The notes under the pieces: generated by a model
Told to the model about the DNA's origin: nothing
Databases searched by the model: none
What the model saw: only the letters and a program-made list of their open reading frames with translations
Made by a program: the position numbers and the translations under genes
Part shown: one piece after another, positions 1-43,368 of the stretch
Position numbering within the stretch: the first letter of the stretch is position 1
Layout: the number at the start of each line of letters is the position of its first letter
Source: a virus
Direction: 5' to 3' (one strand)
Virus genome (UHGV): UHGV-1382693
Length of the DNA stretch: 43,368 nucleotides

Positions 1-136
1 ACGGGTCCGATTCCCGTCAGCAGCTTTTTCTTAAAACCTTGTAGATACGTAAAAAACAACGTATTTGCAAGGTTTTTTCATGTTCTTGAATAGCACTTCC
101 TCCGTCTGTCACGGAGTAAGTAATTATAATATTTAG

Positions 137-164
137 GATATATGCAACACGATGCAACACGGAA
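137..164. repeat. attL: Putative attL core (ggatatATGCAACACGAtgcaacacgg)
   Basis: Sequence ATATGCAACACGA at 140-152 recurs at 43312-43324. Flanking bases match with one mismatch and a 2-nt indel. It lies immediately outside the integrase gene. Confidence 0.7.
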
Positions 165-178
165 AATATGCTATTCTA

Positions 179-1249
179 TCACATAATGAATTTTTCAAAG
201 TGTTTATTGATTTTTTTATTTTGCCGGACAGATTCCAGGTCAATCACATTTCTGTATACAGTTTTCATGATATTATCGCTGGCCCATCCTCCCCGCTGCA
301 ATATATATTGGTCTGGTACACCTATGGCGTGCATAATGGATGCAGCATAATGCCGGAGGTCGTGAAAGCGGAAATGCGGTACATCAATCTTTTTAAGCAC
401 CCGCCCAAATCTATGTGTGATATAATCCGGGTTCATATCAACCAGCTTTCCTTTTTTGCTAGATATCCGCTCAATTACAAATGCTGGCATTTCTACATCC
501 CGTGTGCTGTCATCCGTCTTTGGCTGCTTAATGTACCATTGATTGTCTGGCCCCTTTACCATATTGTCTCTTACGTGGATTATCCTTCCATCCACGTTTT
601 TATCAGTTAGGGCACTTATTTCTCCGCGCCTGAGTGGTCCAAAGGCTGCTAGTAAAACAGCTATTTCTAAATCAGTACCTTTGATTGTCTCCAGCAGCTT
701 TTTAATATCATTGTCATTGGGGCAATATAAGTCAGGACGTTTTTTCTGCGGCAGTTTAACTTTTAGAGTTAAATCCGGTGCAAACATCTCCAGGGATGCA
801 GATAATAGGCCATAGGCATTTCGGACTGTCTTTGGAGAGAGTTGTTTTGAAGCCAAATCACTTACCCATATCTGTACAGATGGATTAGTTAGTTCTGAGA
901 GCCGTTTACGCCCAAATGCTCCGCCGAAATACTGTCTTTGCATACCTGTGTACCCTCTAAGCGTGGAAGGGCTTAAAACGCCTTTCTTGACGTTTAAATA
1001 ACGTTCAATAGCTTGGTTCACTGTTATATCTTCGTCCTCGTCCTCATCCGGTTCATTGCATTGTTCTATGGGCTTATCTTTCATATCTAATTTCCATCGA
1101 GTAGCCATTTCCTTTGCTTCCTTGCGTGATGGAGCAACAAAGCTTTTGTAATGCCGCTTGCCTTTATCATCTGTATACAGATACACTTGCACTCGGACAT
1201 TTCCAGACGGCAGTACTCCTTTTTTCTTTTTCGGGGCTTTTGTGGTCAT
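179..1249 (-). CDS. int: Tyrosine recombinase / phage integrase
   Basis: C-terminal R...HxxR...Y catalytic region (HDLRHYAAS...GGWAS). N-terminal MTTKAPKKKKG..VQVYLY SAM-like arm. ATG at 1249 is preceded by GGAGG. The longer ORF in the track (to 1423) has no RBS. Confidence 0.9.
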   Translation of the reverse strand: MTTKAPKKKKGVLPSGNVRVQVYLYTDDKGKRHYKSFVAPSRKEAKEMATRWKLDMKDKPIEQCNEPDEDEDEDITVNQAIERYLNVKKGVLSPSTLRGYTGMQRQYFGGAFGRKRLSELTNPSVQIWVSDLASKQLSPKTVRNAYGLLSASLEMFAPDLTLKVKLPQKKRPDLYCPNDNDIKKLLETIKGTDLEIAVLLAAFGPLRRGEISALTDKNVDGRIIHVRDNMVKGPDNQWYIKQPKTDDSTRDVEMPAFVIERISSKKGKLVDMNPDYITHRFGRVLKKIDVPHFRFHDLRHYAASIMHAIGVPDQYILQRGGWASDNIMKTVYRNVIDLESVRQNKKINKHFEKFIM

Positions 1250-1412
1250 TTCTCTTTCCTCCTTAATTGATTTTCCTAAAAATAGGTATAAAAAATACAG
1301 CTCCGCAAATATCTTGCAAAGCCGCCCCGAAGATGGTACAATATAGGTGCGAATTATAGTGCATATCTTCGGGTATGTAGGCCGGTTCCTGTTGGCGCAG
1401 GGGCCGGTTTTT

Positions 1413-1940
1413 TTATATACCATGAAACATCTGTTGTACTTGGTCTAATGCATTGTTCATTTCTGCAACTGCATTTTTATATGCCATGTATCTCCAGTAA
1501 ATGATTAAAGCATAAATGGCTATCACCATAATTGTAAAAATTATTCTATCAGCCAAAGAACGCTTTTTATAACACCATAACAATGCAAGTCCAAAGGGAG
1601 CAAAACAAAAAAATGTGAGTAACCCTATAAAAATATTTTTTTTATAGAATGGGTCTTGGTTGGAATCATGTTCTATGATATCTAAATCAGGATATTTTTC
1701 TTGAATATAATCAATTGCTCTTTGTATTGGCTCGTTACTTTTTTTTGAGAATGTAAAGCGCTTGGTTTTTCCGTATTGAAAATAAAAATCTATGTATCCC
1801 CCTTCTGTGGTAGAACGAAATTCATATTCTATCTTTTCAATATCCTCATACTTTATCTTTGACTTATTTCCAAAGATATCTATGATATTAGCTTCATCTT
1901 TTCCGATGTAAAGTTTGGCCCAATCTCCTTTAATGCTCAT
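1413..1940 (-). CDS. Membrane protein with N-terminal PH-like domain, paralog A
   Basis: AAGGAG RBS. Its N-terminal 90 aa are paralogous to the next gene (MSIKG..K.LFIGK.E.NI..FG.K...KIEY.F...NEPI.RA.DYI...PDL). Two C-terminal TM helices. AT-rich. Confidence 0.7.
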   Translation of the reverse strand: MSIKGDWAKLYIGKDEANIIDIFGNKSKIKYEDIEKIEYEFRSTTEGGYIDFYFQYGKTKRFTFSKKSNEPIQRAIDYIQEKYPDLDIIEHDSNQDPFYKKNIFIGLLTFFCFAPFGLALLWCYKKRSLADRIIFTIMVIAIYALIIYWRYMAYKNAVAEMNNALDQVQQMFHGI

Positions 1941-1970
1941 GTTTTTGCTCCTTAAAACGTTATCACTATT

Positions 1971-2567
1971 CTATTTTCCAATCCATCTGTTTCCGCAATC
2001 ACGACAATAGTATTCATTATGCGCTTTCTTTTTTGTCCCGGTAAAAATCAAAGAGGTTCCAGCGGTAGCTATACCAAGTCCAATTTTTGCAGCAGATTTT
2101 TTCTCTTTTTTCTCCTCTTTTGTATTAAATACTGTTAGAGGATGCAAAGGATTCAAATTTACAGATGTTTTTTGTTTTATATGATAGTTGGCTTCGTTAG
2201 ACCATAAGTCCACATTATGGCTTTTACATTTAGGACATTTTAAACCTGATTTATTTTCTTTAGGAGTTTGAGCAAAAGCCTGTTCTTGCTGTTCTGTTTC
2301 AACCATAGGCAAATCAGGGCAATTTTCGGATATATAGTCTACAGCTCGTAAAATAGGTTCATTAGCTTTATATGCAAACTCAAACGTGGTTTTTTCATTA
2401 GTACGGCTTATAAAATTCATATAACCACATTTGATTTTGGTTGCAAAGCAATATTCAATTTTTTTCATATTAGAATATTGCAGTGTTGTTTTAGAACCAA
2501 AAAAGTTAAAAATATTTATTTCTTCTTTTCCAATAAATAATTCCTTAGTAGTTCCTTTAATACTCAT
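1971..2567 (-). CDS. PH-like-domain protein with C-terminal zinc ribbon and TM-like segment, paralog B
   Basis: Same N-terminal domain as 1413-1940. C-terminal CPKC...CRDCG zinc ribbon. GGAGG RBS before the second ATG (MSIKG). Confidence 0.7.
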   Translation of the reverse strand: MSIKGTTKELFIGKEEINIFNFFGSKTTLQYSNMKKIEYCFATKIKCGYMNFISRTNEKTTFEFAYKANEPILRAVDYISENCPDLPMVETEQQEQAFAQTPKENKSGLKCPKCKSHNVDLWSNEANYHIKQKTSVNLNPLHPLTVFNTKEEKKEKKSAAKIGLGIATAGTSLIFTGTKKKAHNEYYCRDCGNRWIGK

Positions 2568-2569
2568 AA

Positions 2570-2794
2570 TCATCCTCCAGAATGAGCATCAGACTCAATT
2601 TCCTGCACATCATCTTTTTGAAAATCATTTCCCTCTAAGTGCCTTATTACATGCCAGAATCGTTGTCTCTGTGATTCCGTGGTTGCATTTTTATCTAAAA
2701 ATATAGTAACGGTTCCATCCTCATTAGGCGTTACGGCCTCATGTATTTTTCCAGATGGAAAGCTAATCAATTGGACGTTGTAGTCAATCGACAT
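2570..2794 (-). CDS. Small protein co-transcribed downstream of the repressor (hypothetical)
   Basis: 74-aa ORF whose start overlaps the repressor stop. The segment RQRFWHVIRHLEG weakly recalls the ImmA HEXXH region but the motif is not intact. Confidence 0.5.
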   Translation of the reverse strand: MSIDYNVQLISFPSGKIHEAVTPNEDGTVTIFLDKNATTESQRQRFWHVIRHLEGNDFQKDDVQEIESDAHSGG

Positions 2795-3155
2795 TGCCTC
2801 GTTCCTTTCTTTTCAAAGCTAAAAGCATACTATGAACAGTTTCTAAATCTTCCGGCTCTGCATCTTTAGCAGCGTCAAATAATAATCTCAACTCCTTATT
2901 TTCAAAGATATCCTGGGCAATAGCGGCAGTTTCCTCATTGATGTAATATTTATTTCGTTCTTTTACCTCCTTATCATAAAAATCAGTTATTGGAATATTA
3001 AAGTAATCTGATATCTTTTTGACTCTTTCCATACTGGGTTTACTTGTTTCTATTTTGCATAAAGACCCCTTAGCAAACCCTAAAGCCTTTTCGGCTCCAG
3101 TGATAGTTACTCCCTTTTCCTTACATAATCTTTTGATATCTTGATAAGTAATCAC
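2784..3155 (-). CDS. CI-like repressor, XRE-family HTH
   Basis: N-terminal HTH_3 (KRLCKEKGVTITGAEKALGFAKGSLCKIE). Divergent from the cro-like gene. An operator-rich intergenic region lies upstream. Confidence 0.85.
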   Translation of the reverse strand: MITYQDIKRLCKEKGVTITGAEKALGFAKGSLCKIETSKPSMERVKKISDYFNIPITDFYDKEVKERNKYYINEETAAIAQDIFENKELRLLFDAAKDAEPEDLETVHSMLLALKRKERGNVD

Positions 3156-3175
3156 GTATATTCGTCCTTTCTAAT

Positions 3176-3345
3176 AAAAGTTGAAAAAAATACGCAAATA
3201 CTATTGACATATTGAAAATATAACGTATAATATAATTATGACGTTGAAAAAAATACGCAAAATCAATATGCCGTTGAAAATAGTATTTAGTTTGTTTGTG
3301 GTAATTCAAATTATAGAATATTTTCAACATAATGTCAATACATAA
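3176..3345. promoter_or_regulatory. Lysis/lysogeny switch region
   Basis: Rightward TTGACA(3204-3209)-16 nt-TATAAT(3226-3231). Leftward on the - strand, TTGACA(3338-3333)-17 nt-TATAAT(3315-3310). Five copies of the half-site GTTGAAAA(A/T)A at 3179, 3212, 3243, 3274 and, inverted, 3320. Confidence 0.6.
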
Positions 3346-3382
3346 TGCGTAATATTTTCAGCAGAAAGGAGGATGGATTTAT

Positions 3383-3565
3383 TTGATTTATAACAACGTC
3401 AAGGAAATCTGTGATAAAAGGAAGATTTCTATAACTAGAATGGAAAGTGAATTAGGTTTTTCCAGAGGAAGTATTTGTAAGTGGAACGATACGGACCCAG
3501 GAGTGAGTAAGGTAAAGAAAGTTGCAGATTATTTAAAAGTTAAAATTGACAAGCTTATTTCTTAG
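3383..3565 (+). CDS. Cro-like XRE HTH regulator
   Basis: 60-aa HTH (ISITRMESELGFSRGSICKW). TTG start with GGAGG 10 nt upstream. Divergent from the repressor. Confidence 0.8.
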   Translation: MIYNNVKEICDKRKISITRMESELGFSRGSICKWNDTDPGVSKVKKVADYLKVKIDKLIS

Positions 3566-3578
3566 AGTAGGAGGTTTA

Positions 3579-4331
3579 ATGGAAGAGATTATAAAAATCA
3601 ATTACGATGCTGAACAGCCGACCGTATCGGCAAGAGAGCTACATCGAACACTTGAAATCAAAGAAAGATTTAGTGTATGGGCTGATAGGCTTTTGAATTA
3701 CTTTGGAAGTGATGAAATGACCAGCGTACTTACGCCTACGGAGGTTCAAAACAACGGCGGTGTGCAGATTAGAGAGCTTCAAGACTATATTGTTTCTGTT
3801 GACACAGCAAAGCATATCTGCCTTATGAGCCGAACAGAAAAAGGCAAGCAATGTCGCCAGTACCTTATCGACTTGGAAAAGGCATGGAATACGCCAGAGC
3901 AAGTCATGGCAAGAGCCTTAAAAGTTGCAGGGCAGACCATCGACAAACTGAAAGGCGAAAACACCATTCTTATAGAAGATGTACAGCGCATGAAGCCGAA
4001 AGAGATATTTGCCGATGCTGTGGCAACTAGCCATACATCAATTCTTATTGGTGACTTGGCGAAGCTGATTAAACAAAACGGCGTAGACATCGGACAGAAA
4101 AGACTATTTTCTTGGTTGAGGGATAATGGCTATCTGATTAAACGGAATGGTTCTGAATGGAATATGCCAACACAACGAAGTATGGAGGCAGGATTGTTTG
4201 AGGTAAAGGAAAGTACAGTGAATAATCCTGATGGTTCCGTAAGAATAAACAAGACTACCAAAGTTACTGGAAAAGGTCAGCAGTATTTTATCAACAAGTT
4301 TTTAAGGAGGGAAAATGGAAGAAATCAGTAA
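3579..4331 (+). CDS. Phage antirepressor (ORF6N N-terminal domain + KilA-C C-terminal domain)
   Basis: ELHRTLEIKERFSVWADRLL...GGVQIRELQDYIVSVDTAKHICLMSRTEKGKQCRQYLIDLEKAW matches the ORF6N/AntA fold. C-terminal KilAC-like region. AGGAGG RBS before ATG 3579. Confidence 0.8.
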   Translation: MEEIIKINYDAEQPTVSARELHRTLEIKERFSVWADRLLNYFGSDEMTSVLTPTEVQNNGGVQIRELQDYIVSVDTAKHICLMSRTEKGKQCRQYLIDLEKAWNTPEQVMARALKVAGQTIDKLKGENTILIEDVQRMKPKEIFADAVATSHTSILIGDLAKLIKQNGVDIGQKRLFSWLRDNGYLIKRNGSEWNMPTQRSMEAGLFEVKESTVNNPDGSVRINKTTKVTGKGQQYFINKFLRRENGRNQ

Positions 4332-4458
4332 AGTATTAAAAAGTAATCCTGGGCTTCTTAACTTGTTTAAGGTTGCGATTACATGCAACAAAGCGCAGAT
4401 TGTAAAGGCTGTTAAATTTCTTGATGATTCCAGGCGCTCTAACAATCGTATTTCTTAA
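4315..4458 (+). CDS. Small hypothetical protein (47 aa)
   Basis: AGGAGG 4 nt upstream of the ATG. Not in the ORF track because it is shorter than 60 aa. Confidence 0.4.
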   Translation: MEEISKVLKSNPGLLNLFKVAITCNKAQIVKAVKFLDDSRRSNNRIS

Positions 4459-4470
4459 AGGAGGTGAAAG

Positions 4471-4716
4471 ATGATGAATGGACCAAAGTTTAGGTTGGTG
4501 AGCGATGGAAAACATACCTATTTTGAATTATGTGGAAAATCTATAGGGAAAGGTATTTCATCCGTTTCTTATGTTCATGAAGCAGGTAGGAATCCAGAAA
4601 TTGCCATTTCTTTTAACTTGAATGATTTTGAATTTTTGGAAGATGGGAAGGTTGATATGGTAACAAATACTCTGATTGGAGTAGAGCCGCCCGACAAGAC
4701 GGCTCTTAGGAATTAA
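4471..4716 (+). CDS. Hypothetical protein
   Basis: AAGGAGGTGA RBS. 81-aa ORF. Confidence 0.6.
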   Translation: MMNGPKFRLVSDGKHTYFELCGKSIGKGISSVSYVHEAGRNPEIAISFNLNDFEFLEDGKVDMVTNTLIGVEPPDKTALRN

Positions 4717-4800
4717 TTGGTTGCCTTTTCGTATCCGGCAGACGTTAATTCTATTGAAGCTATAACATCATTTCGGCAAATGATATATCCATATGATTCT

Positions 4801-4917
4801 AATTCATATAATTCTATCAGAGAAAGCAATATAAAAGTCAGAATCAAAAGATTTACGCTTCGTTTTATCAAATTCATTGGCCATTTTACGAAGAAGCAAC
4901 ATTGCATTTTCAGACAT
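4801..4917 (-). CDS. Small antisense ORF (38 aa), hypothetical
   Basis: AAAGGAGATAAT-ATG on the - strand. The alternative frames 4713-4907(-) and 4717-4983(+) look non-protein-like. Confidence 0.3.
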
Positions 4918-5008
4918 ATTATCTCCTTTATTATGTACTCGGCGCAGCAACGCCTGTACTTAAATTATAAAGGAGTTGGGTAGGAATGACAAGATTAAAG
5001 GAGGAATC

Positions 5009-6157
5009 ATGGAAGAAATAATAAAATCGTATAAAGGTTTTAATAAGGATATGACCTGCAAAAATAAACAATATGAAGTGGGAAAGGATTACGAGGAAGA
5101 TAAAGCCGTTGCTTGTGAGTGCGGAATGCATGCATGCGAATACCCACTTGATTGTTTTAAATATTATCCACCATCAAAATCTGTGTATTATGAGGTAGAG
5201 CAGAGTGGAGACATAAGCAGACACGATGATGATAGTAAAATTGCATCAACAAAGATGCACATTGGTGCGCAGTTGAGTATTGCTGGAATTGTAAATGCGG
5301 CCATCAAATATACCAAGGAAAAGATTGAAACAACTTGTATAGAATCTAAGGCAGCAACAGCCGGGGACTACGGAGCAGCAACAGCCGGGTACTACGGAGT
5401 AGCAACAGCCGGGGACTACGGAGCAGCAACAGCCGGGGACTACGGAGCAACAACAGCCGGGTACCACGGAGTAGCAACAGCCGGGGACTACGGAGCAGCA
5501 ACAGCCTGGGACTACGGAGCAACAACAGCCGGGTACCACGGAGTAGCAACAGCCGGGGACTACGGAGCAGCAACAGCCGGGGACAGCGGAGCAGCAACAG
5601 CCGGGGACAGCGGAGCAGCAACAGCCGGGGACTACGGAGCAGCAACAGCCGGGAACTACGGAGTAGCAACAGCCGGGGACTACGGAGCAGCAACAGCCGG
5701 GTACCACGGAGTAGCAACAGCCGGGGACAGCGGAGCAGCAACAGCCTGGGACTGCGGAGCAACAACAGCCGGGGACTACGGAGCAGCAACAGCCGGGAAC
5801 TACGGAGTAGCAACAGCCGGGGACTGCGGAGCAGCAACAGCCGGGTACCACGGAGTAGCAACAGCCGGGGACTACGGAGCAGCAACAGCCTGGGACTGCG
5901 GAGCAGCAACAGCCGGGGACTACGGAGCAGCAACAAGTCGGGGAAAATCATCAACAGGCGAAAATGGATTATCTGTTGCAAGAGGAAATAGGGTAAAAAC
6001 AAAAGGAGGGCTAGGTTCAATTTTGGTTATTGCAGAAGAAGAACAAAATAGCTATAAAATTTCCAGCTGGAAAGCGGTAGTTGTTGATGGAGTAAACATC
6101 AAAGCAGATACATGGTACACGCTTAAAGATGGAGAACTCATAGAAGCGGAAGATTAG
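5009..6157 (+). CDS. Early protein with Cys-containing N-terminal domain, ~24 x 8-aa A-T-A-G-x-x-G-A repeats and a C-terminal domain
   Basis: AAGGAGG RBS before MEEIIKSYKGF. CxC...C..P..CF motif. The repeat block is encoded by a 24-bp tandem array. Confidence 0.8.
   Translation: MEEIIKSYKGFNKDMTCKNKQYEVGKDYEEDKAVACECGMHACEYPLDCFKYYPPSKSVYYEVEQSGDISRHDDDSKIASTKMHIGAQLSIAGIVNAAIKYTKEKIETTCIESKAATAGDYGAATAGYYGVATAGDYGAATAGDYGATTAGYHGVATAGDYGAATAWDYGATTAGYHGVATAGDYGAATAGDSGAATAGDSGAATAGDYGAATAGNYGVATAGDYGAATAGYHGVATAGDSGAATAWDCGATTAGDYGAATAGNYGVATAGDCGAATAGYHGVATAGDYGAATAWDCGAATAGDYGAATSRGKSSTGENGLSVARGNRVKTKGGLGSILVIAEEEQNSYKISSWKAVVVDGVNIKADTWYTLKDGELIEAED
5351..5935. repeat. 24-bp tandem repeat array (gcagcaacagccggggactacgga, ~24 copies), in frame within the CDS
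   Basis: Near-perfect units. Variation is confined to codon 1 (A/T), codon 5 (D/Y/N/W), codon 6 (Y/S/H/C) and codon 8 (A/V). Both complementary frames are also open, as expected for repeats. Confidence 0.95.
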
Positions 6158-6286
6158 ATTTATAAAATGCCCCGGCGGTGCCACGAACACCAACCGGAGC
6201 CGTAACCACATTAACACAACTAATGCGGATACAGGAATATTTTACCATTTTCTCCTGTATTACGCAAGCACAGGAGGAAAATATTT

Positions 6287-6553
6287 ATGAACATTGAAAA
6301 CCAGAAGGACAAGCCAACATGGGAAAGGCTGGAGCAGTATTTTGCGGTAGAGGTAATCGAGCAGAGCAAGAGGAATGCAAAGCATTGGTTTATAGCGTTC
6401 TTGGTAACACTGGCGGCGCTGATAGGCACCAATGCTGCATGGCTTTATACCGCGGGTACATATGACTATGTTTCCCAGGATGGCACTGGACTGAACAACA
6501 TTAATACAGGAACACAAGGAGATTTAGACAATGGGACAGCGAGCCAGGATTAA
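6287..6553 (+). CDS. Small membrane protein (1 TM), hypothetical
   Basis: AGGAGG RBS. TM segment HWFIAFLVTLAALIGTNAAWLY. Confidence 0.6.
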   Translation: MNIENQKDKPTWERLEQYFAVEVIEQSKRNAKHWFIAFLVTLAALIGTNAAWLYTAGTYDYVSQDGTGLNNINTGTQGDLDNGTASQD

Positions 6554-6602
6554 GAAGAACGGCAAGAGCCGGGGAATCAAGAGAAAGAGGAGGAGATAGC
6601 CC

Positions 6603-6707
6603 ATGTATGTTAATCCATTTTTAGCGGGAGTTATCTGCACTATCTTTGGCGAGGTATTAATCATTATATTGGTTGCTATTTATCAGTATTTTAAAAGGAG
6701 GAAGTAA
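6603..6707 (+). CDS. 34-aa hydrophobic peptide, hypothetical
   Basis: GGAGGAG RBS. MYVNPFLAGVICTIFGEVLIIILVAIYQYFKRRK. Confidence 0.3.
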   Translation: MYVNPFLAGVICTIFGEVLIIILVAIYQYFKRRK

Positions 6708-6710
6708 AAC

Positions 6711-6938
6711 GTGAAATCTAAGAAGCCGTCAGAATGGCAAAAGGACAGTATCCGGCTACTGATAGAAGAAGCCAAAATAAGAAATAACTTTGATGATAAT
6801 GAGCTGGCCTTGTATTTGGGTTTTTGTACAAGCTCGTTTAGAGAGCGTAAAGCCAACCCTGAAAAACTGACAATAGAAAAATTACAGATACTTCTGCAAT
6901 TGACCGGAAAGGAGATGAAATTTGTTGAAACGGCTTGA
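6711..6938 (+). CDS. Small HTH-like DNA-binding protein
   Basis: GTG start with AGGAGG 9 nt upstream. Helix-turn-helix-like segment LALYLGFCTSSFRERK. Confidence 0.5.
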   Translation: MKSKKPSEWQKDSIRLLIEEAKIRNNFDDNELALYLGFCTSSFRERKANPEKLTIEKLQILLQLTGKEMKFVETA

Positions 6939-7230
6939 ATACATACCTGTTGGTAAAACACACTTAAGCCCGCGGCAGAAAGACCGGATGATTATTCGAG
7001 GCTTAACTGCTGCGGTGATGGTCTTAAGCGGATTGTTGGTGATATGTCTGGCGGTGATATTATGAGCCGCCGCCGGAATGGCACTAACCGGGCCGGAGCA
7101 ATGGTGAATGCCAGCCGGTAAACTGGATATGGTAAGCCAATAAAAAAGGTCGTCAGCTTGACAGAGCTAAACGACCGAATACAAAAAACAATTCAGTCTG
7201 ATTATATCAGAAATTATGGAGGTTTGCAAG

Positions 7231-7410
7231 ATGGAAGAAAGAACAGTTGAAATAAATATTAGCGAATATAAAAATCTTATAGAGCTTAAAGGGCGTGTAA
7301 AGTCAGCGTTGATTTTTATAGATGCGGACCAGTATGCATCTATAGCTGTGATGAGGTCAATTTTAGAAGGAAGAACATACGAGAATATAGAGGGTAAAAA
7401 GGATGAATAA
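7231..7410 (+). CDS. Hypothetical protein
   Basis: GGAGG 9 nt before the second ATG (MEERTVEIN). Confidence 0.5.
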   Translation: MEERTVEINISEYKNLIELKGRVKSALIFIDADQYASIAVMRSILEGRTYENIEGKKDE

Positions 7411-7594
7411 TTATCGTTGTGATTTTTGCGGCTGTTATCTTGACCCAGGAGAAGGGCATATATGTGATGAGTGCCAGAAACGGGAAACAGAACGCAGGGA
7501 TTGCAGGAGGTCTTTGCAGGATTCCATCCACTCAATGAATGGGTTTCAATATGAATTAAATTTAAAGGGAGGATATTTGTATGGAGAACATTAA
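7403..7594 (+). CDS. Small zinc-ribbon protein
   Basis: CDFCGC...CDEC pairs. Confidence 0.55.
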   Translation: MNNYRCDFCGCYLDPGEGHICDECQKRETERRDCRRSLQDSIHSMNGFQYELNLKGGYLYGEH

Positions 7595-8180
7595 GAATAG
7601 AACCGAGGAATTATTATTATCAACTGGCAGACAGGGCATTGATGGACTGCTGGTGGAAATGGATGAGATGGGATTTTATACAGCGCCATGCAGCACACAG
7701 TACCATCTGGCCTACTCTGGAGGACTGGCTGAACACAGCCTGAATGTATATGAACTGATGGACAAGCTTTCCAGCATCCTGCATCCAGAAGTAGATAAGA
7801 GCAGTGTCATCATATGTGCATTGCTTCATGACCTTGGTAAGGCTGGACAGTTTGGGAAACCGAACTATATTATCAACATGCTCAAGGGGCGCGGTAAGAA
7901 TGCAGAACCATATCAGTCCCCCACGAAACCTTATATCGGAAATCCAGAACTTCTGTACATTGACCATGAAGTACGTTCCATACAGATTGCAGGCCGTCAC
8001 ATTAATCTGACAGAGGAGGAGAACTGGGCAATACTGATGCACAATGGTATGTACGGCAACTTTAAATATCAGATACAGGGTAAGGAGACACCATTGTACC
8101 TGCTTTTACATATGGCTGACATGTGGGCCAGCCGGGTGACTGAAAAGGAGTGTGGAATGGATGGGGAATGCGAAGTTTGA
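7581..8180 (+). CDS. HD-domain phosphohydrolase
   Basis: H...HD motif (EHSLNV...ALLHDLGK). GGGAGG RBS. Confidence 0.8.
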   Translation: MENIKNRTEELLLSTGRQGIDGLLVEMDEMGFYTAPCSTQYHLAYSGGLAEHSLNVYELMDKLSSILHPEVDKSSVIICALLHDLGKAGQFGKPNYIINMLKGRGKNAEPYQSPTKPYIGNPELLYIDHEVRSIQIAGRHINLTEEENWAILMHNGMYGNFKYQIQGKETPLYLLLHMADMWASRVTEKECGMDGECEV

Positions 8181-8955
8181 ATTTCGGCTGCTTAAAAAGG
8201 ATGAAATAGACTGCCGCATTGCAACGGTATCCCAAAATGGCTTATCTCTGTTGTTGTACAAGGATGCCAGAGTGGACCAGAATATACTTGACGAGACTGT
8301 AGGCCCAATGGGATGGCAGCGGAGACATTGCAGGGATAACGCAAACTGCATCGTATCAATATGGGATGATGGTAAGAAGCAATGGATTGATAAAGAAGAT
8401 ACCGGTGCGGAAAGTAATACAGAAAAGGAGAAAGGGCTTGCCTCTGACAGCTTCAAGCGAGCTTGTTTTAACTGGGGTATTGGACGTGAGCTATATACTG
8501 CCCCTTTTATATGGATTGGAGAAGATGCCTGTAAAATCTATGAGAACGGTAAAGACCGCAACGGCAAGGTAAAATATAGTTGCTACGACCGATTTTATGT
8601 ATCACATATCGGATATGATGATAACCGCAACATTAATGCGCTTGAAATCAAGAGTTGCAAGAGCAAAAAGGTGGTGTATAAACTGGGCGAGTCTGAGAAT
8701 CAGCCAGTGGAACCACAAAAGGATTGCGTGACAGAAGTACACATTAATACGATTTTTGTGGAACTCAAGCGTACCGGAATAGGTTTGAATCAGATTCTTG
8801 CTGCATATAACCTTTCAGATATCCATGACATGACAATGGACCAGTTTAGGGATGCTATGGAAATCTTTAACAAGAAACCGGACAAGGAAAGGGCGACCAC
8901 TCCACCGGATGACATACAGGATGGTGGCCTACCGTGGAATGACCCCAAGAGGTAA
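8161..8955 (+). CDS. Rad52/Sak-family single-strand annealing protein
   Basis: LLLYKDARVDQNILDETVGPMGWQ and FKRACFNWGIGRELY resemble the Rad52/Sak core. AAGGAG sits 10 nt before ATG 8161. Confidence 0.75.
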   Translation: MGNAKFEFRLLKKDEIDCRIATVSQNGLSLLLYKDARVDQNILDETVGPMGWQRRHCRDNANCIVSIWDDGKKQWIDKEDTGAESNTEKEKGLASDSFKRACFNWGIGRELYTAPFIWIGEDACKIYENGKDRNGKVKYSCYDRFYVSHIGYDDNRNINALEIKSCKSKKVVYKLGESENQPVEPQKDCVTEVHINTIFVELKRTGIGLNQILAAYNLSDIHDMTMDQFRDAMEIFNKKPDKERATTPPDDIQDGGLPWNDPKR

Positions 8956-8959
8956 TTAT

Positions 8960-9586
8960 ATGCATGAGGCAGCAGACATAATAGCATACAAGCTTGTTCC
9001 AGAGGGAACGTATTTAAATATATTTATCCCTGGAAAAAATCTTATGGAACCAATCATTGATAAGCACATGAATAGATGCAGCGTATGGCTTGACGATGGC
9101 AGACATATAAGCGCAGACCAGCGCCGAAAGATTTACGCCACAGTCAATGACATATCTGCCTATTCTGGAAACGTGCCGGAGGTAGAGAAGGAATGGCTTA
9201 AGTATTTACATATCAACCGGACCGGATGCGGATATTTTTCCCTGTCTGATTGCTCCATGGATACTGCTAGGGAGTTTATCAATACCATGCTAGATTATGC
9301 GCTGGAACAGGGGATACCATTACTGGACTTTGCACTTAATCGTACCGATGATATAGGCCATTATTTGTATGCATGTCTCAAGCTTCGGAAATGCGCTATA
9401 TGCGGTCGAGAGGGTGAAATACACCATGTAGACACAATCGGAATGGGGAATGACCGGAGAAAGGTTGATGATTCGGATTACCGGAAAATATGTCTATGCC
9501 GGCAGCACCATACAGAAGCGCATAACATAGGGATGACAGAGTTTGAGGACAGATATAAGGTGTACGGAATCAAGTTTGATAACTGA
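8960..9586 (+). CDS. HNH endonuclease domain protein
   Basis: C-terminal CAICG...HHVD...N...CLCRQHH.H HNH motif. AAGAGG RBS. Confidence 0.65.
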   Translation: MHEAADIIAYKLVPEGTYLNIFIPGKNLMEPIIDKHMNRCSVWLDDGRHISADQRRKIYATVNDISAYSGNVPEVEKEWLKYLHINRTGCGYFSLSDCSMDTAREFINTMLDYALEQGIPLLDFALNRTDDIGHYLYACLKLRKCAICGREGEIHHVDTIGMGNDRRKVDDSDYRKICLCRQHHTEAHNIGMTEFEDRYKVYGIKFDN

Positions 9587-9617
9587 TAATCAGTAATATT
9601 AAGATTTGGAGGATTAT

Positions 9618-9764
9618 GTGGAAGAAAAATGTCTTGATTGTAAATGGTGTGAAATCATTGAGAATGGTGCATATGGATTTTTGGGTGAATCGCTATTGAC
9701 GTGTGCAATAGATGAAGAAGATACGGAAGATATTTCAGTATGCTTTGAACCGAAAGAAAATTAG
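9618..9764 (+). CDS. 48-aa Cys-rich peptide (CxxCxxC...C...C), hypothetical
   Basis: GTG start 5 nt after GGAGG. The alternative frame gives a 27-aa peptide. Confidence 0.3.
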   Translation: MEEKCLDCKWCEIIENGAYGFLGESLLTCAIDEEDTEDISVCFEPKEN

Positions 9765-9807
9765 CATTTAGCCGCCCACTGCTAAGTGTGGGAGAAAAGA
9801 GGAAGAC

Positions 9808-10083
9808 ATGATGAAATTAGCGGATACAGTAGAAGGAATGAATAGTGCAGATTACAAAAAGAGATTTATTGCAGAGTATCAGCAGTTAGTTATCAGATAC
9901 AGAGGATTGGCTAATATGCTGAATAAATGGGACAGGGGAATAGAGCTTGGGTTTGTTCCAACCTGCCCACGAAGTACATATAACATGCAGATTTCTGCCA
10001 TGACTGATTATATTGCAGTTCTTGAAGCCAGGGCAGTGATGGAGGGTATTGAGTTGGATGCAAGTGCAGCTTCTTGCGATTAA
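9808..10083 (+). CDS. Hypothetical protein
   Basis: GAGGAAG RBS. 91 aa. Confidence 0.6.
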   Translation: MMKLADTVEGMNSADYKKRFIAEYQQLVIRYRGLANMLNKWDRGIELGFVPTCPRSTYNMQISAMTDYIAVLEARAVMEGIELDASAASCD

Positions 10084-10152
10084 ATCGTTATTTTGAAACT
10101 AAGAAAGGAGCCGTTCCCCGGCCGGGAAAGCATATGCGGAACCTTTTAGAAA

Positions 10153-10749
10153 ATGAAAATATTAGTGGCGTGTGAGGAATCACAAGCGGTAACGATTGAG
10201 TTGCGGAAATTGGGGCATGAAGCCTATAGTTGTGACATAGAACCGTGTAGTGGTGGACATCCAGAGTGGCATTTGCGGGTGGACGCACTGGAACTGCTGA
10301 AAATGCACTGGGACATGATTATTGCTTTTCCACCGTGTACGTATCTGAGCAATGCTGGAGCGAGACATCTTTTCCGTGGCGGTGAGCTTAACAGAGAGCG
10401 TTATGCAAAAGGATTGGAAGCAAAAGCATTTTTCCTTAATTTCTATAATGCTGACTGTCCTAAAATAGCAGTCGAAAACCCGGTTTCCAGCAGAATTTAC
10501 GAAATGCCGCCGCATACTCAGGAAATACAGCCCTGGCAGTTTGGACATCCTGTCCAGAAAAAAACACGGCTATGGCTGAAAGGGTTACCACTGCTTGAGC
10601 CAACAAACGTTGTTGAGTATAAGTGTGGATGCCATGAGGCAGGTACATGGTTTACGAAGGGTGGTAAGGATAGGCAGAAAAACAGAGCAAAAACATTCCC
10701 GGGGATTGCAAAAGCGATGGCAGAGCAGTGGGCAGGAGATATTAACTAA
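10153..10749 (+). CDS. C5-cytosine-methyltransferase-like protein (PC and ENV motifs, no recognisable FxGxG SAM motif)
   Basis: AFPPCTYLS resembles motif IV, AVENPVSS motif VI and QKKTRLW a possible motif VIII. Only 198 aa. Confidence 0.45.
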   Translation: MKILVACEESQAVTIELRKLGHEAYSCDIEPCSGGHPEWHLRVDALELLKMHWDMIIAFPPCTYLSNAGARHLFRGGELNRERYAKGLEAKAFFLNFYNADCPKIAVENPVSSRIYEMPPHTQEIQPWQFGHPVQKKTRLWLKGLPLLEPTNVVEYKCGCHEAGTWFTKGGKDRQKNRAKTFPGIAKAMAEQWAGDIN

Positions 10750-10770
10750 ATTAAAATTTGGAGGAAAAGC

Positions 10771-10975
10771 AATGAATAAGGTTATAAATGATATTGGAGA
10801 TTTGCAGACGAATTATCAGGCTTTAATTGATGAAAAACGGTTATCTAAAAAGGCAATGTGTGACTTGGTGATACCATTTAGGGATAAGTACGGACTTACC
10901 GATTTGCAGGCATTACAGATTGCAAGGAACGAACTGACAATCGCAGAGATTAACTTACTTATTCTACAAAACTGA
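10771..10975 (+). CDS. Hypothetical protein (68 aa)
   Basis: GGAGG RBS before MNKVINDIGDL. The upstream extension in the track lacks an RBS. Confidence 0.55.
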
Positions 10976-11120
10976 CATTTTGGTATCTATTCCCCTTGCG
11001 GGATGATACATACAACGGTAATGATTACTGGTCAGATTGCTAATATGTCACGACATACTTTCTGACCCTGGGACGGGACCTATCAAACCTCATTTACCCG
11101 GCCCGAAAGGAGGGATTGAA

Positions 11121-11489
11121 TTGAGATACACAAAAAATTCTGATGTTATCCAATGCGCTGTATACAATGCCCTGGGCGTAGGTAAACAGAATGCCATAAG
11201 TAGGGCGGAACTCAGCCGGATAACTGGATATAAGGATAGACGTATCCGTGAGGCGATAGAGGCCATGCGATACAGTAAGGTTATCATTAACCTGGACAAT
11301 GGTGACGGATATTACATACCTGACTCAACGCTCCAGGGGCGCCATGAAGCCGCTGCCTGGATTGCAAGGCAGGACAGGAGGATACAGTCCATGAAGGCGG
11401 CTACAAAGGGCGCTAGGCGGTTCGTGAACGGGGTAAGGAGCAAGGGTATCCCAGGCCAGATAAGTATGTTCGGGACGGGAGGCATGTAG
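11121..11489 (+). CDS. Winged-helix DNA-binding protein (replication-module regulator or initiator accessory)
   Basis: TTG start 6 nt after AGGAGGG. ISRAELSRITGYKDRRIREAIEAM resembles a wHTH. Confidence 0.5.
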   Translation: MRYTKNSDVIQCAVYNALGVGKQNAISRAELSRITGYKDRRIREAIEAMRYSKVIINLDNGDGYYIPDSTLQGRHEAAAWIARQDRRIQSMKAATKGARRFVNGVRSKGIPGQISMFGTGGM

Positions 11490-11852
11490 ATGGGGAAAGC
11501 ACAGCGTGAAAAAGGAAAGCGTGGTGAACGGGAACTTGCCAATCTCCTTAATGACCATGGATATAGCTGCCGTAGGGGTCAACAGTACTGTGGCTCCAAC
11601 GGGGATGCGGATGTGGTGGGCCTTCCAGGCATACATATTGAGTGCAAAAGAGTTGAGCGCCTTAACATTGAGGATGCCATGAGGCAGGCTGTAGACGACA
11701 CTGGGGCGGAGATATTACCGTTTGGTGAGGAAATATACCCAGCCGTGTTTCACCGCCGTAATCGTGGCACATGGCTGGTTACAATGCGCCTAGAGGATTG
11801 GATAGCATTGTATGAGGAGTGGGAAGCCGGTCGAGACATTGATAGCAGGTGA
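11490..11852 (+). CDS. Holliday junction resolvase, archaeal Hjc-like PD-(D/E)XK nuclease
   Basis: GERELANLLNDHGY...DADVVG...IECK follows the Hjc motif pattern E...D...ExK. Confidence 0.7.
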   Translation: MGKAQREKGKRGERELANLLNDHGYSCRRGQQYCGSNGDADVVGLPGIHIECKRVERLNIEDAMRQAVDDTGAEILPFGEEIYPAVFHRRNRGTWLVTMRLEDWIALYEEWEAGRDIDSR

Positions 11853-11856
11853 TAGG

Positions 11857-12645
11857 ATGGATGGACATATTAAGCTTTACCGCAAGTTCCTGGACTGGGA
11901 ATGGTATCAGGACATAAACACGAAGGTTTTATTCATCCATATGCTCTTGAAGGCCAACTGGAAGGATGGAAAATTTATGGGTACAACTATCCCGCGTGGC
12001 TCTTTTGTATCATCCATCAAAAACCTTGCATCCGAAACAGGGCTTACGGAAAGGGAGATTAGGACAGGAATTTCCCATCTAAAAACGACAGGCGAAGTGA
12101 CAAGCAAGGCGACAAACAAATATAGCGTATTTACAATAACAAACTATGACTTGTACCAGTCGGACGACAGGCAAGACGACACCCAGGCGACAGGCGAGCG
12201 ACATTCTAACGACAAACGAACGACAACAATAGAAGAAAGAAAGAAGGAAATAAAGAAAGAAGATAATATATATAGTGCATCCGGCGACAGGAAGCAGCAG
12301 GCATCTGCCTTGTTTGAAACCTTGTGGAAGCTGTACCCACACAAGAAGGGGAAGGGACAGGTATCCGATACCCAGAAGCAGAAGCTCCTGAAAGTGGGTG
12401 AGGATGAGCTTAAGAGGTGTATTGAAAGATACAAGAATGACCTTAAGCGGGATGCATCCTGGAGGAAGCCGCAGAACGGAAGTACATTTTTTAACAGTGG
12501 ATATGTGGATTATCTGGATTCTAATTATACAGGAGGTGGAGGCAGTGGACCCGTTACAGGAGATGGTCAGCAGAATACAGGAGGAACGCAAACATATAGC
12601 GATGACTACCTCGAAGGAGCCGGAGAAGGATTTACCGGATTCTGA
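11857..12645 (+). CDS. Replisome organiser / DnaD-like replication initiation protein
   Basis: N-terminal wHTH initiator-like domain (KLYRKFLDWEWYQD...FIHMLLKAN). It contains internal iterons and precedes the helicase loader. Confidence 0.65.
   Translation: MDGHIKLYRKFLDWEWYQDINTKVLFIHMLLKANWKDGKFMGTTIPRGSFVSSIKNLASETGLTEREIRTGISHLKTTGEVTSKATNKYSVFTITNYDLYQSDDRQDDTQATGERHSNDKRTTTIEERKKEIKKEDNIYSASGDRKQQASALFETLWKLYPHKKGKGQVSDTQKQKLLKVGEDELKRCIERYKNDLKRDASWRKPQNGSTFFNSGYVDYLDSNYTGGGGSGPVTGDGQQNTGGTQTYSDDYLEGAGEGFTGF
12085..12285. promoter_or_regulatory. Putative origin of replication: ~10 GACA-type iterons followed by an AT-rich stretch
   Basis: Repeated (A/G)CGACA(G/A)GC-like units across 12085-12235, then caatagaagaaagaaagaaggaaataaagaaagaagataatatatata, all inside the initiator gene. 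Confidence 0.5.
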
Positions 12646-13384
12646 TGTCTGCCCCATATGCCACGGTAAAGGGTGGGTGTACTGGTGGGACGAGGAAGGC
12701 CGGGAAAACGGATACAGATGCGATTGCGGGCTGGTAGAACGGCAGATAGCGGACAGAAAGCTTGAATTTGCGAACATACCAGAAGCATTTAAAAAACTGG
12801 ACATACGCTCCTTCGATTTTGGGGTATACCGGAAGAATGAGAGCCAGAAGATAATCAGGAATACCGGTGCAGCCATTAAATATTATCTGGACAATCTGGA
12901 AGGAATGCGGAAGGACGGGATGGGACTGTACTTGTATTCCGGGACCAAGGGGTCAGGCAAGACACGAATGGCCGCAAGCATAGCAAACGAGATGGTCAGT
13001 ACATACAGGATGCAGGTTAAGTTTGCCGGCTCTATGCAGATTATCAACGAGATTAAGGCTACATGGGATGATAAGGACAGAAGCGAGAGTGACTTGCTAA
13101 GAGCGTTATCCACTGTCCAGGTATTAGTGATAGATGATTTCGGAACGGAGCTTCCAAAGGATTGGATAGGAGAACGGTTTTACAGCATCATCAATGGCCG
13201 GTACCAGGACAAGCTGATAACAATGTACACCAGCAATTTAAGCCTGCAGGACTTGCGATATGATGACAGGATAACCAATAGAATCAAGGAACGTACATTC
13301 CAGCTTCCATTCCCGGAAGAATCCGTTAGGGAACTGATAGCAGAGCAGAACCGGAAAGCGCTTATAGAAGGAATGAGAGGATAG
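12602..13384 (+). CDS. DnaC/IstB-like AAA+ helicase loader with N-terminal zinc finger
   Basis: Walker A GTKGSGKT, Walker B VLVIDDFG, CPICHGKG...CDCG. Overlaps the upstream gene, suggesting translational coupling. Confidence 0.8.
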   Translation: MTTSKEPEKDLPDSDVCPICHGKGWVYWWDEEGRENGYRCDCGLVERQIADRKLEFANIPEAFKKLDIRSFDFGVYRKNESQKIIRNTGAAIKYYLDNLEGMRKDGMGLYLYSGTKGSGKTRMAASIANEMVSTYRMQVKFAGSMQIINEIKATWDDKDRSESDLLRALSTVQVLVIDDFGTELPKDWIGERFYSIINGRYQDKLITMYTSNLSLQDLRYDDRITNRIKERTFQLPFPEESVRELIAEQNRKALIEGMRG

Positions 13385-13394
13385 GAGTGGAGAG

Positions 13395-13646
13395 TTGAAG
13401 GAAATACATAAAAAAATCCTGGTGTTTGTAAAGCAATACATGTTAGAGCATGATTATCCCCCCACAACCAGGGAAATAGGGGATGGGGTTGGTTATACGT
13501 CAAGCTCTACTATCTGGGGATATCTGCGGGATATGAAAGAGATAGGGTTGATTGATTATGTGAATGAATGCCCTAGAACTATAACAATACCCGGAATGCA
13601 TTACACATGGGATACCAGGGATAACATTCAGGAAAGGGGGAATTAA
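13395..13646 (+). CDS. LexA-N-terminal-like winged-helix DNA-binding protein
   Basis: KILVFVKQYMLEHDYPPTTREIGDGVGYTSSSTIWGYLRDMKEIGLI matches the LexA DNA-binding domain pattern. TTG start with AGGAG upstream. Confidence 0.65.
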   Translation: MKEIHKKILVFVKQYMLEHDYPPTTREIGDGVGYTSSSTIWGYLRDMKEIGLIDYVNECPRTITIPGMHYTWDTRDNIQERGN

Positions 13647-13647
13647 A

Positions 13648-13863
13648 TTGCCAGATAACAAAATGAAAAATCAATATAGTGACAATTCAGAACGCCAAAG
13701 AATGGCAGCAATAAAGGACATGGAGAAATATCCATCACCCATGACTACAGCATTTCTCCGACCGGCATATGATAGGACTGAAATATGTCCTGATTTTTCT
13801 AGGCGTCCAAGTAATCAAAACACACATTTATGGAGGAGGGAAAATGAAGCACTTAAGCAATAG
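13648..13863 (+). CDS. Hypothetical protein
   Basis: TTG start after AGGGGG. 71 aa. Confidence 0.45.
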   Translation: MPDNKMKNQYSDNSERQRMAAIKDMEKYPSPMTTAFLRPAYDRTEICPDFSRRPSNQNTHLWRRENEALKQ

Positions 13864-13875
13864 ATATGCAAAGGT

Positions 13876-14037
13876 ATGGATATCTGCACCTTGAGGGTAG
13901 CAACCCCATCCGATGGAGATGAACTGGGGTACCGGATTGATGATATCTCGTACGATGGAAGGGTGTTTGATGATTTGGGAGAGGCCATGAAGGCAATTGA
14001 CTCATTTGGCACGTATTTAGCGGAGGAACGAGAATGA
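13876..14037 (+). CDS. Small acidic hypothetical protein (53 aa)
   Basis: Its stop overlaps the next start (ATGA). The - strand ORFs here look non-protein-like. Confidence 0.35.
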   Translation: MDICTLRVATPSDGDELGYRIDDISYDGRVFDDLGEAMKAIDSFGTYLAEERE

Positions 14038-14387
14038 AAAAATATTTGGAAAAAGAAAAAGCAATCGACACATTAGCAAGACTGTATGAGCGCATAAAAA
14101 GAGAAGAACATGACCAGGAAGCGGCTAATGGAGTTTGGCGTGCAATGGAAGTTATTGCGGCCCTGGGCGATGCGTGGATTCCCGCTTCGGAACGGCTCCC
14201 AAAGAAACCAAAAGAGAATCCGCTATATGATAACAAGCCATTGGAGACATATTTAGTGTCTGTCAAAAATACAGACTATGTGATTATGGCACTTTGGAAC
14301 GGAGCATCATTTACTGATGGGTGGGAAAAACTGGACGTGCTGGCCTGGATGCCATTGCCGGAGCCATATAAGGAGGTAAAGGAATGA
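14034..14387 (+). CDS. DUF551-like phage protein
   Basis: C-terminal WMPLPEPYK is typical of DUF551. Confidence 0.55.
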   Translation: MKKYLEKEKAIDTLARLYERIKREEHDQEAANGVWRAMEVIAALGDAWIPASERLPKKPKENPLYDNKPLETYLVSVKNTDYVIMALWNGASFTDGWEKLDVLAWMPLPEPYKEVKE

Positions 14388-14719
14388 AGTATGACAAAGA
14401 AAGATTTGAATGGTTGCCGTACGAAAAAAAGATGGGTTTGATAGAGAAGGAGTTAAGTCTGGGAGCTCATAATGCGACAACAAGAGCGGATTTGCTCATG
14501 CTTTTGGATTGGGCATACAAAAAGATAAAGACAGATAAAAAAAGGATTGAAGATGGGATTGCTCATTGCTATATGACCAAATTTGAACATCCAGGAATGG
14601 AAGAAGGCTTATGTGCCGGATTAAGAACCATGGATGGAGATGGAGAACCTTACGAAACCTGCAAAGAGTGCCGTTTACAGTACCAATACAACGATATGCA
14701 TCAGGAGGCAGAGGAATGA
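14384..14719 (+). CDS. Hypothetical protein
   Basis: ATGA coupling. 111 aa. Confidence 0.55.
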   Translation: MKYDKERFEWLPYEKKMGLIEKELSLGAHNATTRADLLMLLDWAYKKIKTDKKRIEDGIAHCYMTKFEHPGMEEGLCAGLRTMDGDGEPYETCKECRLQYQYNDMHQEAEE

Positions 14720-14952
14720 TAGATAGACAGGGAGCAGGAGACATGAAAAATAAGTGTGCTGACTGTGCATTTTCAGGAGGCCATCAAGGAGCGCATCCGG
14801 ACGGCGCCGCCGTACATGTATACCAGCCTGTGCCCGGTCCCGGAGCTGCGCCGACCGTCGAAGGGAGTGATTGTACGTGGCATCAAGACCCGTGTACTAT
14901 GACCTGTATGATTGTGACCAATATGATGGCCGGTACAGAGCAGCGGAACTGA
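14716..14952 (+). CDS. Cys-rich hypothetical protein (frame ambiguous)
   Basis: GGAGGCAGAGGA-ATG with ATGA coupling. Overlapping alternative frames run from 14871 to 15160 in a GC-rich stretch. Confidence 0.35.
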   Translation: MIDRQGAGDMKNKCADCAFSGGHQGAHPDGAAVHVYQPVPGPGAAPTVEGSDCTWHQDPCTMTCMIVTNMMAGTEQRN

Positions 14953-15303
14953 TGGTAATGCTTGGCATCCGTCACCGGCAACAGATAGAGCATTACAGTG
15001 ATGTGGGTATCCTGTACCAAAAGCGAATACTTTTGCGAGGGTGTATGATGGGAACGCGTCAGAACTGGCCGATGAATGGGACAGGGTGACGCAAGTATTG
15101 AAGGGATGCGGGCACAATTTGAGCAAGATACCAATTGTAGTAAAACGGGAGCATAGATAAGACAAGCCTGAAATGCCCCTGTAACGCATCAGAATGAACG
15201 AGAACGGATTTTAAGACAATGAGGCGTGCATTTATTGGGAAAGCAGAAATATAAGCATGCTTCGTTCAGTAAGAGAAAGAATTAATGTGTAGGAAGGAGG
15301 ATT

Positions 15304-15606
15304 ATGAGGACTAGGGACAAGAACTATAGTGATTATGGAATGACAGATGATGAAGCCAGACGCATAAAGAAATATTGTCAGAATGCCAGCGCGGAAGATA
15401 AGCTTACATTGTTCCAGTGTGCCATATCCTCAGCTCCTGGCCTGGAGGTGGAAATATATGAGAGCCTTGTGGGTAACATCGGATATGACAAGCTGAGTAA
15501 GAGGAAGAACATACCAATTAAACGGGATGATTTTTATGGGTACCAAAGAAAGACACTGGATGAATATAGGAGATTAATGACATTGTTTGGGAGGTGGAAA
15601 GGATGA
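15304..15606 (+). CDS. Hypothetical protein (possible regulator)
   Basis: AGGAAGGAGG RBS. 100 aa. Confidence 0.6.
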   Translation: MRTRDKNYSDYGMTDDEARRIKKYCQNASAEDKLTLFQCAISSAPGLEVEIYESLVGNIGYDKLSKRKNIPIKRDDFYGYQRKTLDEYRRLMTLFGRWKG

Positions 15607-15746
15607 TTAGTGCGGATAGTACCATAAGGGTAACGGAATTTTTATATGCTTGGAGATTGGTTATACAGGCCAGTAAAAAATTAACCGTTGAAGATATGGT
15701 AATGCTTGAAAAAATTGTGGATGAAATGGAGAAATTAAAAAAATGA
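15603..15746 (+). CDS. Small hypothetical protein (47 aa)
   Basis: ATGA overlap at both ends. GGGAGGTGG RBS. Confidence 0.45.
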   Translation: MISADSTIRVTEFLYAWRLVIQASKKLTVEDMVMLEKIVDEMEKLKK

Positions 15747-16048
15747 AATCAATAGAAAATCCAGATGAAGTAAAATTATATAGGATGGGAGGAGCAAGTT
15801 TAAGAATTATCGTATCTCCATATCAAAATGGAATGCCAGAAGATGTTTTATTTATACCAGAATGGAGAGAGTTGAAGGGGGATGAAATGCTGAATCTTCA
15901 GGATATTTATGAGCAGGTTAGAAAAAAATATGCAGAATCACTAATTTTAGTAATAGTTGAGTATCCGACAAGTGGATATATTTATCGATATGGAAATTAT
16001 TCTGATAAAAAGTGGATGCAAGTAGGAAAGATGGACGGATACGCTTAA
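15743..16048 (+). CDS. Hypothetical protein
   Basis: AT-rich, translationally coupled. Confidence 0.55.
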   Translation: MKSIENPDEVKLYRMGGASLRIIVSPYQNGMPEDVLFIPEWRELKGDEMLNLQDIYEQVRKKYAESLILVIVEYPTSGYIYRYGNYSDKKWMQVGKMDGYA

Positions 16049-16110
16049 ATGTGGGGACGGTTTGACCAACCCGAACATGGTAAAATTAGTATAGGACTAT
16101 TATACCATAT

Positions 16111-16398
16111 ATGGGGGATTGTATGAATCTCAATTCGATTATAAAAAAGCTACAGCGTGCCATATTGCAGACCAGACTTGTAATCAAGATATCCACCAAT
16201 CAATTCTATAGCGAGGAACAAGGGCGCATGATAACCATATGGATATTAAGCACCCCTGTGCTACAGCTGGATAAACATGGGGAGTGGAAGACAAGAGATT
16301 ATGAAATACTGCTGAGTGCATCGGGGATTGAGATTGTGAAGTGCTTGCAGGAGATATGGGAGGCGGTGAAGGGATGGGAACCATTGGAGAAAATATAA
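16111..16398 (+). CDS. Hypothetical protein
   Basis: 95-aa ORF. Confidence 0.45.
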   Translation: MGDCMNLNSIIKKLQRAILQTRLVIKISTNQFYSEEQGRMITIWILSTPVLQLDKHGEWKTRDYEILLSASGIEIVKCLQEIWEAVKGWEPLEKI

Positions 16399-17021
16399 TA
16401 TATTTCAGAAAAAAGCGACATTTAAGCCAATGCGAACTTGCAAAGCTTATGGGAGTTTCTCAAAACGCGGTATACGGATGGGAAAACAATAAAAGAAAAC
16501 CATCTATTGATATATTGAAAAAAATGTCAGAAATTTTGAGAATCACTTTATATGATATTGTAGAGGGAAATAAACCAATAGAAAAATCGACTTGCAATAT
16601 ATTTCCTGGAATTAAAGTTCCTGCAATAGATGGAAAAATAAGTATAGGAGATAATATCAAATTTTTGCGTAAGAGAAAAAATATGACGCAAAAGCAACTT
16701 TCAGAAGCTACGGGAATTGCTGTAATAACTATACAAGAGTATGAAGCTGGAAAATATGAACCTAAAATAGATTTTTTATACAAATTAGGAAAAGCTCTTG
16801 ATTGCGACATTTATAAATTAGCTGGTATTAACGAAAATATCAATTCACATGAAATAACGGTGAATGATGTTTTTAACGAAATCAAAAAGCGTGCAAAAGA
16901 GGCTGAAACAGAAGAATACGAAGCCAAGGAAAAAGGAGACTATTTAGATGCTATTGAGAGTAGGGGAGTCCATATAGCACTTATTGATATATTGAAAGAT
17001 TTTGGACAGGACGGTGGTTAA
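16377..17021 (+). CDS. Tandem-HTH (2 x XRE) DNA-binding regulator immediately upstream of terS
   Basis: Two HTH_3 units (LSQCELAKLMGVSQNAVYGWEN and MTQKQLSEATGIAVITIQEYEAG). AT-rich. Confidence 0.7.
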   Translation, partial: GTIGENIIYFRKKRHLSQCELAKLMGVSQNAVYGWENNKRKPSIDILKKMSEILRITLYDIVEGNKPIEKSTCNIFPGIKVPAIDGKISIGDNIKFLRKRKNMTQKQLSEATGIAVITIQEYEAGKYEPKIDFLYKLGKALDCDIYKLAGINENINSHEITVNDVFNEIKKRAKEAETEEYEAKEKGDYLDAIESRGVHIALIDILKDFGQDGG

Positions 17022-17420
17022 GTGGAGCTTACACCGAAGCAGAAAGCGTTTGCAGATTATTACATAGAATTCGGAAATGCGGCAGAAGCTGCGAGAAAGG
17101 CTGGTTATAGCTTACGGACAGCAGACGCAATAGGGCGTGAAAACTTACGGAAGCCTACGGTTTCTGCATATATATCTGAACGGCAGAAACAAATTGATGA
17201 TTGCCGCATAGCTGATGCGGCTGAAATACTGCAATACCTTACCTCTGTTATGCGCGGAGAAGTAAAAGACCAATTCGGACTTGATGCTCCGCTGGCAGAG
17301 AGGACCAAAGCGGCGGTGGAATTGGCAAAACGTAAAATAGATACAGACAAGAAGCAGGAGGGCGGCGGGATTACAATTGTCAACAACATACCAAGACCAG
17401 ACAACAATAAATCTGACTGA
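17022..17420 (+). CDS. terS: Terminase small subunit (P27 / Terminase_2 family)
   Basis: LTPKQKAFADYYIEFGNAAEAARKAGYS signature. GTG start. Confidence 0.85.
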   Translation: MELTPKQKAFADYYIEFGNAAEAARKAGYSLRTADAIGRENLRKPTVSAYISERQKQIDDCRIADAAEILQYLTSVMRGEVKDQFGLDAPLAERTKAAVELAKRKIDTDKKQEGGGITIVNNIPRPDNNKSD

Positions 17421-18636
17421 TGTAATCGCCCCTTCCTTCTATGGTGTTCACTGGGATATTATGGACGGAAAGCATACATATTATGACCTGTACGGAGGGA
17501 GAGGTTCCACGAAGTCCTCTTTCATATCTGTGGAGATTGTACTGGGTATGATGGATGACCAAGAGGCCAATGCTGTCATATTCCGAAAGTACGCTGTTAC
17601 AATTGGGGAATCAGTATTTGAGCAGATACAGTGGGCTATAGATGCGCTAGGCGTTACGGATTTATGGGAATCCCGTACAAGCCCATACCGATTTGTTTAT
17701 AAGCCGACAGGACAAAAGATAATATTCCGTGGACTTGACAAGGCGAAGAAAACAAAGTCAATTAAAGCTAGTAAGGGATACTTCAAATATTTGTGGTTTG
17801 AGGAACTGGACGAATTTGCAGGACCGGAAGAAATACGAACTGTTGAACAATCAGTGTTGCGCGGTGGAAGCAAGTTTGTTGTGTTTAAATCCTTCAACCC
17901 ACCCATCAGCCAAAGCAACTGGGCTAATCAGTATGTAAATACTCCAGACGATAGCGCGTATAGGCATAAAAGCGATTACCGTTCTGTACCGGTTGAATGG
18001 CTGGGAGAAATGTTTATTGAACGCGCAGAACATCTTAAAGCCACCAATGAGCGGGCATATAATCATGAGTATTTAGGCTTGCCGGTTGGACTTGGTACAA
18101 ATATATTTGATATGCTGGATGTACGGACAATCACAGACGAGGAAATCCAGAAATACCAAAGCATATATCAGGGGCAAGACTGGGGCTGGTTCCCGGACCC
18201 CAAAGCATTTATCCGGGCCGCTTACATACCAAACAAAGAATTGGTTGTGTTGCTTGATGAAATGGGCGGCTGTAAAATCCGTAATAGTAAGATGGCGGAG
18301 GATATACGGGCGGCTGGGTACGATGATTATACAATCTATTGTGGTGTGGATGAAGAAGAAAGCATTATAGACTTCCGTGACGCTGGTTTACCGGCACGCA
18401 GAGCCATTGTAACACCAGGAAGCAGGAAATACACCTTTGAGTGGTTGCAGTGCCGTACAATCGTTATAGACCCGGCACGCACACCGCAGGCATACAAAGA
18501 AATCATAGAATATGAGCATGAGGTTGACAGCAACGGTGAGGTGATATCGGATTACCCAGATGGAAATGACCACTGGATAGATGCACTCCGCTATGCCACA
18601 AGCCCATTATCCATGAGAAGGGGGAACAGCGCATAA
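17377..18636 (+). CDS. terL: Terminase large subunit (PBSX XtmB-like)
   Basis: Walker A YDLYGGRGSTKSS and a C-terminal nuclease region. The start is uncertain: TTG 17377 overlaps terS. Confidence 0.85.
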   Translation: MSTTYQDQTTINLTDVIAPSFYGVHWDIMDGKHTYYDLYGGRGSTKSSFISVEIVLGMMDDQEANAVIFRKYAVTIGESVFEQIQWAIDALGVTDLWESRTSPYRFVYKPTGQKIIFRGLDKAKKTKSIKASKGYFKYLWFEELDEFAGPEEIRTVEQSVLRGGSKFVVFKSFNPPISQSNWANQYVNTPDDSAYRHKSDYRSVPVEWLGEMFIERAEHLKATNERAYNHEYLGLPVGLGTNIFDMLDVRTITDEEIQKYQSIYQGQDWGWFPDPKAFIRAAYIPNKELVVLLDEMGGCKIRNSKMAEDIRAAGYDDYTIYCGVDEEESIIDFRDAGLPARRAIVTPGSRKYTFEWLQCRTIVIDPARTPQAYKEIIEYEHEVDSNGEVISDYPDGNDHWIDALRYATSPLSMRRGNSA

Positions 18637-18950
18637 TGAAAATTTCAATTTCTGGATATGTTTCATCGGAAAAGTTATTAACAGCAAAATATGAGTTTGT
18701 ACTTTTACATGAATCAATGAAAAATTATAATCACAATGATAATGTTCTGACAATGATAAAGTATGCGAATAAAAGAATTATTGATATATTCGGTGGAATA
18801 ATAGGAAAAGAAAATGCAGAAAAAATATTTTCAGATATTCACCCTTTAGCTGAATTGAAATGTGGAAAAACTTATTGTGAAGAGGTATATAGTACTCTGT
18901 GTAATCTTTCGAAAATAACGGAAGAAGTTTATGTGAGTTTGGGTGATTAA
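18636..18950 (+). CDS. AT-rich moron between terL and portal, hypothetical
   Basis: TAATG overlap with terL. Its composition is much more AT-rich than the neighbouring genes. Confidence 0.6.
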   Translation: MKISISGYVSSEKLLTAKYEFVLLHESMKNYNHNDNVLTMIKYANKRIIDIFGGIIGKENAEKIFSDIHPLAELKCGKTYCEEVYSTLCNLSKITEEVYVSLGD

Positions 18951-20378
18951 ATGGGACTAATAACATGGGCTAAAAAGGTGATAGGAATGATATTCAAGCG
19001 ACAGGCAGAAGAAGATTTCAACGTTGAATCAGTGGTATCCCCGGAGATGGAAAGCAAGATTGCAGAGTGCGCCAATATCTACCGGGGTATTCCCTATTGG
19101 GTGAATGCTGACGATAACGTTAAGACAATCAATTTTGCAAAGGCCATATGCTCAGAGACGGCCCGACTTGCTACCCTGGCAATCGGAATACAGATTGATG
19201 GGAGTGCGCGGGCGGCGTGGCTCCAGGAGCAGATTGACAAGATATATTTCCAGATTCGCCACTGGGTAGAGTATGGTATGGCCTACGGCACAATCATCCT
19301 TAAGCCCAATGGAAAGGGACTGGACATATTCACACCGATGGACTTTATTATTACGGATTGTGACAATGAAGGTATCTATGGGATTGTATTCAAGGATAGC
19401 TACAGCGAAAATGATAAGTATTATACCCGGTTTGAGTATCATCGGTTTGTCGAGGTCAAGGAGGGGGAAAACACCTATTACCCATATTACATATCCAATA
19501 GAGCTTATGTGTCTCAGTCTGCAAAAAGTGTGGGGGACCCGATAGCATTAAACAGGACTAAGTGGTCTGACTTACTTCCAGATACACCGCCTATACTCAA
19601 GGCTAACAATGATAAAATAGACGGCCCCATGTTTGGTGTACTCCGCACTCCACAGGCTAACAATTTGGATATCTCATCACCTTTGGGATTGCCAATGTTT
19701 GCCGAGGCCATAGAAGAATTAAAGGACCTGGATGTGGCATATAGCCGGAATGTAGGTGAAATATTTGACAGTGAGAAAATCATATTAATTGATGACCAAT
19801 TAATGCTTGGTGATGGAACTAATTTAAAACGTCCAGGAGTAAATAAAGTTAAATTACCACATTATGTAAGAAATGTATTTGGAAATAGTAATGGGGAATT
19901 TTACCATGAGATTAATCCATCATTAAATACTGATACCAGAATAACCGGAATTAATAACTTACTTTCTTTCCTGGGATTTAAGTGTGGATATTCCAACGGA
20001 TATTTTGTGCTTGATGAAAAAACAGGTATGGTCACAGCAACACAGGTAGAAGCTGATGACCGCCGCACTATCCAGTTAATTAAGGATGTGCGCGACAAAC
20101 TGGAAAGTTGCCTTGATGGCGCAATATATGCGCTCAATGTATATGCTGACCTGTACGGACTGGCACCCGCCGGCAACTACGAAATCACATATGATTTTGG
20201 GGACATTACATACAATCGTGAAGAGGACAGAGCAAGATGGTGGCAGTATGTTGTGCAGGGGAAGGTACCACCCTGGATGTATTTCCAGAAGTTTGAAGGG
20301 TTATCCGAGGAAGATGCAAAGGCTATGGTACAGGAAGCACAACCGAAGGATGGGCCGAGGATGTTTGAGGAGGAATAA
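18951..20378 (+). CDS. Portal protein
   Basis: 475 aa directly after terL, with portal-like conserved regions. Confidence 0.8.
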   Translation: MGLITWAKKVIGMIFKRQAEEDFNVESVVSPEMESKIAECANIYRGIPYWVNADDNVKTINFAKAICSETARLATLAIGIQIDGSARAAWLQEQIDKIYFQIRHWVEYGMAYGTIILKPNGKGLDIFTPMDFIITDCDNEGIYGIVFKDSYSENDKYYTRFEYHRFVEVKEGENTYYPYYISNRAYVSQSAKSVGDPIALNRTKWSDLLPDTPPILKANNDKIDGPMFGVLRTPQANNLDISSPLGLPMFAEAIEELKDLDVAYSRNVGEIFDSEKIILIDDQLMLGDGTNLKRPGVNKVKLPHYVRNVFGNSNGEFYHEINPSLNTDTRITGINNLLSFLGFKCGYSNGYFVLDEKTGMVTATQVEADDRRTIQLIKDVRDKLESCLDGAIYALNVYADLYGLAPAGNYEITYDFGDITYNREEDRARWWQYVVQGKVPPWMYFQKFEGLSEEDAKAMVQEAQPKDGPRMFEEE

Positions 20379-20379
20379 A

Positions 20380-20484
20380 TTGAGAAACTTATTAATTTGG
20401 ATAGTATTCAATATACCACTTGGTCCATTTGCCCCGAAAGTGTTTGAATGGTCGATTAAGCATAAGGGAAAGAAGGAAGGGTAA
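20380..20484 (+). CDS. 34-aa peptide, hypothetical
   Basis: GAGGAGG + 6 nt + TTG. Fills the portal-MuF gap. Confidence 0.3.
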   Translation: MRNLLIWIVFNIPLGPFAPKVFEWSIKHKGKKEG

Positions 20485-21717
20485 ATGTTAAGCCCTGATT
20501 ACCTTGCAAGAATCGCAGAAGGAAGCGAAGAAATAGCCTCACAACTCCATACATACATTATTCGTCAGATAATAGACCGCATGATGATACGCATAGGCCG
20601 CGGCGATGATTGCCTGCTCACCTCATCTGACCGATGGCGCATACATGTATTGCAGGACGCAGGGTATCTGCTGGAGGATATAACAGCAGAGTTATCCAAG
20701 TACACCAAGAGGCAGGAGAAAGAGATTAAAGCGGCTATGGAGGAGGCCGGGATAAAAGCTCTGGAATACGACCACAGAATATACGAGGCCGCCGGCCTGT
20801 CTCCTATGCCCCTGACGCAATCCCCGGCCCTTATTCGGCTGATGGAACGCAATTACCTGGCAACATTAGGGGAATGGAAAAACTACACTAGGACAACCGC
20901 GCAATCTGCTCAAAGATTATTTATTAACGAGTGCGATATGGCCTATAACAAAGTTATGAGTGGAGCAACATCTTACACACAAGCAGTTAAAGAGGCCGTA
21001 GAAAATGTGGCCAGTGGGGGTATTACACTTGTTCAATATAGAAGTAAAAATACTGGAGATATAAGAAATGACACGATAGAGACAGCTACAGCACGAGCGG
21101 TACGGACTGGTATAGCACAGGCTACGGCGGAAATTACGCTGGCAAGAATGGTAGAAATGAAGTGGGAAGTTGTGCTGGTGTCGGCGCATGTGGGCGCAAG
21201 AAATGTTGGGGGGATACCAGAGAATCATGAACTTTGGCAAGGAAAATTCTACAGTCTCCCGCAATATGGACATAGATTCCCGGATTTCTATTACTCTACA
21301 GGATATGGAGATATTACTGGATTGTGCGGAGTAAATTGTAGGCATAGTTTTGGACCAGGTGATGGAGAAAATAATCCGTATGACCCAATAGACACAGAGG
21401 AAAATCGAAATCAGTACGAAAAAGAGCAACGCCAGCGAACGCTTGAACGCCGCATCCGCAAGACCAAGCGCGAGGTTATGGGCCTGCAAGAGGCCGTAGA
21501 GAAATGCCAGGACAAGGCGGCAAAGTTTGAGCTACAGCAGGCGCTTGACCGGAAATCCTACTTGCTATCCAAGCAGTATAAGGCATATAACGAGTTTTGT
21601 AAGGAGAATAACCTTAGAACTCAGTCAGAGAGATTACAGATTGCCCGCTGGAGCCGTGAACAGGCTGCAAAGGCCAGAGGGGCGGCGAGACGGTATCAAA
21701 ATGCGAAAGGGGAATGA
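20485..21717 (+). CDS. Head morphogenesis protein (SPP1 gp7 / Mu F-like minor capsid protein)
   Basis: Sits after the portal gene. MuF-like central region. C-terminal coiled coil. Confidence 0.7.
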   Translation: MLSPDYLARIAEGSEEIASQLHTYIIRQIIDRMMIRIGRGDDCLLTSSDRWRIHVLQDAGYLLEDITAELSKYTKRQEKEIKAAMEEAGIKALEYDHRIYEAAGLSPMPLTQSPALIRLMERNYLATLGEWKNYTRTTAQSAQRLFINECDMAYNKVMSGATSYTQAVKEAVENVASGGITLVQYRSKNTGDIRNDTIETATARAVRTGIAQATAEITLARMVEMKWEVVLVSAHVGARNVGGIPENHELWQGKFYSLPQYGHRFPDFYYSTGYGDITGLCGVNCRHSFGPGDGENNPYDPIDTEENRNQYEKEQRQRTLERRIRKTKREVMGLQEAVEKCQDKAAKFELQQALDRKSYLLSKQYKAYNEFCKENNLRTQSERLQIARWSREQAAKARGAARRYQNAKGE

Positions 21718-22103
21718 ATTTGAATAGATGGAAACCATATAACCCTAACCCAGTCCGTAATCAGCGTGTAGGCGACTGTGCCATACGTGCAATCTGCAAA
21801 GCAACCGGACAGGATTGGGAAACCGCCTTTGCTGGCGTTATGGTGGTGGCGTGCGAGAAATCAGATATGCCGTCAGCTAACAGCGTGTGGGGGACATATC
21901 TCAGGCGCAACGGGTTTCGGAGAAACATTATACCAGACGAATATCCAGAAGATTATACCGTGGAAGAATTTTCGGCAGACCACCAAAACGGAGTATTTGT
22001 TCTTGGGCTTGATGGTCATGTGGTAACGGTTGTGGATGGATTTTACTGGGACACATGGGACAGCGGTCAAGAAATACCAATATACTACTGGGAAAGGCGA
22101 TAA
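21714..22103 (+). CDS. Papain-like (C39 / BtrH-like) cysteine-peptidase-fold protein
   Basis: GDCAIRAI carries the candidate catalytic Cys, and DGHVVTVVDG the downstream His/Asp. ATGA-coupled to MuF. Confidence 0.4.
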   Translation: MNLNRWKPYNPNPVRNQRVGDCAIRAICKATGQDWETAFAGVMVVACEKSDMPSANSVWGTYLRRNGFRRNIIPDEYPEDYTVEEFSADHQNGVFVLGLDGHVVTVVDGFYWDTWDSGQEIPIYYWERR

Positions 22104-22106
22104 TTT

Positions 22107-22400
22107 ATGGAAACATTAAACTCTATTATGGTTGTATGCGGTTGGCTTATTACTCTTGGAGGCGCAGGAGCCGTAATATACAAATTGTTGCATCCGGCAT
22201 TTAAGCTAAAAAATCGAGTGGATAAATTAGAAATAAATGTGGAAAATGATTATAAATCTATCAAAGAAATAAGAGATATGCAATCTCTTTTATGCCAAGG
22301 AATGATAGCATTAATTGATAATCGTATAACCGGTAACAACATAGAGGGTTTAAAAAAAACCAAAGAAGCTATGATAAAGCATTTGTCAGAAGGTATTTAA
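22107..22400 (+). CDS. Small membrane protein (N-terminal TM + coiled coil)
   Basis: TM segment IMVVCGWLITLGGAGAVIY. AT-rich. Confidence 0.55.
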   Translation: METLNSIMVVCGWLITLGGAGAVIYKLLHPAFKLKNRVDKLEINVENDYKSIKEIRDMQSLLCQGMIALIDNRITGNNIEGLKKTKEAMIKHLSEGI

Positions 22401-22411
22401 GGAGCGTTGCG

Positions 22412-22612
22412 TTGAAGGTATATGACTTTACAGTGCCAGAACTAAACTATTTTCGTACATATTGTAACTTTACGGATGAAGAACGGGCACTGTTTGAGTA
22501 CCGGGCCAAGAACTATCCTTTGGAGTATTGCGCTGAATTAATGAATGTAAGTGTATCCACAGCAAAGAGATTGAGCAGAAAAGTAAACAACAAAATAATC
22601 CGATTATGTTGA
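22412..22612 (+). CDS. Sigma-70 region-4-only HTH protein
   Basis: LEYCAELMNVSVSTAKRLSRKVNNKI looks like region 4.2. AAGGAG RBS. TTG start. Confidence 0.6.
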   Translation: MKVYDFTVPELNYFRTYCNFTDEERALFEYRAKNYPLEYCAELMNVSVSTAKRLSRKVNNKIIRLC

Positions 22613-22636
22613 TACTTGCGTGATACTTTTATAAGT

Positions 22637-22666
22637 CTTTGACGACCTGTCAAGGGCTTATTTTTT
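22637..22666 (+). terminator. Intrinsic terminator
   Basis: CTTTGAC-gacct-GTCAAGG stem followed by gcttatttttta. Confidence 0.55.
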
Positions 22667-22704
22667 ATGGGATAATTGGATTATAAAAGAACGGAGGGGA
22701 TATA

Positions 22705-23175
22705 ATGCCGCAACCATTTATCAATCCAAACTATCTGAATACATATCCAAACGCATATCCTTATCAGCCACAGATGCAACCACCTATGGACCGATTGCAG
22801 CAGCTACAGGCACCATACCAAATGTCGCAACAGACGCAGGTTTCACAGGTCCCGCAGACCAACCAGGGAATATTATGGGTGCAGGGTGAAGCCGGGGCAA
22901 AGTCGTATTTAGTAGCGCCAAGCACATCCATATTACTGATGGATAGCGAAAATGAGTACTTTTATATTAAAACAACAGATGCAGCAGGTATGCCAACACT
23001 CCGCACTTTTGAATATAAAGAGATTGTTAATGGACGGAAAAAGGAATCTACATCGGCTGAAAATCTGGATGAAAAGTATGTTACCAGAAATGAGTATCAG
23101 GATTTAAAGGCAAAATATGATGAATTATATGGACTTTTAGAAACCAGTACAGCACCAACAGGAAAGGGGAAGTAA
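22705..23175 (+). CDS. P/Q-rich N-terminal protein with conserved C-terminal domain
   Basis: GGAGGGG RBS. N-terminal PQPFINPNYLNTYPNAYPYQPQMQPP. Confidence 0.65.
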   Translation: MPQPFINPNYLNTYPNAYPYQPQMQPPMDRLQQLQAPYQMSQQTQVSQVPQTNQGILWVQGEAGAKSYLVAPSTSILLMDSENEYFYIKTTDAAGMPTLRTFEYKEIVNGRKKESTSAENLDEKYVTRNEYQDLKAKYDELYGLLETSTAPTGKGK

Positions 23176-23178
23176 TAT

Positions 23179-23436
23179 ATGAATCCATTATTTAACATGT
23201 TAGGTGGAATGGGTGGAGGTAGCCCAATGGGAGGAATGATTCCTGGGATGGGCGGAGGAAACAACCCCATGCAGATGATACAGAAATTTATGGAGTTTAA
23301 AAACAATTTCAAGGGAAACCCTCAAGAAGAAGTACAGAAGATGCTACAGTCCGGCCAGATAACTCAGCGGCAATTAGACCAGGCCCAGCAAATGGCCCGG
23401 CAGTTTCAGCAGATGCTTAATGGCATGAAAAAATAG
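23179..23436 (+). CDS. Gly/Met-rich small protein
   Basis: GGMGGGSPMGGMIPGMGGGNNPMQM. AAGGGG RBS. Confidence 0.6.
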   Translation: MNPLFNMLGGMGGGSPMGGMIPGMGGGNNPMQMIQKFMEFKNNFKGNPQEEVQKMLQSGQITQRQLDQAQQMARQFQQMLNGMKK

Positions 23437-23490
23437 TACATAAATCAATGCGCATGATTTTGTAAATATATTTTAAAGGAGTAGACAATT

Positions 23491-24207
23491 ATGGATTCAA
23501 GCTATAGTTTAGCAGACATTGCCGCCGCTACAGGAGGAACAAACCGCAACAATGATGGCTTTGGAGATGGCGGCGCATGGTGGATTATTATACTGTTCTT
23601 ATTTGTTTTCTGTGGCTGGGGCAATGGAAACGGCTTTGGAAACAATGGAGCAGGAGGTGCAGGATTGCAGGGATTAGCAACACGTGCAGACATCAATGAG
23701 GGATTTGCCCTCAACGGAATCGAAAATGGTATAAGGGGTATTCAGCAGGGCATTTGTGATAGCACGTATGCGCTGAACAACACCATTACCAGCGGTTTCA
23801 GCGGAGTGGACCGTAGCTTATGCCAGATGGGCTATCAGCTCCATGATTGCTGTTGCCAGACACAGCGCGCAATTGATGGTGTAAATTATAACCTGGCTAC
23901 ACAGTCATGCGATACCAGAAACACCATTCAGACCGCAACTAGGGATATTCTGGACAACAACAACAGCAATACAAGAGCTATTCTTGACTTCTTAACTCAG
24001 GATAAGATTTCTACCTTACAGGCGGAGAATCAAACCCTTAGATTCCAGGCAAGCCAGACTGCCCAGAACGGATTTATTGATGCAGTTGGTAACTCAATCG
24101 TTGCACAGCTTCGTCAGCCGCAGCCTGTACCGGCTTATACGGTTCCAGCGCCATATCCATATGCCTCTAACTGTGGTTGTGGATGCAATACTGGATGCGG
24201 GTGCTAA
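23491..24207 (+). CDS. Membrane protein with Gly-rich region and Cys-rich C-terminus
   Basis: AAAGGAG RBS. TM segment WWIIILFLFVFCGW flanked by G/N-rich sequence. Ends CGCGCNTGCGC. Confidence 0.7.
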   Translation: MDSSYSLADIAAATGGTNRNNDGFGDGGAWWIIILFLFVFCGWGNGNGFGNNGAGGAGLQGLATRADINEGFALNGIENGIRGIQQGICDSTYALNNTITSGFSGVDRSLCQMGYQLHDCCCQTQRAIDGVNYNLATQSCDTRNTIQTATRDILDNNNSNTRAILDFLTQDKISTLQAENQTLRFQASQTAQNGFIDAVGNSIVAQLRQPQPVPAYTVPAPYPYASNCGCGCNTGCGC

Positions 24208-24416
24208 TGAGAAACGAACAGTTTTACGATAATCTTGCTCTGTATGCAACTGCATTGCAAATGATAAATTTGCTTTTGATTGTTGGTGATGTGTCAAATA
24301 ATGATATTATGGAAGCATTGCAACAGGAGAATAAGGAATACATGGAAAAGATTATCGACCAAAACAACCGCATATTGCGTATCTTGTCCGAAAAGGACAT
24401 GTCTACTGAACAGTAG
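24207..24416 (+). CDS. Small hypothetical protein
   Basis: TAATG coupling. 69 aa. Confidence 0.45.
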   Translation: MRNEQFYDNLALYATALQMINLLLIVGDVSNNDIMEALQQENKEYMEKIIDQNNRILRILSEKDMSTEQ

Positions 24417-24478
24417 TATTACACACATGGAAGGGTAGGCATAAGCTTGCCCTTCTGTGCATATAAGGAGGATTTATT

Positions 24479-24877
24479 ATGGCAGATTTTGTAACTGCTG
24501 GGACACAGACTGTTGCAGTCAATGCAAGCGTTCTGTTTGCTGCAAACAGGATATATTCTTGCAATTGTCCAAACATAAGGCATGAGGCACTCTCTGGTAG
24601 GGTAGTTTTGCTTCCTGGCCTGTACCGCGTAGGATTTAACGGAAACTTTTCCGCAGCCGCAGCAGGTGACGTTATTTTTGAAGTACAGCAGGACGGCGAA
24701 GGCATTCCCGGTGCAAGAATTCAGAACACAGTTGCCGCCGGCGCAACAATCAATGGAGCGGCAACTGTAGAAGTAAGGGTGTGCAAACCATGTTGTGCTA
24801 CCCTATCAGTAAAAAACGTTGGAGCCACAGCAGCGGCAGTATCAGACGCTAACCTTGTTGTTAGCAGAATAGGTTAA
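24479..24877 (+). CDS. Ala/Gly/Val-rich beta-rich protein with Cys pairs (structural subunit-like)
   Basis: AAGGAGG RBS. SCNCPN near the N-terminus and CKPCC near the C-terminus. Confidence 0.7.
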   Translation: MADFVTAGTQTVAVNASVLFAANRIYSCNCPNIRHEALSGRVVLLPGLYRVGFNGNFSAAAAGDVIFEVQQDGEGIPGARIQNTVAAGATINGAATVEVRVCKPCCATLSVKNVGATAAAVSDANLVVSRIG

Positions 24878-24889
24878 GGGGGTAAGGCT

Positions 24890-25429
24890 ATGAGCTATAA
24901 GATGATGCAGAATATCCATGAAGAACTGGATAAGATTGCGGAAAAGGGCCTGAACACTAGCAACCTTGAAACCGCATACAAACTGATAGACATGTGGAAA
25001 GACATGGAGAATGTGGAGTACTGGAAGTGCAAAAAAGAGTACTACAATCAGGTAATGGACGAAATGGATGGCGGAGAATACAGCGAAGCGCGCCGCAAAC
25101 GCGACAGCATGGGACGTTATAGCCGTGCTGATGGAATGTCACAGGACTATGATAATGACAGCTCATATCGCGGCACACGCGGAAAACATTACGTCAGAGG
25201 ACACTACAGCCGTGCGACCGGTCCGGCCTATGATGACTACATGAATCAGAAGCAGAGCTACAGAAGTGGTGGAAAAGATGAGGATTGCAAGCGGCGTATG
25301 CTTGCGGCCTTAGAGGAACATATGGACGAACTAACCGAAGAGTTGGGAGAAATGTCAAAAGATGCTGATTGCCGCGAGGAACGGGAAACCATGAAAAGAT
25401 ATATCGAAAAGTTGCGTAATATGATGTAA
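24890..25429 (+). CDS. Charged helical protein, hypothetical
   Basis: AGGGGG RBS. Several Cys residues. Helical heptad-like N- and C-terminal regions. Confidence 0.65.
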   Translation: MSYKMMQNIHEELDKIAEKGLNTSNLETAYKLIDMWKDMENVEYWKCKKEYYNQVMDEMDGGEYSEARRKRDSMGRYSRADGMSQDYDNDSSYRGTRGKHYVRGHYSRATGPAYDDYMNQKQSYRSGGKDEDCKRRMLAALEEHMDELTEELGEMSKDADCREERETMKRYIEKLRNMM

Positions 25430-25462
25430 CAAAAAGCGGTGGGAATAATCTCACCGCTTTTT
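25430..25462. terminator. Bidirectional intrinsic terminator
   Basis: aaaaAGCGGTG-ggaataatct-CACCGCTttttt. 7-bp GC-rich stem flanked by A-run and T-run, sited between convergent operons. Confidence 0.8.
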
Positions 25463-25498
25463 GAAAATGTATTACCAAAAAAATTTGTTTTCTCTCCT

Positions 25499-25789
25499 TT
25501 AAATATGATTCCAATCTAACATAATATGGATTTCTTTTTCTTCATTATTGATTGCACATAGACAGGGTGATTCTTTCCCTTGAATCAGCTCGTTTGGTGT
25601 ATAAGTCCAACCCCACGGAGCCGTCAACACAATGCCGGCCTCTGTCTCGTCACATCCCCATCCTTCTGGCACTGTGTATTCTATTGGTTCGCTTTCTACT
25701 GCTGTTGGATGAGGATTGCCCTCAGTAAATACCGGATGTTTCTCAGCAGCCAAACATCCATAATTTATGTATCCTTTAAATGTTTTCAT
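25499..25789 (-). CDS. Hypothetical protein (last gene of reverse operon)
   Basis: AGGAGGAG RBS 7 nt upstream. 96 aa with WGxxE and WGW motifs. Confidence 0.6.
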   Translation of the reverse strand: MKTFKGYINYGCLAAEKHPVFTEGNPHPTAVESEPIEYTVPEGWGCDETEAGIVLTAPWGWTYTPNELIQGKESPCLCAINNEEKEIHIMLDWNHI

Positions 25790-25801
25790 TTTTTCTCCTC
25801 C

Positions 25802-26218
25802 TTACAATATGGTTTCATGTACCTCGCGCCCTGCCCGCACATTTTCCAGGTAATTGGGGTCTATGCTCTTTGGACAGTACTCATAATCGCTGTCCTCAAC
25901 TCCTATTTTTGCCATTTCGTCATGTATAATTTTAAAATAATCATCATGAGAAAAGTTGCGGGAATCAGAAAATACATTGTAATTTTCCGGTAACAATTTC
26001 TCATAGGCCAAATCTGAAAAATTATTTAAAAGTTTTTTCATCAGACATGGATGAATCAGTTCTTCCAATTGTCTGATGATTAATTCTTCGGCCCAGGGAG
26101 CCGGGTTCCGTTTCCCAGCCTCCCAATCCTCTATGGTCCTTGTTGGTATACCAAGGTAATCAGATAAATCAGATTGTGTCATGTTGGTTTTCGTACGGTA
26201 CTCTTTAATTCTGTTCAT
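25802..26218 (-). CDS. XRE-family HTH regulator with C-terminal domain
   Basis: MTQSDLSDYLGIPTRTIEDWEAGKRNP HTH. AAGGAGG RBS before ATG 26218. Confidence 0.75.
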   Translation of the reverse strand: MNRIKEYRTKTNMTQSDLSDYLGIPTRTIEDWEAGKRNPAPWAEELIIRQLEELIHPCLMKKLLNNFSDLAYEKLLPENYNVFSDSRNFSHDDYFKIIHDEMAKIGVEDSDYEYCPKSIDPNYLENVRAGREVHETIL

Positions 26219-26228
26219 AACGACCTCC

Positions 26229-26540
26229 TTATTTAACATGTTGTATGATGTATTTGGCATCTGTCATTTTTTCTAACTGACCGATAAGGCTTTCAATTCC
26301 GGCCGTGTAACTCTGCGCATCCATCTTACCCCTGGACATCATTATTCCGGCCATCTCGTCTGTCTTAAAAACCTTCTGGACCAGAATATCTTTTGCATAT
26401 GCCACCTGTTTCTCAGTTCCGGTCATTTCCTGGGTAAACATAAAAGCAATGATTTTATGGCAGTCGGCCCGGTCTACCAGGATATTATATCCGTTCAGCT
26501 CGTTTCTCATTTCCTTTGTATTCTCTGCTCGTCTCATCAT
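26229..26540 (-). CDS. Hypothetical protein (first gene of reverse operon)
   Basis: 103 aa. RBS-like AAGGATGGGGG. Upstream promoter with operator. Confidence 0.55.
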   Translation of the reverse strand: MMRRAENTKEMRNELNGYNILVDRADCHKIIAFMFTQEMTGTEKQVAYAKDILVQKVFKTDEMAGIMMSRGKMDAQSYTAGIESLIGQLEKMTDAKYIIQHVK

Positions 26541-26574
26541 TTTTTATTTCCCCCATCCTTTATCTTATGTATTT

Positions 26575-26604
26575 ATTTTACCACGCATTGCGTGGCGTGT
26601 CAAG
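26575..26604 (-). promoter_or_regulatory. Promoter of reverse operon with palindromic operator in the spacer
   Basis: On the - strand: TTGACA(26603-26598)-17 nt-TAAAAT(26580-26575). The spacer holds CCACGCA-T-TGCGTGG (26581-26595). Confidence 0.6.
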
Positions 26605-26685
26605 GGGTAATATTAAAATGTGGGGACGATTATTTTTTGCGAATAAGTTAAAATGAGAGTAGGAATAAACAGAAAGGACTAAAGC

Positions 26686-26871
26686 ATGGTAAAAAACGGT
26701 TGGGTATACTGCCCTATATGTAACAATAAGACCAGGACAAAAATTCGGCCTGATACAGTAGCGAAAAACCTTCCGGTATTTTGCCCTGTATGCAAGAATA
26801 CATCCATAATGAATATTGCAAAAGGAATAGCAAGTGATATGGAAAATGGCGGTTTATCACCTGCCACATAA
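26686..26871 (+). CDS. Com-like Cys4 zinc-ribbon protein
   Basis: CPICNNK...17 aa...CPVCKNTSIM parallels the phage Mu Com zinc ribbon. Confidence 0.5.
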   Translation: MVKNGWVYCPICNNKTRTKIRPDTVAKNLPVFCPVCKNTSIMNIAKGIASDMENGGLSPAT

Positions 26872-26874
26872 TAA

Positions 26875-26940
26875 TTAGAGCCAGACGCCAGACGCAGAGC
26901 CAAACAGATTACAGCAATGTAGTTTGTTTGGCTTTTTCTT
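26875..26940 (+). terminator. Terminator-like hairpin carrying a conserved 26-nt motif (copy 1)
   Basis: TAGAGCCAGACGCCAGACGCAGAGCC then AGCCAAACA...TGTTTGGCT stem plus tttttctt. Confidence 0.5.
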
Positions 26941-27139
26941 ATATTTGACCTCCCTCCTATAGCACATGTCCTTAAAAGAAACAGGTTCTAGCGCATAGCG
27001 TGAACAGCCTGGAGGTTGAAAAGCGGATGCAATTTCCGGCATGTGCGTTTTTGGACAAGTCAAGTCCTACAAAATGGCAACCGTTGGTGGACGGTTACAC
27101 ACCTACAAATAACCTAATAACGGAAAAGGAGAATCATCA

Positions 27140-27757
27140 ATGAAAACCGAAGAATTAAAAGCGCAGGGATTGACAGAGGAACAGATATCTTTTGTCATGG
27201 CTGAAAATGGAAAAGACCTTAAAAAGTTGCAGAAAGAAAATGACAATCTGACATCCGAACGGGATACCTGGAAAGAAAAAGCAGAAGCAGCAGAAACAAC
27301 GCTGAAAGGCTTTGAAGGGGTTGACCTTGAGACGATGCAGAAAGAACTGTCTGACTGGAAACAAAAGGCAGCAGATGCAGAAAAGAATGCCCAGGAACAG
27401 CTCTATGAGCGTGATTTTTCGGACGCTCTGAAAACGGAATTTGAGGGTATTAAGTTTTCTAGCGAAGCGGCTAAGCGTGCAATTATGGCAGAAGTCAAGG
27501 CAGCCGGATTAAAACTTAAAGATGGTAAAATCCTGGGGCTGAATGACCTTTTGTCCCAAATGAAAGAAAAGGACGCTTCGGCATTTATTGATGATGCGCA
27601 GCAACAGGAACAGCAGAACATGGCGAGATTTACGGCGCCGATAAAAGGAACGACCGGAGGAGCGCTGACAAAATCAGATTTTAAGGGTATGAGCCTGGAT
27701 GCAAAAATTGAATTAAAACAGAAAAATCCAGAACTTTACAACAATTTGAAAGGATAA
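27140..27757 (+). CDS. Scaffolding protein (Phage_GP20-like)
   Basis: MKTEELKAQGLTEEQISFVMAENGKDLKKLQ. Helical, charged. Precedes the major capsid gene. Confidence 0.75.
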   Translation: MKTEELKAQGLTEEQISFVMAENGKDLKKLQKENDNLTSERDTWKEKAEAAETTLKGFEGVDLETMQKELSDWKQKAADAEKNAQEQLYERDFSDALKTEFEGIKFSSEAAKRAIMAEVKAAGLKLKDGKILGLNDLLSQMKEKDASAFIDDAQQQEQQNMARFTAPIKGTTGGALTKSDFKGMSLDAKIELKQKNPELYNNLKG

Positions 27758-27763
27758 TGAATT

Positions 27764-28783
27764 ATGCCAAGAACAGGAACATTCGGAGGGTTTGCATTTG
27801 ACCCGGAAGTATTTGCTGATTACATGGCGGAGCAGCCTACATGGAGCAATGCAATTATCGCCTCGGGCATATTGCAGCAGGATAGCACCATTATGAACCT
27901 TATCGGGTCCGAAGGTAATGTTGCAACACTTCCATTTTACAAAGCAATGGACATTACGGATTACGAACCATATAACAATGATGGAAACACAAATAACACC
28001 CCGAAGGAGATTAGCGGCGGGAAGCAGACTACCATGCTGATACAGAGAATGATGGCATGGAAAGCACAGGATTTTACACAGGAGCTTACCGGGGCTGACC
28101 CGATGCAGCATATTGCAAACAGCGTTACCGATTACTATCGTCAGGTTTGGGAAGCAGAACTCATGAATATTGTAAACGCGGTCATGAAACTTGATACAAT
28201 TAAGGACCATGTTTATGACATTTCGCTTTCTGATGATAGTAGTGTTGCAGATGCCAATAAGATTGATGAAACAACCATGATTTATGCACAGCAGAAAGCA
28301 CTCGGCGACATGGCTAATGGGTTTGGAATTGCAATCATGAACTCACTCATATTTGCGAGATACCAGGCTATGGGGATGGTGAACTACAATAAGTACACAA
28401 TCCAGAATGCATTGACATCAGAAGTCAACCTCCCGACAATTAACGGTCTTATCCCGGTAGTGTCAGACCGATTTACGGTTGATACCAGTGGAGAAGTCCC
28501 GAAATACATAACTACAATCGTGGGACAGGGAGCTATACTGACAGCTGAAAAGACCAATTACAAGGAACCTTACTACGCGGATTATGACGCGGAGACTAAG
28601 GCTGGTATTGAAAAACTGTATACCAAGGAAGGGCGCGTGCTGCATCCGAACGGCTTCAATCTCAAGGTTGCAAGCATTGCTGGGGAATCCCCGACCAAGA
28701 CGGAACTTGGAAACAAGGCTAACTGGGAGCTTGCATACAAGGCAAAGAACATCCGTATCGGTCAGATTATTTCCAACGGATAA
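27764..28783 (+). CDS. Major capsid protein
   Basis: 339 aa after the scaffold. MPRTGTFGGFAFDPEVFADYM N-terminus. Confidence 0.8.
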   Translation: MPRTGTFGGFAFDPEVFADYMAEQPTWSNAIIASGILQQDSTIMNLIGSEGNVATLPFYKAMDITDYEPYNNDGNTNNTPKEISGGKQTTMLIQRMMAWKAQDFTQELTGADPMQHIANSVTDYYRQVWEAELMNIVNAVMKLDTIKDHVYDISLSDDSSVADANKIDETTMIYAQQKALGDMANGFGIAIMNSLIFARYQAMGMVNYNKYTIQNALTSEVNLPTINGLIPVVSDRFTVDTSGEVPKYITTIVGQGAILTAEKTNYKEPYYADYDAETKAGIEKLYTKEGRVLHPNGFNLKVASIAGESPTKTELGNKANWELAYKAKNIRIGQIISNG

Positions 28784-28794
28784 GGTGTACAGTA

Positions 28795-28997
28795 TGAGGT
28801 TTACAATCATTGACGGACTGCCTTACATGGTATCAAACGGTAGGCTGTACCCGGTCGACATCAAGGATGGTAAGGTGACATACAGCAAGGAACAGTCATC
28901 CATGACGGATTCCATGGGGGAATATACCCTCGCAGAAGTCATGGCAAAATGTATTAAGCTGTGTAGCATTAAAAGAAAAAGGCAAGCGGCAGAGTGA
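28795..28997 (+). CDS. Small hypothetical protein
   Basis: AAGGTG RBS. 67 aa. Confidence 0.45.
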
Positions 28998-29010
28998 GTG
29001 AGGAATCAAT

Positions 29011-29505
29011 ATGGCATATGCAGACTATGAGTTTTACACAACAAAATACTACGGCAGTTCCATACCGGATTCCCAATCATTTGATAAGCAGGCAGAACGG
29101 GCAAGCGACTTCCTTGATAAAATAACATTTGACAGATTGGTTGACGGCCTCCCAGATAATGAACGAGTGCAAACCAAAATCAAGAAAGCCGTATGTGCAT
29201 TAGCTGATAAACTGTATGGTTTGGAACTGGCAGAAAAACAGGCGCTATCTGCCGCCGCGGGAAGTATAACCAGCGGGACCGGCGGCGCAACCACAGGCGT
29301 TATCACGTCAAAGTCATCCGGTTCCGAATCAATCAGCTATGCATCCCCGTCAGAAATAGCTAACGGAGCTAAAGCCTGGAGTGATATATATTCTGCGGCG
29401 GGGAATAAACAGGAAACAAATAATCCCCTGTATGATACCGCAAAGGTGTATCTGATGGGAGTAAAAGATAACGAAGGGACTCCACTTTTATATGCAGGAT
29501 TGTAA
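29011..29505 (+). CDS. Head-tail connector (gp6/gp15-like)
   Basis: DYEFYTTKYYGSSIPDSQSFDKQAERASDFLDKITFDRL. Confidence 0.7.
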   Translation: MAYADYEFYTTKYYGSSIPDSQSFDKQAERASDFLDKITFDRLVDGLPDNERVQTKIKKAVCALADKLYGLELAEKQALSAAAGSITSGTGGATTGVITSKSSGSESISYASPSEIANGAKAWSDIYSAAGNKQETNNPLYDTAKVYLMGVKDNEGTPLLYAGL

Positions 29506-29842
29506 AGTAAACATTCTGGGAACGGAATGGGAAGTTGTCCAGCGTGATGAAAAATCGGATGAAAACCTGGATGGGAAATTTAGGGATGGATATACCGATT
29601 TTTCTACACATATGATTGTGATTTGCAATAAAAAGGACGATTGCGAATTAAAGGACTATGAAGGATATAAAAATGCCATATTACGGCATGAACTCATCCA
29701 TGCGTTTTTGTATGAAAGCGGTCTGGATTCTTCAAGTTCAAATACATGCGGAGCGTGGGCAACTAATGAAGAAATGATTGACTGGTTCGCTATTCAGTCT
29801 CCGAAGATTTTCAAAGTATTCATGGAATTGGGTTTGCTCTGA
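29492..29842 (+). CDS. HExxH-motif small protein (putative metallopeptidase-like)
   Basis: RHELIHAFLYESG. Confidence 0.5.
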   Translation: MQDCKVNILGTEWEVVQRDEKSDENLDGKFRDGYTDFSTHMIVICNKKDDCELKDYEGYKNAILRHELIHAFLYESGLDSSSSNTCGAWATNEEMIDWFAIQSPKIFKVFMELGLL

Positions 29843-29860
29843 TTCCAGAAAGGAAAAGAT

Positions 29861-30124
29861 ATGGACATTACAACATTGGGAACATGTGTGGCTATTGTGG
29901 CTCTGAGCTATGTGGTTGGTCTTGGATGCAAGGCTGCAAAGAAAATACCGGACGAATGGATTCCGGTTATTATGGCTGTTGTGGGTGGTGTTCTTGGCGC
30001 GCTTGGTATGGGAACTATACCAGACTTCCCGGCATCGGACTACATCACGGCCGTAGCAGTTGGAGCTATGTCTGGCCTTACGGCTACGGGAATTAACCAG
30101 ATGTATAAGCAGGCTAAGAAATGA
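29861..30124 (+). CDS. Holin-like small membrane protein (3 TM + basic C-tail)
   Basis: TM1 LGTCVAIVALSYVVGLGC, TM2 WIPVIMAVVGGVLGALGMG, TM3 ITAVAVGAMSGLTATGI, tail NQMYKQAKK. Confidence 0.55.
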   Translation: MDITTLGTCVAIVALSYVVGLGCKAAKKIPDEWIPVIMAVVGGVLGALGMGTIPDFPASDYITAVAVGAMSGLTATGINQMYKQAKK

Positions 30125-30762
30125 GTAACTACCGAAACCGCAGAAATTATGAAAATCTGGAGCGCCAGATATTTGACGGCGTGGGAAAATACGGAATACC
30201 GCAGATAGAACCAGTAACCTACGAGAAAGGCTGTGAATGGATTGGTTTCAACTATGCCAAGACTTGTAAAGAGCCTGAAAAGAAAGGTGTACATTTCTTC
30301 CTTGATGATTACCAATTCAATAGGTTATGGACGGATGTTGACCGATACATACCCATGTTACAAAAATTCCGTTATGTAATGTCTCCAGACTTTTCCACCT
30401 ACACAGACTTTCCAAAAGCTATCCAGATATACAATCATTATAGAAAACATTGGGTAGGCGCATATCTGCAAGAGGCAGGGATACAAGTTATTCCCACGAT
30501 TTCATGGAGTACGCCCGACAGCTTTGAATGGTGCTTTGACGGAGAGCCACAGGGTGGTGTTGTGGCGGTATCGTCTTTAGGCGTGATGAACAGCAAAGAA
30601 AAGAAAGAGTTGTTTCTGATAGGCTACGAGGAAATGGTACGGCGCATTTGCCCGGACACGATTATCTTTTATGGTTATGTGCCAGATGAGTGCATGGGGA
30701 ATATCGTGAGGGTACGAGCGTTTACAGAAAAGTTTAATGAGGTGTTGTGCAATGGGTGGTAG
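30121..30762 (+). CDS. Hypothetical 213-aa protein
   Basis: GVHFFLDDYQFNRLW...VMSPDFSTY...EWCFDG motif blocks. Confidence 0.55.
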   Translation: MSNYRNRRNYENLERQIFDGVGKYGIPQIEPVTYEKGCEWIGFNYAKTCKEPEKKGVHFFLDDYQFNRLWTDVDRYIPMLQKFRYVMSPDFSTYTDFPKAIQIYNHYRKHWVGAYLQEAGIQVIPTISWSTPDSFEWCFDGEPQGGVVAVSSLGVMNSKEKKELFLIGYEEMVRRICPDTIIFYGYVPDECMGNIVRVRAFTEKFNEVLCNGW

Positions 30763-31114
30763 AGGTGGGGCGAGTGGATTATCTGCTAAAAACCAGAAAA
30801 TTTCTTTCAAAGGATTGCCAACTTTAAAAGGTTCAGAAAAACAAGTTAAATGGGCCGAACAAATTAGAAATAATGCTATTGATACTATCAATAGAAATAT
30901 TGATTTAGCTAATGAAAGGATAAAGAAGTATCCAAGCGCTCAAAAAAAATATCAAAATGAAATTGAATCTTTGCAAGAAATAGGCAAACAACTGAAAGAA
31001 GTATTATTAAAAGTATCTAATGCTTCTCAAATTATTGAAAAGCGTCACATATTTGACTCGTCTAGAATATTGGATGAAGCGTCAAAAATCGAACAAAGAA
31101 AAAAGAAACGCTAA
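30752..31114 (+). CDS. AT-rich hypothetical protein (Gly-rich N-terminus then helical)
   Basis: MGGRGGASGLSAKNQ. Much lower GC than its neighbours. Confidence 0.5.
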   Translation: MGGRGGASGLSAKNQKISFKGLPTLKGSEKQVKWAEQIRNNAIDTINRNIDLANERIKKYPSAQKKYQNEIESLQEIGKQLKEVLLKVSNASQIIEKRHIFDSSRILDEASKIEQRKKKR

Positions 31115-31117
31115 TAG

Positions 31118-31594
31118 GTGATTAATATGTACAATGATACAGTAACAGTATTTAACTACTATGAATCATCCACAACTGGTGTTGGTATCTGGTATCCACA
31201 TGTATTATCAGGCGTTGACCTTAATACCGACAAAGGCGCAATACTAAAAAAGTATGGGCCAGACAGCACGGATAATGCAGAGTTACACATAGTATACGAG
31301 TTACAGGATGGTAAACAGATAATCCGCGATGCTGACGGTAAAGAATTGCCGTGGCTTCCTCCGAAGGAGTGGATGAGACAGGTAAATGATTTGCTGGACG
31401 ATACCATTACCTTTGATGCATCGGATAATTGCTTTTTCTGGGAAGGGGTATGGGATAACGGCCCGGTAAACGATGAAGATTATCGTGACGGTTTTTATGC
31501 TTATATGAATAATCGGTATGACTTCGTATATTTGGTATCCTCTGTTGGAGGTCCATACTCTGTGATTCCTCACTTTGAGATATTGGGGAAATAA
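31118..31594 (+). CDS. Minor capsid / head-tail joining protein
   Basis: Position and DTVTVFNYY-type N-terminus. Confidence 0.5.
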   Translation: MINMYNDTVTVFNYYESSTTGVGIWYPHVLSGVDLNTDKGAILKKYGPDSTDNAELHIVYELQDGKQIIRDADGKELPWLPPKEWMRQVNDLLDDTITFDASDNCFFWEGVWDNGPVNDEDYRDGFYAYMNNRYDFVYLVSSVGGPYSVIPHFEILGK

Positions 31595-31595
31595 T

Positions 31596-32087
31596 ATGGC
31601 AAGCAAAACAACACATTTTAAAGGCTTTTCCGTTGTTGATGGAGAGATAAAGATTACGCTCAAATTATCCCGGTTTGATAAACAATTTCAGCATGCTCAA
31701 TATGAGCTTGACGGAAATGTAATGAATAGTATGGTTCCTTTTATGCCTATGATTACAGGCGATTTTGTGGATGTTACCAGGGCCGCAAGTGCTGCAATAC
31801 AAGGGATTGGAAAAGTGTATGCTGCCTATGGACCTGCTGGTCGTTTTTTATATCAGGGTAAAACTATGGTTAGCGTTGTTACTGGTAGTACCTGGGCTAT
31901 AAAGGGTACTAAAAAGGTATTAGTAAGCCAATATGGAGGAAAAACCAAAGCAAAAGAGGATTTACAGTATACAAAAACAGCGCATCCTAAGGCGCAGGCT
32001 AAATGGTTTGATGCAGCCAAAAAAGCAGACGGTAAATCATGGATAAAGCAAGCCAAGAAAACGGCTGGAGGTGGAAAACGTGGGTGA
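31596..32087 (+). CDS. Minor capsid / neck protein (HK97 gp10-like tail-completion)
   Basis: Position. Basic C-terminal region. Confidence 0.5.
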   Translation: MASKTTHFKGFSVVDGEIKITLKLSRFDKQFQHAQYELDGNVMNSMVPFMPMITGDFVDVTRAASAAIQGIGKVYAAYGPAGRFLYQGKTMVSVVTGSTWAIKGTKKVLVSQYGGKTKAKEDLQYTKTAHPKAQAKWFDAAKKADGKSWIKQAKKTAGGGKRG

Positions 32088-32586
32088 TGAACGAAAACCA
32101 ATCGGGAAAGATGCAAGCGGTTATGATGTATTAACGACCGCGGTAAAGGCGTTGCTTAATCAATTCCCAGGTTTATATGAATATGAAGCTGTTAAATTTG
32201 AAGAACTAGAAAAAGATTACGGAATTGCATTTTCGGCAGATAACGGAGCTTTAATCTTTTCTGAAACAGAGGACGTGATTGGAGGAGTTCACCAGACCTG
32301 CCAGTATCCTTTCTATATTATATACCGTACATCATCCACAAAAGAGCGCCAGAAAATGAGCATACAGGAATTTCTTGATACATTTGGAAAGTGGTTATGC
32401 CGGGAGCCGGTTGTGATTGATGGGAGTGAGCAACGATTATCAAATTATCCCACATTATCCCAGGGAAGGAAGATAACCAAAGTTACCCGTGATAACTCTT
32501 ATGGCCTGGAACCTCAGGAAAGTGGTGTGCAGGATTGGATACTTCCGGTATCGATAGAATATAAATATGATTTTGAAAGATGGTAG
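32080..32586 (+). CDS. Minor capsid / tail terminator-like protein
   Basis: Position before the major tail gene. GTG start after GGAGGTGG. Confidence 0.5.
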   Translation: MGDERKPIGKDASGYDVLTTAVKALLNQFPGLYEYEAVKFEELEKDYGIAFSADNGALIFSETEDVIGGVHQTCQYPFYIIYRTSSTKERQKMSIQEFLDTFGKWLCREPVVIDGSEQRLSNYPTLSQGRKITKVTRDNSYGLEPQESGVQDWILPVSIEYKYDFERW

Positions 32587-32635
32587 AGCCAGACGCTAAG
32601 ACGCAGAGCCTTGTGTGATGGCTCTATTTTTATTT
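32584..32635 (+). terminator. Hairpin carrying the conserved 26-nt motif (copy 2) before the tail operon
   Basis: TAGAGCCAGACGCTAAGACGCAGAGCC-ttgtgtgat-GGCTCTA plus tttttattt. Confidence 0.5.
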
Positions 32636-32650
32636 GAAAGGAGAAAGACA

Positions 32651-33178
32651 GTGGCAACATGGACTTATGCCGATGGAGAGGCAAAAAGAAAAGACTTTAT
32701 GGTCTTTTGGATAACTGATGGAAGCACCACAAATATCACAAAAGATAAACTTGAAATTATTGGAAAAGGCGTTGAAGATATGCCGATTTCGATGAATCCA
32801 GAGACGGAAGAAAGCCAGGATGTGCTTGGAAATAATAACTATGACATCACCGGCTATGCAGAAAGCATGACAGTGGACCCAACCAATGTATCTGGAGAAA
32901 GTAAATACGCTCAGAAGATAGATACGCTCATGGAAGAAAGGGCAACTCTGTCAGATTTGAGATTGAAATATCTCTGTGTAAAGCGATACAAAACCGATAG
33001 TACCGGAAATATGCGTGCATGGGTGCAGGAGGGTGTTGTTGAGTTGGGAGACTTTGCAGGAGGCCTGAAAGGTGTTTCTGCAACGCATACGGTGCACTAT
33101 GTAGGTGATAGGACTCTTGGCGCTGTAAACCCTACAACGATGACTTTTACGGCTGATGGAGCTTCTTTGTCAGAGTAA
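32651..33178 (+). CDS. Major tail protein
   Basis: GTG after AAAGGAG. ~175 aa. Position before the chaperones and tape measure. Confidence 0.65.
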   Translation: MATWTYADGEAKRKDFMVFWITDGSTTNITKDKLEIIGKGVEDMPISMNPETEESQDVLGNNNYDITGYAESMTVDPTNVSGESKYAQKIDTLMEERATLSDLRLKYLCVKRYKTDSTGNMRAWVQEGVVELGDFAGGLKGVSATHTVHYVGDRTLGAVNPTTMTFTADGASLSE

Positions 33179-33191
33179 AGGAGGATAAATT

Positions 33192-33662
33192 ATGCCTAAT
33201 ATTCCAATAAATATTGAAAGCCCAGTTAAATACTACGATTTTACGGACCAGCATGGAGATGTGCTGGCAACTTTCAAATTTGTTCCAACCGACCTTGACA
33301 TATTCGAGCGGCAGCAGAATGTGTATAAAGCATTCGAGGATATGTGGATGGAATTAAAAACAACTCTTGATAACAAGAAGAAGGAAGAAATGTCGTTAGA
33401 GATAATTAATAAATATGCAAAGTCGCTTCAGGAAAAATTTGATTATCTATTTAACGCAGATACTTCTGGCTTCTTCAAAATCGCCAGTCCATTTACCCCT
33501 ATGGAAAATGGCGACCCTTGGGCGCTGGTGATACTTGAGAGCGTTAAAAAAATTATAGAGCAGGAAACGGGTAAAAATTTCACGGAAATGGAAAGTAAAG
33601 CCGGGAAATATACACAACAGTATAATGCTGGTCCTGGTAAATATCCATTTCCTGTAAAATGA
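33192..33662 (+). CDS. Tail assembly chaperone
   Basis: Position. Acidic. AAGGAGG RBS. Confidence 0.6.
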   Translation: MPNIPINIESPVKYYDFTDQHGDVLATFKFVPTDLDIFERQQNVYKAFEDMWMELKTTLDNKKKEEMSLEIINKYAKSLQEKFDYLFNADTSGFFKIASPFTPMENGDPWALVILESVKKIIEQETGKNFTEMESKAGKYTQQYNAGPGKYPFPVK

Positions 33663-34216
33663 GTGCGGCGTGGTCCCTCCCATATTCTCTCTCTGTTAAT
33701 GGAATAGACTATGAAATCCGTGAGGACTTCCGGGCAATATTAGATATTTTATCAGCCTTTGCGGATGAAGAATTGTCTGACCCAGAGAAAACACAAGCAA
33801 TGCTTGAAATTCTTTACTGGCCCGTTATCCCGCCTCCGCAGGATTTAACAGAAGCGGCAGAAAAAGCATTATGGTTTATCGACTGTGGTGTGGTGCATGA
33901 AGATACTCCATCACCGCGCGTAATTGACTGGGAACAGGACGCAGGAATTATTTTCCCGGCGGTTAACAGGATTGCAGGGTTTGAAACACGCGGATGCCAG
34001 ATAATCCATTGGTGGACTTTCTACGGATGGTTCATGGAAATTGGGGACGGATTGTTTTCTCAGGTCCTTTCTATCCGGCAGAAACTGTCAAAAGGGAAGC
34101 GCTTAGAAAAGTGGGAGCAGGAGTTTTTACAGAACAATAAAAAGCTATGTGAACTTGAAAAATCCACTGACAAATCTAAAGAAGAATTTGATTATTTTGC
34201 AGAGTTGCTAAAGTGA
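33659..34216 (+). CDS. Tail assembly chaperone-like / Gp15-family protein
   Basis: Position before the tape measure, in the -1 frame relative to the upstream chaperone. Confidence 0.55.
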   Translation: MSAAWSLPYSLSVNGIDYEIREDFRAILDILSAFADEELSDPEKTQAMLEILYWPVIPPPQDLTEAAEKALWFIDCGVVHEDTPSPRVIDWEQDAGIIFPAVNRIAGFETRGCQIIHWWTFYGWFMEIGDGLFSQVLSIRQKLSKGKRLEKWEQEFLQNNKKLCELEKSTDKSKEEFDYFAELLK

Positions 34217-34217
34217 G

Positions 34218-36683
34218 GTGATATCTTTGCAACCTGATGGAACTGTATTAATAGATACTAAAATCAAAACGGATGGTGCAAAAACAGGAAGCGAAGATAT
34301 CAAAAGAACGCTATCCGGCACAATGGATTATATAAAATTGCTACCTCAGGCTTTTAAGGATATTCCAGGCATTATGAAACATACATTTTCATCTGCTTCT
34401 AAATCCATACAAAGTCTTGCTCCAAGTGTACGCAATTTGCAAGATGAGGTGGACCAATATAAAGATGCATTGTATTACGCTGAAAAGGCTGGTTATGGAC
34501 TTGGCGATGCGCCATATGACAAGGCATTAGCAGGATTGCAGCGGGCTAAAAAAGCAATGCAGGATTACAAGAAAAAGTTGCTCGGTGTTAATAATGAACA
34601 AAAGAAGGCAAGCAAAAGTGGAAGTAAGCTCAATAAATCATTAAAAGGTACTGAGAAAGCATCCCGAGGTGCACGAATGGGATTGGGCCGAATGCTTGCA
34701 ACATCTATCTTATTTAGCACTGTATTCCGTGCCATTTCCGCAGTAACGGGCGGATTAAAAGAAGGTATGGATAATCTGGCCCAGTATTCAGATGATACCA
34801 ATAAAGCGTTATCCATGCTGATGTCCAGTATGACCCAGCTTAAAAACTCTTTTGGCACAGCCTTTTCTCCGTTGGTGGAATACGCAGCTCCGGCCCTAGC
34901 ACAGTTTATCAATTTGCTATCCCAAGCCGTTACCTGGACGGCGCAACTGCTGGCAGCATTAACCGGGAAGGATACATTTGTTAAAGCGGTTAAGGTCCAG
35001 CAGAATTACGCGGACAGTCTGGACAAAACCAAAGACGAAACAAAAGATGCAGCCAAAGAAACAGAAAAAGCATTAGCGCCATTTGATAAACTGATACAGA
35101 TTACAACGGGAAAGAAAAAAAGCGAAGATAAGAACGAGCTTAAACCTGAGGATATGTTTACCACCGAGGAAGTATCCAACGATATTAAGTTGCAGGCCGA
35201 AGCGATAAAGAATACGCTTGGGAAACTGTTCGACCCGCTTAAGGAGTCATGGCTTGAAAATGGTCCACAGGTAATGAGTTCGTTGCAAAATACATTCTCT
35301 GCTATTAAACAGCTTGCAAGTGATGTAGGTGCATCATTCATGCAGGTGTGGAACGCAGAGGGATATGGGAAAGCAATTACAGATAATTTACTTATAAGTT
35401 TTTCTAACTTGTCTGATACAGTTGGTATACTTGCAACTAAATTTGATGAAGCATGGACACAGGGAGACAGGGGAACCAGTATTATGCGGCATCTTGGAGA
35501 TATTGCATTAACTGTTTCTGATTTTATACGAAAAGCAACAGAAAGTATTAAAGAGTGGTCTAAAACTATTGATTTTTCTCCTCTTTTGGAAAGTTTTGAC
35601 CGTGTACTGGTTGCTCTTAACCCAATTGTGAATACTGTTGGCAATTTATTGCTTTGGTTATTAGAAAATGTACTTGAACCTATTGCTAAATGGGCGATAG
35701 AACAAGCGATTCCAGCAGTATTTAATTTAATTGCAGCCGCCTTAAAAGCTTTAAATAGTGTTATTATTGCGCTTAAGCCAATGGGAATATGGTTGTGGGA
35801 AAATTTTTTAAAGCCACTTGGAGAATGGACAGGAGACATTATTATAACCGCATTGGAAAAAATTTCAGAGTGGCTTGAAAAGTTTTCAGAGTGGGTTAAT
35901 AAGAATCAATCATTGGTTGAAAATATTACATTAGCTATAGTAACCTTTTTTGCAGCTTGGAAATTTGAAGAATTTGTTTCTGGAGTAAAATCTATGATAA
36001 ATACGTTGGGAGGGGCAAAAGGTCTTATACAAACACTTTCAACATTGGCATCAAAACTTGATTTTACTAGGCTCAAATTTGCAGGAATGGCTACGGCTAT
36101 AACTGTTTTAGTAAAAGCAATATATGATATATATAAAAATTGGGATAAGATGTCTCCATCTGAGAAGGTTATATCTAGTATTTTAGCTGCGGCATCAGCA
36201 ATAGCAATTTTGGCTGTTGCTGTAGGTTCCCTTTCTGGTCCGGCAATGGCTGTTGCTATTGGATTTGCAATTGCAGCAGGAATTGCTGCATCCACTATAG
36301 CATCTAATGCTGGTAAGCGTGCTGCATCTGCCGGATATTCTGGTGGGTATGGAGGAAGAAGTGCCTATCCCATGTCTGCCTATGCAGCAGTCCCATATAA
36401 AATGCCAATGCTTGCAACCGGAACAGTAGTACCACCACGGGCTGGAATGTTTGCTGCTATCTTGGGAGATAACAACCGTGAAACAGAAGTGGTATCCCCT
36501 TTGTCAACTATGAAGCAAGCTCTCAAAGAAGCTTTGGCAGAGAGCAATAAATCTAGCAGAAACCAGATTGCTAAAGCAGATCTAATACTTGATGGTACAA
36601 GATTTGGTCAGCTTGTAGTCAAATTCGGAAACAACGAAAAGAATCGTGTAGGTGTAAGAATGGTAACGGAAGGAAGCGTATAA
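34218..36683 (+). CDS. Tail tape measure protein
   Basis: 821 aa, helical. C-terminal hydrophobic Ala/Ile-rich segments. Confidence 0.85.
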   Translation: MISLQPDGTVLIDTKIKTDGAKTGSEDIKRTLSGTMDYIKLLPQAFKDIPGIMKHTFSSASKSIQSLAPSVRNLQDEVDQYKDALYYAEKAGYGLGDAPYDKALAGLQRAKKAMQDYKKKLLGVNNEQKKASKSGSKLNKSLKGTEKASRGARMGLGRMLATSILFSTVFRAISAVTGGLKEGMDNLAQYSDDTNKALSMLMSSMTQLKNSFGTAFSPLVEYAAPALAQFINLLSQAVTWTAQLLAALTGKDTFVKAVKVQQNYADSLDKTKDETKDAAKETEKALAPFDKLIQITTGKKKSEDKNELKPEDMFTTEEVSNDIKLQAEAIKNTLGKLFDPLKESWLENGPQVMSSLQNTFSAIKQLASDVGASFMQVWNAEGYGKAITDNLLISFSNLSDTVGILATKFDEAWTQGDRGTSIMRHLGDIALTVSDFIRKATESIKEWSKTIDFSPLLESFDRVLVALNPIVNTVGNLLLWLLENVLEPIAKWAIEQAIPAVFNLIAAALKALNSVIIALKPMGIWLWENFLKPLGEWTGDIIITALEKISEWLEKFSEWVNKNQSLVENITLAIVTFFAAWKFEEFVSGVKSMINTLGGAKGLIQTLSTLASKLDFTRLKFAGMATAITVLVKAIYDIYKNWDKMSPSEKVISSILAAASAIAILAVAVGSLSGPAMAVAIGFAIAAGIAASTIASNAGKRAASAGYSGGYGGRSAYPMSAYAAVPYKMPMLATGTVVPPRAGMFAAILGDNNRETEVVSPLSTMKQALKEALAESNKSSRNQIAKADLILDGTRFGQLVVKFGNNEKNRVGVRMVTEGSV

Positions 36684-37093
36684 TGGCACAGAATGTGGAC
36701 GGAGTATTTACCATAGACGGAGTTAATCTTCGCCTATGGGTGAAATCCTTAAAGCGAAATTTTTCGGTCACAGATAGTGAAAATTCTGGGCGTGTGCAGT
36801 CTCGCCGGATGCATCGTGATATTATTGGTACATTTTATAATTACACTCTCGATATTGATGCAGAAAGAAGTAATCCAGCTGACTATGATACATTTTATGA
36901 AATTATCTCCGCCCCGGTTCAATATCACAACATGATATTTCCATATGGTCAAGTAACCAAAGAATTTGAAGCATACATAACGAGCGGGGATGATGAATTA
37001 AAAATCAACAAAAACGGAAAAGAAGGTGAGCGTAACCATTGGACCGGGTTATCCATTACCTTTACCGCTATGGAGCCGCAGAGGAGGCCGTGA
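36683..37093 (+). CDS. Distal tail protein (Dit)-like
   Basis: Directly after the tape measure gene. TAATG coupling. Confidence 0.5.
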   Translation: MAQNVDGVFTIDGVNLRLWVKSLKRNFSVTDSENSGRVQSRRMHRDIIGTFYNYTLDIDAERSNPADYDTFYEIISAPVQYHNMIFPYGQVTKEFEAYITSGDDELKINKNGKEGERNHWTGLSITFTAMEPQRRP

Positions 37094-37094
37094 T

Positions 37095-38888
37095 GTGTTT
37101 TTAAAGCAATCCATATTATCTGACGCAGAACAGAATACTGAGGGATTAAAGATTGTTTATGACGACTTGGCCCCTTATGCCAAAGAAAATAGTACAGCAT
37201 CCATTACAAGGCCTGGATTAAGACCGAGAATAGGGCTTCATCCAGGCCCTGGTTTACATCCGCATGGGACAATAATAGAGCAGGAATTTCCAGAATTAAA
37301 GCGAGATGATATTTCTTATCCCGGATATGCTCTATGCTTTCCACGGTTTTCTCTGCTTAATGGAAAGTATATCAATTTTCCAGATAGTCCACTTCCGTAT
37401 GGATATATAAGTCCAGAAGTATCAAATGAACAAGGATTGTTCGGATATGTTAAGCAAATACAAGGACTTAAGCCCCAAATAGGTTTGCATCCAGGAATGT
37501 TTTTATATCCTAAATCAACAACTGAAAAGATAATTGAATCCCCCATGCTTACAGTAACCTTTAATCAAAAATTCACCAGTGTAGGATTGCTCTTTACTTT
37601 TAATATGATGTCTGGAGATTATTGTACACGAATGAGAGTAAAGTGGTACTCGGATAATAACCTCTTGTCAGATATGGAGTTTTCCCCGGATTCAGTTAGA
37701 TATTTTTGTAATAATTATGTGAGAGGATATAGCAAACTGGAAATCACGTTTTTGCAGACATCAAAACCCATAAGGCCAGTATTTGTTACCAGAATAGATT
37801 ATGGTATATACCGTGATTTTCTAGATAACGAATTATTGGAAAGAAACTGTTTGCAAGAAATCAATGCAATATCAGAAAGCATAAGTATTAACACATTAAA
37901 TTTCACGGTCAGGACAACATCCAATATACCGTTTGATTTACAGAAAAAGCAGAAACTTACTTTATATTTCAACGGTGAGCTTATAGGAAATTTTTATCTT
38001 AAAAACGGTGCCAGGAAAAACAAAACGGATTACCATATGGACGCGCATGATGCAGTGGGCGTATTGGATGGCAATGAATTCGCTGGAGGAATATATACAG
38101 GCCAGCCGGTTTCTGAAGTATTAGAGAAAATATTTGAGAATGAAGATTTTAATTATTTGTTGGATGAATCATTTTCAGATATTCCTCTTTATGGATACAT
38201 ACCATATACCACAAAGAGAAACGCATTAGTATACATATGCTTTGCTATTGGAGCTATTGCAGATACAAGCAATTACGATGGAATTGTTATCTATCCGCAA
38301 GAAAATGCTTTGAGTGGTGAATTTTTGAATGATGAAGTATTTTCTGGGGTTACATTGGAGCATTCTGATATTGTCACTGGAATCCGGCTAACAGTTCATA
38401 CATATCAAAAATCGGATGAGGCACAAGAACTATATAATGATACTTTGAATGGAACAGCAGAGGTTATTTTTAGTGAGCCTTATCATAGTCTGGAGATAAC
38501 TGGCGGAACCATTGGTCAGTTTGGTGATAACTATGCTTACATAACCGGAACCGGTGTAAATGTAATACTAACCGGAAAGAAATACAACCATCTTACCACA
38601 TCAATACTTAAAGAGAATCCCGATATTGTGTTTAACAAAAATATTCGCGAAGTAACAGATGCAACGTTGGTGAACAATGGTAATGCTCAGCAAGTGCTTG
38701 AACGTGTATATGCATATTATCAGCGAGCAGAAAATGTTGTGGGAGATGTACTTATTGGAAACAAAAAATTGGGACAGAAAGTTAAGATTGATACAGATTA
38801 CGATGGATACCGCACCGGTATCATTGAGAGCTACAATTATAGTTTTTCTCCAAACGAAATTAAGGCAGAGGTAAAAATACATGAGTAA
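37095..38888 (+). CDS. Tail-associated / tail-tip protein (Tal-like minor structural protein)
   Basis: ~597 aa after Dit. GTG 7 nt after GAGGAGG. Confidence 0.6.
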   Translation: MFLKQSILSDAEQNTEGLKIVYDDLAPYAKENSTASITRPGLRPRIGLHPGPGLHPHGTIIEQEFPELKRDDISYPGYALCFPRFSLLNGKYINFPDSPLPYGYISPEVSNEQGLFGYVKQIQGLKPQIGLHPGMFLYPKSTTEKIIESPMLTVTFNQKFTSVGLLFTFNMMSGDYCTRMRVKWYSDNNLLSDMEFSPDSVRYFCNNYVRGYSKLEITFLQTSKPIRPVFVTRIDYGIYRDFLDNELLERNCLQEINAISESISINTLNFTVRTTSNIPFDLQKKQKLTLYFNGELIGNFYLKNGARKNKTDYHMDAHDAVGVLDGNEFAGGIYTGQPVSEVLEKIFENEDFNYLLDESFSDIPLYGYIPYTTKRNALVYICFAIGAIADTSNYDGIVIYPQENALSGEFLNDEVFSGVTLEHSDIVTGIRLTVHTYQKSDEAQELYNDTLNGTAEVIFSEPYHSLEITGGTIGQFGDNYAYITGTGVNVILTGKKYNHLTTSILKENPDIVFNKNIREVTDATLVNNGNAQQVLERVYAYYQRAENVVGDVLIGNKKLGQKVKIDTDYDGYRTGIIESYNYSFSPNEIKAEVKIHE

Positions 38889-39321
38889 GTATTTAGAATC
38901 CCTTATTTTTGACCGTACACAGACAGACATAATAAAATTGACCGACAAAGCCTACATTGATTATAAAGACCTCAACCGAATCGAACAGGCGATTAAATGG
39001 GTATCTTATGTTTTAAACCAGTATGGATATAGAAATATAACAAACAACAAGCTAAATTGGAAACCGGAGGACCATAGGACGGATAAAGAAATGGAACGTC
39101 TAAGAAAAAATATAGTTGCAATAAGAAACGCGTACTATACAGGTGATAGCACTCCCCTTACCCCAGATAAGATAACATACACATCAATTTATCAGGCCAA
39201 TGCCATAGAAAAAATCATTTATGATTTAGGTAATTTGATTGAAAAGTCCTATCCGGGTCCTCAATATTTGTCGTTTAAATTGGGAACCAAAGTTATAGGA
39301 AACAGAGGTATTAATCTATGA
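38881..39321 (+). CDS. Baseplate/tail accessory protein, hypothetical
   Basis: Coupled start. AT-rich. Confidence 0.5.
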   Translation: MSKYLESLIFDRTQTDIIKLTDKAYIDYKDLNRIEQAIKWVSYVLNQYGYRNITNNKLNWKPEDHRTDKEMERLRKNIVAIRNAYYTGDSTPLTPDKITYTSIYQANAIEKIIYDLGNLIEKSYPGPQYLSFKLGTKVIGNRGINL

Positions 39322-39794
39322 ATTTAAAAACAAATTTTAAAAATGACAAATTTTCTGGATTACGAAAATATAAGATGACCACAGATGCGTCAACCGGCCT
39401 AACAACGCTTGAAGATAAAACAGAGTATCAAGAAATAGGAGACATTTTTTCGGCTGCTGATATTAACGAAACCAATAAGGCTGTATTACAAAACAACTCA
39501 GAAATCCAAGATATCAAAGGTATAAAAAGGATTATGGTCCCTTCGGCAAATTGGAGCACCTCTGTCCCATATTCTCAGACAGTGGGTGTTCCGGGAGCAA
39601 AAGAGAACATAGGGCTTATTATTGGTGGTCCATATTTAGGGGATAAACCAAGCGCAAGCGTAGCCAGAGAGAGAAAAAAGGCTTTTGGATATGTCGATAG
39701 TGCTGAGAGTGGAAATGGAATTGTCACACTATATTGCTATGGCTCTAAACCATCAACTGATTTTCAAATTCTTGTAAAAGGGGCAGGAAACTAG
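39318..39794 (+). CDS. Tail accessory protein, hypothetical
   Basis: ATGA coupling. Confidence 0.5.
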   Translation: MNLKTNFKNDKFSGLRKYKMTTDASTGLTTLEDKTEYQEIGDIFSAADINETNKAVLQNNSEIQDIKGIKRIMVPSANWSTSVPYSQTVGVPGAKENIGLIIGGPYLGDKPSASVARERKKAFGYVDSAESGNGIVTLYCYGSKPSTDFQILVKGAGN

Positions 39795-39795
39795 T

Positions 39796-40200
39796 ATGGC
39801 AGAATGTATACTATATAACGGCGGTATGTTTAACAACGATTATCTTACTGCGAAACCAGAAGATGTCAAATATGGACAGACTTTTATTGGTGCAGGAACA
39901 GAAAATACACAAGAAGGAACTATGCCTACTTATTACAATGTGGAACATGATTTTCCCATTAACGGAAAGTTTTCTATTCCAGAAGGGTATTTTGTTTCAA
40001 TAACATTAAAACAAGATATTCCAACATTGGGAGCACAATACGTTGACCCTTCCATCAATGGAACAACGGCTGGAGTTAAAGGAACATATATGACTGGAAA
40101 TGTTTTTGTTGGTGGGATATCGGGGATTTCAAGCGCTGTGATAAAAAAGGGAGTTAAAATAGGTCCATATATTGGGACATTTGAGGGATGGGTTGATTAA
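39796..40200 (+). CDS. Tail fibre / receptor-binding protein paralog 1
   Basis: Shares its N-terminal ~110 aa with 40203-41138 (MA[ED]CI..NGG...GTMP...IPTLG.QYV.PS...G.YM.G.VFV). Confidence 0.55.
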   Translation: MAECILYNGGMFNNDYLTAKPEDVKYGQTFIGAGTENTQEGTMPTYYNVEHDFPINGKFSIPEGYFVSITLKQDIPTLGAQYVDPSINGTTAGVKGTYMTGNVFVGGISGISSAVIKKGVKIGPYIGTFEGWVD

Positions 40201-40202
40201 AA

Positions 40203-41138
40203 ATGGCTGATTGCATAATTAAAAAAAATGGAGCTAATGCAGATACAAGTGATTTAACTTCTCTTCCATCGAGCGTAAAAAAAGGAAAAATATTCTTAGG
40301 CCGTGGAAGTGATGATGAACAAATCGGAACAATGCCAATTATACACCCTGAAAAGCATGAACTACAATTAAATCAGACTCTGTCTTTGGGAGAAGGGTTT
40401 TATGAAGCGGGTAGCACAGTAACACAAAATATACCTACACTAGGTAATCAGTACGTTGTTCCAAGCGCGGATTTGCAAACAGTAGAAACAACTGGTAAAT
40501 ATATGGCAGGCGACGTTTTTGTTGAAAGCCTCCCAAATCTTATTGCATCAAATATAAAAAAGAATGTAGTCATTAGGGTAGGAGACACAACTATTGTAGG
40601 AACTTACGAAGGATATGAAAATGACGACCCATATACGCCATATTACAATGGTGTGTTTGCTCCTGGACAATCAATAAGCTCTTTTCCTTCCTTTGGGCGC
40701 AAAGGAGGACCGTACTATAAAGGGGACGTAACCTTTGGACGGGATAACATCCATATCGAAAACCCTCTTAGCACAGATTATGTAACAACGGCAATTGTAT
40801 TTAATGTTCCTCTTAACTTTGATAATATCAACCGAATAACGTTAAAATATTCCCTCGCCAACGCATCTGGTGGGTGTGAAATGATTCTGGCTACTGGATA
40901 TGTTAGTGATTACATATATATGCGAGCTTCCAGCGGTTCTGGAAAAGATTATAATACTGGACTGGGAGATTATTGGAGAAGAGAGATACCAAATACATCG
41001 GGCAATTTAAAAACGAATAGTTTTGATGTATCCAATATTACCGGAACACGATTTATATATATATCGCTATTTATGCGGACCACAGCAAGTACATCAGTTG
41101 TCAATATGACATTAAGGGAATTAAAATGCAGCATATAG
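40203..41138 (+). CDS. Tail fibre / receptor-binding protein paralog 2 (longer C-terminal domain)
   Basis: N-terminal homology to the previous gene. Beta-rich C-terminus. Confidence 0.55.
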   Translation: MADCIIKKNGANADTSDLTSLPSSVKKGKIFLGRGSDDEQIGTMPIIHPEKHELQLNQTLSLGEGFYEAGSTVTQNIPTLGNQYVVPSADLQTVETTGKYMAGDVFVESLPNLIASNIKKNVVIRVGDTTIVGTYEGYENDDPYTPYYNGVFAPGQSISSFPSFGRKGGPYYKGDVTFGRDNIHIENPLSTDYVTTAIVFNVPLNFDNINRITLKYSLANASGGCEMILATGYVSDYIYMRASSGSGKDYNTGLGDYWRREIPNTSGNLKTNSFDVSNITGTRFIYISLFMRTTASTSVVNMTLRELKCSI

Positions 41139-41147
41139 GAGGAGAGC

Positions 41148-41636
41148 ATGGCAATAAATGATTTAGAAAAAATGGACAACTATAATCCAACTAATTATGT
41201 AAATAATTCTGAACCGGATATTGATGCTGAACATCTTAATAAAACAGAAAATAAACTGGAAGAAACTGTTGAAAAAGCTAATGAAATAATTGATACACTA
41301 AAAGCATTAATTTCAACCGTTCAAACAAATTCACAAACCACAGTTCCGTCATCCTCGCTGGTCTATTCGATGCAGCAAGCAATCACAAAAAATACGGATG
41401 ATATTGCTACTGCAAATAGCAATTTAGCAAAAACTAATGCAAAGGTGACTTTAAACGGCGTCAAGAACATTAATGGTTTTACAGCCGTGTATTCTGACCG
41501 AACTGACCGGGCATTCCAGCTATATTATGATAACGGTGAGATTGCGTCAATCGCATTTAACAACACCGGTATCTGGTATGATTTTTATGACGGACGAAAC
41601 TGGAAGCAGGTTTGGAAATTTAATAAGCCATCATAA
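41148..41636 (+). CDS. Coiled-coil tail fibre-associated protein
   Basis: AGGAGGAG RBS. Helical N-terminus, beta-rich C-terminus. Confidence 0.55.
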   Translation: MAINDLEKMDNYNPTNYVNNSEPDIDAEHLNKTENKLEETVEKANEIIDTLKALISTVQTNSQTTVPSSSLVYSMQQAITKNTDDIATANSNLAKTNAKVTLNGVKNINGFTAVYSDRTDRAFQLYYDNGEIASIAFNNTGIWYDFYDGRNWKQVWKFNKPS

Positions 41637-41639
41637 TAA

Positions 41640-42023
41640 TCATTTTGTGCTGAAGGCATATAGGTTCGTAAGGTTTGGAACTTGACTGTTATAACCAATA
41701 AATCGTACGGTATCACCTTTACGCACAGAAAACCATATAGGCATTGACGAATTGACTGTGACATCATTATTGACCCAAAAAATATTTATCCCATTTATAA
41801 GTACATTACAACCCTGAGCTGAGATGTTAAAACCAATGGAACCACAAACTATACAATCCTCTGTAGCTGCCCAACTTGTACCGTTAGCAAACCCATCTTT
41901 AATTTTTTTGCTGGTGTCTATGTATGGTAAATTGCTATTTGCTATATAAAAACCATATCCACGAAAGGAGTCAAATGAACCAATTAAAATTATCAAACAA
42001 CACAAAATACGACTTAATAACAA
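41640..42023 (-). CDS. Reverse-strand ORF (127 aa), candidate moron
   Basis: Fills a 338-nt gap between + strand genes with protein-like beta-rich sequence. No clear RBS. Overlaps the next + gene by ~49 nt. Confidence 0.35.
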   Translation of the reverse strand: MLLSRILCCLIILIGSFDSFRGYGFYIANSNLPYIDTSKKIKDGFANGTSWAATEDCIVCGSIGFNISAQGCNVLINGINIFWVNNDVTVNSSMPIWFSVRKGDTVRFIGYNSQVPNLTNLYAFSTK

Positions 42024-42388
42024 ACGGGGTGGAAGAATCAGGAGATTACCTAACCCTTTCGTTTCTTCCCGGCCTAGACAGTTTTGAAACAGTAGAAGTA
42101 GAATTCAATGTGACAAACACAGAAAAAATTTACATACTTGGTTTGAATGGTCAGCCGATGGAAGTAAAAACAGGATTTACCCGGTTGGTGGAGATGCAAA
42201 AGAAAATGGATTATGCCATATCCTATGAAACAGTAAATACCGGAACCGAAGAAGCGCCGAATTATGAAACCAAGGAAGTGAAGGATACCGTTATGGTAGT
42301 TAAACTTCGTAGGCCAGATATCCGGGATACAGTACAGACCTTGCAAGATACAGTGGATGCAATGATTTTAAGTCAGTTGGAGGTGTAA
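41975..42388 (+). CDS. Hypothetical protein (XkdW-position)
   Basis: AAAGGAG + 6 nt + ATG. Confidence 0.55.
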   Translation: MNQLKLSNNTKYDLITNGVEESGDYLTLSFLPGLDSFETVEVEFNVTNTEKIYILGLNGQPMEVKTGFTRLVEMQKKMDYAISYETVNTGTEEAPNYETKEVKDTVMVVKLRRPDIRDTVQTLQDTVDAMILSQLEV

Positions 42389-42389
42389 T

Positions 42390-42515
42390 ATGTATACAAC
42401 GTTAAAAAGATTATATAACAATGGTAAAGGTCCATTAACTATTGATGAGCTTAACCGGGCTGTATTACTTGGATGGATTACAGAGCAACAGAAGAACAGC
42501 ATAATTGGAGGATGA
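42390..42515 (+). CDS. XkdX-family small protein
   Basis: MYTTLKRLYNNGKGPLTIDELNRAVLLGWITEQQKNSI matches the XkdX pattern. GGAGGTG RBS. Confidence 0.6.
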   Translation: MYTTLKRLYNNGKGPLTIDELNRAVLLGWITEQQKNSIIGG

Positions 42516-42517
42516 TT

Positions 42518-43258
42518 ATGAGAGATATCACATTGTGCCATCCACGTTTGCAGCTTTTAGCAGGTCAATTGGTGGATGAATGTAATAAACAGGGATTAAA
42601 AATTAAGATAGGCGAAACTCTGCGTACTGTAGCAGAGCAGGATGATTTATATGCCCAGGGCAGGACTAAACCGGGCAACATTGTAACTAATGCGCCCGGT
42701 AGCAGCTATAGCTCCTATCATCAGTGGGGGACTGCTTTTGATATCTTTCGCAATGATGGGACCGGAGCTTACAACGAATCTGATGGTTTTTTTAACCGTG
42801 TAGGTGCTATTGGTGTATCTCTTGGCCTGGAGTGGGGAGGAAATTGGAAATCCATTATGGACAAGCCACATTTTCAGCTTCCAGATTGGGGGAGCAGCAC
42901 ATCTGGAATTAAAAAGCTTTACCGTACACCGGATGAATTTATGAAAACCTGGGTGACAGAGGAACGCACTGGCTGGATTAAGGACAATAACGGCTGGTGG
43001 TACCGCAGACCAGATGGAACTTACCCGGCTAATAAGTGGTGTATCATAAATCACCATTGGTACTTATTTAATAAGGATGGTTATGCTTGCACGAGCTGGC
43101 ACCGCTGGAATGGCAGCACATGTGACCCGGTTGACGGTTCGGGAGATTGGTATTACTTTGACCCGACACCAAACGGACCGTTTGAGGGAGCCTGCTGGCA
43201 TAGTCAGGATAATGGGGCGCTGGAAATCTGGTACATAGAGGATTCTAACTCAATATAA
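42518..43258 (+). CDS. Endolysin: M15 (VanY-like) peptidase + C-terminal cell-wall-binding repeats
   Basis: SYHQWGTAFD and DKPHFQL resemble M15 zinc-peptidase motifs. The C-terminus carries GW..DNNGWWY-type repeats. GGAGG RBS. Confidence 0.8.
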   Translation: MRDITLCHPRLQLLAGQLVDECNKQGLKIKIGETLRTVAEQDDLYAQGRTKPGNIVTNAPGSSYSSYHQWGTAFDIFRNDGTGAYNESDGFFNRVGAIGVSLGLEWGGNWKSIMDKPHFQLPDWGSSTSGIKKLYRTPDEFMKTWVTEERTGWIKDNNGWWYRRPDGTYPANKWCIINHHWYLFNKDGYACTSWHRWNGSTCDPVDGSGDWYYFDPTPNGPFEGACWHSQDNGALEIWYIEDSNSI

Positions 43259-43307
43259 AAGCGCCAGATTTTTACACTGACGCTTCTATAAATATTATAC
43301 CATCTTC

Positions 43308-43336
43308 GGAAATATGCAACACGAAATGCAACAAGG
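43308..43336. repeat. attR: Putative attR core (ggaaatATGCAACACGAaatgcaacaagg)
   Basis: Direct repeat of 137-164, located 50 nt after the endolysin stop. Confidence 0.7.
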
Positions 43337-43368
43337 AGCCTGGAAACCGCATAAAACCGTTGTATTTT

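What the first reader, a model, noticed from the sequence alone, without database searches (positions are those of the whole stretch)
21714..27139. 5.4-kb accessory island between the head-morphogenesis gene and the scaffold gene
A late structural operon is normally contiguous (portal, MuF, scaffold, capsid). Here 21714-27139 instead holds a papain-like peptidase-fold protein, a small TM protein, a sigma-70 region-4-only protein, two intrinsic terminators, six low-complexity proteins, a convergent three-gene XRE-regulated operon with its own autoregulated promoter, and a Com-like zinc ribbon. An island with its own regulators and terminators suggests a cargo system that is expressed independently of virion assembly, possibly from the lysogen.
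Basis: partly seen in the sequence, partly recalled or inferred. Interest (0 to 1): 0.8.

Follow-up and report, generated by a model that had tools for sequence, protein, structure and literature searches.

The report
Portable phage accessory module, nested cassette
The 5.4-kb stretch between two head-assembly genes of this gut Clostridia prophage is a real insertion: a very widespread but uncharacterised phage gene module (small regulator, cysteine peptidase, membrane-type protein, a knob protein folded like a spore-surface protein, and low-complexity partners), with a second small regulator-controlled cassette nested behind it.

Summary
The island is real and composite. Its flanks are a MuF-type minor capsid gene and a scaffold gene, and two related phages (Blautia phage Montmirail, Roseburia phage Jekyll) go from MuF to scaffold with no island.

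Part 1 (21714-25429) is a conserved, portable module, in the order P-t-S-A-B-C-(x)-D-E.
- P is a papain-fold Cys-His-Asp peptidase.
- S is a stand-alone sigma-r4/GerE-type HTH protein.
- C is a Gly/Cys-rich protein with one hydrophobic segment; its family has at least 1,892 50%-identity clusters.

The same module sits between MuF and scaffold in about 18 other loci. In at least 25 other loci it lies just downstream of the lysis genes. It has its own conserved repeat-hairpin-extended -10 control region.

Part 2 (25471-26613) is a convergent three-gene XRE cassette with a strong promoter and an operator palindrome. It is a precise indel flanked by AAAATGT, and it is missing from 98%-identical phages.

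Part 3 is a Cys_rich_KTR zinc-ribbon gene with its terminator.

The function of the module is unknown. My best model, which is inferred, is a late-expressed, peptidase-matured, membrane-associated protein assembly. Lysogen expression is plausible only for the XRE cassette. I found no prior description of the module.

The parts
20485..21717 (+). Left flank: MuF-like minor capsid/head morphogenesis gene (not part of the island)
   Evidence: Pfam Phage_min_cap2 E=2.8e-71
21714..22103 (+). P: 129-aa papain-fold cysteine peptidase (Cys22-His102-Asp113); its start codon overlaps the MuF stop codon
22107..22400 (+). t: 97-aa protein with an N-terminal hydrophobic segment and a coiled-coil-like tail
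   Evidence: Kyte-Doolittle 19-residue mean 1.98. Homologues in L008, L010 and L011. A small single-TM protein precedes S in most loci.
22412..22612 (+). S: 66-aa stand-alone sigma-70 region 4 / LuxR-GerE-type HTH protein, candidate activator of the module promoter
   Evidence: 17 of 22 family members hit Sigma70_r4 (best 5.7e-10) and 7 of 22 hit GerE. The family profile matches the SdiA DNA-binding domain (E 1e-6), GerE (1.2e-6) and NarL (about 3e-6). Found in 55 of 89 loci next to the module.
22610..22628 (+). Two direct repeats, TGATACTT-N3-TGATACTT, overlapping the S stop codon; candidate S binding sites
   Evidence: Exact match, unique in the window. Equivalent repeats lie downstream of S in related loci.
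22631..22661 (+). Hairpin followed by a T-run (terminator-like; contains the conserved palindrome TTGAC-N5-GTCAA)
   Evidence: -15.5 kcal/mol, z -5.0. Conserved in position, and partly in sequence, in related loci.
22647..22676 (+). Module promoter: weak -35 (CTGTCA), extended -10 TG-G-GATAAT
   Evidence: The motif T(A/G)TGN(A/C/G)A(A/T/C)AAT is matched in 15 of the 29 S-to-A regions examined, in each case just after a T-run.
22705..23175 (+). A: 156 aa; P/Q/Y-rich N-terminus, a conserved beta-rich domain of about 60 aa, and a C-terminal coiled-coil-like segment. Core partner of C.
   Evidence: phrog_21718 E=3.3e-48. Found in 78 of 89 loci. Alignment A6. No Pfam or PDB match.
23179..23436 (+). 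B: 85 aa (other gene callers start it later, giving 69 aa); conserved N-terminal NPLFxxLGG, a G/M-rich stretch, and a Q/M-rich helical tail
   Evidence: phrog_22984 E=2.6e-20. Alignment A7. Co-occurs with P.
23491..24207 (+). C: 238-aa signature protein. It has a leader-like N-terminus (MDSSYSLADIAAATGG), a hydrophobic segment flanked by Gly-rich tracts, a helical domain with invariant CCC plus C, a PxPVPAY motif, and a C-terminal GCGC.
   Evidence: phrog_16490 E=1.8e-62. Alignment A1. At least 7,998 90%-identity clusters. 1,892 50%-identity representatives. 323 loci among species genomes. No Pfam or PDB match.
24177..24416 (+). x: small ORF between C and D (called as 69-73 aa elsewhere); variable member of the module
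   Evidence: Homologues in 8 loci. Called in public assemblies, with a weak DAM-like-phage2 hit.
24479..24877 (+). D: 132-aa stand-alone BclA-C-terminal-domain-like (TNF/C1q) jelly roll with an invariant CC pair
24890..25429 (+). E: 179 aa; helical N- and C-terminal parts around an R/Y/S/G/D-rich disordered centre. Longer relatives carry DUF7841.
   Evidence: phrog_28802 E=5.9e-71. Alignment A8. DUF7841 in the L090 and L096 homologues.
25430..25463 (.). Bidirectional intrinsic terminator between the module and the convergent cassette
   Evidence: Sequence. -23.0 kcal/mol on the + strand and -19.6 on the - strand, z -9.1 and -7.6.
25471..26613 (-). Nested 1,143-bp cassette, a presence/absence polymorphism flanked by AAAATGT at 25464-25470 and 26615-26621. 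It holds three ORFs: 26229-26540 (103 aa), 25802-26260 (XRE HTH, 152 aa, or 138 aa from a later start) and 25499-25789 (96 aa).
   Evidence: Precise gap against L010. Absent from L105, where A and C are 98.7% identical, TerL 98.3% and portal 97.9%. L011 has a different gene at the same site. HTH_3 E=8.6e-9. Junction sequences.
26575..26603 (-). Cassette promoter TTGACA-17-TAAAAT with an upstream TG; the palindrome CCACGCAtTGCGTGG (26581-26595) fills the spacer and is a candidate XRE operator
   Evidence: 11 of 12 consensus positions matched; sequence.
26686..26871 (+). Cys_rich_KTR zinc-ribbon protein (61 aa)
   Evidence: PF14205 E=1.3e-18, above the family cutoff. Follows E in L010, L011, L013, L016 and L105 as well.
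26896..26935 (+). Intrinsic terminator after the KTR gene
   Evidence: 18-pair stem. -24.4 kcal/mol, z -7.0.
27140..27757 (+). Right flank: scaffolding protein gene (not part of the island)
   Evidence: Pfam Phage_scaffold E=1.7e-28

Best explanation
SHOWN. The region is a composite accessory island in the late operon of a temperate siphovirus-type prophage of an Enterocloster-like gut Clostridium.

(1) 21714-25429 is one copy of a conserved, portable phage module with the gene order P, t, S, A, B, C, (x), D, E:
- P is a papain-fold Cys-His-Asp peptidase.
- t is a small single-TM protein.
- S is a stand-alone sigma-r4/GerE-type HTH protein.
- A has a P/Q-rich N-terminus followed by a beta domain.
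- B is a small G/M/Q-rich protein.
- C is Gly/Cys-rich with one hydrophobic segment.
- D is a BclA-C-terminal-domain/TNF-like jelly roll.
- E is helical with an R/Y/S-rich disordered centre.

The module moves as a unit between phages with different virion genes. It lands at permissive sites in late operons, either between MuF and scaffold or just after the lysis genes. Its minimal form is S-A-C. The peptidase slot is filled by either P or an HExxH protein.

(2) 25471-26613 is a separately acquired convergent XRE-controlled three-gene cassette. It is nested at the module's 3' terminator and flanked by a 7-bp repeat.

(3) A KTR zinc-ribbon gene with its own terminator follows.

INFERRED (mechanism):
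- P, t and S are read with the head genes late in infection.
- S binds the direct repeats at its own 3' end and switches on the activator-type extended -10 promoter. This gives a burst of A through E.
- P trims short conserved N-terminal peptides. Candidates are the double-glycine-leader-like N-terminus of C (YSLADIAAATGG) and the NPLFxxLGG start of B.
- C associates with the membrane through its hydrophobic segment. Together with A it nucleates a Gly/Gln/Cys-rich protein layer to which D and E are added. D is predicted to be trimeric, by analogy with BclA and TNF/C1q domains. All parts except C and t lack export signals, so the layer is built inside the cell.
- The assembly acts during or after lytic growth, for example in egress or in protecting or dispersing progeny. 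It is not part of the core virion.
- The XRE cassette is the part likely to be expressed from the prophage, under autorepression.
For: Island status: Montmirail and Jekyll go from MuF to scaffold to MCP without it.

Module conservation and order: jackhmmer on 89 loci found C in 87, A in 78, E in 62, S in 55, B in 46, D in 45 and P in 44, always in the same order and on the same strand as late genes.

Two recurrent positions: about 18 independent loci lie between MuF and scaffold, and at least 25 lie directly after holin or endolysin genes, often followed by an integrase.

Spread across virion types: BFVD structural matches to D come from uncultured contigs labelled sipho-, myo- and podovirus, and L094 has a P22-type portal.

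Folds: P, D and S.

Control region: direct repeats, hairpin, T-run and extended -10, conserved among loci with only about 50% protein identity.

Coupling to late genes: P overlaps the MuF stop codon, and P, t and S are separated by only 3-11 nt.

Lytic-cycle use: Butyrivibrio phage Ceridwen carries P-A-B-C-D after its endolysin. It has been observed only in lytic growth (PMC7372960).

Peptidase as an integral part: P or the HExxH protein occupies either end of the module. The N-terminus of C in peptidase-containing modules matches the double-glycine leader pattern at positions -12, -11, -8, -7, -4 and -2.

Nested cassette: precise indel against L010 and L105, and a different gene at the same site in L011. 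Promoter and operator.
Against: - There are no expression, proteomic or biochemical data, so every functional step is inference.
- Position -1 of the putative cleavage site in C is N or S in many homologues, rather than G, A or S. The link between N-terminus type and peptidase presence is confounded by phylogeny.
- The hydrophobic segment of C has no flanking positive charges, so it may not be a conventional membrane anchor.
- The module's position next to integrases, with its own promoter and terminators, is also the classic layout of lysogenic-conversion genes.
- BclA-like knobs are typical of virion fibres and spore surfaces, so a virion or spore role is not excluded.
- Three terminators now lie between MuF and the scaffold and capsid genes. 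I did not explain how late transcription reaches those genes.
Confidence: 0.5

Rival explanations
1. The whole island is lysogenic-conversion cargo (a moron), transcribed from its own promoters in the prophage state and changing the host phenotype, for example by superinfection exclusion or surface change. It would have no role in lytic growth.
For: - It has its own promoter-like sites and three strong terminators.
- It is absent from related phages.
- In other phages the module lies between the lysis genes and the integrase, the usual place for conversion genes in low-GC Gram-positive siphoviruses.
- C has a membrane-type segment, as exclusion proteins do.
- The XRE cassette fits this model well.
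Against: - The main module is co-oriented with late genes in every locus.
- P overlaps the MuF stop codon, and S is embedded in the late transcript.
- The module promoter lacks a good -35 and looks activator-dependent.
- The module is present in a phage seen only in lytic growth.
- A, B, D and E have no export signals, so they cannot reach the cell surface on their own.
- Base composition is not foreign.
Confidence: 0.2
2. The module encodes optional virion parts. These could be a head or neck decoration or fibre tipped by the D trimer, or internal proteins loaded into the capsid and trimmed by P as T4 internal proteins are trimmed by the prohead protease. Either way they would be assembled onto or into particles late in infection.
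For: - It is embedded in the head-gene block next to MuF in about 18 loci, and P is translationally coupled to MuF.
- D has the fold of fibre tips and spikes: phage tail fibres, PRD1 P5, BclA.
- A peptidase together with conserved short N-termini on B and C resembles capsid-targeting peptides.
- Its late orientation and its presence in a lytic phage.
Against: - The same module serves phages with unrelated head and portal genes and different morphotype labels. That is hard to reconcile with a specific docking site on the virion.
- In most loci it lies after the lysis genes, outside the structural block.
- Montmirail, with 53-65% identical head proteins, lacks it.
- Near-identical phages swap the capsid gene but keep the module.
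- C carries a membrane-type segment.
Confidence: 0.2
3. The module is a prophage-borne spore-surface kit. A GerE-like regulator, a BclA-like knob, Cys/Gly/Tyr-rich coat-like proteins and a maturation protease would be expressed in the mother cell of sporulating lysogens and remodel the coat or exosporium.
For: - The best structural matches of D are the Bacillus spore-surface proteins F-BclA, BclA and ExsFA.
- S matches GerE, a stand-alone 74-aa regulator (1fse, E=1.2e-6). From general knowledge, GerE controls coat genes in the Bacillus subtilis mother cell.
- None of the proteins has an export signal, as is true of coat proteins.
- BclA itself loses an N-terminal peptide by proteolysis on attachment (PMC12357932).
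- Most hosts are Clostridia.
Against: - The promoter is of the sigma-A extended -10 type, with no sigma-E or sigma-K -10 element (CATA...TA).
- There is no exosporium leader and no collagen stalk.
- The module occurs in a lytic phage of Butyrivibrio fibrisolvens, and in MAGs labelled Agathobacter, Subdoligranulum and Butyricicoccus. From general knowledge these hosts are not known to sporulate.
- TNF-like and LuxR-type folds are widespread.
Confidence: 0.07

Closest known systems
Phage morons / lysogenic-conversion cassettes (for example the HK97 gp15 moron; conversion modules between lysin and integrase in low-GC Gram-positive siphoviruses)
   Same: Extra genes inserted between conserved late genes. 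They are absent from relatives, bracketed by a promoter and terminators, and tolerated at the same permissive sites. The XRE cassette fits this description closely.
   Different: The main module has 7-9 genes, is conserved as a unit across thousands of phages, is co-transcribed in part with head genes, shows no compositional difference, and is present in a phage seen only in lytic growth. Classic morons are one or two genes expressed from the prophage.
BclA / F-BclA C-terminal domain and ExsFA of the Bacillus cereus-group exosporium and endospore appendages (Pfam BclA_C, TNF/C1q superfamily; PDB 1wck, 9h38, 7r1m)
   Different: D has no collagen-like stalk and no exosporium leader. It falls below the Pfam cutoff. 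It has its own invariant CC pair. It is encoded in a phage late operon, and its hosts include non-sporulating bacteria.
Peptidase C39 (double-glycine) domains of PCAT/AMS bacteriocin exporters (PDB 6mpz, 7s5j, 5xe8)
   Same: A minimal papain-like domain of about 130 aa. The Cys...His...Asp order and spacing are similar (C22-H102-D113 here). It is the top structural match. A leader-like peptide ending in G-G sits at the N-terminus of a co-encoded protein.
GerE and other stand-alone LuxR / sigma-70 region 4 HTH regulators
   Same: S is a single HTH domain of about 66 aa with sequence matches to GerE, the SdiA DNA-binding domain and NarL (E from 1e-6 to about 3e-6) and to Sigma70_r4. Candidate binding repeats lie next to the promoter it would control.
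   Different: There is no evidence that it works with a sporulation sigma factor. The repeat sequence (TGATACTT) is unlike the GerE box I recall from memory. DNA binding was not tested.

Membership tests
Phage moron / accessory island | Absent between the same flanking genes in related phages | tested here: met
   Montmirail and Jekyll go MuF-scaffold-MCP. The XRE cassette is absent from L010 and L105.
Phage moron / accessory island | Own promoter and terminator | tested here: met
   By sequence prediction only. Promoters at 22647-22676 and 26575-26603; terminators at 22631-22661, 25430-25463 and 26896-26935.
Phage moron / accessory island | Base composition different from the surrounding phage | tested here: not met
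   GC is 0.39-0.47 across the island, against 0.40-0.47 in the flanks.
Phage moron / accessory island | Expressed from the repressed prophage | not testable with these tools
   Needs RNA-seq of the lysogen. Indirect evidence argues against it for the main module and for it in the case of the XRE cassette.
Papain-like (clan CA) cysteine peptidase | Papain-like fold with Cys, then His, then Asp/Asn in that order | tested here: met
Peptidase C39 (double-glycine leader peptidase) | Match to the family sequence model | tested here: not met
   No Pfam or NCBIfam hit. No PDB sequence hit. No detectable relation to the neighbouring Peptidase_C39_2 protein of bajarodcaudo virus 5 (hhalign probability 0.4%).
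Peptidase C39 (double-glycine leader peptidase) | Substrate with a double-glycine leader; partner ABC exporter | tested here: inconclusive
   The N-terminus of C fits the leader pattern, but position -1 varies (G/N/S). B has NPLFxxLGG. No ABC transporter is present in any locus.
BclA_C / TNF-C1q jelly roll | Fold | tested here: met
BclA_C / TNF-C1q jelly roll | Pfam BclA_C score above the family cutoff | tested here: not met
   The window protein has no hit. Homologues 62-64% identical score 30-32 bits against a cutoff of 38.
Exosporium collagen-like glycoprotein (BclA proper) | Collagen-like GXY stalk and exosporium leader | tested here: not met
   D is 132 aa with no repeats. No NCBIfam exosporium-leader hit.
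Sigma-70 region 4 / LuxR-GerE HTH | Match to the family models | tested here: met
   The window protein alone is weak (E=0.011). 17 of 22 family members hit Sigma70_r4 (best 5.7e-10). The family profile matches the SdiA DNA-binding domain (1e-6), GerE (1.2e-6) and NarL (about 3e-6).
Cys_rich_KTR (PF14205) | Pfam score above the family cutoff | tested here: met
   66.9 bits against a cutoff of 25.5.
Mu Com-type translational regulator | Sequence membership and a regulated downstream gene | tested here: inconclusive
   Only phrog_6417 at E=1.7e-4. No target was tested.
XRE-family regulator | HTH_3 domain | tested here: met
   E=8.6e-9, 35.8 bits against a cutoff of 23.
Known anti-phage defence systems (PADLOC) | Match of any island protein to a defence model | tested here: not met
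   No hits for the 10 proteins scanned: P, t, S, A, B, C, D, E and the two small cassette proteins (96 and 103 aa). The XRE protein and the KTR protein were not scanned.
Virion structural proteins | Detected in purified particles; co-inherited with one capsid type | not testable with these tools
   No proteomics was found. Co-inheritance is not seen: the module occurs with different head genes.

The most novel reading that the evidence does not exclude
The P-S-A-B-C-D-E module may be a previously unrecognised class of phage-encoded self-assembling protein coat or appendage system. Under this reading, a GerE-like activator drives a late burst of Gly/Gln/Cys-rich proteins. A dedicated papain-like (or HExxH) peptidase matures them. 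They then assemble on a membrane-associated core (A plus C) and are capped by BclA-type knobs predicted to be trimeric. In effect it would be an exosporium-like 'nap' or matrix built by phages in infected gut Clostridia, for example to embed, protect or disperse progeny. It would be carried as a mobile unit by thousands of phage lineages.
Probability: 0.2. Interest if true: 0.85.

Novelty: new variant of a known kind. Interest (0 to 1): 0.62.

Why it matters
The signature protein C has at least 1,892 50%-identity clusters. It was found in 323 of about 185,000 species genomes, nearly all gut or rumen Clostridia. Yet A and C match no Pfam family, the PHROG families of P, A, B, C, D and E are all labelled 'unknown function', and my literature searches found no description of the module.

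A conserved multi-gene unit with its own regulator and protease, kept by phages with unrelated virions, must supply a selectable function in the gut. Knowing that function would annotate thousands of 'hypothetical' genes at once. It may also reveal a new step in the late phage life cycle in Gram-positive anaerobes.

Cultured material exists for experiments: an Enterocloster isolate assembly carries this prophage, and Butyrivibrio phage Ceridwen has been isolated.

The nested XRE cassette and the other opposite-strand insertions show that the module's junctions collect further cargo. That makes them useful places to look for new defence or addiction genes.

Tried and rejected
- DNA search: megablast of 20485-28783 against phage records found only a 44-bp match.
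- Sequence and profile searches against PDB gave nothing significant for P, D, C, A, E or the two small cassette proteins.
- NCBIfam and PADLOC scans of the island proteins gave no relevant hits.
- Per-member Pfam scans of the A and C families gave no consistent hit.
- I first rejected the idea that C has a double-glycine leader, because GG is not conserved. I revived it as a weak lead after P matched C39 folds best. It remains inconclusive.
- The idea that the 288-aa Peptidase_C39_2 neighbour in bajarodcaudo virus 5 is a long form of P was rejected (hhalign probability 0.4%).
- I looked for sporulation-sigma promoters (sigma-E, sigma-K) upstream of S and A across loci and found none.
- The TGATACTT repeat pair occurs nowhere else in the window, so S is not an obvious general late activator.
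- Literature searches on prophage/exosporium/BclA, DUF7841, and Lachnospiraceae moron/cysteine-rich terms gave no description of the module.
- The E-like position in Ceridwen is not an E homologue.
- Structure prediction was limited to two jobs, used on P and D. A, B, C and E were not modelled.

Full report
**Context.** The window is a prophage. It has an integrase at 179-1423 (minus strand), early genes, then terminase, portal and MuF, tail genes, and an endolysin (Peptidase_M15_4) at 42473-43258. Identical proteins occur on hundreds of human-gut metagenome contigs. They also occur in an NCBI isolate assembly (GCA_000371545.1); NCBI names one of the shared proteins as coming from [Clostridium] clostridioforme 90A6.

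**Observation.** Between them lie nine plus-strand ORFs, three minus-strand ORFs and one more plus-strand ORF. Base composition is not unusual. Only the GC and AT skews flip, over the minus-strand genes.

Three hairpins followed by T-runs fold far better than shuffled controls:
- 22631-22661 (z -5.0)
- 25430-25463, bidirectional (z -9.1 and -7.6)
- 26896-26935 (z -7.0)

**Is it an island?** Yes. Blautia phage Montmirail has MuF 53%, portal 58% and MCP 65% identical to the window. It goes MuF, a 40-aa ORF, scaffold, MCP. Roseburia phage Jekyll is similar.

**It is composite.** I ran jackhmmer with the window proteins over ORFs of 89 loci: 9 phage records and 80 genome loci found with the C protein. 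This gave one recurring order, S P A B C D E, always on the strand of the late genes. C was found in 87 loci, A in 78, E in 62, S in 55, B in 46, D in 45 and P in 44.
- About 18 independent loci have the module between MuF and scaffold, as here.
- At least 25 have it directly downstream of holin or endolysin genes, often followed by the integrase.
- Variants exist. Minimal S-A-C modules sit next to integrases. In 'A C D E + HExxH protein' and 'A C D E P' forms, a metallopeptidase-like protein or P sits at the 3' end.

None of the three minus-strand ORFs is conserved with the module. The two small ones have no homologue in the 89 loci, and the XRE HTH protein matches only unrelated XRE genes elsewhere.

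DNA alignment shows that window 25471-26613 is a clean indel relative to an Enterocloster hominis prophage (L010). It is also absent from L105, where A and C are 98.7% identical, TerL 98.3% and portal 97.9%. A Dorea MAG (L011) has an unrelated 343-aa minus-strand gene at the same place. The cassette is flanked by AAAATGT at 25464-25470 and 26615-26621.

Other module junctions also hold opposite-strand insertions in other phages:
- S|A: a Cas7-like gene plus two small genes.
- B|C: an endonuclease, NYN, or SocA_Panacea.

**The proteins.**
- **S.** The family hits Sigma70_r4 in 17 of 22 members and GerE in 7 of 22. The family profile matches the SdiA DNA-binding domain (E 1e-6), GerE (1.2e-6) and NarL (about 3e-6).
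- **C.** It has one hydrophobic segment (Kyte-Doolittle 1.78) between Gly-rich tracts, an invariant CCC plus C, a PxPVPAY motif and a C-terminal GCGC. Its family has at least 7,998 90%-identity clusters and 1,892 50%-identity representatives at E<=1e-3.
- **A, B and E.** These are conserved but match nothing known. Long E relatives carry DUF7841.
- **Export signals.** None of A, B, D, E or P has an N-terminal hydrophobic signal; this is read directly from the sequences.

**Control region.** Downstream of S the same layout recurs in loci whose proteins are only about 50% identical: one to four direct repeats (here TGATACTT twice, at 22610-22628), a hairpin containing TTGAC-N5-GTCAA, a T-run, and then an extended -10 (here TATGGGATAAT). 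The strict extended -10 motif was matched in 15 of the 29 S-to-A regions examined. The -35 is poor. This is the look of an activator-dependent promoter, and S is the obvious candidate; that is inference. P starts inside the MuF stop codon, and P, t and S are nearly contiguous. They should therefore be made with the head genes.

**When does it act?** Butyrivibrio phage Ceridwen carries P-A-B-C-D after its endolysin. The match to D has hhalign probability 100% and E=5e-48. That phage was observed only in lytic growth and was judged virulent by its authors (PMC7372960). From general knowledge, its host does not sporulate. Together with the constant late-gene orientation, this favours a lytic-cycle function. 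It weakens the lysogen-only and spore-surface readings.

**Model (inferred).** Late transcription yields P, t and S. S activates the module promoter. P removes short conserved N-terminal peptides. The N-terminus of C, YSLADIAAATGG, fits the double-glycine leader pattern at positions -12, -11, -8, -7, -4 and -2, and B starts with NPLFxxLGG. C together with A, the minimal pair, forms a membrane-associated core. B, E and D are added to it; D is predicted to be trimeric by analogy with BclA and TNF/C1q domains. The whole is built inside the cell. The purpose of the assembly is unknown.

The XRE cassette has a near-consensus promoter whose spacer is filled by a 15-bp palindrome. It is the part likely to be expressed, under autorepression, in the lysogen. 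Its two small proteins match nothing, including PADLOC.

**Comparison with known systems.** The region behaves like a moron in its insertion pattern, but the main module is far larger, is conserved as a unit, and is probably late. Individual parts resemble C39 peptidases, BclA/ExsFA and GerE. Several defining features of those families are not met (see the membership table). BclA biology offers an analogy: assembly without export, and removal of an N-terminal peptide on attachment (PMC12357932).

**Open problem.** Three terminators and a convergent operon now separate MuF from the scaffold and capsid genes. How late transcription reaches those genes (antitermination, or a promoter in 26936-27139) was not resolved.

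**Verdict.** The module is widespread and undescribed, and its function is open.

Noticed in passing
window 4976-6157 (+), repeat 5351-5944: A 393-aa early-region ORF holds about 25 tandem copies of the octapeptide ATAGDYGA (24-bp unit, 89% matches). It stands out as a GC 0.53 block in a phage of about 0.40 GC.
   Followed up: partly
window 29492-31114: There is a second accessory cluster inside the head-tail genes. It holds an HExxH 116-aa protein (phrog_1233), a Phage_holin_5_2 holin about 12 kb away from the endolysin, a DUF4417/nuclease-like protein, and a 125-aa ORF. Homologues of the HExxH protein close variant modules of the form 'A C D E + HExxH'.
   Followed up: partly
L098, L101-L103 and L105 compared with window 27764-28783: Near-identical phages carry a different major capsid gene (390 aa with an S-l_SbsC_C domain) in place of the 339-aa Gp13-like one. 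They keep the module and the scaffold gene.
   Followed up: no
L104 8016-9483; L004 8175-8726; L094 6983-7831; L095 6984-7831; L011 11949-12980: The module's intergenic junctions collect opposite-strand insertions: a Cas7-like gene plus two small genes (S|A), unannotated minus-strand ORFs or an endonuclease (B|C), and an HNH/AP2-like gene (E|KTR).
   Followed up: partly
L107 4983-5378 (Bacillus phage Tsamsa gp15); L108 4995-5384 (Geobacillus phage GBK2_35); Lak phages: P-family peptidases (34-38% identical) occur without the rest of the module in large Bacillus siphoviruses, in a Geobacillus phage and in Prevotella Lak megaphages.
   Followed up: partly
window 26936-27139: The 200-bp gap between the KTR terminator and the scaffold gene has no convincing sigma-70-type promoter. 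How the scaffold and capsid genes are transcribed past three terminators is unexplained.
   Followed up: no
L012, L014, L018-L020, L029, L039, L045, L053, L055, L056, L060, L077, L082: Minimal (S-)A-C modules, several next to an integrase, have a different N-terminus on C (FATGYALGxDS) and no peptidase, B, D or E.
   Followed up: partly

What the first reader, a model, noticed from the sequence alone, without database searches (positions are those of the whole stretch)
22412..22666. Sigma-70 region-4-only protein followed by an intrinsic terminator inside the structural module
A 66-aa protein consisting only of a region 4.2-like HTH cannot act as a sigma factor. It could act as a -35-binding transcription factor or an anti-sigma decoy. 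Its own terminator makes it a discrete transcription unit that may control the downstream cassette or host genes.
Basis: partly seen in the sequence, partly recalled or inferred. Interest (0 to 1): 0.55.

Follow-up and report, generated by a model that had tools for sequence, protein, structure and literature searches.

The report
Mini sigma-region-4 regulator with its operator
A conserved 66-residue DNA-binding protein in the head-gene block of a gut Clostridia prophage probably switches on the neighbouring gene cassette by binding short phased repeats that start at its own stop codon; it is a shrunken, relocated version of a known kind of phage late-gene activator.

Summary
ORF 22412-22612 (TTG start, good RBS) encodes a 66-aa four-helix HTH that resembles sigma-70 region 4. 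It is followed by a hairpin plus T-run at 22631-22666 that compensatory changes in relatives support.

It is not a gene fragment. More than 100 close protein clusters (83 exactly 66 aa), 462 clusters at 50% identity and more than 500 IMG/VR contigs carry it, with dN/dS about 0.16. It almost always sits between the minor head protein and a conserved cassette (p156, p85, p238, p132, p179) upstream of scaffold and capsid.

It is not a discrete transcription unit. It starts 11 nt after the upstream gene and has no promoter of its own, so it is the last cistron of the packaging/head operon.

New finding: its TGA stop begins an array of 11-bp-phased direct repeats (TGATACTTnnn). The array runs into the hairpin and an extended -10 promoter (CTGTCA-N18-TGnGATAAT) for the cassette. 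The array stays with that promoter when genes are inserted, keeps register with the -10, and its repeat sequence changes along with the protein's recognition helix.

The layout (gene, 7-nt repeats, terminator, promoter) matches the RinA/ArpU/Ltr late activators. This protein is half their size, shows no detectable sequence homology to them, and targets an internal cassette rather than terS.

Verdict: a probable minimal Ltr-like activator and a new variant of a known kind. Binding and activation are inferred, not shown.

The parts
22399..22404 (+). Ribosome-binding site AAGGAG, 7 nt upstream of the TTG start. It overlaps the TAA stop (22398-22400) of the upstream membrane-protein gene.
   Evidence: Read from the sequence. 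The ~11-12-nt gap to the upstream gene is kept in relatives.
22412..22612 (+). HTH66 gene: a 66-aa, basic (pI 8.9), four-helix sigma-70 region-4-like HTH protein. H3 is residues 37-43 and the recognition helix H4 is residues 48-65.
22610..22653 (+). Array of four 11-bp-phased direct repeat units: TGATACTTGCG | TGATACTTTTA | TAAGTCTTTGA | CGACCTGTCAA. Unit 1 begins with the TGA stop of HTH66 and unit 4 overlaps the -35 position. This is the proposed operator for HTH66.
   Evidence: The array occurs only once in the window.
22631..22666 (+). Intrinsic-terminator-like hairpin: 13-bp stem (22631-22643 pairing with 22649-22661), 5-nt loop, then a T-run. It ends the upstream packaging/head operon.
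22647..22676 (+). Promoter of the downstream cassette: weak -35-like CTGTCA (22647-22652), 18-nt spacer, extended -10 TG-G-GATAAT (22668-22676). The expected transcription start is near 22683.
   Evidence: The element is conserved in relatives, with the CTGT-to--10 offset fixed at 24 nt in 49 distinct arrays.
22705..25429 (+). Presumed target operon: p156 (22705-23175), p85 (23179-23436), p238 (23491-24207), p79 (24177-24416), p132 (24479-24877, a homolog has a weak BclA_C hit) and p179 (24890-25429). All are of unknown function and are conserved with HTH66 across the phage lineage.
22107..22400 (+). Upstream 97-aa protein with an N-terminal membrane helix and no family match. It directly precedes HTH66 in most, but not all, relatives.

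Best explanation
HTH66 is a stand-alone DNA-binding domain of the sigma-70 region-4 type that acts as a local transcription regulator, most likely an activator.

Proposed sequence of events:
1. HTH66 is translated as the last cistron of the first late operon (terS, terL, portal, minor head, p129, membrane protein, HTH66).
2. That operon's transcript ends at the hairpin and T-run at 22631-22666.
3. The protein binds, probably as several head-to-tail copies on one face of the DNA, to the 11-bp-phased direct repeats. These start at its own stop codon (22610) and run to the -35 position (22653).
4. From there it helps host RNA polymerase use the adjacent promoter, which has a good extended -10 but a poor -35.
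5. This switches on the conserved cassette p156-p179, and possibly the capsid genes beyond it.

Shown here:
- The gene is real and conserved.
- The fold is region-4-like.
- The hairpin is under structural selection.
- The repeat array, hairpin and promoter form a conserved composite that stays with the cassette.
- The repeat sequence and the recognition helix differ together between lineages.

Inferred: that HTH66 is the protein that binds the repeats, that it activates rather than represses, and how far the transcript runs.
For: The gene is real.
- 112 close clusters, 83 of them exactly 66 aa.
- 462 clusters at 50% identity with E<=1e-3, mostly 60-90 aa.
- At least 515 IMG/VR stretches.
- Median dN/dS is 0.16.

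Fold and sequence point to sigma region 4. The recognition helix is among the conserved parts.

Synteny is conserved. The order minor head, p129, (membrane protein), HTH66, p156, p85, p238, (p132), p179, scaffold holds in 80 viral loci and about 30 genome loci from Lachnospiraceae and Oscillospiraceae. It holds even at 40-50% HTH identity.

The regulatory composite is conserved.
- Upstream of p156 in 113 loci there are phased repeats, then a hairpin, then an extended -10. This is so even where p156 is only ~30% identical.
- The core TGATACTTTT at about -60 carries 1-2 bits per position, while the spacers between units are near 0.
- The register to the -10 is the same in hairpin-containing and hairpin-less lineages.
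- Of 168 distinct neighbourhoods, 89 have the composite within 60 nt of the HTH stop. Another 55 have it behind inserted genes but still directly upstream of p156.

Repeats and recognition helix change together.
- Helix SVSTAKRLSRK goes with GATACTTT.
- Helix RS[VI]DSVK[QA]LS goes with AACACTTT in all 3-4 units (L104, L106, L109, L113, L210). The sister loci L101 and L103, with helix PTVKRIS, keep GATACTTT.
- Helix CSISTV[YCN]RVNKSMKKK goes with GA[TC]AG(G)TTTT.
- Helix HCEMTT[AV]KKIS goes with ATATACTTT.

A 58%-identical homolog in a different context, next to the integrase, has the same gene, phased repeats, hairpin and extended -10 layout.

[quoted passage not shown] There the repeats are necessary and sufficient for specific binding (PMC3753634; PMC3152322).
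Against: - There is no binding or expression data.
- The gene and the array are adjacent, so joint change can partly reflect shared descent. Only about 3-4 independent switches were seen.
- The correspondence is imperfect. L131 and L164 have GACACTT with a K-R helix.
- The repeats are T-tract-rich at helical phasing. They could instead be intrinsically curved, UP-like DNA, or a host-factor site.
- A promoter with an extended -10 may not need an activator.
- The array occurs only once in the 43-kb phage, so there is no second site to corroborate a motif.
- Ltr proteins have an extra N-terminal half that HTH66 lacks.
- hhalign against phage 37 LtrA gives 0.3% probability.
- 24 of 168 neighbourhoods lack this form of the composite.
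Confidence: 0.55

Rival explanations
1. HTH66 binds the same site but with the opposite sign. It would repress or time the cassette promoter by occluding the -35 region, or act as a roadblock or autoregulator at the end of its own operon.
For: Unit 4 of the array and the hairpin arm overlap the -35-like hexamer. The promoter has an extended -10, which can work without an activator.
Against: The -35 is poor and is conserved as poor (CTGTCA, CTGTTA or CTGTTG). Upstream phased sites at about -49, -60 and -71 are typical of activators. The experimentally studied systems with the same layout are activators (PMC3753634).
Confidence: 0.15
2. The repeats are not HTH66's site. They would be curved, UP-like DNA or the site of a host or other phage protein, and HTH66 would act elsewhere, on host promoters or on another phage site.
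For: The units are CTTT(T) tracts spaced 11 bp apart. The link between repeat type and helix is imperfect (L131, L164). Linkage alone makes adjacent features change together.
Against: Non-T positions (G, A, A, C of GATAC) are conserved and change in concert in all units of a locus. The array begins at the HTH66 stop codon in 89 of 168 neighbourhoods. No other DNA-binding protein is conserved in the module; the XRE genes come and go.
Confidence: 0.15
3. HTH66 is a region-4 mimic that works through protein contacts. It could bind the beta-flap or an anti-sigma factor, or displace or replace region 4 of the host sigma. This covers the first reader's 'decoy' idea and a sigma-appropriation-like mechanism.
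For: The fold and HMM affinity are to sigma region 4 rather than LuxR. The most invariant residues (F6, T7, E10, L11, R15, N19, F20) lie in helix 1 and the H1-H2 loop, not in the recognition helix. Three far relatives carry a membrane helix fused in frame upstream of the domain, and a membrane-protein gene lies directly upstream here, which recalls sigma/anti-sigma pairs.
Against: No partner was identified. The membrane protein is absent from many relatives that keep HTH66. The recognition helix is conserved and basic. The adjacent repeat array needs a reader. The fused ORFs may be gene-calling artefacts.
Confidence: 0.08
4. HTH66 has a non-transcriptional DNA-binding role in head assembly or packaging, for example as an accessory to portal, terminase or minor head protein, given its place in the head module.
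For: It is always encoded just after the minor head protein and p129.
Against: TerS is separately present. A homolog sits outside any head module with the same repeat, terminator and promoter layout. The fold is that of transcription factors.
Confidence: 0.04
5. HTH66 is the C-terminal remnant of a disrupted sigma or Ltr gene.
For: It matches only the C-terminal part of phrog_1190 (positions 110-155 of 167).
Against: The 66-aa length and start position are conserved in 83 of 112 close clusters and most of the distant ones. It has a strong RBS and dN/dS of 0.16. The upstream ORF is in another frame and encodes an unrelated membrane protein. The longer family members carry junk or membrane-helix extensions, not region 2.
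Confidence: 0.01

Closest known systems
Ltr superfamily of phage late activators (RinA, ArpU, LtrA/Sigma70_r4, LtrB/DUF1492, LtrC; Quiles-Puchalt et al. 2013, PMC3753634; Ferrer et al. 2011, PMC3152322)
   Same: Both are basic phage proteins whose DNA-reading part resembles sigma region 4. In both, 7-nt direct repeats lie immediately distal to the activator's coding sequence, followed by a terminator for the activator gene and then the promoter of the controlled operon. In both, repeat sequence and reading domain differ together between phages.
   Different: HTH66 is 66 aa rather than about 130 aa and has no N-terminal half. It is not upstream of terS but at the end of the packaging/head operon. 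Its target is an internal cassette of unknown function. No HMM or profile similarity to ArpU, RinA, DUF1492 or phage 37 LtrA was found. Activation is untested.
Sigma-70 region 4 (for example sigmaE region 4 on -35 DNA, PDB 2h27; ECF sigma factors)
   Same: The four-helix fold is the same, with an HTH recognition helix. Family members hit Pfam Sigma70_r4 and r4_2. One repeat unit lies at the -35 position.
   Different: There is no region 2, so it cannot open promoters or serve as a sigma. The window protein scores below Pfam's gathering cut-off. The proposed sites are several phased direct repeats, not a single -35 hexamer.
PhoB/OmpR-type activation at pho boxes (own knowledge)
   Same: Both use 7-bp direct repeats with an 11-bp period that replace a poor -35 next to a good -10, with an activator bound head-to-tail.
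   Different: The DNA-binding fold is different (winged helix). PhoB has a receiver domain and is controlled by phosphorylation. There is no homology.
GerE and other stand-alone LuxR-type HTH proteins (own knowledge for GerE)
   Same: Both are about 70-aa single-domain four-helix HTH transcription factors. LuxR-type domains are among the fold matches.
   Different: Only 1 of 40 family members hits Pfam GerE at E<=0.01. GerE-type proteins bind as dimers to inverted or paired sites, whereas here the sites are direct repeats.
TP901-1 Alt late activator (cited in PMC3753634)
   Same: It is a phage activator that binds a repeat-containing region upstream of a late promoter.
   Different: The protein family is unrelated, and it acts upstream of terS. 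It was not compared here.

Membership tests
Sigma-70 family sigma factor | Region 2 (core binding and -10 recognition) | tested here: not met
   The protein is 66 aa and matches only region 4. No Sigma70_r2 hit was found in the 36 other window proteins scanned with Pfam.
Sigma-70 family sigma factor | Region 4 HTH (Pfam Sigma70_r4 / r4_2 at gathering score) | tested here: inconclusive
   The window protein scores 15.8 bits against a cut-off of 25.7. Of 40 relatives, 23 hit r4_2 at E<=0.01, best 4.5e-7. The fold matches sigmaE and sigmaH region 4 with probability 0.9-0.98 but Foldseek E-values of at least 0.24.
Ltr superfamily (RinA/ArpU/LtrA-C) | Basic protein of about 130 aa | tested here: not met
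   The protein is basic (pI 8.86) but only 66 aa. The family length is 60-90 aa.
Ltr superfamily (RinA/ArpU/LtrA-C) | Gene located just upstream of terS | tested here: not met
   terS is at 17022-17420. HTH66 lies 5 kb downstream, after the minor head protein. The gene upstream of terS is a double XRE-HTH protein.
Ltr superfamily (RinA/ArpU/LtrA-C) | Region-4-like DNA-reading domain | tested here: met
   AF2 model plus fold searches. Pfam hits of family members.
Ltr superfamily (RinA/ArpU/LtrA-C) | Direct repeats of about 7 nt immediately distal to the activator's coding sequence | tested here: met
   TGATACT units lie at 22610 and 22621, with degenerate units at 22632 and 22643. They are conserved and phased in relatives.
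Ltr superfamily (RinA/ArpU/LtrA-C) | Terminator between the activator gene and the controlled promoter | tested here: met
   Predicted hairpin plus T-run with compensatory changes. It is prediction only, and is absent in some lineages.
Ltr superfamily (RinA/ArpU/LtrA-C) | Detectable sequence or profile homology to a member family | tested here: not met
   No ArpU, RinA or DUF1492 hit in Pfam at E<=10 or NCBIfam at E<=1. hhalign against phage 37 LtrA gives probability 0.3%. LtrA falls in phrog_36, whereas HTH66 touches phrog_1190.
Ltr superfamily (RinA/ArpU/LtrA-C) | Binds the repeats and activates the downstream promoter | not testable with these tools
   This needs EMSA or footprinting and reporter assays. 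The only indirect support is the joint change of repeats and recognition helix.
LuxR/GerE-type stand-alone HTH | Pfam GerE (PF00196) match | tested here: not met
   There is no GerE hit for the window protein. Only 1 of 40 relatives hits at E<=0.01.
Intrinsic (factor-independent) terminator | G+C-containing stem-loop followed by a U-run, with the structure conserved | tested here: met
   13-bp stem with 4 G-C pairs plus T6. z = -2.96. 8 of 13 pairs have compensatory changes. Termination itself is not testable here.

The most novel reading that the evidence does not exclude
HTH66 could be a free-standing 'region 4 module'. Bound at the repeat that overlaps the -35 position, and at the phased repeats upstream, it would take over the job of host sigmaA region 4 at an extended -10 promoter. 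It would do this by contacting the beta-flap or sigma directly. That would be a one-protein form of sigma appropriation, or a split sigma, common in gut Clostridia phages.

A second untested novelty is that the cassette it controls may be a conserved non-virion function. The cassette contains a Q/P-rich protein, a Gly/Met-rich protein, a Cys-rich membrane protein and a protein with a weak BclA_C-like hit.
Probability: 0.1. Interest if true: 0.8.

Novelty: new variant of a known kind. Interest (0 to 1): 0.45.

Why it matters
Small 'ECF sigma factor' or 'sigma-70 region 4' proteins of 65-85 aa are annotated in large numbers in phage metagenomes, yet none has an assigned role.

This locus gives one such family a concrete, testable model: a defined operator (11-bp-phased GATACTTT repeats), a defined promoter, a defined target operon, and natural specificity variants that predict swap experiments.

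If confirmed, three things follow:
- The region-4-like domain alone would be sufficient for Ltr-type activation.
- The Ltr logic would extend from terS promoters to a second, internal late promoter.
- It would give a handle on a cassette of six unknown genes conserved between the minor head and scaffold genes in hundreds of Lachnospiraceae and Oscillospiraceae phages.

It would also provide a compact, orthogonal activator/operator set for Clostridia genetics.

Tried and rejected
- **Fragment of a disrupted gene.** Rejected on conserved length, RBS, dN/dS and the unrelated upstream ORF.
- **Profile of the family against PDB sequences.** Nothing meaningful. The top hit is a designed repeat protein built from HTH-like repeats.
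- **The hairpin core TTTGACGAnCTGTCA as a palindromic operator repeated elsewhere.** It has one copy in the window and no enrichment. Its conservation is explained by stem pairing plus the embedded -35 and repeat unit.
- **More copies of the GATACTT array in the window.** None found beyond chance.
- **A region-2-only partner (split sigma) or a canonical RinA/ArpU gene upstream of terS.** None found.
- **Sequence link to LtrA of phage 37.** None.
- **Annotated homologs in GenBank phages.** Only 5 unannotated faecal metagenome records.
- **Identity of the cassette proteins.** No Pfam, NCBIfam or PDB-sequence hits. 608 homologs of p156 carry no names. The AF2 model of p156 is too poor (pLDDT 57) for a fold search.
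- **Membrane-helix/HTH fusions in far relatives.** Noted, but they cannot be told apart from gene-calling artefacts without their DNA.
- **Literature search for this family or this phage group.** Nothing specific.

Full report
**What is there**

The window is a complete, roughly 43-kb temperate siphophage or prophage. It starts with an integrase at 179-1423 (minus strand) and ends with a lysin-like gene at 42473-43258.

The late region reads as follows:
- terS 17022-17420 and terL 17377-18636;
- portal 18951-20378;
- minor head protein 20485-21717;
- p129 21714-22103;
- a 97-aa protein with an N-terminal membrane helix, 22107-22400;
- the ORF of the finding, 22412-22612;
- six genes of unknown function, 22705-25429;
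- three reverse-strand genes including an XRE regulator;
- a Cys_rich_KTR-like ORF;
- scaffold 27140-27757 and major capsid 27764-28783.

The ORF starts with TTG, 7 nt after an AAGGAG that overlaps the stop of the upstream gene. It encodes 66 residues.

**Is the protein real and region-4-like?**

A search of 5.8 billion proteins gave 112 clusters at 54-97% identity, 83 of them exactly 66 aa. A profile search of 1.84 billion representatives gave 462 clusters at E<=1e-3, and 112 of the best 149 are 60-90 aa. IMG/VR holds at least 515 encoding stretches. Median dN/dS among 99 distinct 66-codon genes is 0.16.

The longer 'homologs' carry junk extensions, an in-frame membrane helix, or a deletion chimera. 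None carries a sigma region 2. The gene is therefore a conserved stand-alone protein, not a fragment.

The window protein is below Pfam's cut-off for Sigma70_r4_2 (E 0.011). However, 23 of 40 relatives hit r4_2 and 20 of 40 hit r4 at E<=0.01, against 1 of 40 for GerE. AF2 gives a confident four-helix model with pLDDT 96.9. Its best solved-structure matches are YlxM/UPF0122, sigmaE and sigmaH region 4, and LuxR-type domains. BFVD shows many 65-85-aa phage proteins of the same fold, auto-labelled 'ECF sigma factor'.

Hosts of related prophages are Lachnospiraceae (Blautia, Dorea, Enterocloster, Coprococcus, Agathobacter and others) and Oscillospiraceae.

**The terminator**

The hairpin at 22631-22661 plus T-run is found by the scan. 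It folds at -18.5 kcal/mol, z = -2.96. In 25 distinct relatives, 8 of 13 stem pairs show compensatory changes and 91.7% of cells pair, against 32-54% with slid partners. It is a selected structure.

It is not 'the protein's own' terminator, however. When one or more genes are inserted after HTH66, the hairpin stays directly upstream of the p156 homolog. A few lineages lack it altogether.

HTH66 itself has no promoter-like site. It follows the upstream gene by 11 nt in a string of overlapping or abutting genes that begins at terS. It is the last cistron of that operon, not a discrete unit.

**What else is in the intergenic region**

I aligned the 170 nt upstream of p156 homologs in 113 loci. 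This revealed a composite that is conserved even where p156 is only about 30% identical.

In the window it reads, in 11-nt units: TGATACTTGCG | TGATACTTTTA | TAAGTCTTTGA | CGACCTGTCAA | GGGCTTATTTT | TTATGGGATAAT, spanning 22610-22676. Its features are:
- Unit 1 begins with the TGA stop of HTH66.
- Units 3-5 form the hairpin and T-run.
- Unit 4 carries the -35-like CTGTCA.
- The last unit carries an extended -10, TG-G-GATAAT.

Over 49 distinct arrays, the unit at about -60 (TGATACTTTT) has 0.9-2.0 bits at each of its ten positions, with the one spacer position at 0.1. The -49 unit keeps A..CTTT.A. The distance from CTGT to the -10 is fixed at 24 nt.

Lineages without the hairpin (L101, L103, L104, L106, L109, L113) have four or five clean repeats in the same register to TGAGATAAT. 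Of 168 distinct HTH66 neighbourhoods, 89 have the composite within 60 nt of the stop and 55 have it behind inserted DNA. The array occurs once in the window.

**Link between the protein and the repeats**

Repeat type and recognition helix differ together:

| Recognition helix | Repeat type | Loci |
|---|---|---|
| ...SVSTAKRLSRK... | GATACTTT | majority, including the window |
| RS[VI]DSVK[QA]LS | AACACTTT in all units | L104, L106, L109, L113, L210 |
| PTVKRIS | GATACTTT retained | L101, L103 (sister loci of the row above) |
| CSISTV[YCN]RVNKSMKKK | GA[TC]AG(G)TTTT | L117, L118, L120, L124, L125 |
| HCEMTT[AV]KKIS | ATATACTTT | L097, L102, L115 |

The same base changes in every unit of a locus. 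This concerted change argues for a common sequence-specific reader.

A 58%-identical homolog beside an integrase, outside any head module, is again followed by two phased repeats, a hairpin, a T-run and an extended -10.

There are caveats. The gene and the site are linked. Only 3-4 independent switches were seen. L131 and L164 combine GACACTT with a K-R helix.

**Comparison with what is known**

The layout is that of the Ltr late activators of Gram-positive phages (RinA, ArpU, LtrA, LtrB, LtrC). These are:
- basic proteins of about 130 aa encoded just upstream of terS;
- followed by a terminator and then the terS promoter.

In those systems the repeats are necessary and sufficient for specific activation, and repeat and C-terminus differ together between phages (PMC3753634; PMC3152322).

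HTH66 shares the reading-domain type, basic charge (pI 8.9), repeats, terminator and promoter order. It differs in four ways:
- Size: 66 aa, with no N-terminal half.
- Position: the end of the packaging/head operon.
- Target: an internal cassette rather than terS.
- Sequence: no ArpU, RinA or DUF1492 HMM hit, hhalign against phage 37 LtrA at 0.3%, and a different PHROG.

The window has no recognisable Ltr gene upstream of terS, where a double XRE-HTH gene sits instead. I therefore file it as working like an Ltr activator but not as a demonstrated member.

**Mechanism proposed**

1. Late operon 1 (terS to HTH66) is transcribed and ends at the hairpin.
2. HTH66 accumulates and binds the phased repeats on one face of the helix, from about -71 to -38.
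3. It recruits or stabilises RNA polymerase on a promoter with a good extended -10 and a poor -35.
4. The cassette is switched on.

The anatomy and conservation are shown. Binding, sign of regulation and transcript extent are inferred.

Rivals, with my estimates:
- Repression from the same site (0.15).
- Repeats are curved DNA or a host-factor site, and HTH66 acts elsewhere (0.15).
- A region-4 mimic acting on RNA polymerase or an anti-sigma-like membrane partner (0.08).
- A packaging role (0.04).
- A gene remnant (0.01).

**Verdict**

The 'discrete transcription unit' and 'decoy' ideas are not supported. The protein is a conserved core gene of a large gut-phage lineage, and most likely a minimal, relocated analogue of the known Ltr activators. 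It is a new variant of a known kind and of moderate interest. Its main value is a precise, cheap-to-test operator, promoter and regulator prediction for a very common class of unannotated 'sigma region 4' mini-proteins.

Noticed in passing
window 26961-27047 and 27053-27116 (+); L008 13341-13496; L098 9663-9800; L090 8972-9043; L104 9134-9207; L118 9753-9828; L120 9977-10047: Two Rfam motifs of unknown function, RAGATH-21 (83.5 bits) and GP20-b (40.9 bits), lie directly upstream of the scaffold gene. In relatives, a tRNA or a tRNA-like element with an aberrant 2-nt 'anticodon' takes the place of RAGATH-21. This suggests an RNA-processing punctuation site between the cassette and the capsid genes.
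   Followed up: partly
window 22705-25429; homologs in L001-L120: A cassette of six genes of unknown function (phrog_21718, 22984, 16490, 20016 and two more) is conserved between the minor head and scaffold genes across Lachnospiraceae and Oscillospiraceae phages. p156 has a Q/P/Y-rich disordered N-terminus and a small beta domain. p85 is Gly/Met-rich. p238 has a membrane helix and a Cys-rich tail (CGCGCNTGCGC). A p132 homolog has a weak BclA_C hit.
   Followed up: partly
between the HTH66 stop and the repeat/hairpin composite, e.g. L001 6202-6430, L002 2581-3140, L029-L057: This junction is an insertion hot spot. Between 0 and about 1.5 kb of unrelated genes, often including a reverse-strand XRE HTH gene, are inserted here in different relatives. 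A GATACTT-like unit is often left on both sides.
   Followed up: partly
window 25499-26603 (-): There is a reverse-strand trio (103 aa, 152-aa XRE HTH_3 protein, 96 aa). It is driven by a near-consensus promoter, TTGACA-17-TAAAAT with TG, at 26603-26575, and converges on the cassette. Relatives carry an XRE gene at other places in the module.
   Followed up: no
window 26686-26871 (+) and 26896-26935: A small Cys_rich_KTR-like zinc-ribbon ORF (61 aa; named by the Pfam hit of its homolog in L001) is followed by a strong predicted terminator with an 18-bp stem.
   Followed up: no
window 21714-22103 (+): By eye, p129 (phrog_3754) has a papain-like pattern: Q17..C22, then GHVV and D.WDS. It is as conserved next to HTH66 as the cassette is. 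It has no Pfam hit, and only a short 36.7-bit match to a designed protein in the PDB.
   Followed up: no
proteins P0129, P0157, P0227, P0209: Three far relatives have a membrane helix fused in frame upstream of the HTH domain. The window has a membrane-protein gene directly upstream of HTH66. P0209 is a chimera of the HTH N-terminus with the C-terminus of p179, which implies deletion of the whole cassette.
   Followed up: no
L100 6001-6210 and 7228-7434: One Lachnospiraceae prophage carries two paralogs of the HTH gene. The first is followed by a terminator and a consensus promoter without repeats. The second is followed by the usual repeat/hairpin/promoter composite and p156.
   Followed up: no
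window 16341-17021 (+): The gene directly upstream of terS, where RinA/ArpU-type activators normally sit, is a 226-aa protein with two XRE-type HTH domains. No Ltr-type gene was found in the window.
   Followed up: partly

Follow-up and report, generated by a model that had tools for sequence, protein, structure and literature searches.

The viral genome UHGV-1382693, analysed as one stretch of 43,368 nucleotides (the window in what follows), carries six adjacent genes for proteins of low-complexity composition at 22705-25429, which raises the question of what such proteins contribute to a phage. The first-pass annotation took them for spore-coat-like cargo by which a lysogen would alter its spore or cell surface or, alternatively, for capsid decoration proteins. 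We read the cassette as a lytic-cycle accessory module that serves neither capsid decoration nor lysogenic conversion of spores, because its location is variable, the major capsid protein (MCP) of its carriers differs, unrelated families occupy its E and F slots, and its genes contain in-frame TAG codons in recoded phages.

A conserved and mobile gene module

All six open reading frames (A, B, C, D, E and F) were confirmed on the + strand, and the co-orientation and compositions originally claimed for them are borne out by their coordinates, ribosome-binding sites and composition counts. Five of the six begin with ATG behind a GGAGG-like site, five match PHROG families (2e-12 to 6e-71), and for each of them up to 168 other loci contain homologues arranged in the same order; given these matches and the kept order, they are not chance open reading frames. 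The limits first drawn, 22705-25429, are right for the cassette itself, but the left edge is too narrow: the conserved unit is 21714-25429 and takes in the gene u129, a gene for a transmembrane (TM) protein, a helix-turn-helix (HTH) gene and a regulatory gap (22610-22704).

21714-22103, + strand: u129, 129 aa, matching phrog_3754 at 2.6e-33, with invariant GDC...GH...D.W.S motifs
22107-22400, + strand: protein of 97 aa, an N-terminal TM helix followed by a helical tail, from its ORF and translation
22412-22612, + strand: HTH protein, 66 aa, sigma-70 region-4-like (phrog_1190, Sigma70_r4_2)
22610-22617 and 22621-22628, + strand: two direct TGATACTT repeats, a candidate operator read from the sequence
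22631-22661, + strand: terminator-like hairpin, then a T run
22668-22676, + strand: extended -10-like TGgGATAAT, without a good -35
22705-23175, + strand: A, 156 aa, core gene
23179-23436, + strand: B, 85 aa, optional and tied to u129
23491-24207, + strand: C, 238 aa, hallmark gene
24177/24207-24416, + strand: D, 79 or 69 aa, optional
24479-24877, + strand: E, 132 aa, in the E-slot (family E1)
24890-25429, + strand: F, 179 aa, in the F-slot (family F1)

The HTH protein, which matches phrog_1190 ('RNA polymerase sigma factor') at 9.5e-6 and Pfam Sigma70_r4_2 at 0.011, adjoins the cassette upstream in 57 of 84 genome loci and 68 of 80 IMG/VR loci and is likely the regulator of the cassette. GAYACTTT repeats similar to those of the window recur in many related loci. 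In 32 of 48 loci a hairpin with a T run separates the HTH gene from the cassette gene that follows, compared with 14% of control windows; the pattern TGnNAWAAT occurs in 23 of 48 (10% of controls), and the two follow each other in that order in 12 of 48 (1.7% of controls). The promoter and terminator that mark a lysogenic-conversion moron are represented ahead of A by an extended -10 and a hairpin that are enriched across loci; no terminator was found downstream of F in the window sequence. Judged by its bases, the promoter looks like a housekeeping sigma-A extended -10 and not like one for sigma-E or sigma-K.

In 168 related loci, and in the counts over 84 genome loci and 80 IMG/VR loci, the genes follow one another without exception as (HTH)-A-(B)-C-(D)-E-F. 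The insertion site varies between phages, so that the cassette is movable and not a fixed part of the head module, and in this respect the term cargo was well chosen. In the window, in Dulem virus 35 and in some 30 further loci, the cassette is flanked by the MuF minor head gene on one side and the scaffold/MCP genes on the other, all on one strand; elsewhere it follows holin/endolysin genes and adjoins the integrase or prophage end, comes directly after a holin (locus L079) or, in C. perfringens phages, lies between lysis and early genes. Contigs that carry it are labelled sipho-, myo- and podovirus, and the carriers include plaque-isolated C. perfringens phages related to phiCP13O as well as large phages with NrdD and other replication genes. 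In all, thousands of gut-Clostridia phages carry the cassette; the hosts are mostly Clostridia, with at least one host MAG labelled Anaeroplasmatales. The cassette was not found described in literature on DUF7841 or on BclA together with prophage, and a comparative genomics paper makes no mention of these genes.

Architecture of the cassette proteins

The hallmark protein C consists of a short N-terminal helix, a single hydrophobic TM helix (WWIIILFLFVFC), a G/N-rich linker, a long coiled coil with an invariant CCC, a Pro-rich segment (PxPVPAYxVPAPYPY) and a Cys-rich tail. It is composed of 13% G and 10% N and contains 12 Cys residues, among them CCC at 120-122 and the CGCGCNTGCGC tail, against a Cys background of 0.6% (the background for composition being the other proteins of the window). 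An AF2 model places the TM helix at 30-41 and further helices at 77-102 and 107-207; with a pLDDT of only 52 and a pTM of 0.19 it was too poor for a fold search, and therefore its secondary structure alone was used. C matches phrog_16490 at 2e-62, and its homologues form at least 7,999 clusters at 90% identity and 2,745 at 50% identity, the latter all of approximately 100-400 aa. They occur on at least 586 IMG/VR contigs and, as part of prophages, in the genomes of at least 190 bacterial species; every member of the family is annotated as hypothetical. A tblastn search of 50,697 phage records found no C homologues beyond gut-metagenome phages and three C. perfringens phages.

E is a stand-alone jelly roll of the BclA-C/C1q/TNF-like type with ten strands, rich in A (17%), V (14%) and G (10%), with Cys at 28, 30, 102, 105 and 106, of which C30 and C105-C106 are conserved; the earlier description of a jellyroll-like subunit with N- and C-terminal Cys is thereby substantiated. 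Identity to BclA-type proteins is only 14-22%. PF18573 (BclA_C) does not match the E protein of the window at E<=1, and it matches 9 of 40 E family members at E<=0.01 (best 4.4e-7) and is carried as a precomputed annotation by two E relatives. Collagen-like GXX repeats, looked for together with an exosporium-targeting leader, are absent from the family alignment and from the E sequence, which consists of the globular domain only. E is presumably trimeric. The E-slot is filled in about 83 of 88 and 79 of 80 loci, by two unrelated families, E1 and the Cys-rich E2 (hhalign probability 0.2 with groups sorted by HMM membership), which have conserved Cys in both cases and are swapped even between the near-identical phages L003 and L004. 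An apparent relationship between E1 and E2 (hhalign 99%) was rejected as an artefact of sorting by Cys count.

A (phrog_21718, 3e-48) is present in 77 of 84 and 79 of 80 loci, always directly upstream of (B)-C, and has a disordered Q/P/Y-rich N-terminus (14 Q and 10 P in residues 1-55), a conserved beta-rich domain of about 55 aa and a C-terminal helix. B (phrog_22984, 3e-20) has 11 G and 7 M in residues 1-32 and is Q-rich thereafter, with the conserved helix NPxEEixKLLQSGxISQQQLNQAQQMAQQ following the G/M-rich N-terminus. The most probable start codon of D is the ATG at 24207, which overlaps the TAA of C and gives 69 aa, the alternative being a TTG at 24177 (79 aa); D is a small helical protein with homologues of 66-81 aa in the D slot of some 9-17 loci, including C. 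perfringens phages. F (phrog_28802, 6e-71) has helical N- and C-terminal parts flanking a disordered middle rich in R, Y, D, S and G (residues 60-130), and its slot is conserved, with DUF7841 proteins in place of F in 13 of 66 slot proteins. The upstream protein u129, in which C22, H102 and D113 are invariant among 13 sequences, is a putative papain-like Cys/His hydrolase with no match in Pfam, NCBIfam or PDB; of 73 loci, 40 have both u129 and B and only 2 break this pairing, the two genes forming an optional sub-module. The 97-aa TM protein, without a family match in Pfam or PHROG, is confined to the closest relatives of the window (L002-L004). With E, u129, C, E2 and A as queries, profile searches of PDB sequences yielded no significant match. 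Reading the translations of the cassette proteins by eye revealed no evident N-terminal signal peptide except in C.

Virion, spore and host-directed readings

Where the cassette lies between MuF and the scaffold/MCP genes, as it does in the window, Dulem virus 35 and some 30 further loci, its position and shared strand would suit virion-associated proteins, either internal proteins packed with MuF and ejected to form a conduit through the thick wall, or head fibres or decoration attached by an adaptor and not to the capsid lattice itself. In the lineage of the window the cassette lies inside the head-gene block and may share a transcript, punctuated by RAGATH-21 and tRNAs, with the scaffold and MCP genes. 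TNF/C1q-like domains are common in phage fibres and occur in the PRD1 vertex protein (match ranks 22, 23, 40 and 48), signal peptides are not evident, the recoding described below is compatible with structural genes, and C, with its TM helix and long helix, would fit an ejection protein. However, the same cassette follows lysis genes or lies among early genes in most other phages, has its own HTH gene, terminator and promoter, admits unrelated families in its E and F slots, and is found on contigs of all three tail labels (sipho-, myo- and podovirus). The MCP is not co-inherited with it: the phage of a Dorea MAG (L004) has A, E and F at 96%, 95% and 97% identity to those of the window, whereas its MCP belongs to phrog_544 and that of the window to phrog_247, with no BLASTP similarity between them. 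Because the MCP family differs despite near-identical A, E and F, capsid decoration, the alternative originally offered, is disfavoured. A second ejection conduit would also be redundant, since the window phage already has an 821-aa ORF of tape-measure size. A virion role is thus rather unlikely.

Several features recall the spore surface, as first proposed: E has the BclA-C/ExsFA fold, signal peptides are not evident, as in coat proteins assembled in the mother cell, the hosts are mostly Clostridia, and the Cys/His enzyme could be a partner of the Tgl or YabG kind. The compositions also seem to resemble those of GerQ, SafA and CotT (Q/P/Y/M/G), of CotG (R/S/Y) and of Cys-rich coat proteins, a point in favour of cargo expressed by a sporulating lysogen. 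The cassette often stands at a prophage end beside the integrase, the classic position of a moron. However, no cassette protein matched Ena/DUF3992, YjcZ, CotY/ExsY or other coat families in Pfam or NCBIfam: there is neither a DUF3992 domain nor an Ena jelly roll with an N-terminal Cys connector, C, E and F have no match to the CotY/CotZ/ExsY (Spore-coat CotZ-type) model, and C and B have none to the YjcZ model. The likeness of C and B to YjcZ is limited to a Gly-flanked hydrophobic helix. The phage records searched with C included Bacillus and C. difficile phages, and no homologue was found among them.

The genetic code of some carriers also bears on lysogenic conversion. Eight of the phages are amber-recoded and have in-frame TAG in cassette genes, with 62 such codons (TAG = Gln) in 29 cassette genes of five of these eight loci; the window's own copy has none. 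Under the standard code, translation of A, B, C, E and F would stop prematurely at these codons, and in the recoded relatives the cassette is therefore not translatable in an uninduced lysogen. According to PMC10879173, which cites Borges 2022, such codons can be read only with a suppressor tRNA from the phage and are reported to be typical of genes for lysis and structure. TAG accounts for 21% of Gln codons in cassette genes, 35% in genes for tail and lysis and 19% in genes on the opposite strand, inconsistently between loci, and was rejected as a marker of late genes; since its share in cassette or late genes does not consistently exceed that in opposite-strand genes, recoding indicates dependence on the phage code, not late timing. 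Together with the amber codons, the carriage by plaque-isolated and large phages, the sigma-A-like promoter, the scarcity of signal peptides and the Anaeroplasmatales MAG argue against expression in a sporulating lysogen, and the proposed lysogenic conversion, which fits poorly, is highly improbable.

A device directed at the host or at competitors is suggested by the accessory position, own regulation and slot swapping seen here, which are typical of conflict systems. It could act in the membrane as superinfection exclusion or defence, or C could be bacteriocin-like, with a double-glycine-like leader (LSxxDIxxxTGG/N) cut by u129, which is of C39 size. The TM helix of C is flanked by Gly-rich stretches, many C N-termini fit the leader pattern, with an AF2 helix in that region, and the Cys-to-His spacing of u129 (80 residues) seems to resemble that of C39 domains. 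However, nine proteins gave no match to PADLOC models at E<=0.01, neither a transporter nor an immunity gene is apparent, known defence proteins do not resemble the low-complexity partners, and the leader-like motif is absent from the commonest C variants and only weakly correlated with u129 (odds ratio 3.2, p 0.03, uncorrected for relatedness). Trimming of a C leader by u129 was dropped owing to this weak co-occurrence. Recoding argues against expression in a lysogen, where exclusion would be needed. A device of this kind is very unlikely.

Proposed role and relation to known systems

The best explanation overall, to which we assign a probability of approximately 0.4, is a self-contained accessory module of gut-Clostridia phages that makes a Cys-cross-linkable, membrane-anchored assembly acting around lysis or release. 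The gene for the sigma-region-4-like HTH would be the last of the transcription unit upstream, and the hairpin and the -35-less extended -10, flanked by direct repeats, would make A-(B)-C-(D)-E-F a unit of its own. The proteins would be produced in the cytoplasm of a productively infected cell, where C would be anchored in the membrane and extend a coiled coil of about 15 nm ending in Pro- and Cys-rich segments, E would serve as a globular, exchangeable subunit, A, B and F would supply long disordered Q/P/Y-, G/M- and R/Y-rich linkers, and u129 may process or cross-link the B branch. The Cys-cross-linkable assembly might act at the envelope around lysis or, as a matrix that sticks or protects, travel with the virions after release; both functions, matrix and egress, are suggested by analogy. 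The analysis shows that the genes are real, that the module is conserved and mobile, the fold of E, the architecture of C, the independence of capsid type and the recoding, whereas the timing of expression, the physical assembly and the site of action are inferred. A more specific version, in which the module lays down a spore-coat-like material (membrane anchor, BclA-like trimer and sticky disordered proteins) under its own regulator, hardened through Cys and coating, clumping or sheltering the released virions of phages of oxygen-sensitive gut Clostridia, or the lysing cell, in transit outside the gut, is quite unlikely; if true, it would be the bacterial-virus counterpart of occlusion bodies or 'spore silk'.

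Among known systems, the i-spanin/o-spanin pair of lambda (Rz/Rz1) appears to share with C the N-terminal TM helix, the long coiled coil with conserved Cys and the Pro-rich end. In other loci, though not in the window, the cassette often lies directly behind holin/endolysin genes. It differs from Rz/Rz1 in having no noticed lipobox or lipoprotein partner, five or more extra genes and no sequence similarity, and its hosts presumably have a single membrane, unlike spanin hosts with their outer membrane. Phage morons, which are typically expressed from the prophage, have a terminator-like hairpin, an own promoter, variable position and exchange between phages in common with the cassette, whereas amber recoding and carriage by non-integrating phages point to use in lytic growth, and the cassette is unusually large (6-9 genes) and widely conserved.

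The fold superfamily of E (C1q/TNF) is that of BclA, ExsFA(BxpB) and F-BclA of the Bacillus cereus group (Pfam BclA_C), but E has neither a collagen-like stalk nor an exosporium leader, is encoded by Clostridia phages in a cassette without any other exosporium homologue, and can be replaced in its slot by the unrelated Cys-rich E2. The resemblance to SafA, GerQ, CotT, CotG and CotY/ExsY with Tgl/YabG is purely compositional, a set of Q/P/Y/M/G-rich, R/S/Y-rich and Cys-rich proteins joined by a Cys/His enzyme, every member being apparently cytoplasmic; homology is not detectable, and the logic of expression suggests the lytic programme of the phage and not the mother cell. Small Cys-bearing or self-cross-linking subunits are a trait common to the cassette and the Ena (DUF3992), F-ENA (DUF4183) and A-ENA fibres. 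F-ENA fibres have a BclA-like C1q domain at the tip (PMC12357932), and A-ENA is built of helical hairpins (PMC13111695); both serve here as analogies, not as homologues. However, the cassette has no DUF3992 or DUF4183 match, the fold of E is BclA-C and not Ena, and the A-ENA hairpin has 100 aa whereas C is a 238-aa protein that is predicted to be membrane-anchored.

With their exchangeable occupants, the E and F slots resemble a specificity system. That 6-9 genes, among them one for a regulator, are conserved together irrespective of capsid and tail type suggests that current models overlook a step in how gut Clostridia phages live. Its role, once worked out, would annotate thousands of genes, would show viral reuse of the spore-surface fold BclA-C, and could explain the persistence or spread of phages of strict anaerobes.

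Genomic site, composition and predicted regulation of the cassette

A temperate, siphophage-like element makes up the window; its nearest relatives were found as prophages in Enterocloster hominis and in a Dorea MAG. A close homolog of protein A is on record from Enterocloster bolteae, and the sole near-identical DNA in the phage collection searched is a 560-bp stretch of the methyltransferase region (9800-10359) with 93% identity to Enterocloster phage PMBT24. The six cassette ORFs, A to F, lie between the genes for the MuF-type minor head protein and the scaffold.

Features of the window
179-1423, minus strand, integrase
17377-18636, large terminase
18951-20378, portal
20485-21717, MuF-type minor head protein
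21714-22103, u129, a 129-aa Cys/His protein
22412-22612, HTH, a 66-aa protein resembling sigma-70 region 4
22705-25429, plus strand, ORFs A to F
25499-26540, minus strand, three-gene block between F and scaffold, interrupting the late genes
25802-26260, minus strand, XRE-type HTH protein within that block
27140-27757, scaffold
27764-28783, major capsid protein (phrog_247)
29492-29842, phrog_1233 homolog of 116 aa, away from the cassette

The six ORFs are real, and their measured compositions agree with the first-pass annotation of low-complexity proteins. Residues 1-55 of A include 14 Q and 10 P, and residues 1-32 of B, which precede a Q-rich helix, include 11 G and 7 M. C combines a single hydrophobic helix, flanked by Gly/Asn-rich stretches, with 12 Cys; E is rich in A, V and G, with Cys at 28, 30, 102, 105 and 106; and the middle part of F is rich in R, Y, D, S and G. 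For D, the probable start codon is the ATG at 24207, overlapping the stop codon of C. Searches of Pfam and NCBIfam gave no match for any of the six; five matched PHROG families with no assigned function (2e-12 to 6e-71), which marks them as conserved phage genes.

The HTH stop codon is followed by two TGATACTT repeats, a terminator-like hairpin with a T run (22631-22661), the sequence TGgGATAAT and a strong ribosome-binding site. Among 48 loci with an adjacent HTH gene, the gap before the next cassette gene contains a hairpin with T run in 32 (14% of control windows), an extended -10 in 23 (10%), and the two in that order in 12 (1.7%). We infer that HTH controls a dedicated promoter. At 24420-24455, in the space separating D from the strong ribosome-binding site of E, there is an imperfect hairpin that lacks a T run and may serve in mRNA processing or stability.

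In the window lineage, the gap separating F from scaffold seems to be a hot spot for insertions, since the related locus L004 has an HNH endonuclease where the window has its minus-strand block. RAGATH-21 (83.5 bits) and GP20-b (40.9 bits) RNAs lie back to back at 26961-27116, just 5' of scaffold; related loci have GP20-b in the same F-scaffold gap, accompanied by RAGATH-21 or by up to three tRNA genes, suggesting a punctuated, processed transcript. Elsewhere in the window, G+C jumps to 0.53 at 5001-6000 (ORF 4976-6157), compared with about 0.36-0.45 in other parts, and AT skew there reaches 0.44.

A conserved module with exchangeable parts

Iterated HMM searches covered a first set of 84 loci, taken from phage records and species genomes, and then 80 independent IMG/VR loci. 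Without exception, the genes follow the order (HTH)-(u129)-A-(B)-C-(D)-E-F in both sets, and the conserved unit is larger than the six ORFs first annotated. A is present in 77/84 genome and phage loci and 79/80 IMG/VR loci, HTH in 57/84 and 68/80, B in 45/84 and 17/80, and u129 in 42/84 and 17/80; B and u129 are both found in 40 of 73 loci, with two exceptions to near-perfect co-occurrence. C is the hallmark gene: clustering at 90% identity gives at least 7,999 groups, and at 50% identity 2,745, all of about 100-400 aa and free of fusions. Relatives of C were found in at least 190 species genomes, almost all Clostridia, and on 586 or more viral contigs, 27-85 kb in length; tblastn of 50,697 phage records found no homolog beyond gut-metagenome and C. 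perfringens phages.

The position after C (E-slot) is filled in about 83 of 88 genome and phage loci, by a 125-150-aa Cys-containing protein, and in 79 of 80 IMG/VR loci. Its occupant is either the window's family, E1, or the Cys-rich family E2, which is unrelated (hhalign probability 0.2) and has no match in Pfam or PDB; in locus L003 an E2-like protein replaces E1 between conserved neighbours. In the next position (F-slot) is a protein of 130-280 aa, part of it disordered and rich in R and Y; it has DUF7841 in 13/66 and is otherwise of the window's type. A roughly 105-aa HExxH protein (phrog_1233) is often found 3' of F; it directly follows the F-slot in about 18 of the 88 loci first examined and lies nearby in 35/80 IMG/VR loci. 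The window's homolog has relatives that carry the HExxH motif.

The jelly-roll proposed for E was borne out: its model is confident (pLDDT 86.8), 9/40 family members reach Pfam BclA_C, and this BclA-C/C1q fold is the sole secure family link of the cassette. E consists of the globular domain only, lacking a collagen stalk, and its best viral structural matches are stand-alone proteins of 130-145 aa from gut sipho-, myo- and podovirus contigs. The C model is poor (pLDDT 52), its secondary structure nevertheless clear: a predicted TM helix (30-41), a disordered Gly-rich linker, helices 77-102 and 107-207, and a disordered Pro/Cys-rich tail. CCC 120-122, K172, E179 and N180 are invariant, C89 and C140 nearly so, and a PxPVPAY motif is conserved. 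A has a conserved beta-rich domain of roughly 55 residues and a C-terminal helix. In u129, which had no match in database searches, invariant Cys22, His102 and Asp113 resemble the set of papain-like hydrolases.

Two disfavoured roles: capsid decoration and spore conversion

Decoration of the capsid, one of two roles first proposed, is disfavoured by locus L004, where A, E and F are 96%, 95% and 97% identical to the window's and the major capsid protein (12674-13570) is of another family, phrog_544, with no BLASTP similarity to that of the window. Portal, scaffold and head-tail adaptor are 86-93% identical. Between these two phages, a capsid protein of another family has been substituted, and the flanking scaffold and adaptor remain 86-90% identical.

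The other proposal, lysogenic conversion of spores, is disfavoured by amber recoding, the distribution of C homologs, the absence of matches to coat families and promoter type. Eight related loci are from phages that read TAG as Gln: L054 (7962-8801), L018, L029, L036, L048, L053, L067 and L079. Across five of these, the cassette genes A, B, C, E and F together contain 62 TAG codons in frame, which align to Q in other family members (CCC*TQ aligned to CCCQTQ), and the host alone cannot fully translate such genes. Lysis and structural genes are reported to be typical carriers of recoded codons (PMC10879173). As TAG enrichment over opposite-strand genes was inconsistent, we restrict the claim to dependence on the code of the phage itself. 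Profile searches for coat, Ena and YjcZ families gave no match, resemblance to spore coat proteins is compositional, and the predicted cassette promoter is of housekeeping type. PADLOC gave no match, excluding a known defence system at that level.

Position relative to lysis genes and possible role

The location between MuF and scaffold is shared by the window, Dulem virus 35 and about 30 other loci. Anaerotruncus colihominis and the commonest variant, P0123 (405 contigs), have the cassette directly after holin/endolysin and adjoining an integrase or prophage end. In L079 a holin is directly 5' and divergently transcribed replication genes are 3'; some loci have the cassette 5' of lysis genes, and plaque-isolated C. 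perfringens phages related to phiCP13O have it between lysis and early genes. L079 also encodes, at 55-2181 and 5' of tail-fibre-like genes, a 708-aa protein whose sequence reads like a leucine-rich-repeat (BspA-like) surface protein.

An internal or adaptor-mediated role in the virion, which we consider unlikely, is retained chiefly because the cassette lies in the head module in the window lineage. We give a probability of about 40% to the broader class of explanation in which the cassette is an accessory module with its own regulation, put to use during productive infection, and a much lower one to any specific role. C would be a membrane-anchored stalk, architecturally reminiscent of spanins, and E or E2 would be the globular subunit, open to exchange. 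Disordered connectors would be supplied by A, B and F, and u129 would be the enzyme for processing or cross-linking; judging by the conserved cysteines, the proteins could be hardened covalently. No description of the cassette was found in the literature covered, which was limited, so that an earlier one is possible. In that literature the module as a whole has no counterpart; A, B, D, F, E2 and u129 may still turn out to be remote relatives of known folds. That the cassette is often adjacent to holin genes, and does not depend on capsid or tail type, suggests that it acts at the envelope around lysis, or on released material.

What the first reader, a model, noticed from the sequence alone, without database searches (positions are those of the whole stretch)
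26875..26900. Near-identical 26-27-nt motif at two late-operon junctions (26875-26900 and 32584-32610)
TAGAGCCAGACGC(C/TA)AGACGCAGAGCC has the internal structure AGAGCC-AGACGC-x-AGACGC-AGAGCC. It occurs twice: before the scaffold/capsid genes and before the tail genes. Each copy is embedded in the 5' arm of a terminator-like hairpin (copy 2 pairs AGAGCC with a downstream GGCTCT). Alternative pairings are possible because the motif contains AGAGCC twice. This could be a regulated terminator/antiterminator element or a protein-binding late-control site.
Basis: seen in the sequence. Interest (0 to 1): 0.6.

Follow-up and report, generated by a model that had tools for sequence, protein, structure and literature searches.

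The report
Conserved RNA switch on phage terminators
The repeated 25-nt motif is a conserved, structured RNA element fused to a transcription terminator; the same element ends the orf6 gene of the Tn916 resistance transposon, and it probably lets a small zinc-ribbon protein decide whether transcription runs on into the phage's head and tail genes.

Summary
AGAGCC-AGACGC-N(1-2)-AGACGC-AGAGCC occurs exactly twice (26877-26901 and 32585-32610, + strand). In both copies the last AGAGCC starts the 5' arm of a hairpin followed by a U-tract.

It is not specific to this phage. Copy 1 follows a Cys-rich-KTR gene (PF14205), the Tn916 orf6 family. In most KTR genes the motif is the last nine codons (EPDAKTQSR*). 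Selection acts on the nucleotides:
- Synonymous sites there are frozen, while the rest of the gene uses all codons.
- The motif survives behind stop codons and behind an unrelated tail gene.
- Two internal pairs (C10-G19, G11-C18) covary (CG, UA, AU, GU; AA/UU in a divergent lineage).
- The last hexamer covaries with the terminator's 3' arm.

No Rfam family or paper describes it.

Best model (inferred): an RNA switch on the terminator, read by the KTR zinc ribbon. KTR is distantly Com-like, and phage Mu Com binds a similar small hairpin next to an inhibitory hairpin. Bound KTR would allow read-through into the head genes (copy 1) and the tail genes (copy 2). Binding, regulation and direction are all untested.

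Interest is fairly high, because this gives Tn916 orf6 a testable role.

The parts
26686..26871 (+). Cys-rich KTR zinc-ribbon gene (61 aa; Tn916 orf6 family, phage subfamily lacking the EPDAKTQSR tail). Candidate trans-acting reader of the motif.
   Evidence: Pfam PF14205, E = 1.3e-18, profile positions 2-43 of 54. The PHROG family it hits (phrog_6417, E = 1.7e-4; up to 3.4e-6 among 21 of 25 relatives) is also hit by Mu Com at 2.8e-10. AF2 model is an all-beta zinc ribbon, pLDDT 76.5.
26877..26901 (+). Motif copy 1: AGAGCC (26877-82), AGACGC (26883-88), spacer C (26889), AGACGC (26890-95), AGAGCC (26896-26901). Non-coding; it starts 5 nt after the TAA TAA stops of the KTR gene.
   Evidence: 46.1 bits. 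The same arrangement is found in 58 of 79 phage KTR genes.
26886..26894 (+). Central mini-hairpin of copy 1: pairs C26886-G26894 and G26887-C26893, loop CCAGA.
   Evidence: These two pairs covary across relatives: 100% paired in 105 distinct sequences, with CG, UA, GC, AU, GU and AA/UU types.
26896..26940 (+). Terminator T1: long hairpin whose 5' arm begins in the second AGAGCC, followed by a T-run (GGCTTTTTCT).
   Evidence: Terminator scan. MFE -24.9 kcal/mol, z = -5.5. The distal stem varies with compensating changes in relatives.
32585..32610 (+). Motif copy 2: AGAGCC (32585-90), AGACGC (32591-96), spacer TA (32597-98), AGACGC (32599-32604), AGAGCC (32605-10). It overlaps the TAG stop (32584-86) of an unrelated tail-completion gene, in a different reading frame from KTR genes.
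   Evidence: 47.2 bits.
32594..32603 (+). Central mini-hairpin of copy 2: pairs C32594-G32603 and G32595-C32602, loop CTAAGA.
   Evidence: Same covarying pairs as in copy 1.
32605..32635 (+). Terminator T2: AGAGCC / 9-nt loop / GGCTCT (32620-25), then ATTTTTATTT. The RBS of the next gene starts at 32637, so there is no room for a promoter.
   Evidence: The scan missed it only because its loop limit is 8 nt.
32071..32586 (+). Context: tail-completion gene that ends in copy 2.
   Evidence: phrog_3266, E = 2.3e-22.
32651..33178 (+). Context: first tail-block gene (probable major tail protein; GTG start 7 nt after the GGAG). Its expression requires read-through of T2.
   Evidence: phrog_3099, E = 5.6e-42. 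Sequence read.
27140..27757 (+). Context: scaffold gene, the first head-morphogenesis gene downstream of T1.
   Evidence: PF06810, E = 1.7e-28.

Best explanation
Each copy is a cis-acting RNA element built onto an intrinsic terminator.

Anatomy: two AG(A/U)GCC hexamers flank a tiny hairpin with a 2-bp stem (C10-G19, G11-C18) and a loop C-N(1-3)-AG(A/U). The second hexamer is also the bottom of the terminator stem, pairing with GGCUCU next to the U-tract.

Proposed mechanism: the 61-aa KTR zinc-ribbon protein encoded just upstream of copy 1 binds the motif RNA. KTR belongs to the Tn916 orf6 family and is distantly Com-like. Binding holds the motif in a conformation in which hexamer 2 is not available to GGCUCU. 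That conformation consists of the mini-hairpin, possibly extended by G4-C25 and C5-G24 between the two hexamers, plus an outer helix TTATC/GATAA in canonical KTR genes. The terminator then cannot reach the U-tract and RNA polymerase reads through.

In this phage that would gate transcription from the KTR gene into the scaffold/capsid genes (T1) and from the connector genes into the tail genes (T2).

Shown:
- Selection acts at the nucleotide level.
- The mini-hairpin is real (covariation).
- Hexamer 2 pairs with the terminator's 3' arm.
- The motif is tightly linked to KTR genes.

Inferred:
- KTR is the ligand.
- Binding changes termination.
- The direction is antitermination.
For: (1) Nucleotide-level selection. 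In 54 distinct KTR genes retrieved without using their C-termini, invariant core residues use all synonymous codons. The last nine codons are fixed: GAG 50/50, CCA 53/54, GAC 49/52, ACG 40/43, CAG 48/48, AGC 45/45, CGA 44/46.

(2) The motif persists where it does not code for that peptide:
- after stop codons (window copy 1, L119, L172, L194);
- with a stop inside the spacer (EPDA*);
- behind an unrelated tail gene in another frame (window copy 2).

(3) Covariation of the two central pairs. They are 100% paired in 105 distinct sequences, and 0 of 500 shuffles reach the observed score. Over all loci the dinucleotide combinations are CG/CG in 130 contexts, UG/CA in 6, CA/UG in 4, CG/UG (G-U wobble) in 5 and AA/UU in 10, against one mismatch.

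(4) Hexamer 2 covaries with the 3' arm: AGAGCC with GGCUCU, AGUGCC with GGCAU. Nearly every instance is followed by a hairpin and a T-run with a freely varying distal stem.

(5) An outer helix in canonical genes covaries at a Val third position against the stop codon TAA/TGA.

(6) Linkage to KTR:
- 56 of 78 distinct bacterial KTR genes and 58 of 79 phage KTR genes carry the motif at their 3' end.
- 44 of 79 phage loci have a second copy 4.1-6.2 kb downstream.
- The motif is never on the opposite strand.

(7) 12-13 kb satellite-like elements (integrase, DnaB, terS; 87% identical to this phage's terS) carry the motif plus hairpin between their replication module and their tape-measure-like/terS module. 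They have no KTR gene, as expected for a cis site served in trans.

(8) KTR and Mu Com both hit phrog_6417, 'translational regulator' (KTR: 21 of 25 proteins, best E = 3.4e-6; Com: 2.8e-10). Their CxxC knuckles align.

(9) Com binds CC(N)2-3GAG in a 6-nt hairpin loop beside and overlapping an inhibitory hairpin. SELEX gave a bipartite GAG(N)2CC motif around a short stem (PMC6483171). The architecture is the same.

(10) T2 is followed at once by the RBS of the first tail gene, so the tail genes need read-through. With the motif hairpin enforced, T2 disappears and T1 is left several nucleotides short of the U-tract.
Against: - There are no binding or transcription data of any kind.
- The two outer pairs between the hexamers never vary, so they are untested. 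The motif hairpin has about 0 kcal/mol in the nearest-neighbour model, against -25 for T1.
- The outer helix seen in canonical KTR genes is absent from both window copies.
- KTR-Com similarity is weak: hhalign probability 19%, no shared Pfam family, and Foldseek finds only non-significant generic zinc ribbons.
- 15 of 78 bacterial KTR genes have no detectable motif. 17 of 79 phage KTR genes escaped the first, stricter pattern, though many of these carry a divergent version further downstream.
- A promoter of unknown type could sit between T1 and the scaffold gene, which would make read-through of T1 unnecessary.
- Binding could equally favour termination.
- The satellites may simply have inherited the junction by recombination.
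Confidence: 0.45

Rival explanations
1. A constitutive terminator cassette. The motif is an upstream element that improves the terminator (folding, efficiency, 3'-end stability, or processing into a stable 3' fragment) with no trans-acting regulator. It spreads by recombination at module junctions and sets a fixed ratio of upstream to downstream transcripts.
For: - It always sits directly on a terminator.
- T2 is a short 6-bp hairpin that could be naturally leaky.
- The copy-2 junction is a mosaic boundary, with the same upstream gene but different downstream tail genes.
- No trans target was found.
Against: - Ordinary terminators do not need, or conserve, a 25-nt unpaired purine-rich leader at near 100% identity across phages, ICEs and plasmids of different phyla.
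- The tight physical linkage to one protein family and the Com-like parallel are left unexplained.
Confidence: 0.2
2. KTR (or another factor) binds the motif, but with the opposite or a different output. It could promote termination (TRAP/PyrR-like autoregulation of read-through), or act on translation or mRNA decay as Mu Com does, rather than causing antitermination.
For: - In canonical genes the site lies inside the protein's own mRNA 3' end, which would suit negative feedback.
- In L011/L035 the hairpin formed by hexamer 2 encloses the SD and AUG of the tape-measure gene, a Com/TIS-like layout.
- Com is a translational activator (PMC6483171).
Against: - In the window neither hairpin covers an RBS.
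- The tail genes behind T2 must be transcribed through it.
- A protein that strengthens an already 18-bp terminator (T1) seems pointless.
Confidence: 0.15
3. A riboswitch-like or host-factor site. The small hairpin binds a metabolite, an ion or a host protein/RNA polymerase rather than KTR.
For: - Terminator-embedded miniature aptamers exist (HMP-PP/thiS class; from my own knowledge).
- The satellites and some contexts lack a KTR gene in cis.
- 15 of 78 bacterial KTR genes lack a detectable motif, so the pairing is not obligatory.
Against: - No Rfam family matches, even at E = 10.
- Only 2 Watson-Crick pairs are proven.
- The neighbouring genes are unrelated in function (ABC transporters, tet genes, phage heads and tails), which argues against a metabolite logic.
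Confidence: 0.08
4. A DNA-level site: an operator for a DNA-binding protein, or a recombination/module-exchange hot spot made of direct repeats.
For: - It lies at boundaries between variable cargo and conserved backbone, and between phage modules.
- One locus shows a precise deletion between the two AGAGCC repeats (L165).
- Concerted A-to-U/C changes in both AGACGC units could reflect conversion between repeats.
Against: - The orientation is strictly fixed relative to transcription and to the T-run.
- Covariation includes G-U wobble pairs (5 contexts), which makes sense in RNA but not in duplex DNA.
- The loop length varies from 1 to 3 nt.
- The halves are not a palindrome or a dyad, as recombinase or operator sites usually are.
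Confidence: 0.07

Closest known systems
Phage Mu Com protein and the mom mRNA translation-inhibition structure (TIS)
   Same: - Both involve a roughly 60-aa CCCC zinc-ribbon protein encoded immediately upstream of its RNA target.
- The target is a very short hairpin with a loop of about 6 nt that starts with C, has 2-3 free positions and then a GA-containing purine triplet.
- Repeated GAG..CC-like units flank the stem.
- The site abuts and overlaps a second, inhibitory hairpin that the protein is thought to open (PMC6483171).
- KTR proteins and Com hit the same PHROG family.
   Different: - The inhibitory hairpin here is an intrinsic terminator (transcription), not an RBS trap, except in relatives L011/L035.
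- The consensus differs: AGAGCC / C-N(1-3)-AGA against GAG(N)2CC / CC(N)2-3GAG.
- Homology is marginal (hhalign 19%, different Pfam families).
- The site is embedded in the protein's own coding 3' end in most members.
Protein-dependent 'passive' antitermination/attenuation (LicT/BglG-RAT, HutP, ANTAR, TRAP, PyrR)
   Same: A conserved RNA site of about 25-30 nt overlaps the 5' arm of an individual intrinsic terminator. Each regulated terminator carries its own copy. (The description of these systems is from my own knowledge.)
   Different: - No CAT-PRD, HutP, ANTAR, TRAP or PyrR protein is present.
- The RNA is neither a RAT hairpin nor a pair of ANTAR hexaloops.
- No Rfam hit.
- The putative reader is a zinc ribbon.
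Tn916 orf6 and the tet(M)-orf6 / orf9 junction
   Same: The motif plus terminator is literally this sequence. The order tet(M)-orf6(KTR)-motif-terminator-convergent orf9 is seen in L277, and likewise after tet(S) and tet(O). Read-through here is what the current Tn916 model needs to make antisense orf9 RNA (PMC7288454).
   Different: - In the phage the KTR protein has lost the EPDAKTQSR tail and the motif is non-coding.
- A second copy has been placed behind a tail gene.
- No paper I could search assigns orf6 or this sequence a function.
Processive antitermination sites (lambda nut, HK022 put, Q/qut)
   Same: Phage RNA or DNA elements that let late transcription pass terminators.
   Different: Those act once near the promoter and modify the polymerase for all downstream terminators. 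Here every terminator has its own copy fused to it, and the element also works outside phages.

Membership tests
Intrinsic (Rho-independent) terminator | G+C-rich hairpin immediately followed by a U-tract on the transcribed strand | tested here: met
   T1 26896-26940. T2 32605-32635. Relatives keep the hairpin and T-run while the distal stem varies.
Intrinsic (Rho-independent) terminator | Measured release of transcripts at the U-tract | not testable with these tools
   Needs term-seq or in vitro transcription.
3' end of Cys_rich_KTR (PF14205) / Tn916 orf6 genes | Motif lies at or directly behind the stop of a KTR gene and matches the sequence coding for EPDA(K/Q)TQSR* in canonical members | tested here: met
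   Copy 1 follows ORF 26686-26871 (PF14205). 56 of 78 bacterial and 58 of 79 phage KTR genes carry it. The tet(M)/(O)/(S) loci carry it too. Copy 2 is a dispersed copy.
Mu Com / mom-TIS type zinc-ribbon RNA switch | Small CCCC zinc-ribbon protein encoded next to the target | tested here: met
   KTR has C-x2-C-x20-C-x2-C, is 61 aa and gives a beta zinc-ribbon model.
Mu Com / mom-TIS type zinc-ribbon RNA switch | Protein homologous to Com | tested here: inconclusive
   Both hit phrog_6417. However, hhalign gives 19% probability and E = 0.0012, Com's own family phrog_13819 is not among the PHROG families KTR proteins hit, and no Com family appears among KTR's Pfam hits. No PDB relative was found.
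Mu Com / mom-TIS type zinc-ribbon RNA switch | Target is a short hairpin with a C...GA loop, proximal to and overlapping an inhibitory hairpin | tested here: met
   A covariation-supported 2-bp stem with loop C-N(1-3)-AGA. Hexamer 2 is shared with the next hairpin.
Mu Com / mom-TIS type zinc-ribbon RNA switch | Inhibitory hairpin sequesters the start codon/RBS (translational control) | tested here: not met
   In the window both hairpins are terminators that lie upstream of the RBS. The feature is met only in relatives L011/L035.
Mu Com / mom-TIS type zinc-ribbon RNA switch | Specific protein-RNA binding | not testable with these tools
   Needs EMSA, ITC or footprinting.
Any described RNA family (Rfam 15), including riboswitches, RAT and ANTAR targets | Covariance-model match | tested here: not met
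   No hit on either motif, even at E = 10. The only hits are the neighbouring RAGATH-21 and GP20-b, plus noise.
Processive antitermination site (nut/put/qut) | A single promoter-proximal site acting on distant terminators | tested here: not met
   One copy is fused to each terminator, and the same holds in non-phage elements.

The most novel reading that the evidence does not exclude
Orf6/KTR plus this motif is a widespread, so far unrecognised protein-RNA antitermination switch. In Tn916-family elements it would gate read-through from the resistance or cargo gene into the antisense-orf9/orf7-orf8 excision circuit. In gut Clostridia phages it would time head and tail gene expression. Because the RNA site is nearly identical everywhere, ICEs, phages and KTR-less satellites in one cell could cross-activate each other.
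Probability: 0.35. Interest if true: 0.85.

Novelty: new variant of a known kind. Interest (0 to 1): 0.7.

Why it matters
- Tn916 is the reference conjugative transposon for tetracycline resistance. Its orf6 has had no function, and the step that lets tet(M) transcripts run on into the excision/transfer circuit is only postulated. This analysis puts a conserved structured RNA and a candidate RNA-binding protein exactly at that step, so the question can be tested with a few mutants.
- It defines an RNA motif that intergenic-region screens would miss, because in most members it overlaps a coding sequence.
- It assigns a plausible role to a Pfam family of unknown function.
- It suggests a shared regulatory 'currency' between phages, their satellites and ICEs in gut Firmicutes.

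Tried and rejected
- **Rfam.** Gathering thresholds, and E up to 10 around both copies, gave nothing on the motif.
- **Near-identical phage records.** None in GenBank phages.
- **tRNA/tmRNA.** None.
- **Trans target.** Searching for the complement GGCUCUGCGUCU in the window gave 22 hits at up to 3 mismatches against 18 expected, which is noise.
- **A third, degenerate copy in the window.** None.
- **KTR as an Ogr/Delta-like late activator.** This was my first idea, from the Cys spacing. No Ogr_Delta hit in Pfam, so I dropped it.
- **DGR IMH/VR end.** The two window copies do not share the 100-nt flanks a TR/VR pair would need.
- **Integron attC or oriT-like site.** No dyad or core-site symmetry. 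The strand-specific T-run and G-U covariation point to RNA.
- **ANTAR.** No pair of hexaloop hairpins.
- **Guanidine-II-like ACGR loops.** There are no closing stems around each ACGC. The covarying pairs form one hairpin.
- **Translation-coupled attenuation as the general mechanism.** The stop codon lies before, inside or after the motif in different members.
- **Structure search with the KTR model.** Foldseek against the PDB gave only non-significant generic zinc ribbons. A PDB sequence search found nothing.
- **Literature.** Searches for the sequence itself returned primers only. 'RAGATH-21' gave no paper, and one GP20 search was wasted on drug names.

Full report
**1. The observation**

The window holds AGAGCCAGACGC-C-AGACGCAGAGCC at 26877-26901 and AGAGCCAGACGC-TA-AGACGCAGAGCC at 32585-32610. 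Both are on the + strand and each is preceded by T. All 24 specified bases are identical. I estimate the chance expectation for such a recurrence in 43 kb at about 1e-9.

A covariance model of the motif, run without filters, finds only these two sites (E about 1e-10); the next best hit has E = 1.2.

Each copy runs into a hairpin followed by a T-run:
- T1 is an 18-pair stem at 26896-26935 (-24.9 kcal/mol, z = -5.5).
- T2 pairs AGAGCC 32605-10 with GGCTCT 32620-25, followed by ATTTTTATTT.

In copy 2 the minimum-energy fold uses the first AGAGCC instead of the second.

**2. Context in the window**

- Copy 1 lies 5 nt behind the double stop of a 61-aa ORF (26686-26871). That ORF is a Cys-rich KTR zinc-ribbon protein (PF14205, E = 1.3e-18), and its match stops at profile position 43 of 54.
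- After T1 come two Rfam elements, RAGATH-21 (26961-27047) and GP20-b (27053-27116). The scaffold and capsid genes follow.
- Copy 2 overlaps the TAG stop of a tail-completion gene (phrog_3266).
- After T2 the RBS and GTG start of the first tail-block gene follow immediately. No promoter fits between them, so the tail genes must be transcribed through T2.

**3. The motif is widespread and belongs to KTR / Tn916-orf6 genes**

In many of them an ORF reads through the motif and ends ...VIK-EPDA(K/Q)TQSR*. These ORFs are KTR proteins.

To avoid circularity I searched bacterial genomes with KTR proteins trimmed before the C-terminus. Of 78 distinct KTR genes from diverse Clostridia:
- 56 carry the motif at their 3' end;
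- 3 more carry it within 1.2 kb;
- 4 carry half of it (sequences).

KTR is the ORF directly downstream of tet(M), tet(O) and tet(S), that is, Tn916 orf6. The motif and terminator are present there too, followed in the tet(M) element by the convergent orf9 HTH gene. PMC7288454 treats orf6 as a gene of unknown function.

In Clostridial chromosomes KTR follows very diverse cargo genes: ABC-2 permeases, methyltransferases, MATE, MFS, beta-lactamase. It is often followed by small Sigma70_r4 proteins, the layout of Tn916-like elements.

**4. Selection acts on the nucleic acid, not the peptide**

In 54 distinct KTR genes the invariant zinc-ribbon residues use every synonymous codon. Arg uses all six, and Pro and Thr use all four. 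Elsewhere in the gene Glu is GAA and Asp is GAT 71-98% of the time.

The last nine codons are frozen to GC-rich choices: GAG 50/50, CCA 53/54, GAC 49/52, ACG 40/43, CAG 48/48, AGC 45/45, CGA 44/46. Only the two spacer positions vary.

The motif also persists where it cannot encode that peptide:
- behind stop codons (window copy 1, L119, L172, L194);
- with a stop inside the spacer (EPDA*);
- with spacers of 1, 2 or 3 nt, which shift the frame;
- behind an unrelated tail gene (window copy 2).

**5. RNA structure**

I number the motif 1-26, using the 2-nt-spacer form.

- *Central pairs.* Positions 10-19 and 11-18 (the CG of each AGACGC) covary. In 105 distinct sequences both are always paired, with CG to UA three times, GC to AU three times, GU three times and no disruption; 0 of 500 shuffles reach the observed score. 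Over all loci the combinations are CG/CG in 130 contexts, UG/CA in 6, CA/UG in 4, CG/UG in 5 and AA/UU in 10. The AA/UU cases come from a divergent phage lineage with AGUGCC-AGUAAC-AA-AGUUUC-AGUGCC. There is one mismatch.
- *What this implies.* The centre is a 2-bp hairpin with loop C-N(1-3)-AG(A/U). The G-U pairs and the fixed strand argue for RNA.
- *Possible extension.* In the same register, G4-C25 and C5-G24 could pair across a symmetric CAGA/CAGA internal loop. These positions never vary, so this is untested.
- *Outer helix.* In canonical genes TTATC/GATAA encloses the motif. It covaries at a Val third position against the stop codon (TAA with GTT, TGA with GTC). This helix is absent from the window copies.
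- *Terminator link.* Hexamer 2 pairs with the terminator's 3' arm and covaries with it: AGAGCC/GGCUCU against AGUGCC/GGCAU.
- *Energetics.* The motif hairpin and the base of the terminator are therefore mutually exclusive. The motif hairpin is about 0 kcal/mol on its own and would need a ligand. If it is enforced, T2 vanishes and T1 no longer reaches the U-tract.

**6. Who reads it**

*Linkage.* In phages found through the protein alone:
- 58 of 79 KTR genes have the motif within -35 to +5 nt of the stop;
- 4 more have it about 160 nt downstream;
- 44 have a second copy 4.1-6.2 kb further on;
- it is never on the other strand.

Several of the phage KTR genes that the first pattern scored as negative carry the divergent AGUGCC version behind one extra small ORF.

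*Satellites.* Elements of 12-13 kb carry an integrase, a DnaB helicase, a tape-measure-like gene and a terS that is 87% identical to the window's. They have no capsid, portal, terL or KTR gene. They carry the motif plus hairpin between their replication module and their tape-measure-like/terS module. That is what a cis site served in trans by a helper would look like; this is an inference.

*Protein.*
- The AF2 model is a beta zinc ribbon (pLDDT 76.5). It has no significant structural or PDB sequence relative.
- 21 of 25 KTR proteins hit phrog_6417, 'translational regulator' (best E = 3.4e-6).
- Phage Mu Com hits the same family at 2.8e-10.
- A profile alignment puts the two CxxC knuckles in register, but at only 19% probability.

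*Precedent.* Com is a 62-aa CCCC zinc finger. It binds CC(N)2-3GAG in the 6-nt loop of a short hairpin next to, and overlapping, the translation-inhibition hairpin of mom mRNA. SELEX gave two GAG(N)2CC units around a 3-4-bp stem (PMC6483171). The architecture here is the same kind, but the second hairpin is a terminator. In relatives L011/L035 the hairpin formed by hexamer 2 actually encloses the SD and AUG of the tape-measure gene.

**7. Model and its status**

- *Shown:* a conserved, strand-specific, structured element fused to terminators and tied to KTR genes.
- *Inferred:* KTR binds it and keeps hexamer 2 away from GGCUCU, allowing read-through into the head genes (T1) and the tail genes (T2).
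- *Direction:* I argue for antitermination only from the position of T2, and from the Tn916 model, in which read-through past orf6 must occur to make antisense orf9 RNA (PMC7288454).
- *Rivals:* a constitutive terminator/stability cassette; KTR-dependent termination or translational control; another ligand; a DNA-level site.
- *Confidence:* about 0.9 that this is a functional RNA element, and about 0.45 for the whole KTR-antitermination model.

**8. Novelty**

No Rfam family matches. No paper in the searchable library describes the sequence or a function for orf6/KTR. It works like known protein-RNA hairpin switches (Com/TIS, RAT-type antitermination) but fails the membership tests for them. 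I therefore class it as a new variant of a known kind.

Noticed in passing
window 26961-27047 and 27053-27116: Rfam RAGATH-21 (83.5 bits) and GP20-b (40.9 bits) lie back to back between terminator T1 and the scaffold gene. The order KTR gene, motif, T1, RAGATH-21 is kept in many IMG/VR phages. The function of RAGATH-21 is not described in any paper I could find.
   Followed up: partly
window 26936-26955; also L068, L070, L086, L229, L249 just after their terminators: A conserved TTTCTTATATT(T/C)G...CCTCC follows T1 in lineages whose flanks otherwise differ. It could be an unconventional late promoter or an anti-SD element. It does not fit a sigma-70 consensus.
   Followed up: no
L023 and L027 (whole contigs, 11.9 and 13.4 kb): Satellite-like elements with an integrase, cI/cro-like HTH genes, a DnaB helicase, a tape-measure-like gene and terS, but no capsid, portal, terL or KTR gene. 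They are 87% nt identical to the window's terS region and tape-measure end, and 96% identical to window 3694-3853. They carry the motif plus hairpin between the replication module and the tape-measure-like/terS module.
   Followed up: partly
L165 (KTR gene 3' end): A precise deletion of the 20 nt between the two AGAGCC direct repeats. This shows the repeats are deletion-prone, so the intact motif must be maintained by selection.
   Followed up: no
L011 and L035 (motif before the tape-measure gene); L003 is a variant: There is no classical terminator here. Hexamer 2 (AGAGCCG) pairs with CGGCUCU about 35 nt downstream, enclosing the SD and AUG of the tape-measure gene. This is the same layout as the Mu mom translation-inhibition structure.
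   Followed up: partly
window 32611-32650 and the copy-2-type loci (e.g. L001, L028, L030, L076): The copy-2 junction is a mosaic boundary. The same upstream tail-completion gene is joined to two unrelated downstream tail genes, and both terminator-loop variants occur with both. This suggests recombination right at the element.
   Followed up: no
window 29861-30124: A holin-family ORF (Phage_holin_5_2, E = 2.8e-21) sits in the middle of the head-to-tail connector genes rather than in a lysis cassette.
   Followed up: no
window 21714-26651: About 5 kb of non-structural genes separates the terminase/portal/MuF genes from the KTR and scaffold genes. The block includes Gly/Cys-rich proteins and two minus-strand genes, one an XRE-type HTH gene at 25802-26260. 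The HTH gene is transcribed divergently from KTR, whereas Tn916 orf9 is convergent with orf6.
   Followed up: no
alignment A4 columns 23 and 32 (motif positions 9 and 17); e.g. L025, L033, L171, L021, L233-L238: The A at position 3 of both AGACGC units changes in concert (A/A to U/U, C/C or U/C), although these two positions are not partners in the proposed hairpin. Possible causes are equivalent contacts by two protein subunits, a non-canonical interaction, or conversion between the repeats.
   Followed up: partly
L122, L128, L139: KTR genes in which a degenerate coding copy of the motif is followed, after 15-20 nt, by a fresh perfect half-motif AGACGCAGAGCC-GATAA and the terminator. It looks as if the RNA element had been re-created downstream of a drifting coding copy.
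   Followed up: no

Follow-up and report, generated by a model that had tools for sequence, protein, structure and literature searches.

We analysed the whole of UHGV-1382693 (43,368 nt; hereafter the window), the complete genome of a temperate siphophage that carries an integrase at its left end and whose host is a member of the Lachnospiraceae (probably Enterocloster). Near-identical prophage genes are present in Enterocloster clostridioformis and E. aldenensis. The lysis holin of this lineage is probably HolA, a small membrane protein of the Hol44 family stationed away from the endolysin; judged across the related genomes, its gene has a permanent position between the head–tail adaptor gene and the next neck gene. 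The two genes are not adjacent, with 12.4 kb between the end of HolA at 30124 and the lysin start at 42518. The support for a role in lysis is comparative, and comprises the protein family, the completeness of the genome, the conserved position and the replacement of HolA in place by another protein.

The slot between the two anchor genes holds four tightly packed genes (Table 1), all of which were found where the sequence-only reading had placed them (29492–31114). Their junctions are overlaps or gaps of at most 18 nt, and the final 14 nt of the adaptor gene overlap the first of them. On the other side, the phrog_3366 gene likely starts at ATG 31127 and is followed by the genes for a minor head protein and then a tail completion protein. 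Both anchors are conserved, the adaptor on the upstream side in all related loci and the phrog_3366 gene on the downstream side in all relatives. Consensus scans for a promoter or terminator of the slot's own gave counts at chance level (47 promoter-like sites compared to 50 expected, and 15 terminator-like sites compared to 13 expected).

Table 1. Features of the holin slot and of the lysin region (positions in the window)
Feature	Position	Strand	Basis
Head–tail adaptor, left anchor of the slot	29011..29505	+	phrog_541, E = 3.6e-20
Acidic HExxH protein, 116 aa, optional cargo 1	29492..29842	+	phrog_1233, E = 1.7e-27
Holin HolA, Hol44 family, 87 aa	29861..30124	+	Pfam PF16079; PHROG 1129
DUF4417 protein, 213 aa, optional cargo 2a	30121..30762	+	Pfam PF14386; phrog_8680, phrog_940
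MGGRGGASG-leader protein, 120 aa, optional cargo 2b	30752..31114	+	sequence and ribosome site
Neck/connector gene, right anchor of the slot	31118..31594	+	phrog_3366, E = 2.3e-23
XkdX-like ORF, 41 aa	42390..42515	+	Pfam Phage_XkdX, E = 2.5e-4; phrog_134
Endolysin, M15 peptidase with choline-binding repeats	42518..43258	+	Pfam; phrog_2649

HolA is the only holin-family match in the window. It matches Phage_holin_5_2 (E = 2.8e-21; 76 bits, with the cutoff at 29.2; residues 12–84) and the PHROG family annotated 'holin' (E = 7.5e-21), and more weakly PF06946. Transmembrane (TM) segments were predicted by a simple hydropathy scan rather than a dedicated predictor, which gave two strong segments (3–21 and 34–52) and a weaker third (~61–80), with loop charges that fit an N-out/C-in topology. 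The earlier description of a holin-like protein with three TM segments and a charged tail is thus confirmed as to family, while the third segment is weak and the tail amounts to the basic KQAKK. By profile, HolA belongs with Hol44 (Oenococcus phage fOg44; PF16079, holin superfamily V) and Hol118 (Listeria phage A118), which it resembles in its small size, several TM segments and basic C-terminus. The genes for Hol44 and Hol118 adjoin their lysin genes, whereas that for HolA lies among the head–tail joining genes. No dual-start (holin/antiholin) motif was found in HolA, which has a single Met start (MDITT); such a motif is not required of holins. In one relative, HolA begins MMDITT. The gene is intact in every relative examined, and its dN/dS of 0.077 over 802 pairs, equal to that of the neighbouring structural gene, indicates strong purifying selection.

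The endolysin is the last late gene and matches Peptidase_M15_4 (E = 8e-13), VanY and Choline_bind as well as a PHROG endolysin family. Its N-terminus, MRDITLCHPRLQLLAGQLVDE, is without a hydrophobic stretch, no signal peptide or SAR sequence was found in the protein, and, as read from its sequence, the enzyme is cytoplasmic. Immediately before it lie only a phrog_12931 ORF and the XkdX-like ORF, which had been correctly recognised as directly preceding the lysin; the latter has no TM segment and scores 21.5 bits against Phage_XkdX, just under the cutoff of 23.5. A six-frame TM scan found no plus-strand TM ORF within 2 kb of the lysin, in agreement with the earlier statement that no holin adjoins it. 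The same scan of the window and 34 related lysin regions gave only minus-strand or marginal ORFs, and a second holin beside the lysin was rejected. One minus-strand ORF (41640–42023) has a signal-like N-terminus and belongs to no family. Furthermore, the window covers a whole temperate phage genome, with no gene concealed beyond its end, and a holin hidden there was rejected because relatives run from the lysin through ~290 bp to the integrase. This spacing is seen in the related locus L039, where, as in the circular Dulem virus 35, the att region and integrase come directly after the lysin.

We then compared the slot across relatives. A small multi-TM protein occupies it in 52 of the 54 loci that carry both anchors. 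Most of the loci stem from a single metagenome project (3300045988), and they cannot be counted as independent. In 38 of the 52 loci the protein is HolA. Among the 79 best IMG/VR relatives, HolA is likewise in the slot in every case where the contig includes a flank. In the other 14 of the 52 loci, HolA is replaced at exactly the same position by HolB (for example L049:5777–6091), a protein of 104–106 aa with three TM segments and a charged tail that is unrelated to HolA (BLASTP E = 11) and has a dN/dS of 0.069. The HolB loci have three lysin types (M15, amidase and CHAP), and no holin was found beside the lysin on its strand in any of them. One of the two exceptions is Blautia phage Montmirail, and the lysis region of the other is off its contig. 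The slot appears to be the place of an essential small gene that is held at a module boundary and swapped in place by an unrelated analogue, amid a hotspot of optional genes. For annotation, this means that the place to look for the lysis holin of these human-gut Lachnospiraceae phages, a large group, is the interval from adaptor to neck gene and not the surroundings of the lysin; on its position, the unannotated family phrog_18218 can provisionally be read as a holin.

Two deposited phage genomes bear directly on this arrangement. Montmirail (ON453898) has the same structural module as the window: its major capsid protein is 65% identical, and adaptor, HExxH gene, phrog_3366 gene, minor head and tail completion genes follow in the same order. 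In contrast to the window, its slot is without a holin, and a Hol44-family holin (31% identical, Pfam E = 1.7e-9) is found immediately upstream of the endolysin, which is the canonical arrangement. Dulem virus 35 (PP511522, complete and circular) has the arrangement of the window in minimal form, i.e. connector, holin and phrog_3366 homologue, but none of the three accessory genes. Its holin is 52% identical to HolA and annotated 'holin protein'. After its lysin (70% identical), which closes the late genes and has no holin annotated beside it, comes the integrase. The arrangement has thus already been deposited and machine-annotated, and a literature search found no paper describing it. Of the two options in the sequence-only reading, displacement of the lysis holin by ~12 kb is supported by these comparisons, i.e. 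the single holin-family gene, the lack of an export signal in the lysin, the conserved position, the swap for HolB and the canonical holin of Montmirail.

In the mechanism that we consider, HolA would be transcribed within the long late operon, translated from its own ribosome site and built up in the membrane in a class I-like form, with the N-terminus out, the C-terminus in and three TM segments. At a programmed time, HolA holes would release the cytoplasmic endolysin. Here we infer the co-transcription with late genes, the membrane topology and the triggering of lysis from the comparisons above.

The strongest alternative, which we still consider rather improbable, gives the slot protein an auxiliary part in the membrane (as a second holin, as an antiholin or timing partner, or in the virion or entry) and assigns the hole-forming to an unrecognised TM protein encoded elsewhere. 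A sister lineage, with HolA ~80% identical and a GH25 lysin, has both HolA in the slot and a 73-aa, two-TM phrog_297 'holin' beside the lysin; HolA is therefore not the sole candidate there and could have a second role, possibly as one of two lysis membrane proteins. In the related locus L105, HolB and HolA are in tandem, and Firmicutes phages with two-component holin systems are known (PMC9327680). The window itself encodes other small TM proteins without a family, one of which, a 97-aa protein with an N-terminal TM segment (22107–22400), is conserved in relatives and could be the hole-former. The diversity of holins could leave room for an unrecognised one, with this protein and a 238-aa one-TM protein (23491–24207) as candidates. 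However, the window's own lineage has no other holin-family gene and no homologue of the sister lineage's extra holin, Montmirail has the same family in the canonical place, and Hol44, the prototype, was reported as a canonical holin (PMC6116005). The swap for another holin-like three-TM protein in the same place also suggests selection for one generic membrane function. A holin beside the lysin in relatives, which had been named beforehand as evidence against displacement, was seen in Montmirail, where the slot holin is absent, and in the sister lineage together with the slot holin, but not in the close lineage. Another locus with a holin near a lysin (L142) was considered as an ancestral cassette and rejected, since in it a deletion has fused the minor head gene with a lysin.

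The second option of the sequence-only reading, a distinct membrane-acting cargo module, would have the four genes acquired horizontally and moving as a unit. The genes are contiguous and translationally coupled, the last is compositionally foreign, and the identical four-gene order recurs in nine related contigs, but we found 19 slot architectures in all, with the holin as the sole slot gene in 19 of the 54 anchored loci and the HExxH gene present with or without DUF4417. The position upstream of the holin is filled by the HExxH mini-zincin or other small genes, and the downstream region by the DUF4417 and GGRGG-leader pair, HNH endonucleases or an antirepressor cassette; the window phage has both optional positions filled. 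In other phages, the DUF4417 and GGRGG genes are near the terminase gene. Moreover, only HolA among the four has TM segments, the HExxH protein being acidic and soluble and the GGRGG protein basic and soluble. A single module is thus highly unlikely. On this distribution, HolA is the resident gene of the slot and not an insertion, and the remaining three, split between two independent cassettes, are optional cargo; the idea of a four-gene insertion is three-quarters right, as it applies to the three cargo genes but not to the holin. It is equally hard to credit that the lysin needs no phage holin, leaving by a host route or on membrane collapse with the slot gene a decaying remnant, since holin-independent export is known from other phages (e.g. 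fOg44 Lys44 and SAR endolysins; PMC6116005) but this lysin has neither a signal peptide nor a SAR segment and HolA is intact under purifying selection.

To place the arrangement among known systems, we compared it with phages in which lysis genes are unlinked. The t and e genes of T4 are one such case. The lysis genes of phage P1 are also unlinked (PMC9025707), Bacillus phages Deep-Blue and Vp4 have unlinked functional holins, in keeping with adjacency to the lysin being usual for holins and not obligatory (PMC9327680), and LysA2b of mycobacteriophage D29 is encoded downstream of the tape measure gene (bioRxiv 10.64898/2026.08.27.747656). The window phage would resemble these in having a functioning holin or lysis regulator far from the endolysin, sometimes inside the structural region, and differs from them in holin family and position. 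Neither a fixed holin slot between adaptor and neck genes nor the in-place replacement of a holin by an unrelated one is reported in the unlinked-lysis papers, and a full-text literature search found no paper on a holin between head–tail genes.

Among the cargo, the 213-aa protein noted earlier proved to be a DUF4417 protein (E = 1.4e-57, 194.6 bits against a cutoff of 28.9), whose gene start overlaps the holin stop (ATGA) and whose dN/dS is 0.088. Its AF2 model is of moderate quality (pLDDT 71) and shows an alpha/beta fold. A PDB sequence search found nothing, Foldseek against the PDB gave weak TIM-barrel-like matches only, and in BFVD the best viral matches from outside the family were phage queuine tRNA-ribosyltransferase-like proteins, also weak (E = 2e-3 to 3e-2); as the model is moderate, this likeness is suggestive only. 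The literature gives no function for DUF4417 and mentions it rarely, despite hundreds of phage records.

The last slot gene has the MGGRGG N-terminus described before, with a different start. The mechanical ORF (30737–31114) would give 125 aa, and the most likely start is ATG 30752, which is preceded by a GAGGTG ribosome site. The gene was rightly called strongly AT-rich, as its body has a GC content of 0.29 compared to the window mean of 0.414, in the lowest 1.2% of 330-bp windows. The protein is basic (pI 10.1), has no recognised toxin domain, and over residues 25–93 matches parts of large proteins from phages (phrog_5218 and others). In the close lineage the gene always co-occurs with DUF4417, and the pairing reaches mycobacteriophages Gladiator (genes 1–2) and D29 (the equivalent left-end pair). 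The leader MGGRGG[SATKN]SG is common to at least 21 unrelated C-terminal clusters of small, basic proteins (median pI 10.1). Three of the proteins have the Pfam domains Gln_amidase, ADPrib_exo_Tox and ART-PolyVal, and some have an exact NLQFF Prp-type motif ahead of GGRGG. The Arg of the leader is encoded by AGA in some genes and by CGT in others, so that the conservation lies at the amino-acid level. We rejected a mere recombination junction, or a by-product of gene overlap, as the origin of the leader, since the codons differ and it is also found behind the holin and behind other MGG genes.

Taken together, DUF4417 and the GGRGG-leader proteins look like a widespread, undescribed two-gene effector module, and the GGRGG N-terminus is predicted to be exposed by Met removal or by Prp-type cleavage at NLQFF. 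Gene position, basic pI and the Prp-type motif suggest that the leader proteins may be delivered in the virion. T4 Alt and the T4 internal proteins are virion-delivered and have a capsid-targeting leader. Polyvalent proteins are also virion-delivered effectors (PMC5512222), and the capsid and scaffold proteins of phage 80alpha have Prp-cleaved N-termini (PMC5744158, PMC9405229). Like such effectors, the GGRGG-leader proteins have a short conserved N-terminus, variable bodies, a basic character and genes beside those for the virion or packaging. They differ in being small single-domain proteins rather than giant fusions and in having another leader and a dedicated, conserved neighbour, DUF4417. 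We tentatively propose, with rather low confidence, that the pair is a dedicated system in which polymorphic basic effectors have their GGRGG freed by Met removal or by Prp, the host's ribosomal protease. The freed N-terminus would be recognised or processed by DUF4417, and the effectors would thereby be loaded into the virion and enter the next host with the DNA. The effectors would comprise ADP-ribosyltransferases, a deamidase, peptidases and many unknowns, in phages of Lachnospiraceae and Streptococcus and in Cluster A phages. As DUF4417 is weakly tRNA-guanine transglycosylase-like and often fused to ParB, it could even tether the N-terminal amine of the effector to the phage DNA itself, which is much less likely. 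In either case, DUF4417 gains a concrete, testable partner in proteins with a GGRGG N-terminus, some with toxin domains, and since the pairing occurs in genetically tractable phages (D29 and other Cluster A mycobacteriophages), experiments are possible at once. We found no paper on MGGRGG in a phage context in a literature search.

The HExxH protein, the remaining cargo, was borne out as such by its family and by the motif, with H66, E67, H70, E75 and E93 invariant in the 30 sequences compared. It has 1167 homologues, no significant Pfam match and no PDB sequence match. The AF2 model (pLDDT 91) has a four-strand sheet and two long helices, and Foldseek against the PDB gave weak matches only (E ≥ 0.6), to the minigluzincins jannalysin and selecase and to IrrE/PprI. 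The prediction for the protein is a minimal zincin-like metallopeptidase. The gene is present or absent independently of the other slot genes, has two alleles ~48% identical, and is found elsewhere in Roseburia phage Jekyll and Montmirail. The N-terminus MQDC(K/S)VNI is common to the HExxH protein and an unrelated phrog_419 protein, owing to the 14-nt overlap with the adaptor gene.

The four genes that the sequence-only reading placed between the head-tail adaptor and the neck gene were all recovered as ORFs with Pfam or PHROG matches, and their junctions are overlaps or gaps of ≤18 nt. The holin-like gene, HolA, matched Pfam Phage_holin_5_2 (the Hol44 family, E 2.8e-21) and PHROG 1129 'holin', confirming a holin-family protein, although the third of its three TM segments is weak; the loop charges fit a putative three-TM, N-out/C-in topology. 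The last gene was correctly described as strongly AT-rich with an MGGRGG start (body GC 0.29 versus a window mean of 0.414, in the lowest 1.2% of windows), and its start is probably at 30752. The lysin combines an M15 peptidase domain with choline-binding repeats and showed no signal or SAR sequence. As had been noted, no holin adjoins it, and the only gene directly before it is an XkdX-like 41-aa ORF. In L039, a related contig with an identical lysin, an integrase follows after ~290 bp, and the circular genome of Dulem virus 35 has the same gene order at this end; thus, nothing is hidden past the right end of the window, which is a complete temperate siphophage genome. Near-identical proteins on record from Enterocloster clostridioformis and E. 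aldenensis suggest an Enterocloster host.

Features of the window and of related loci (L-numbers denote related loci or contigs)
Feature	Coordinates	Strand	Remarks
Tyrosine integrase	179-1423	minus	Left end
HTH repressor			Left end, with integrase
Small and large terminase	17022-18636		Packaging genes; portal and MuF-like minor head protein belong to the same group
Block of genes without assigned role, ~5 kb	21714-26540		Between MuF-like minor head gene and scaffold gene
Long late operon (putative)	27140 to 43258	plus	Scaffold gene (27140) to endolysin (42518-43258)
Head-tail adaptor	29011-29505		phrog_541; left flank of slot
HExxH protein, acidic, 116 aa	29492-29842		phrog_1233
HolA, 87 aa	29861-30124		Hol44-family holin
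DUF4417 protein, 213 aa	30121-30762		E 1.4e-57
Basic protein, 120 aa	30752-31114		Starts MGGRGGASG
Conserved neck gene	31118-31594		phrog_3366; right flank of slot
HolB examples	L049:5777-6091; L011:7141-7461		12 more loci
DUF4417/leader pair, window	30121-31114
DUF4417/leader pair, Gladiator	L314:411-1915
DUF4417/leader pair, D29	L316:470-2106
DUF4417/leader pair, KatherineG	L318:577-2132
DUF4417/leader pairs, further	L003:8845-9856; L002:8986-9884
NLQFF-leader example	L002:9612-9884

Relatives were anchored on the tail chaperone-like gene (33659-34216), giving 54 IMG/VR loci that span both slot and lysin, and GenBank relatives were added. A small multi-TM protein occupies the slot in 52 of the 54 loci having both anchors (window included). 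The proposal of an insertion holds for the HExxH, DUF4417 and GGRGG genes but not for the holin. HolA is present in 38 loci, in 19 as the sole gene between adaptor and neck gene, and in the other 14 exactly the same position is taken by HolB, a protein of 104-106 aa whose three TM segments are all strong and whose C-terminus is charged. HolB belongs to phrog_18218 ('unknown function'), has no Pfam match and is not recognisably similar to HolA (BLASTP E 11). Because it is swapped for a Hol44-type holin at an identical genomic position, phrog_18218 is a candidate new holin family. The lysins of HolB-carrying phages are of three types (M15, Amidase_2-like and CHAP-like) and lie at the operon end, with no holin-like coding-strand ORF beside any of them. 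Among at least 594 matches to HolA, the best 79 (at least 71% identity) are all in the same slot wherever the contig has a flank, with adaptor identity falling to 54%. The dN/dS values of HolA (0.077), HolB (0.069) and the neck gene (0.077) show that purifying selection on HolA and HolB is as strong as on the adjacent structural gene.

No holin was found beside the lysin in the close lineage; one does adjoin it in a sister lineage and in the Blautia phage Montmirail, the latter lacking the slot holin. Montmirail has the same structural module (major capsid protein 65% identical) and only the HExxH gene in its slot, and the holin directly upstream of its endolysin is of HolA's Pfam family (E 1.7e-9) and 31% identical to HolA. 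The other exception without a slot TM protein is L007, a 6-kb contig fragment that does not extend to the lysis region. In the locus L142:5502-9982, an in-frame fusion joins the minor head gene to a GH25/CHAP lysin (543 aa), with an integrase directly after it, and therefore all tail genes are missing; this is a deletion derivative, a remnant with holin and a lysin close together.

A lysis holin displaced by ~12 kb from the lysin, one of the two options first considered, is supported by the family match, the conserved slot, the HolB swap and Montmirail. From sequence comparison, HolA is probably the lysis holin of this lineage, residing at a site that is unusual but conserved. It would be made from the late transcript along with the virion proteins, build up in the membrane and, on triggering, release the cytoplasmic lysin. 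A promoter and terminator scan gave no signal above chance between the holin and virion genes. With all late genes apparently in a single operon, the 12-kb gap need not alter timing or dosage much, which would explain the stable arrangement. The t and e genes of T4 are functional unlinked lysis genes. Others are found in the Bacillus phages Deep-Blue and Vp4 (PMC9327680) and in P1 (PMC9025707), and in mycobacteriophage D29 LysA2b lies downstream of the tape measure gene (bioRxiv 10.64898/2026.08.27.747656). Hol44, the prototype of HolA's family, has been reported to be a canonical holin (PMC6116005). The arrangement is a fairly ordinary variant of known unlinked holins and already machine-annotated; Dulem virus 35 has a minimal form of it, with the slot gene labelled 'holin protein' by its depositors.

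It is unlikely that HolA is instead an auxiliary or second lysis membrane protein, but we keep this explanation because of the sister-lineage holin, a tandem of HolB and HolA in the related locus L105, and further small family-less TM proteins of the window, one of which, the 97-aa product of 22107-22400, is kept in relatives. In the sister lineage (HolA ~80% identical, GH25 lysin), HolA occupies the slot and two TM proteins lie upstream of the lysin, one of 198 aa and the other a 73-aa 2-TM protein matching phrog_297 'holin' (E 3.3e-7). Neither of these upstream proteins has homologs in the window or the close lineage. Lysis in the sister lineage may involve two membrane proteins, HolA among them. 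The 22107-22400 product, encoded within the ~5-kb block ahead of the scaffold gene, has an N-terminal TM segment, a coiled-coil tail, 38-100% identity in relatives and no Pfam or PHROG family match, and could be a lysis regulator or alternative holin. The sister lineage (L265 and L262, the same contigs as L101 and others) also carries two putative NLQFF/DLQFF-GGRG effector genes downstream of the lysin, without adjoining DUF4417. The other early option, that the four genes form a single membrane-acting cargo module, was rejected: on present sequences, the three neighbours of the holin are optional cargo in two independent cassettes, and 19 slot architectures were seen.

Gene order is constant throughout these architectures. 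The first position holds the HExxH protein, a phrog_419 protein or a crAss001_48-like protein, the second the holin, and the third GGRGG proteins, DUF4417, an HNH endonuclease or an RHH-p90-antirepressor set. The HExxH protein occurs as two alleles (~48% identical) and has 1167 homologs, with HExxH, E75 and E93 invariant; the Roseburia phage Jekyll has the gene between its terminase and portal genes, and Montmirail has a second copy upstream of its terminase. The model (pLDDT 91) consists of a sheet and two long helices with only weak structural matches, to minigluzincins and IrrE (E at least 0.6), and the protein is predicted to be a minimal zincin. The unrelated first-position genes of the window (5′ portion, 29492-29520) and L042 (6162-6479) have a common N-terminus, MQDC(K/S)VNI, which results from a 14-nt overlap of their 5′ ends with the conserved end of the adaptor gene (its 3′ end). 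The overlap marks the recombination boundary of the first-position cassette.

What raises the interest of the slot is the DUF4417/GGRGG-leader module, two of its four genes, which are always together in the close lineage. The leader MGGRGG[SATKN]SG[LMIF] heads many small proteins that are otherwise unrelated: when IMG/VR was scanned for the pattern, at least 118 loci matched, and the matches listed include at least 85 distinct leader ORFs in at least 21 C-terminal clusters, with a median pI of 10.1. It is conserved at the amino-acid level, as some genes encode the Arg by AGA and others by CGT/CGC, and is also present where gene overlap cannot account for it. Recognised effector domains occur in three clusters (Gln_amidase papain-fold toxin, E 1.9e-8; ADPrib_exo_Tox, E 3e-7; ART-PolyVal, E 1.7e-11), and the window's own GGRGG protein has matches to parts of giant phage proteins, among them the 1599-aa phrog_5218. 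In 44 of 54 distinct contexts, fetched blind to the motif, a leader gene lies directly upstream or downstream of DUF4417; the pair also adjoins terminase or portal genes in other phages and is present in the isolated Dorea phage DO134P1. The partners have an MGGRG[GS] start, a Gly-rich or short linker and a variable C-terminal domain, in some cases ART, deamidase or peptidase.

DUF4417 matched 509 phage records in GenBank, 385 of them from Mycobacterium phages. In Gladiator (Cluster A), gene 1 is DUF4417 and gene 2, annotated 'peptidase', has an MGGRGGSGG start followed by a Gly-rich linker and an HExxH domain. An uninterrupted ORF of D29 starts MGGRGSAGSGG from ATG 1072, and in the Gordonia phage KatherineG an MGGRGSGGGG ORF continues in frame into the annotated ADP-ribosyltransferase toxin; in both D29 (AP018480) and KatherineG, the annotated start seems to leave out the leader. 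The pairing is found in phages of Firmicutes and of Actinobacteria, but LeBron is without the leader, so it is not universal.

The Jekyll homolog begins (M)NLQFF-GGRGGSSG, and M(x)0-4-NLQ(F/L)F-GGRGG was found at 52 loci (L262-L313), on C-terminal families that also have the direct MGGRGG start. The host ribosomal protease Prp cleaves at NLQFF followed by Ala, a motif that ribosomal protein L27 carries, that of Lachnospiraceae (MLNMNLQFF'AHKK) included, and that also occurs on the capsid and scaffold proteins of phage 80alpha (PMC9405229, PMC5744158). Some leader proteins thus have an exact Prp motif right in front of GGRGG. Met removal before Gly and Prp cleavage would therefore both expose a mature GGRGG N-terminus. 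Outside its own family, the moderate DUF4417 model (pLDDT 71) gave only weak structural matches, to phage queuine tRNA-ribosyltransferase-like proteins (E 2e-3 to 3e-2) and to TIM-barrel enzymes. We found no mention of a GGRGG leader in a phage context in the literature, and a term search of the polyvalent-protein paper (PMC5512222), which provides the conceptual frame of virion-delivered effectors, returned nothing on such a leader; nor was this paper among those found to name DUF4417. From context, we tentatively suggest that GGRGG proteins might form a polymorphic family of effectors delivered with the virion, with DUF4417 recognising or processing their glycine leader.

Elsewhere in the window, the block between the minor head and scaffold genes, probably the counterpart 'first insertion' of the sequence-only reading, contains PHROG families without known function, three minus-strand genes (among them an HTH protein, 25802-26260) and 23491-24207 (phrog_16490), which encodes 238 aa with one TM segment and Gly-rich stretches; a strong, terminator-like hairpin (26896-26935) closes it. 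A 127-aa ORF on the minus strand (41640-42023), between the tail-fibre region and the lysis genes, has a signal-peptide-like N-terminus and no family match, is found in some relatives only and looks like a lysogenic-conversion moron. Finally, 5246-6020, inside a 393-aa ORF (4976-6157), is highly repetitive and GC-rich (GC 0.62 over 5501-6000), and its antisense frames are PGCC/LLLLRS-type repeats.
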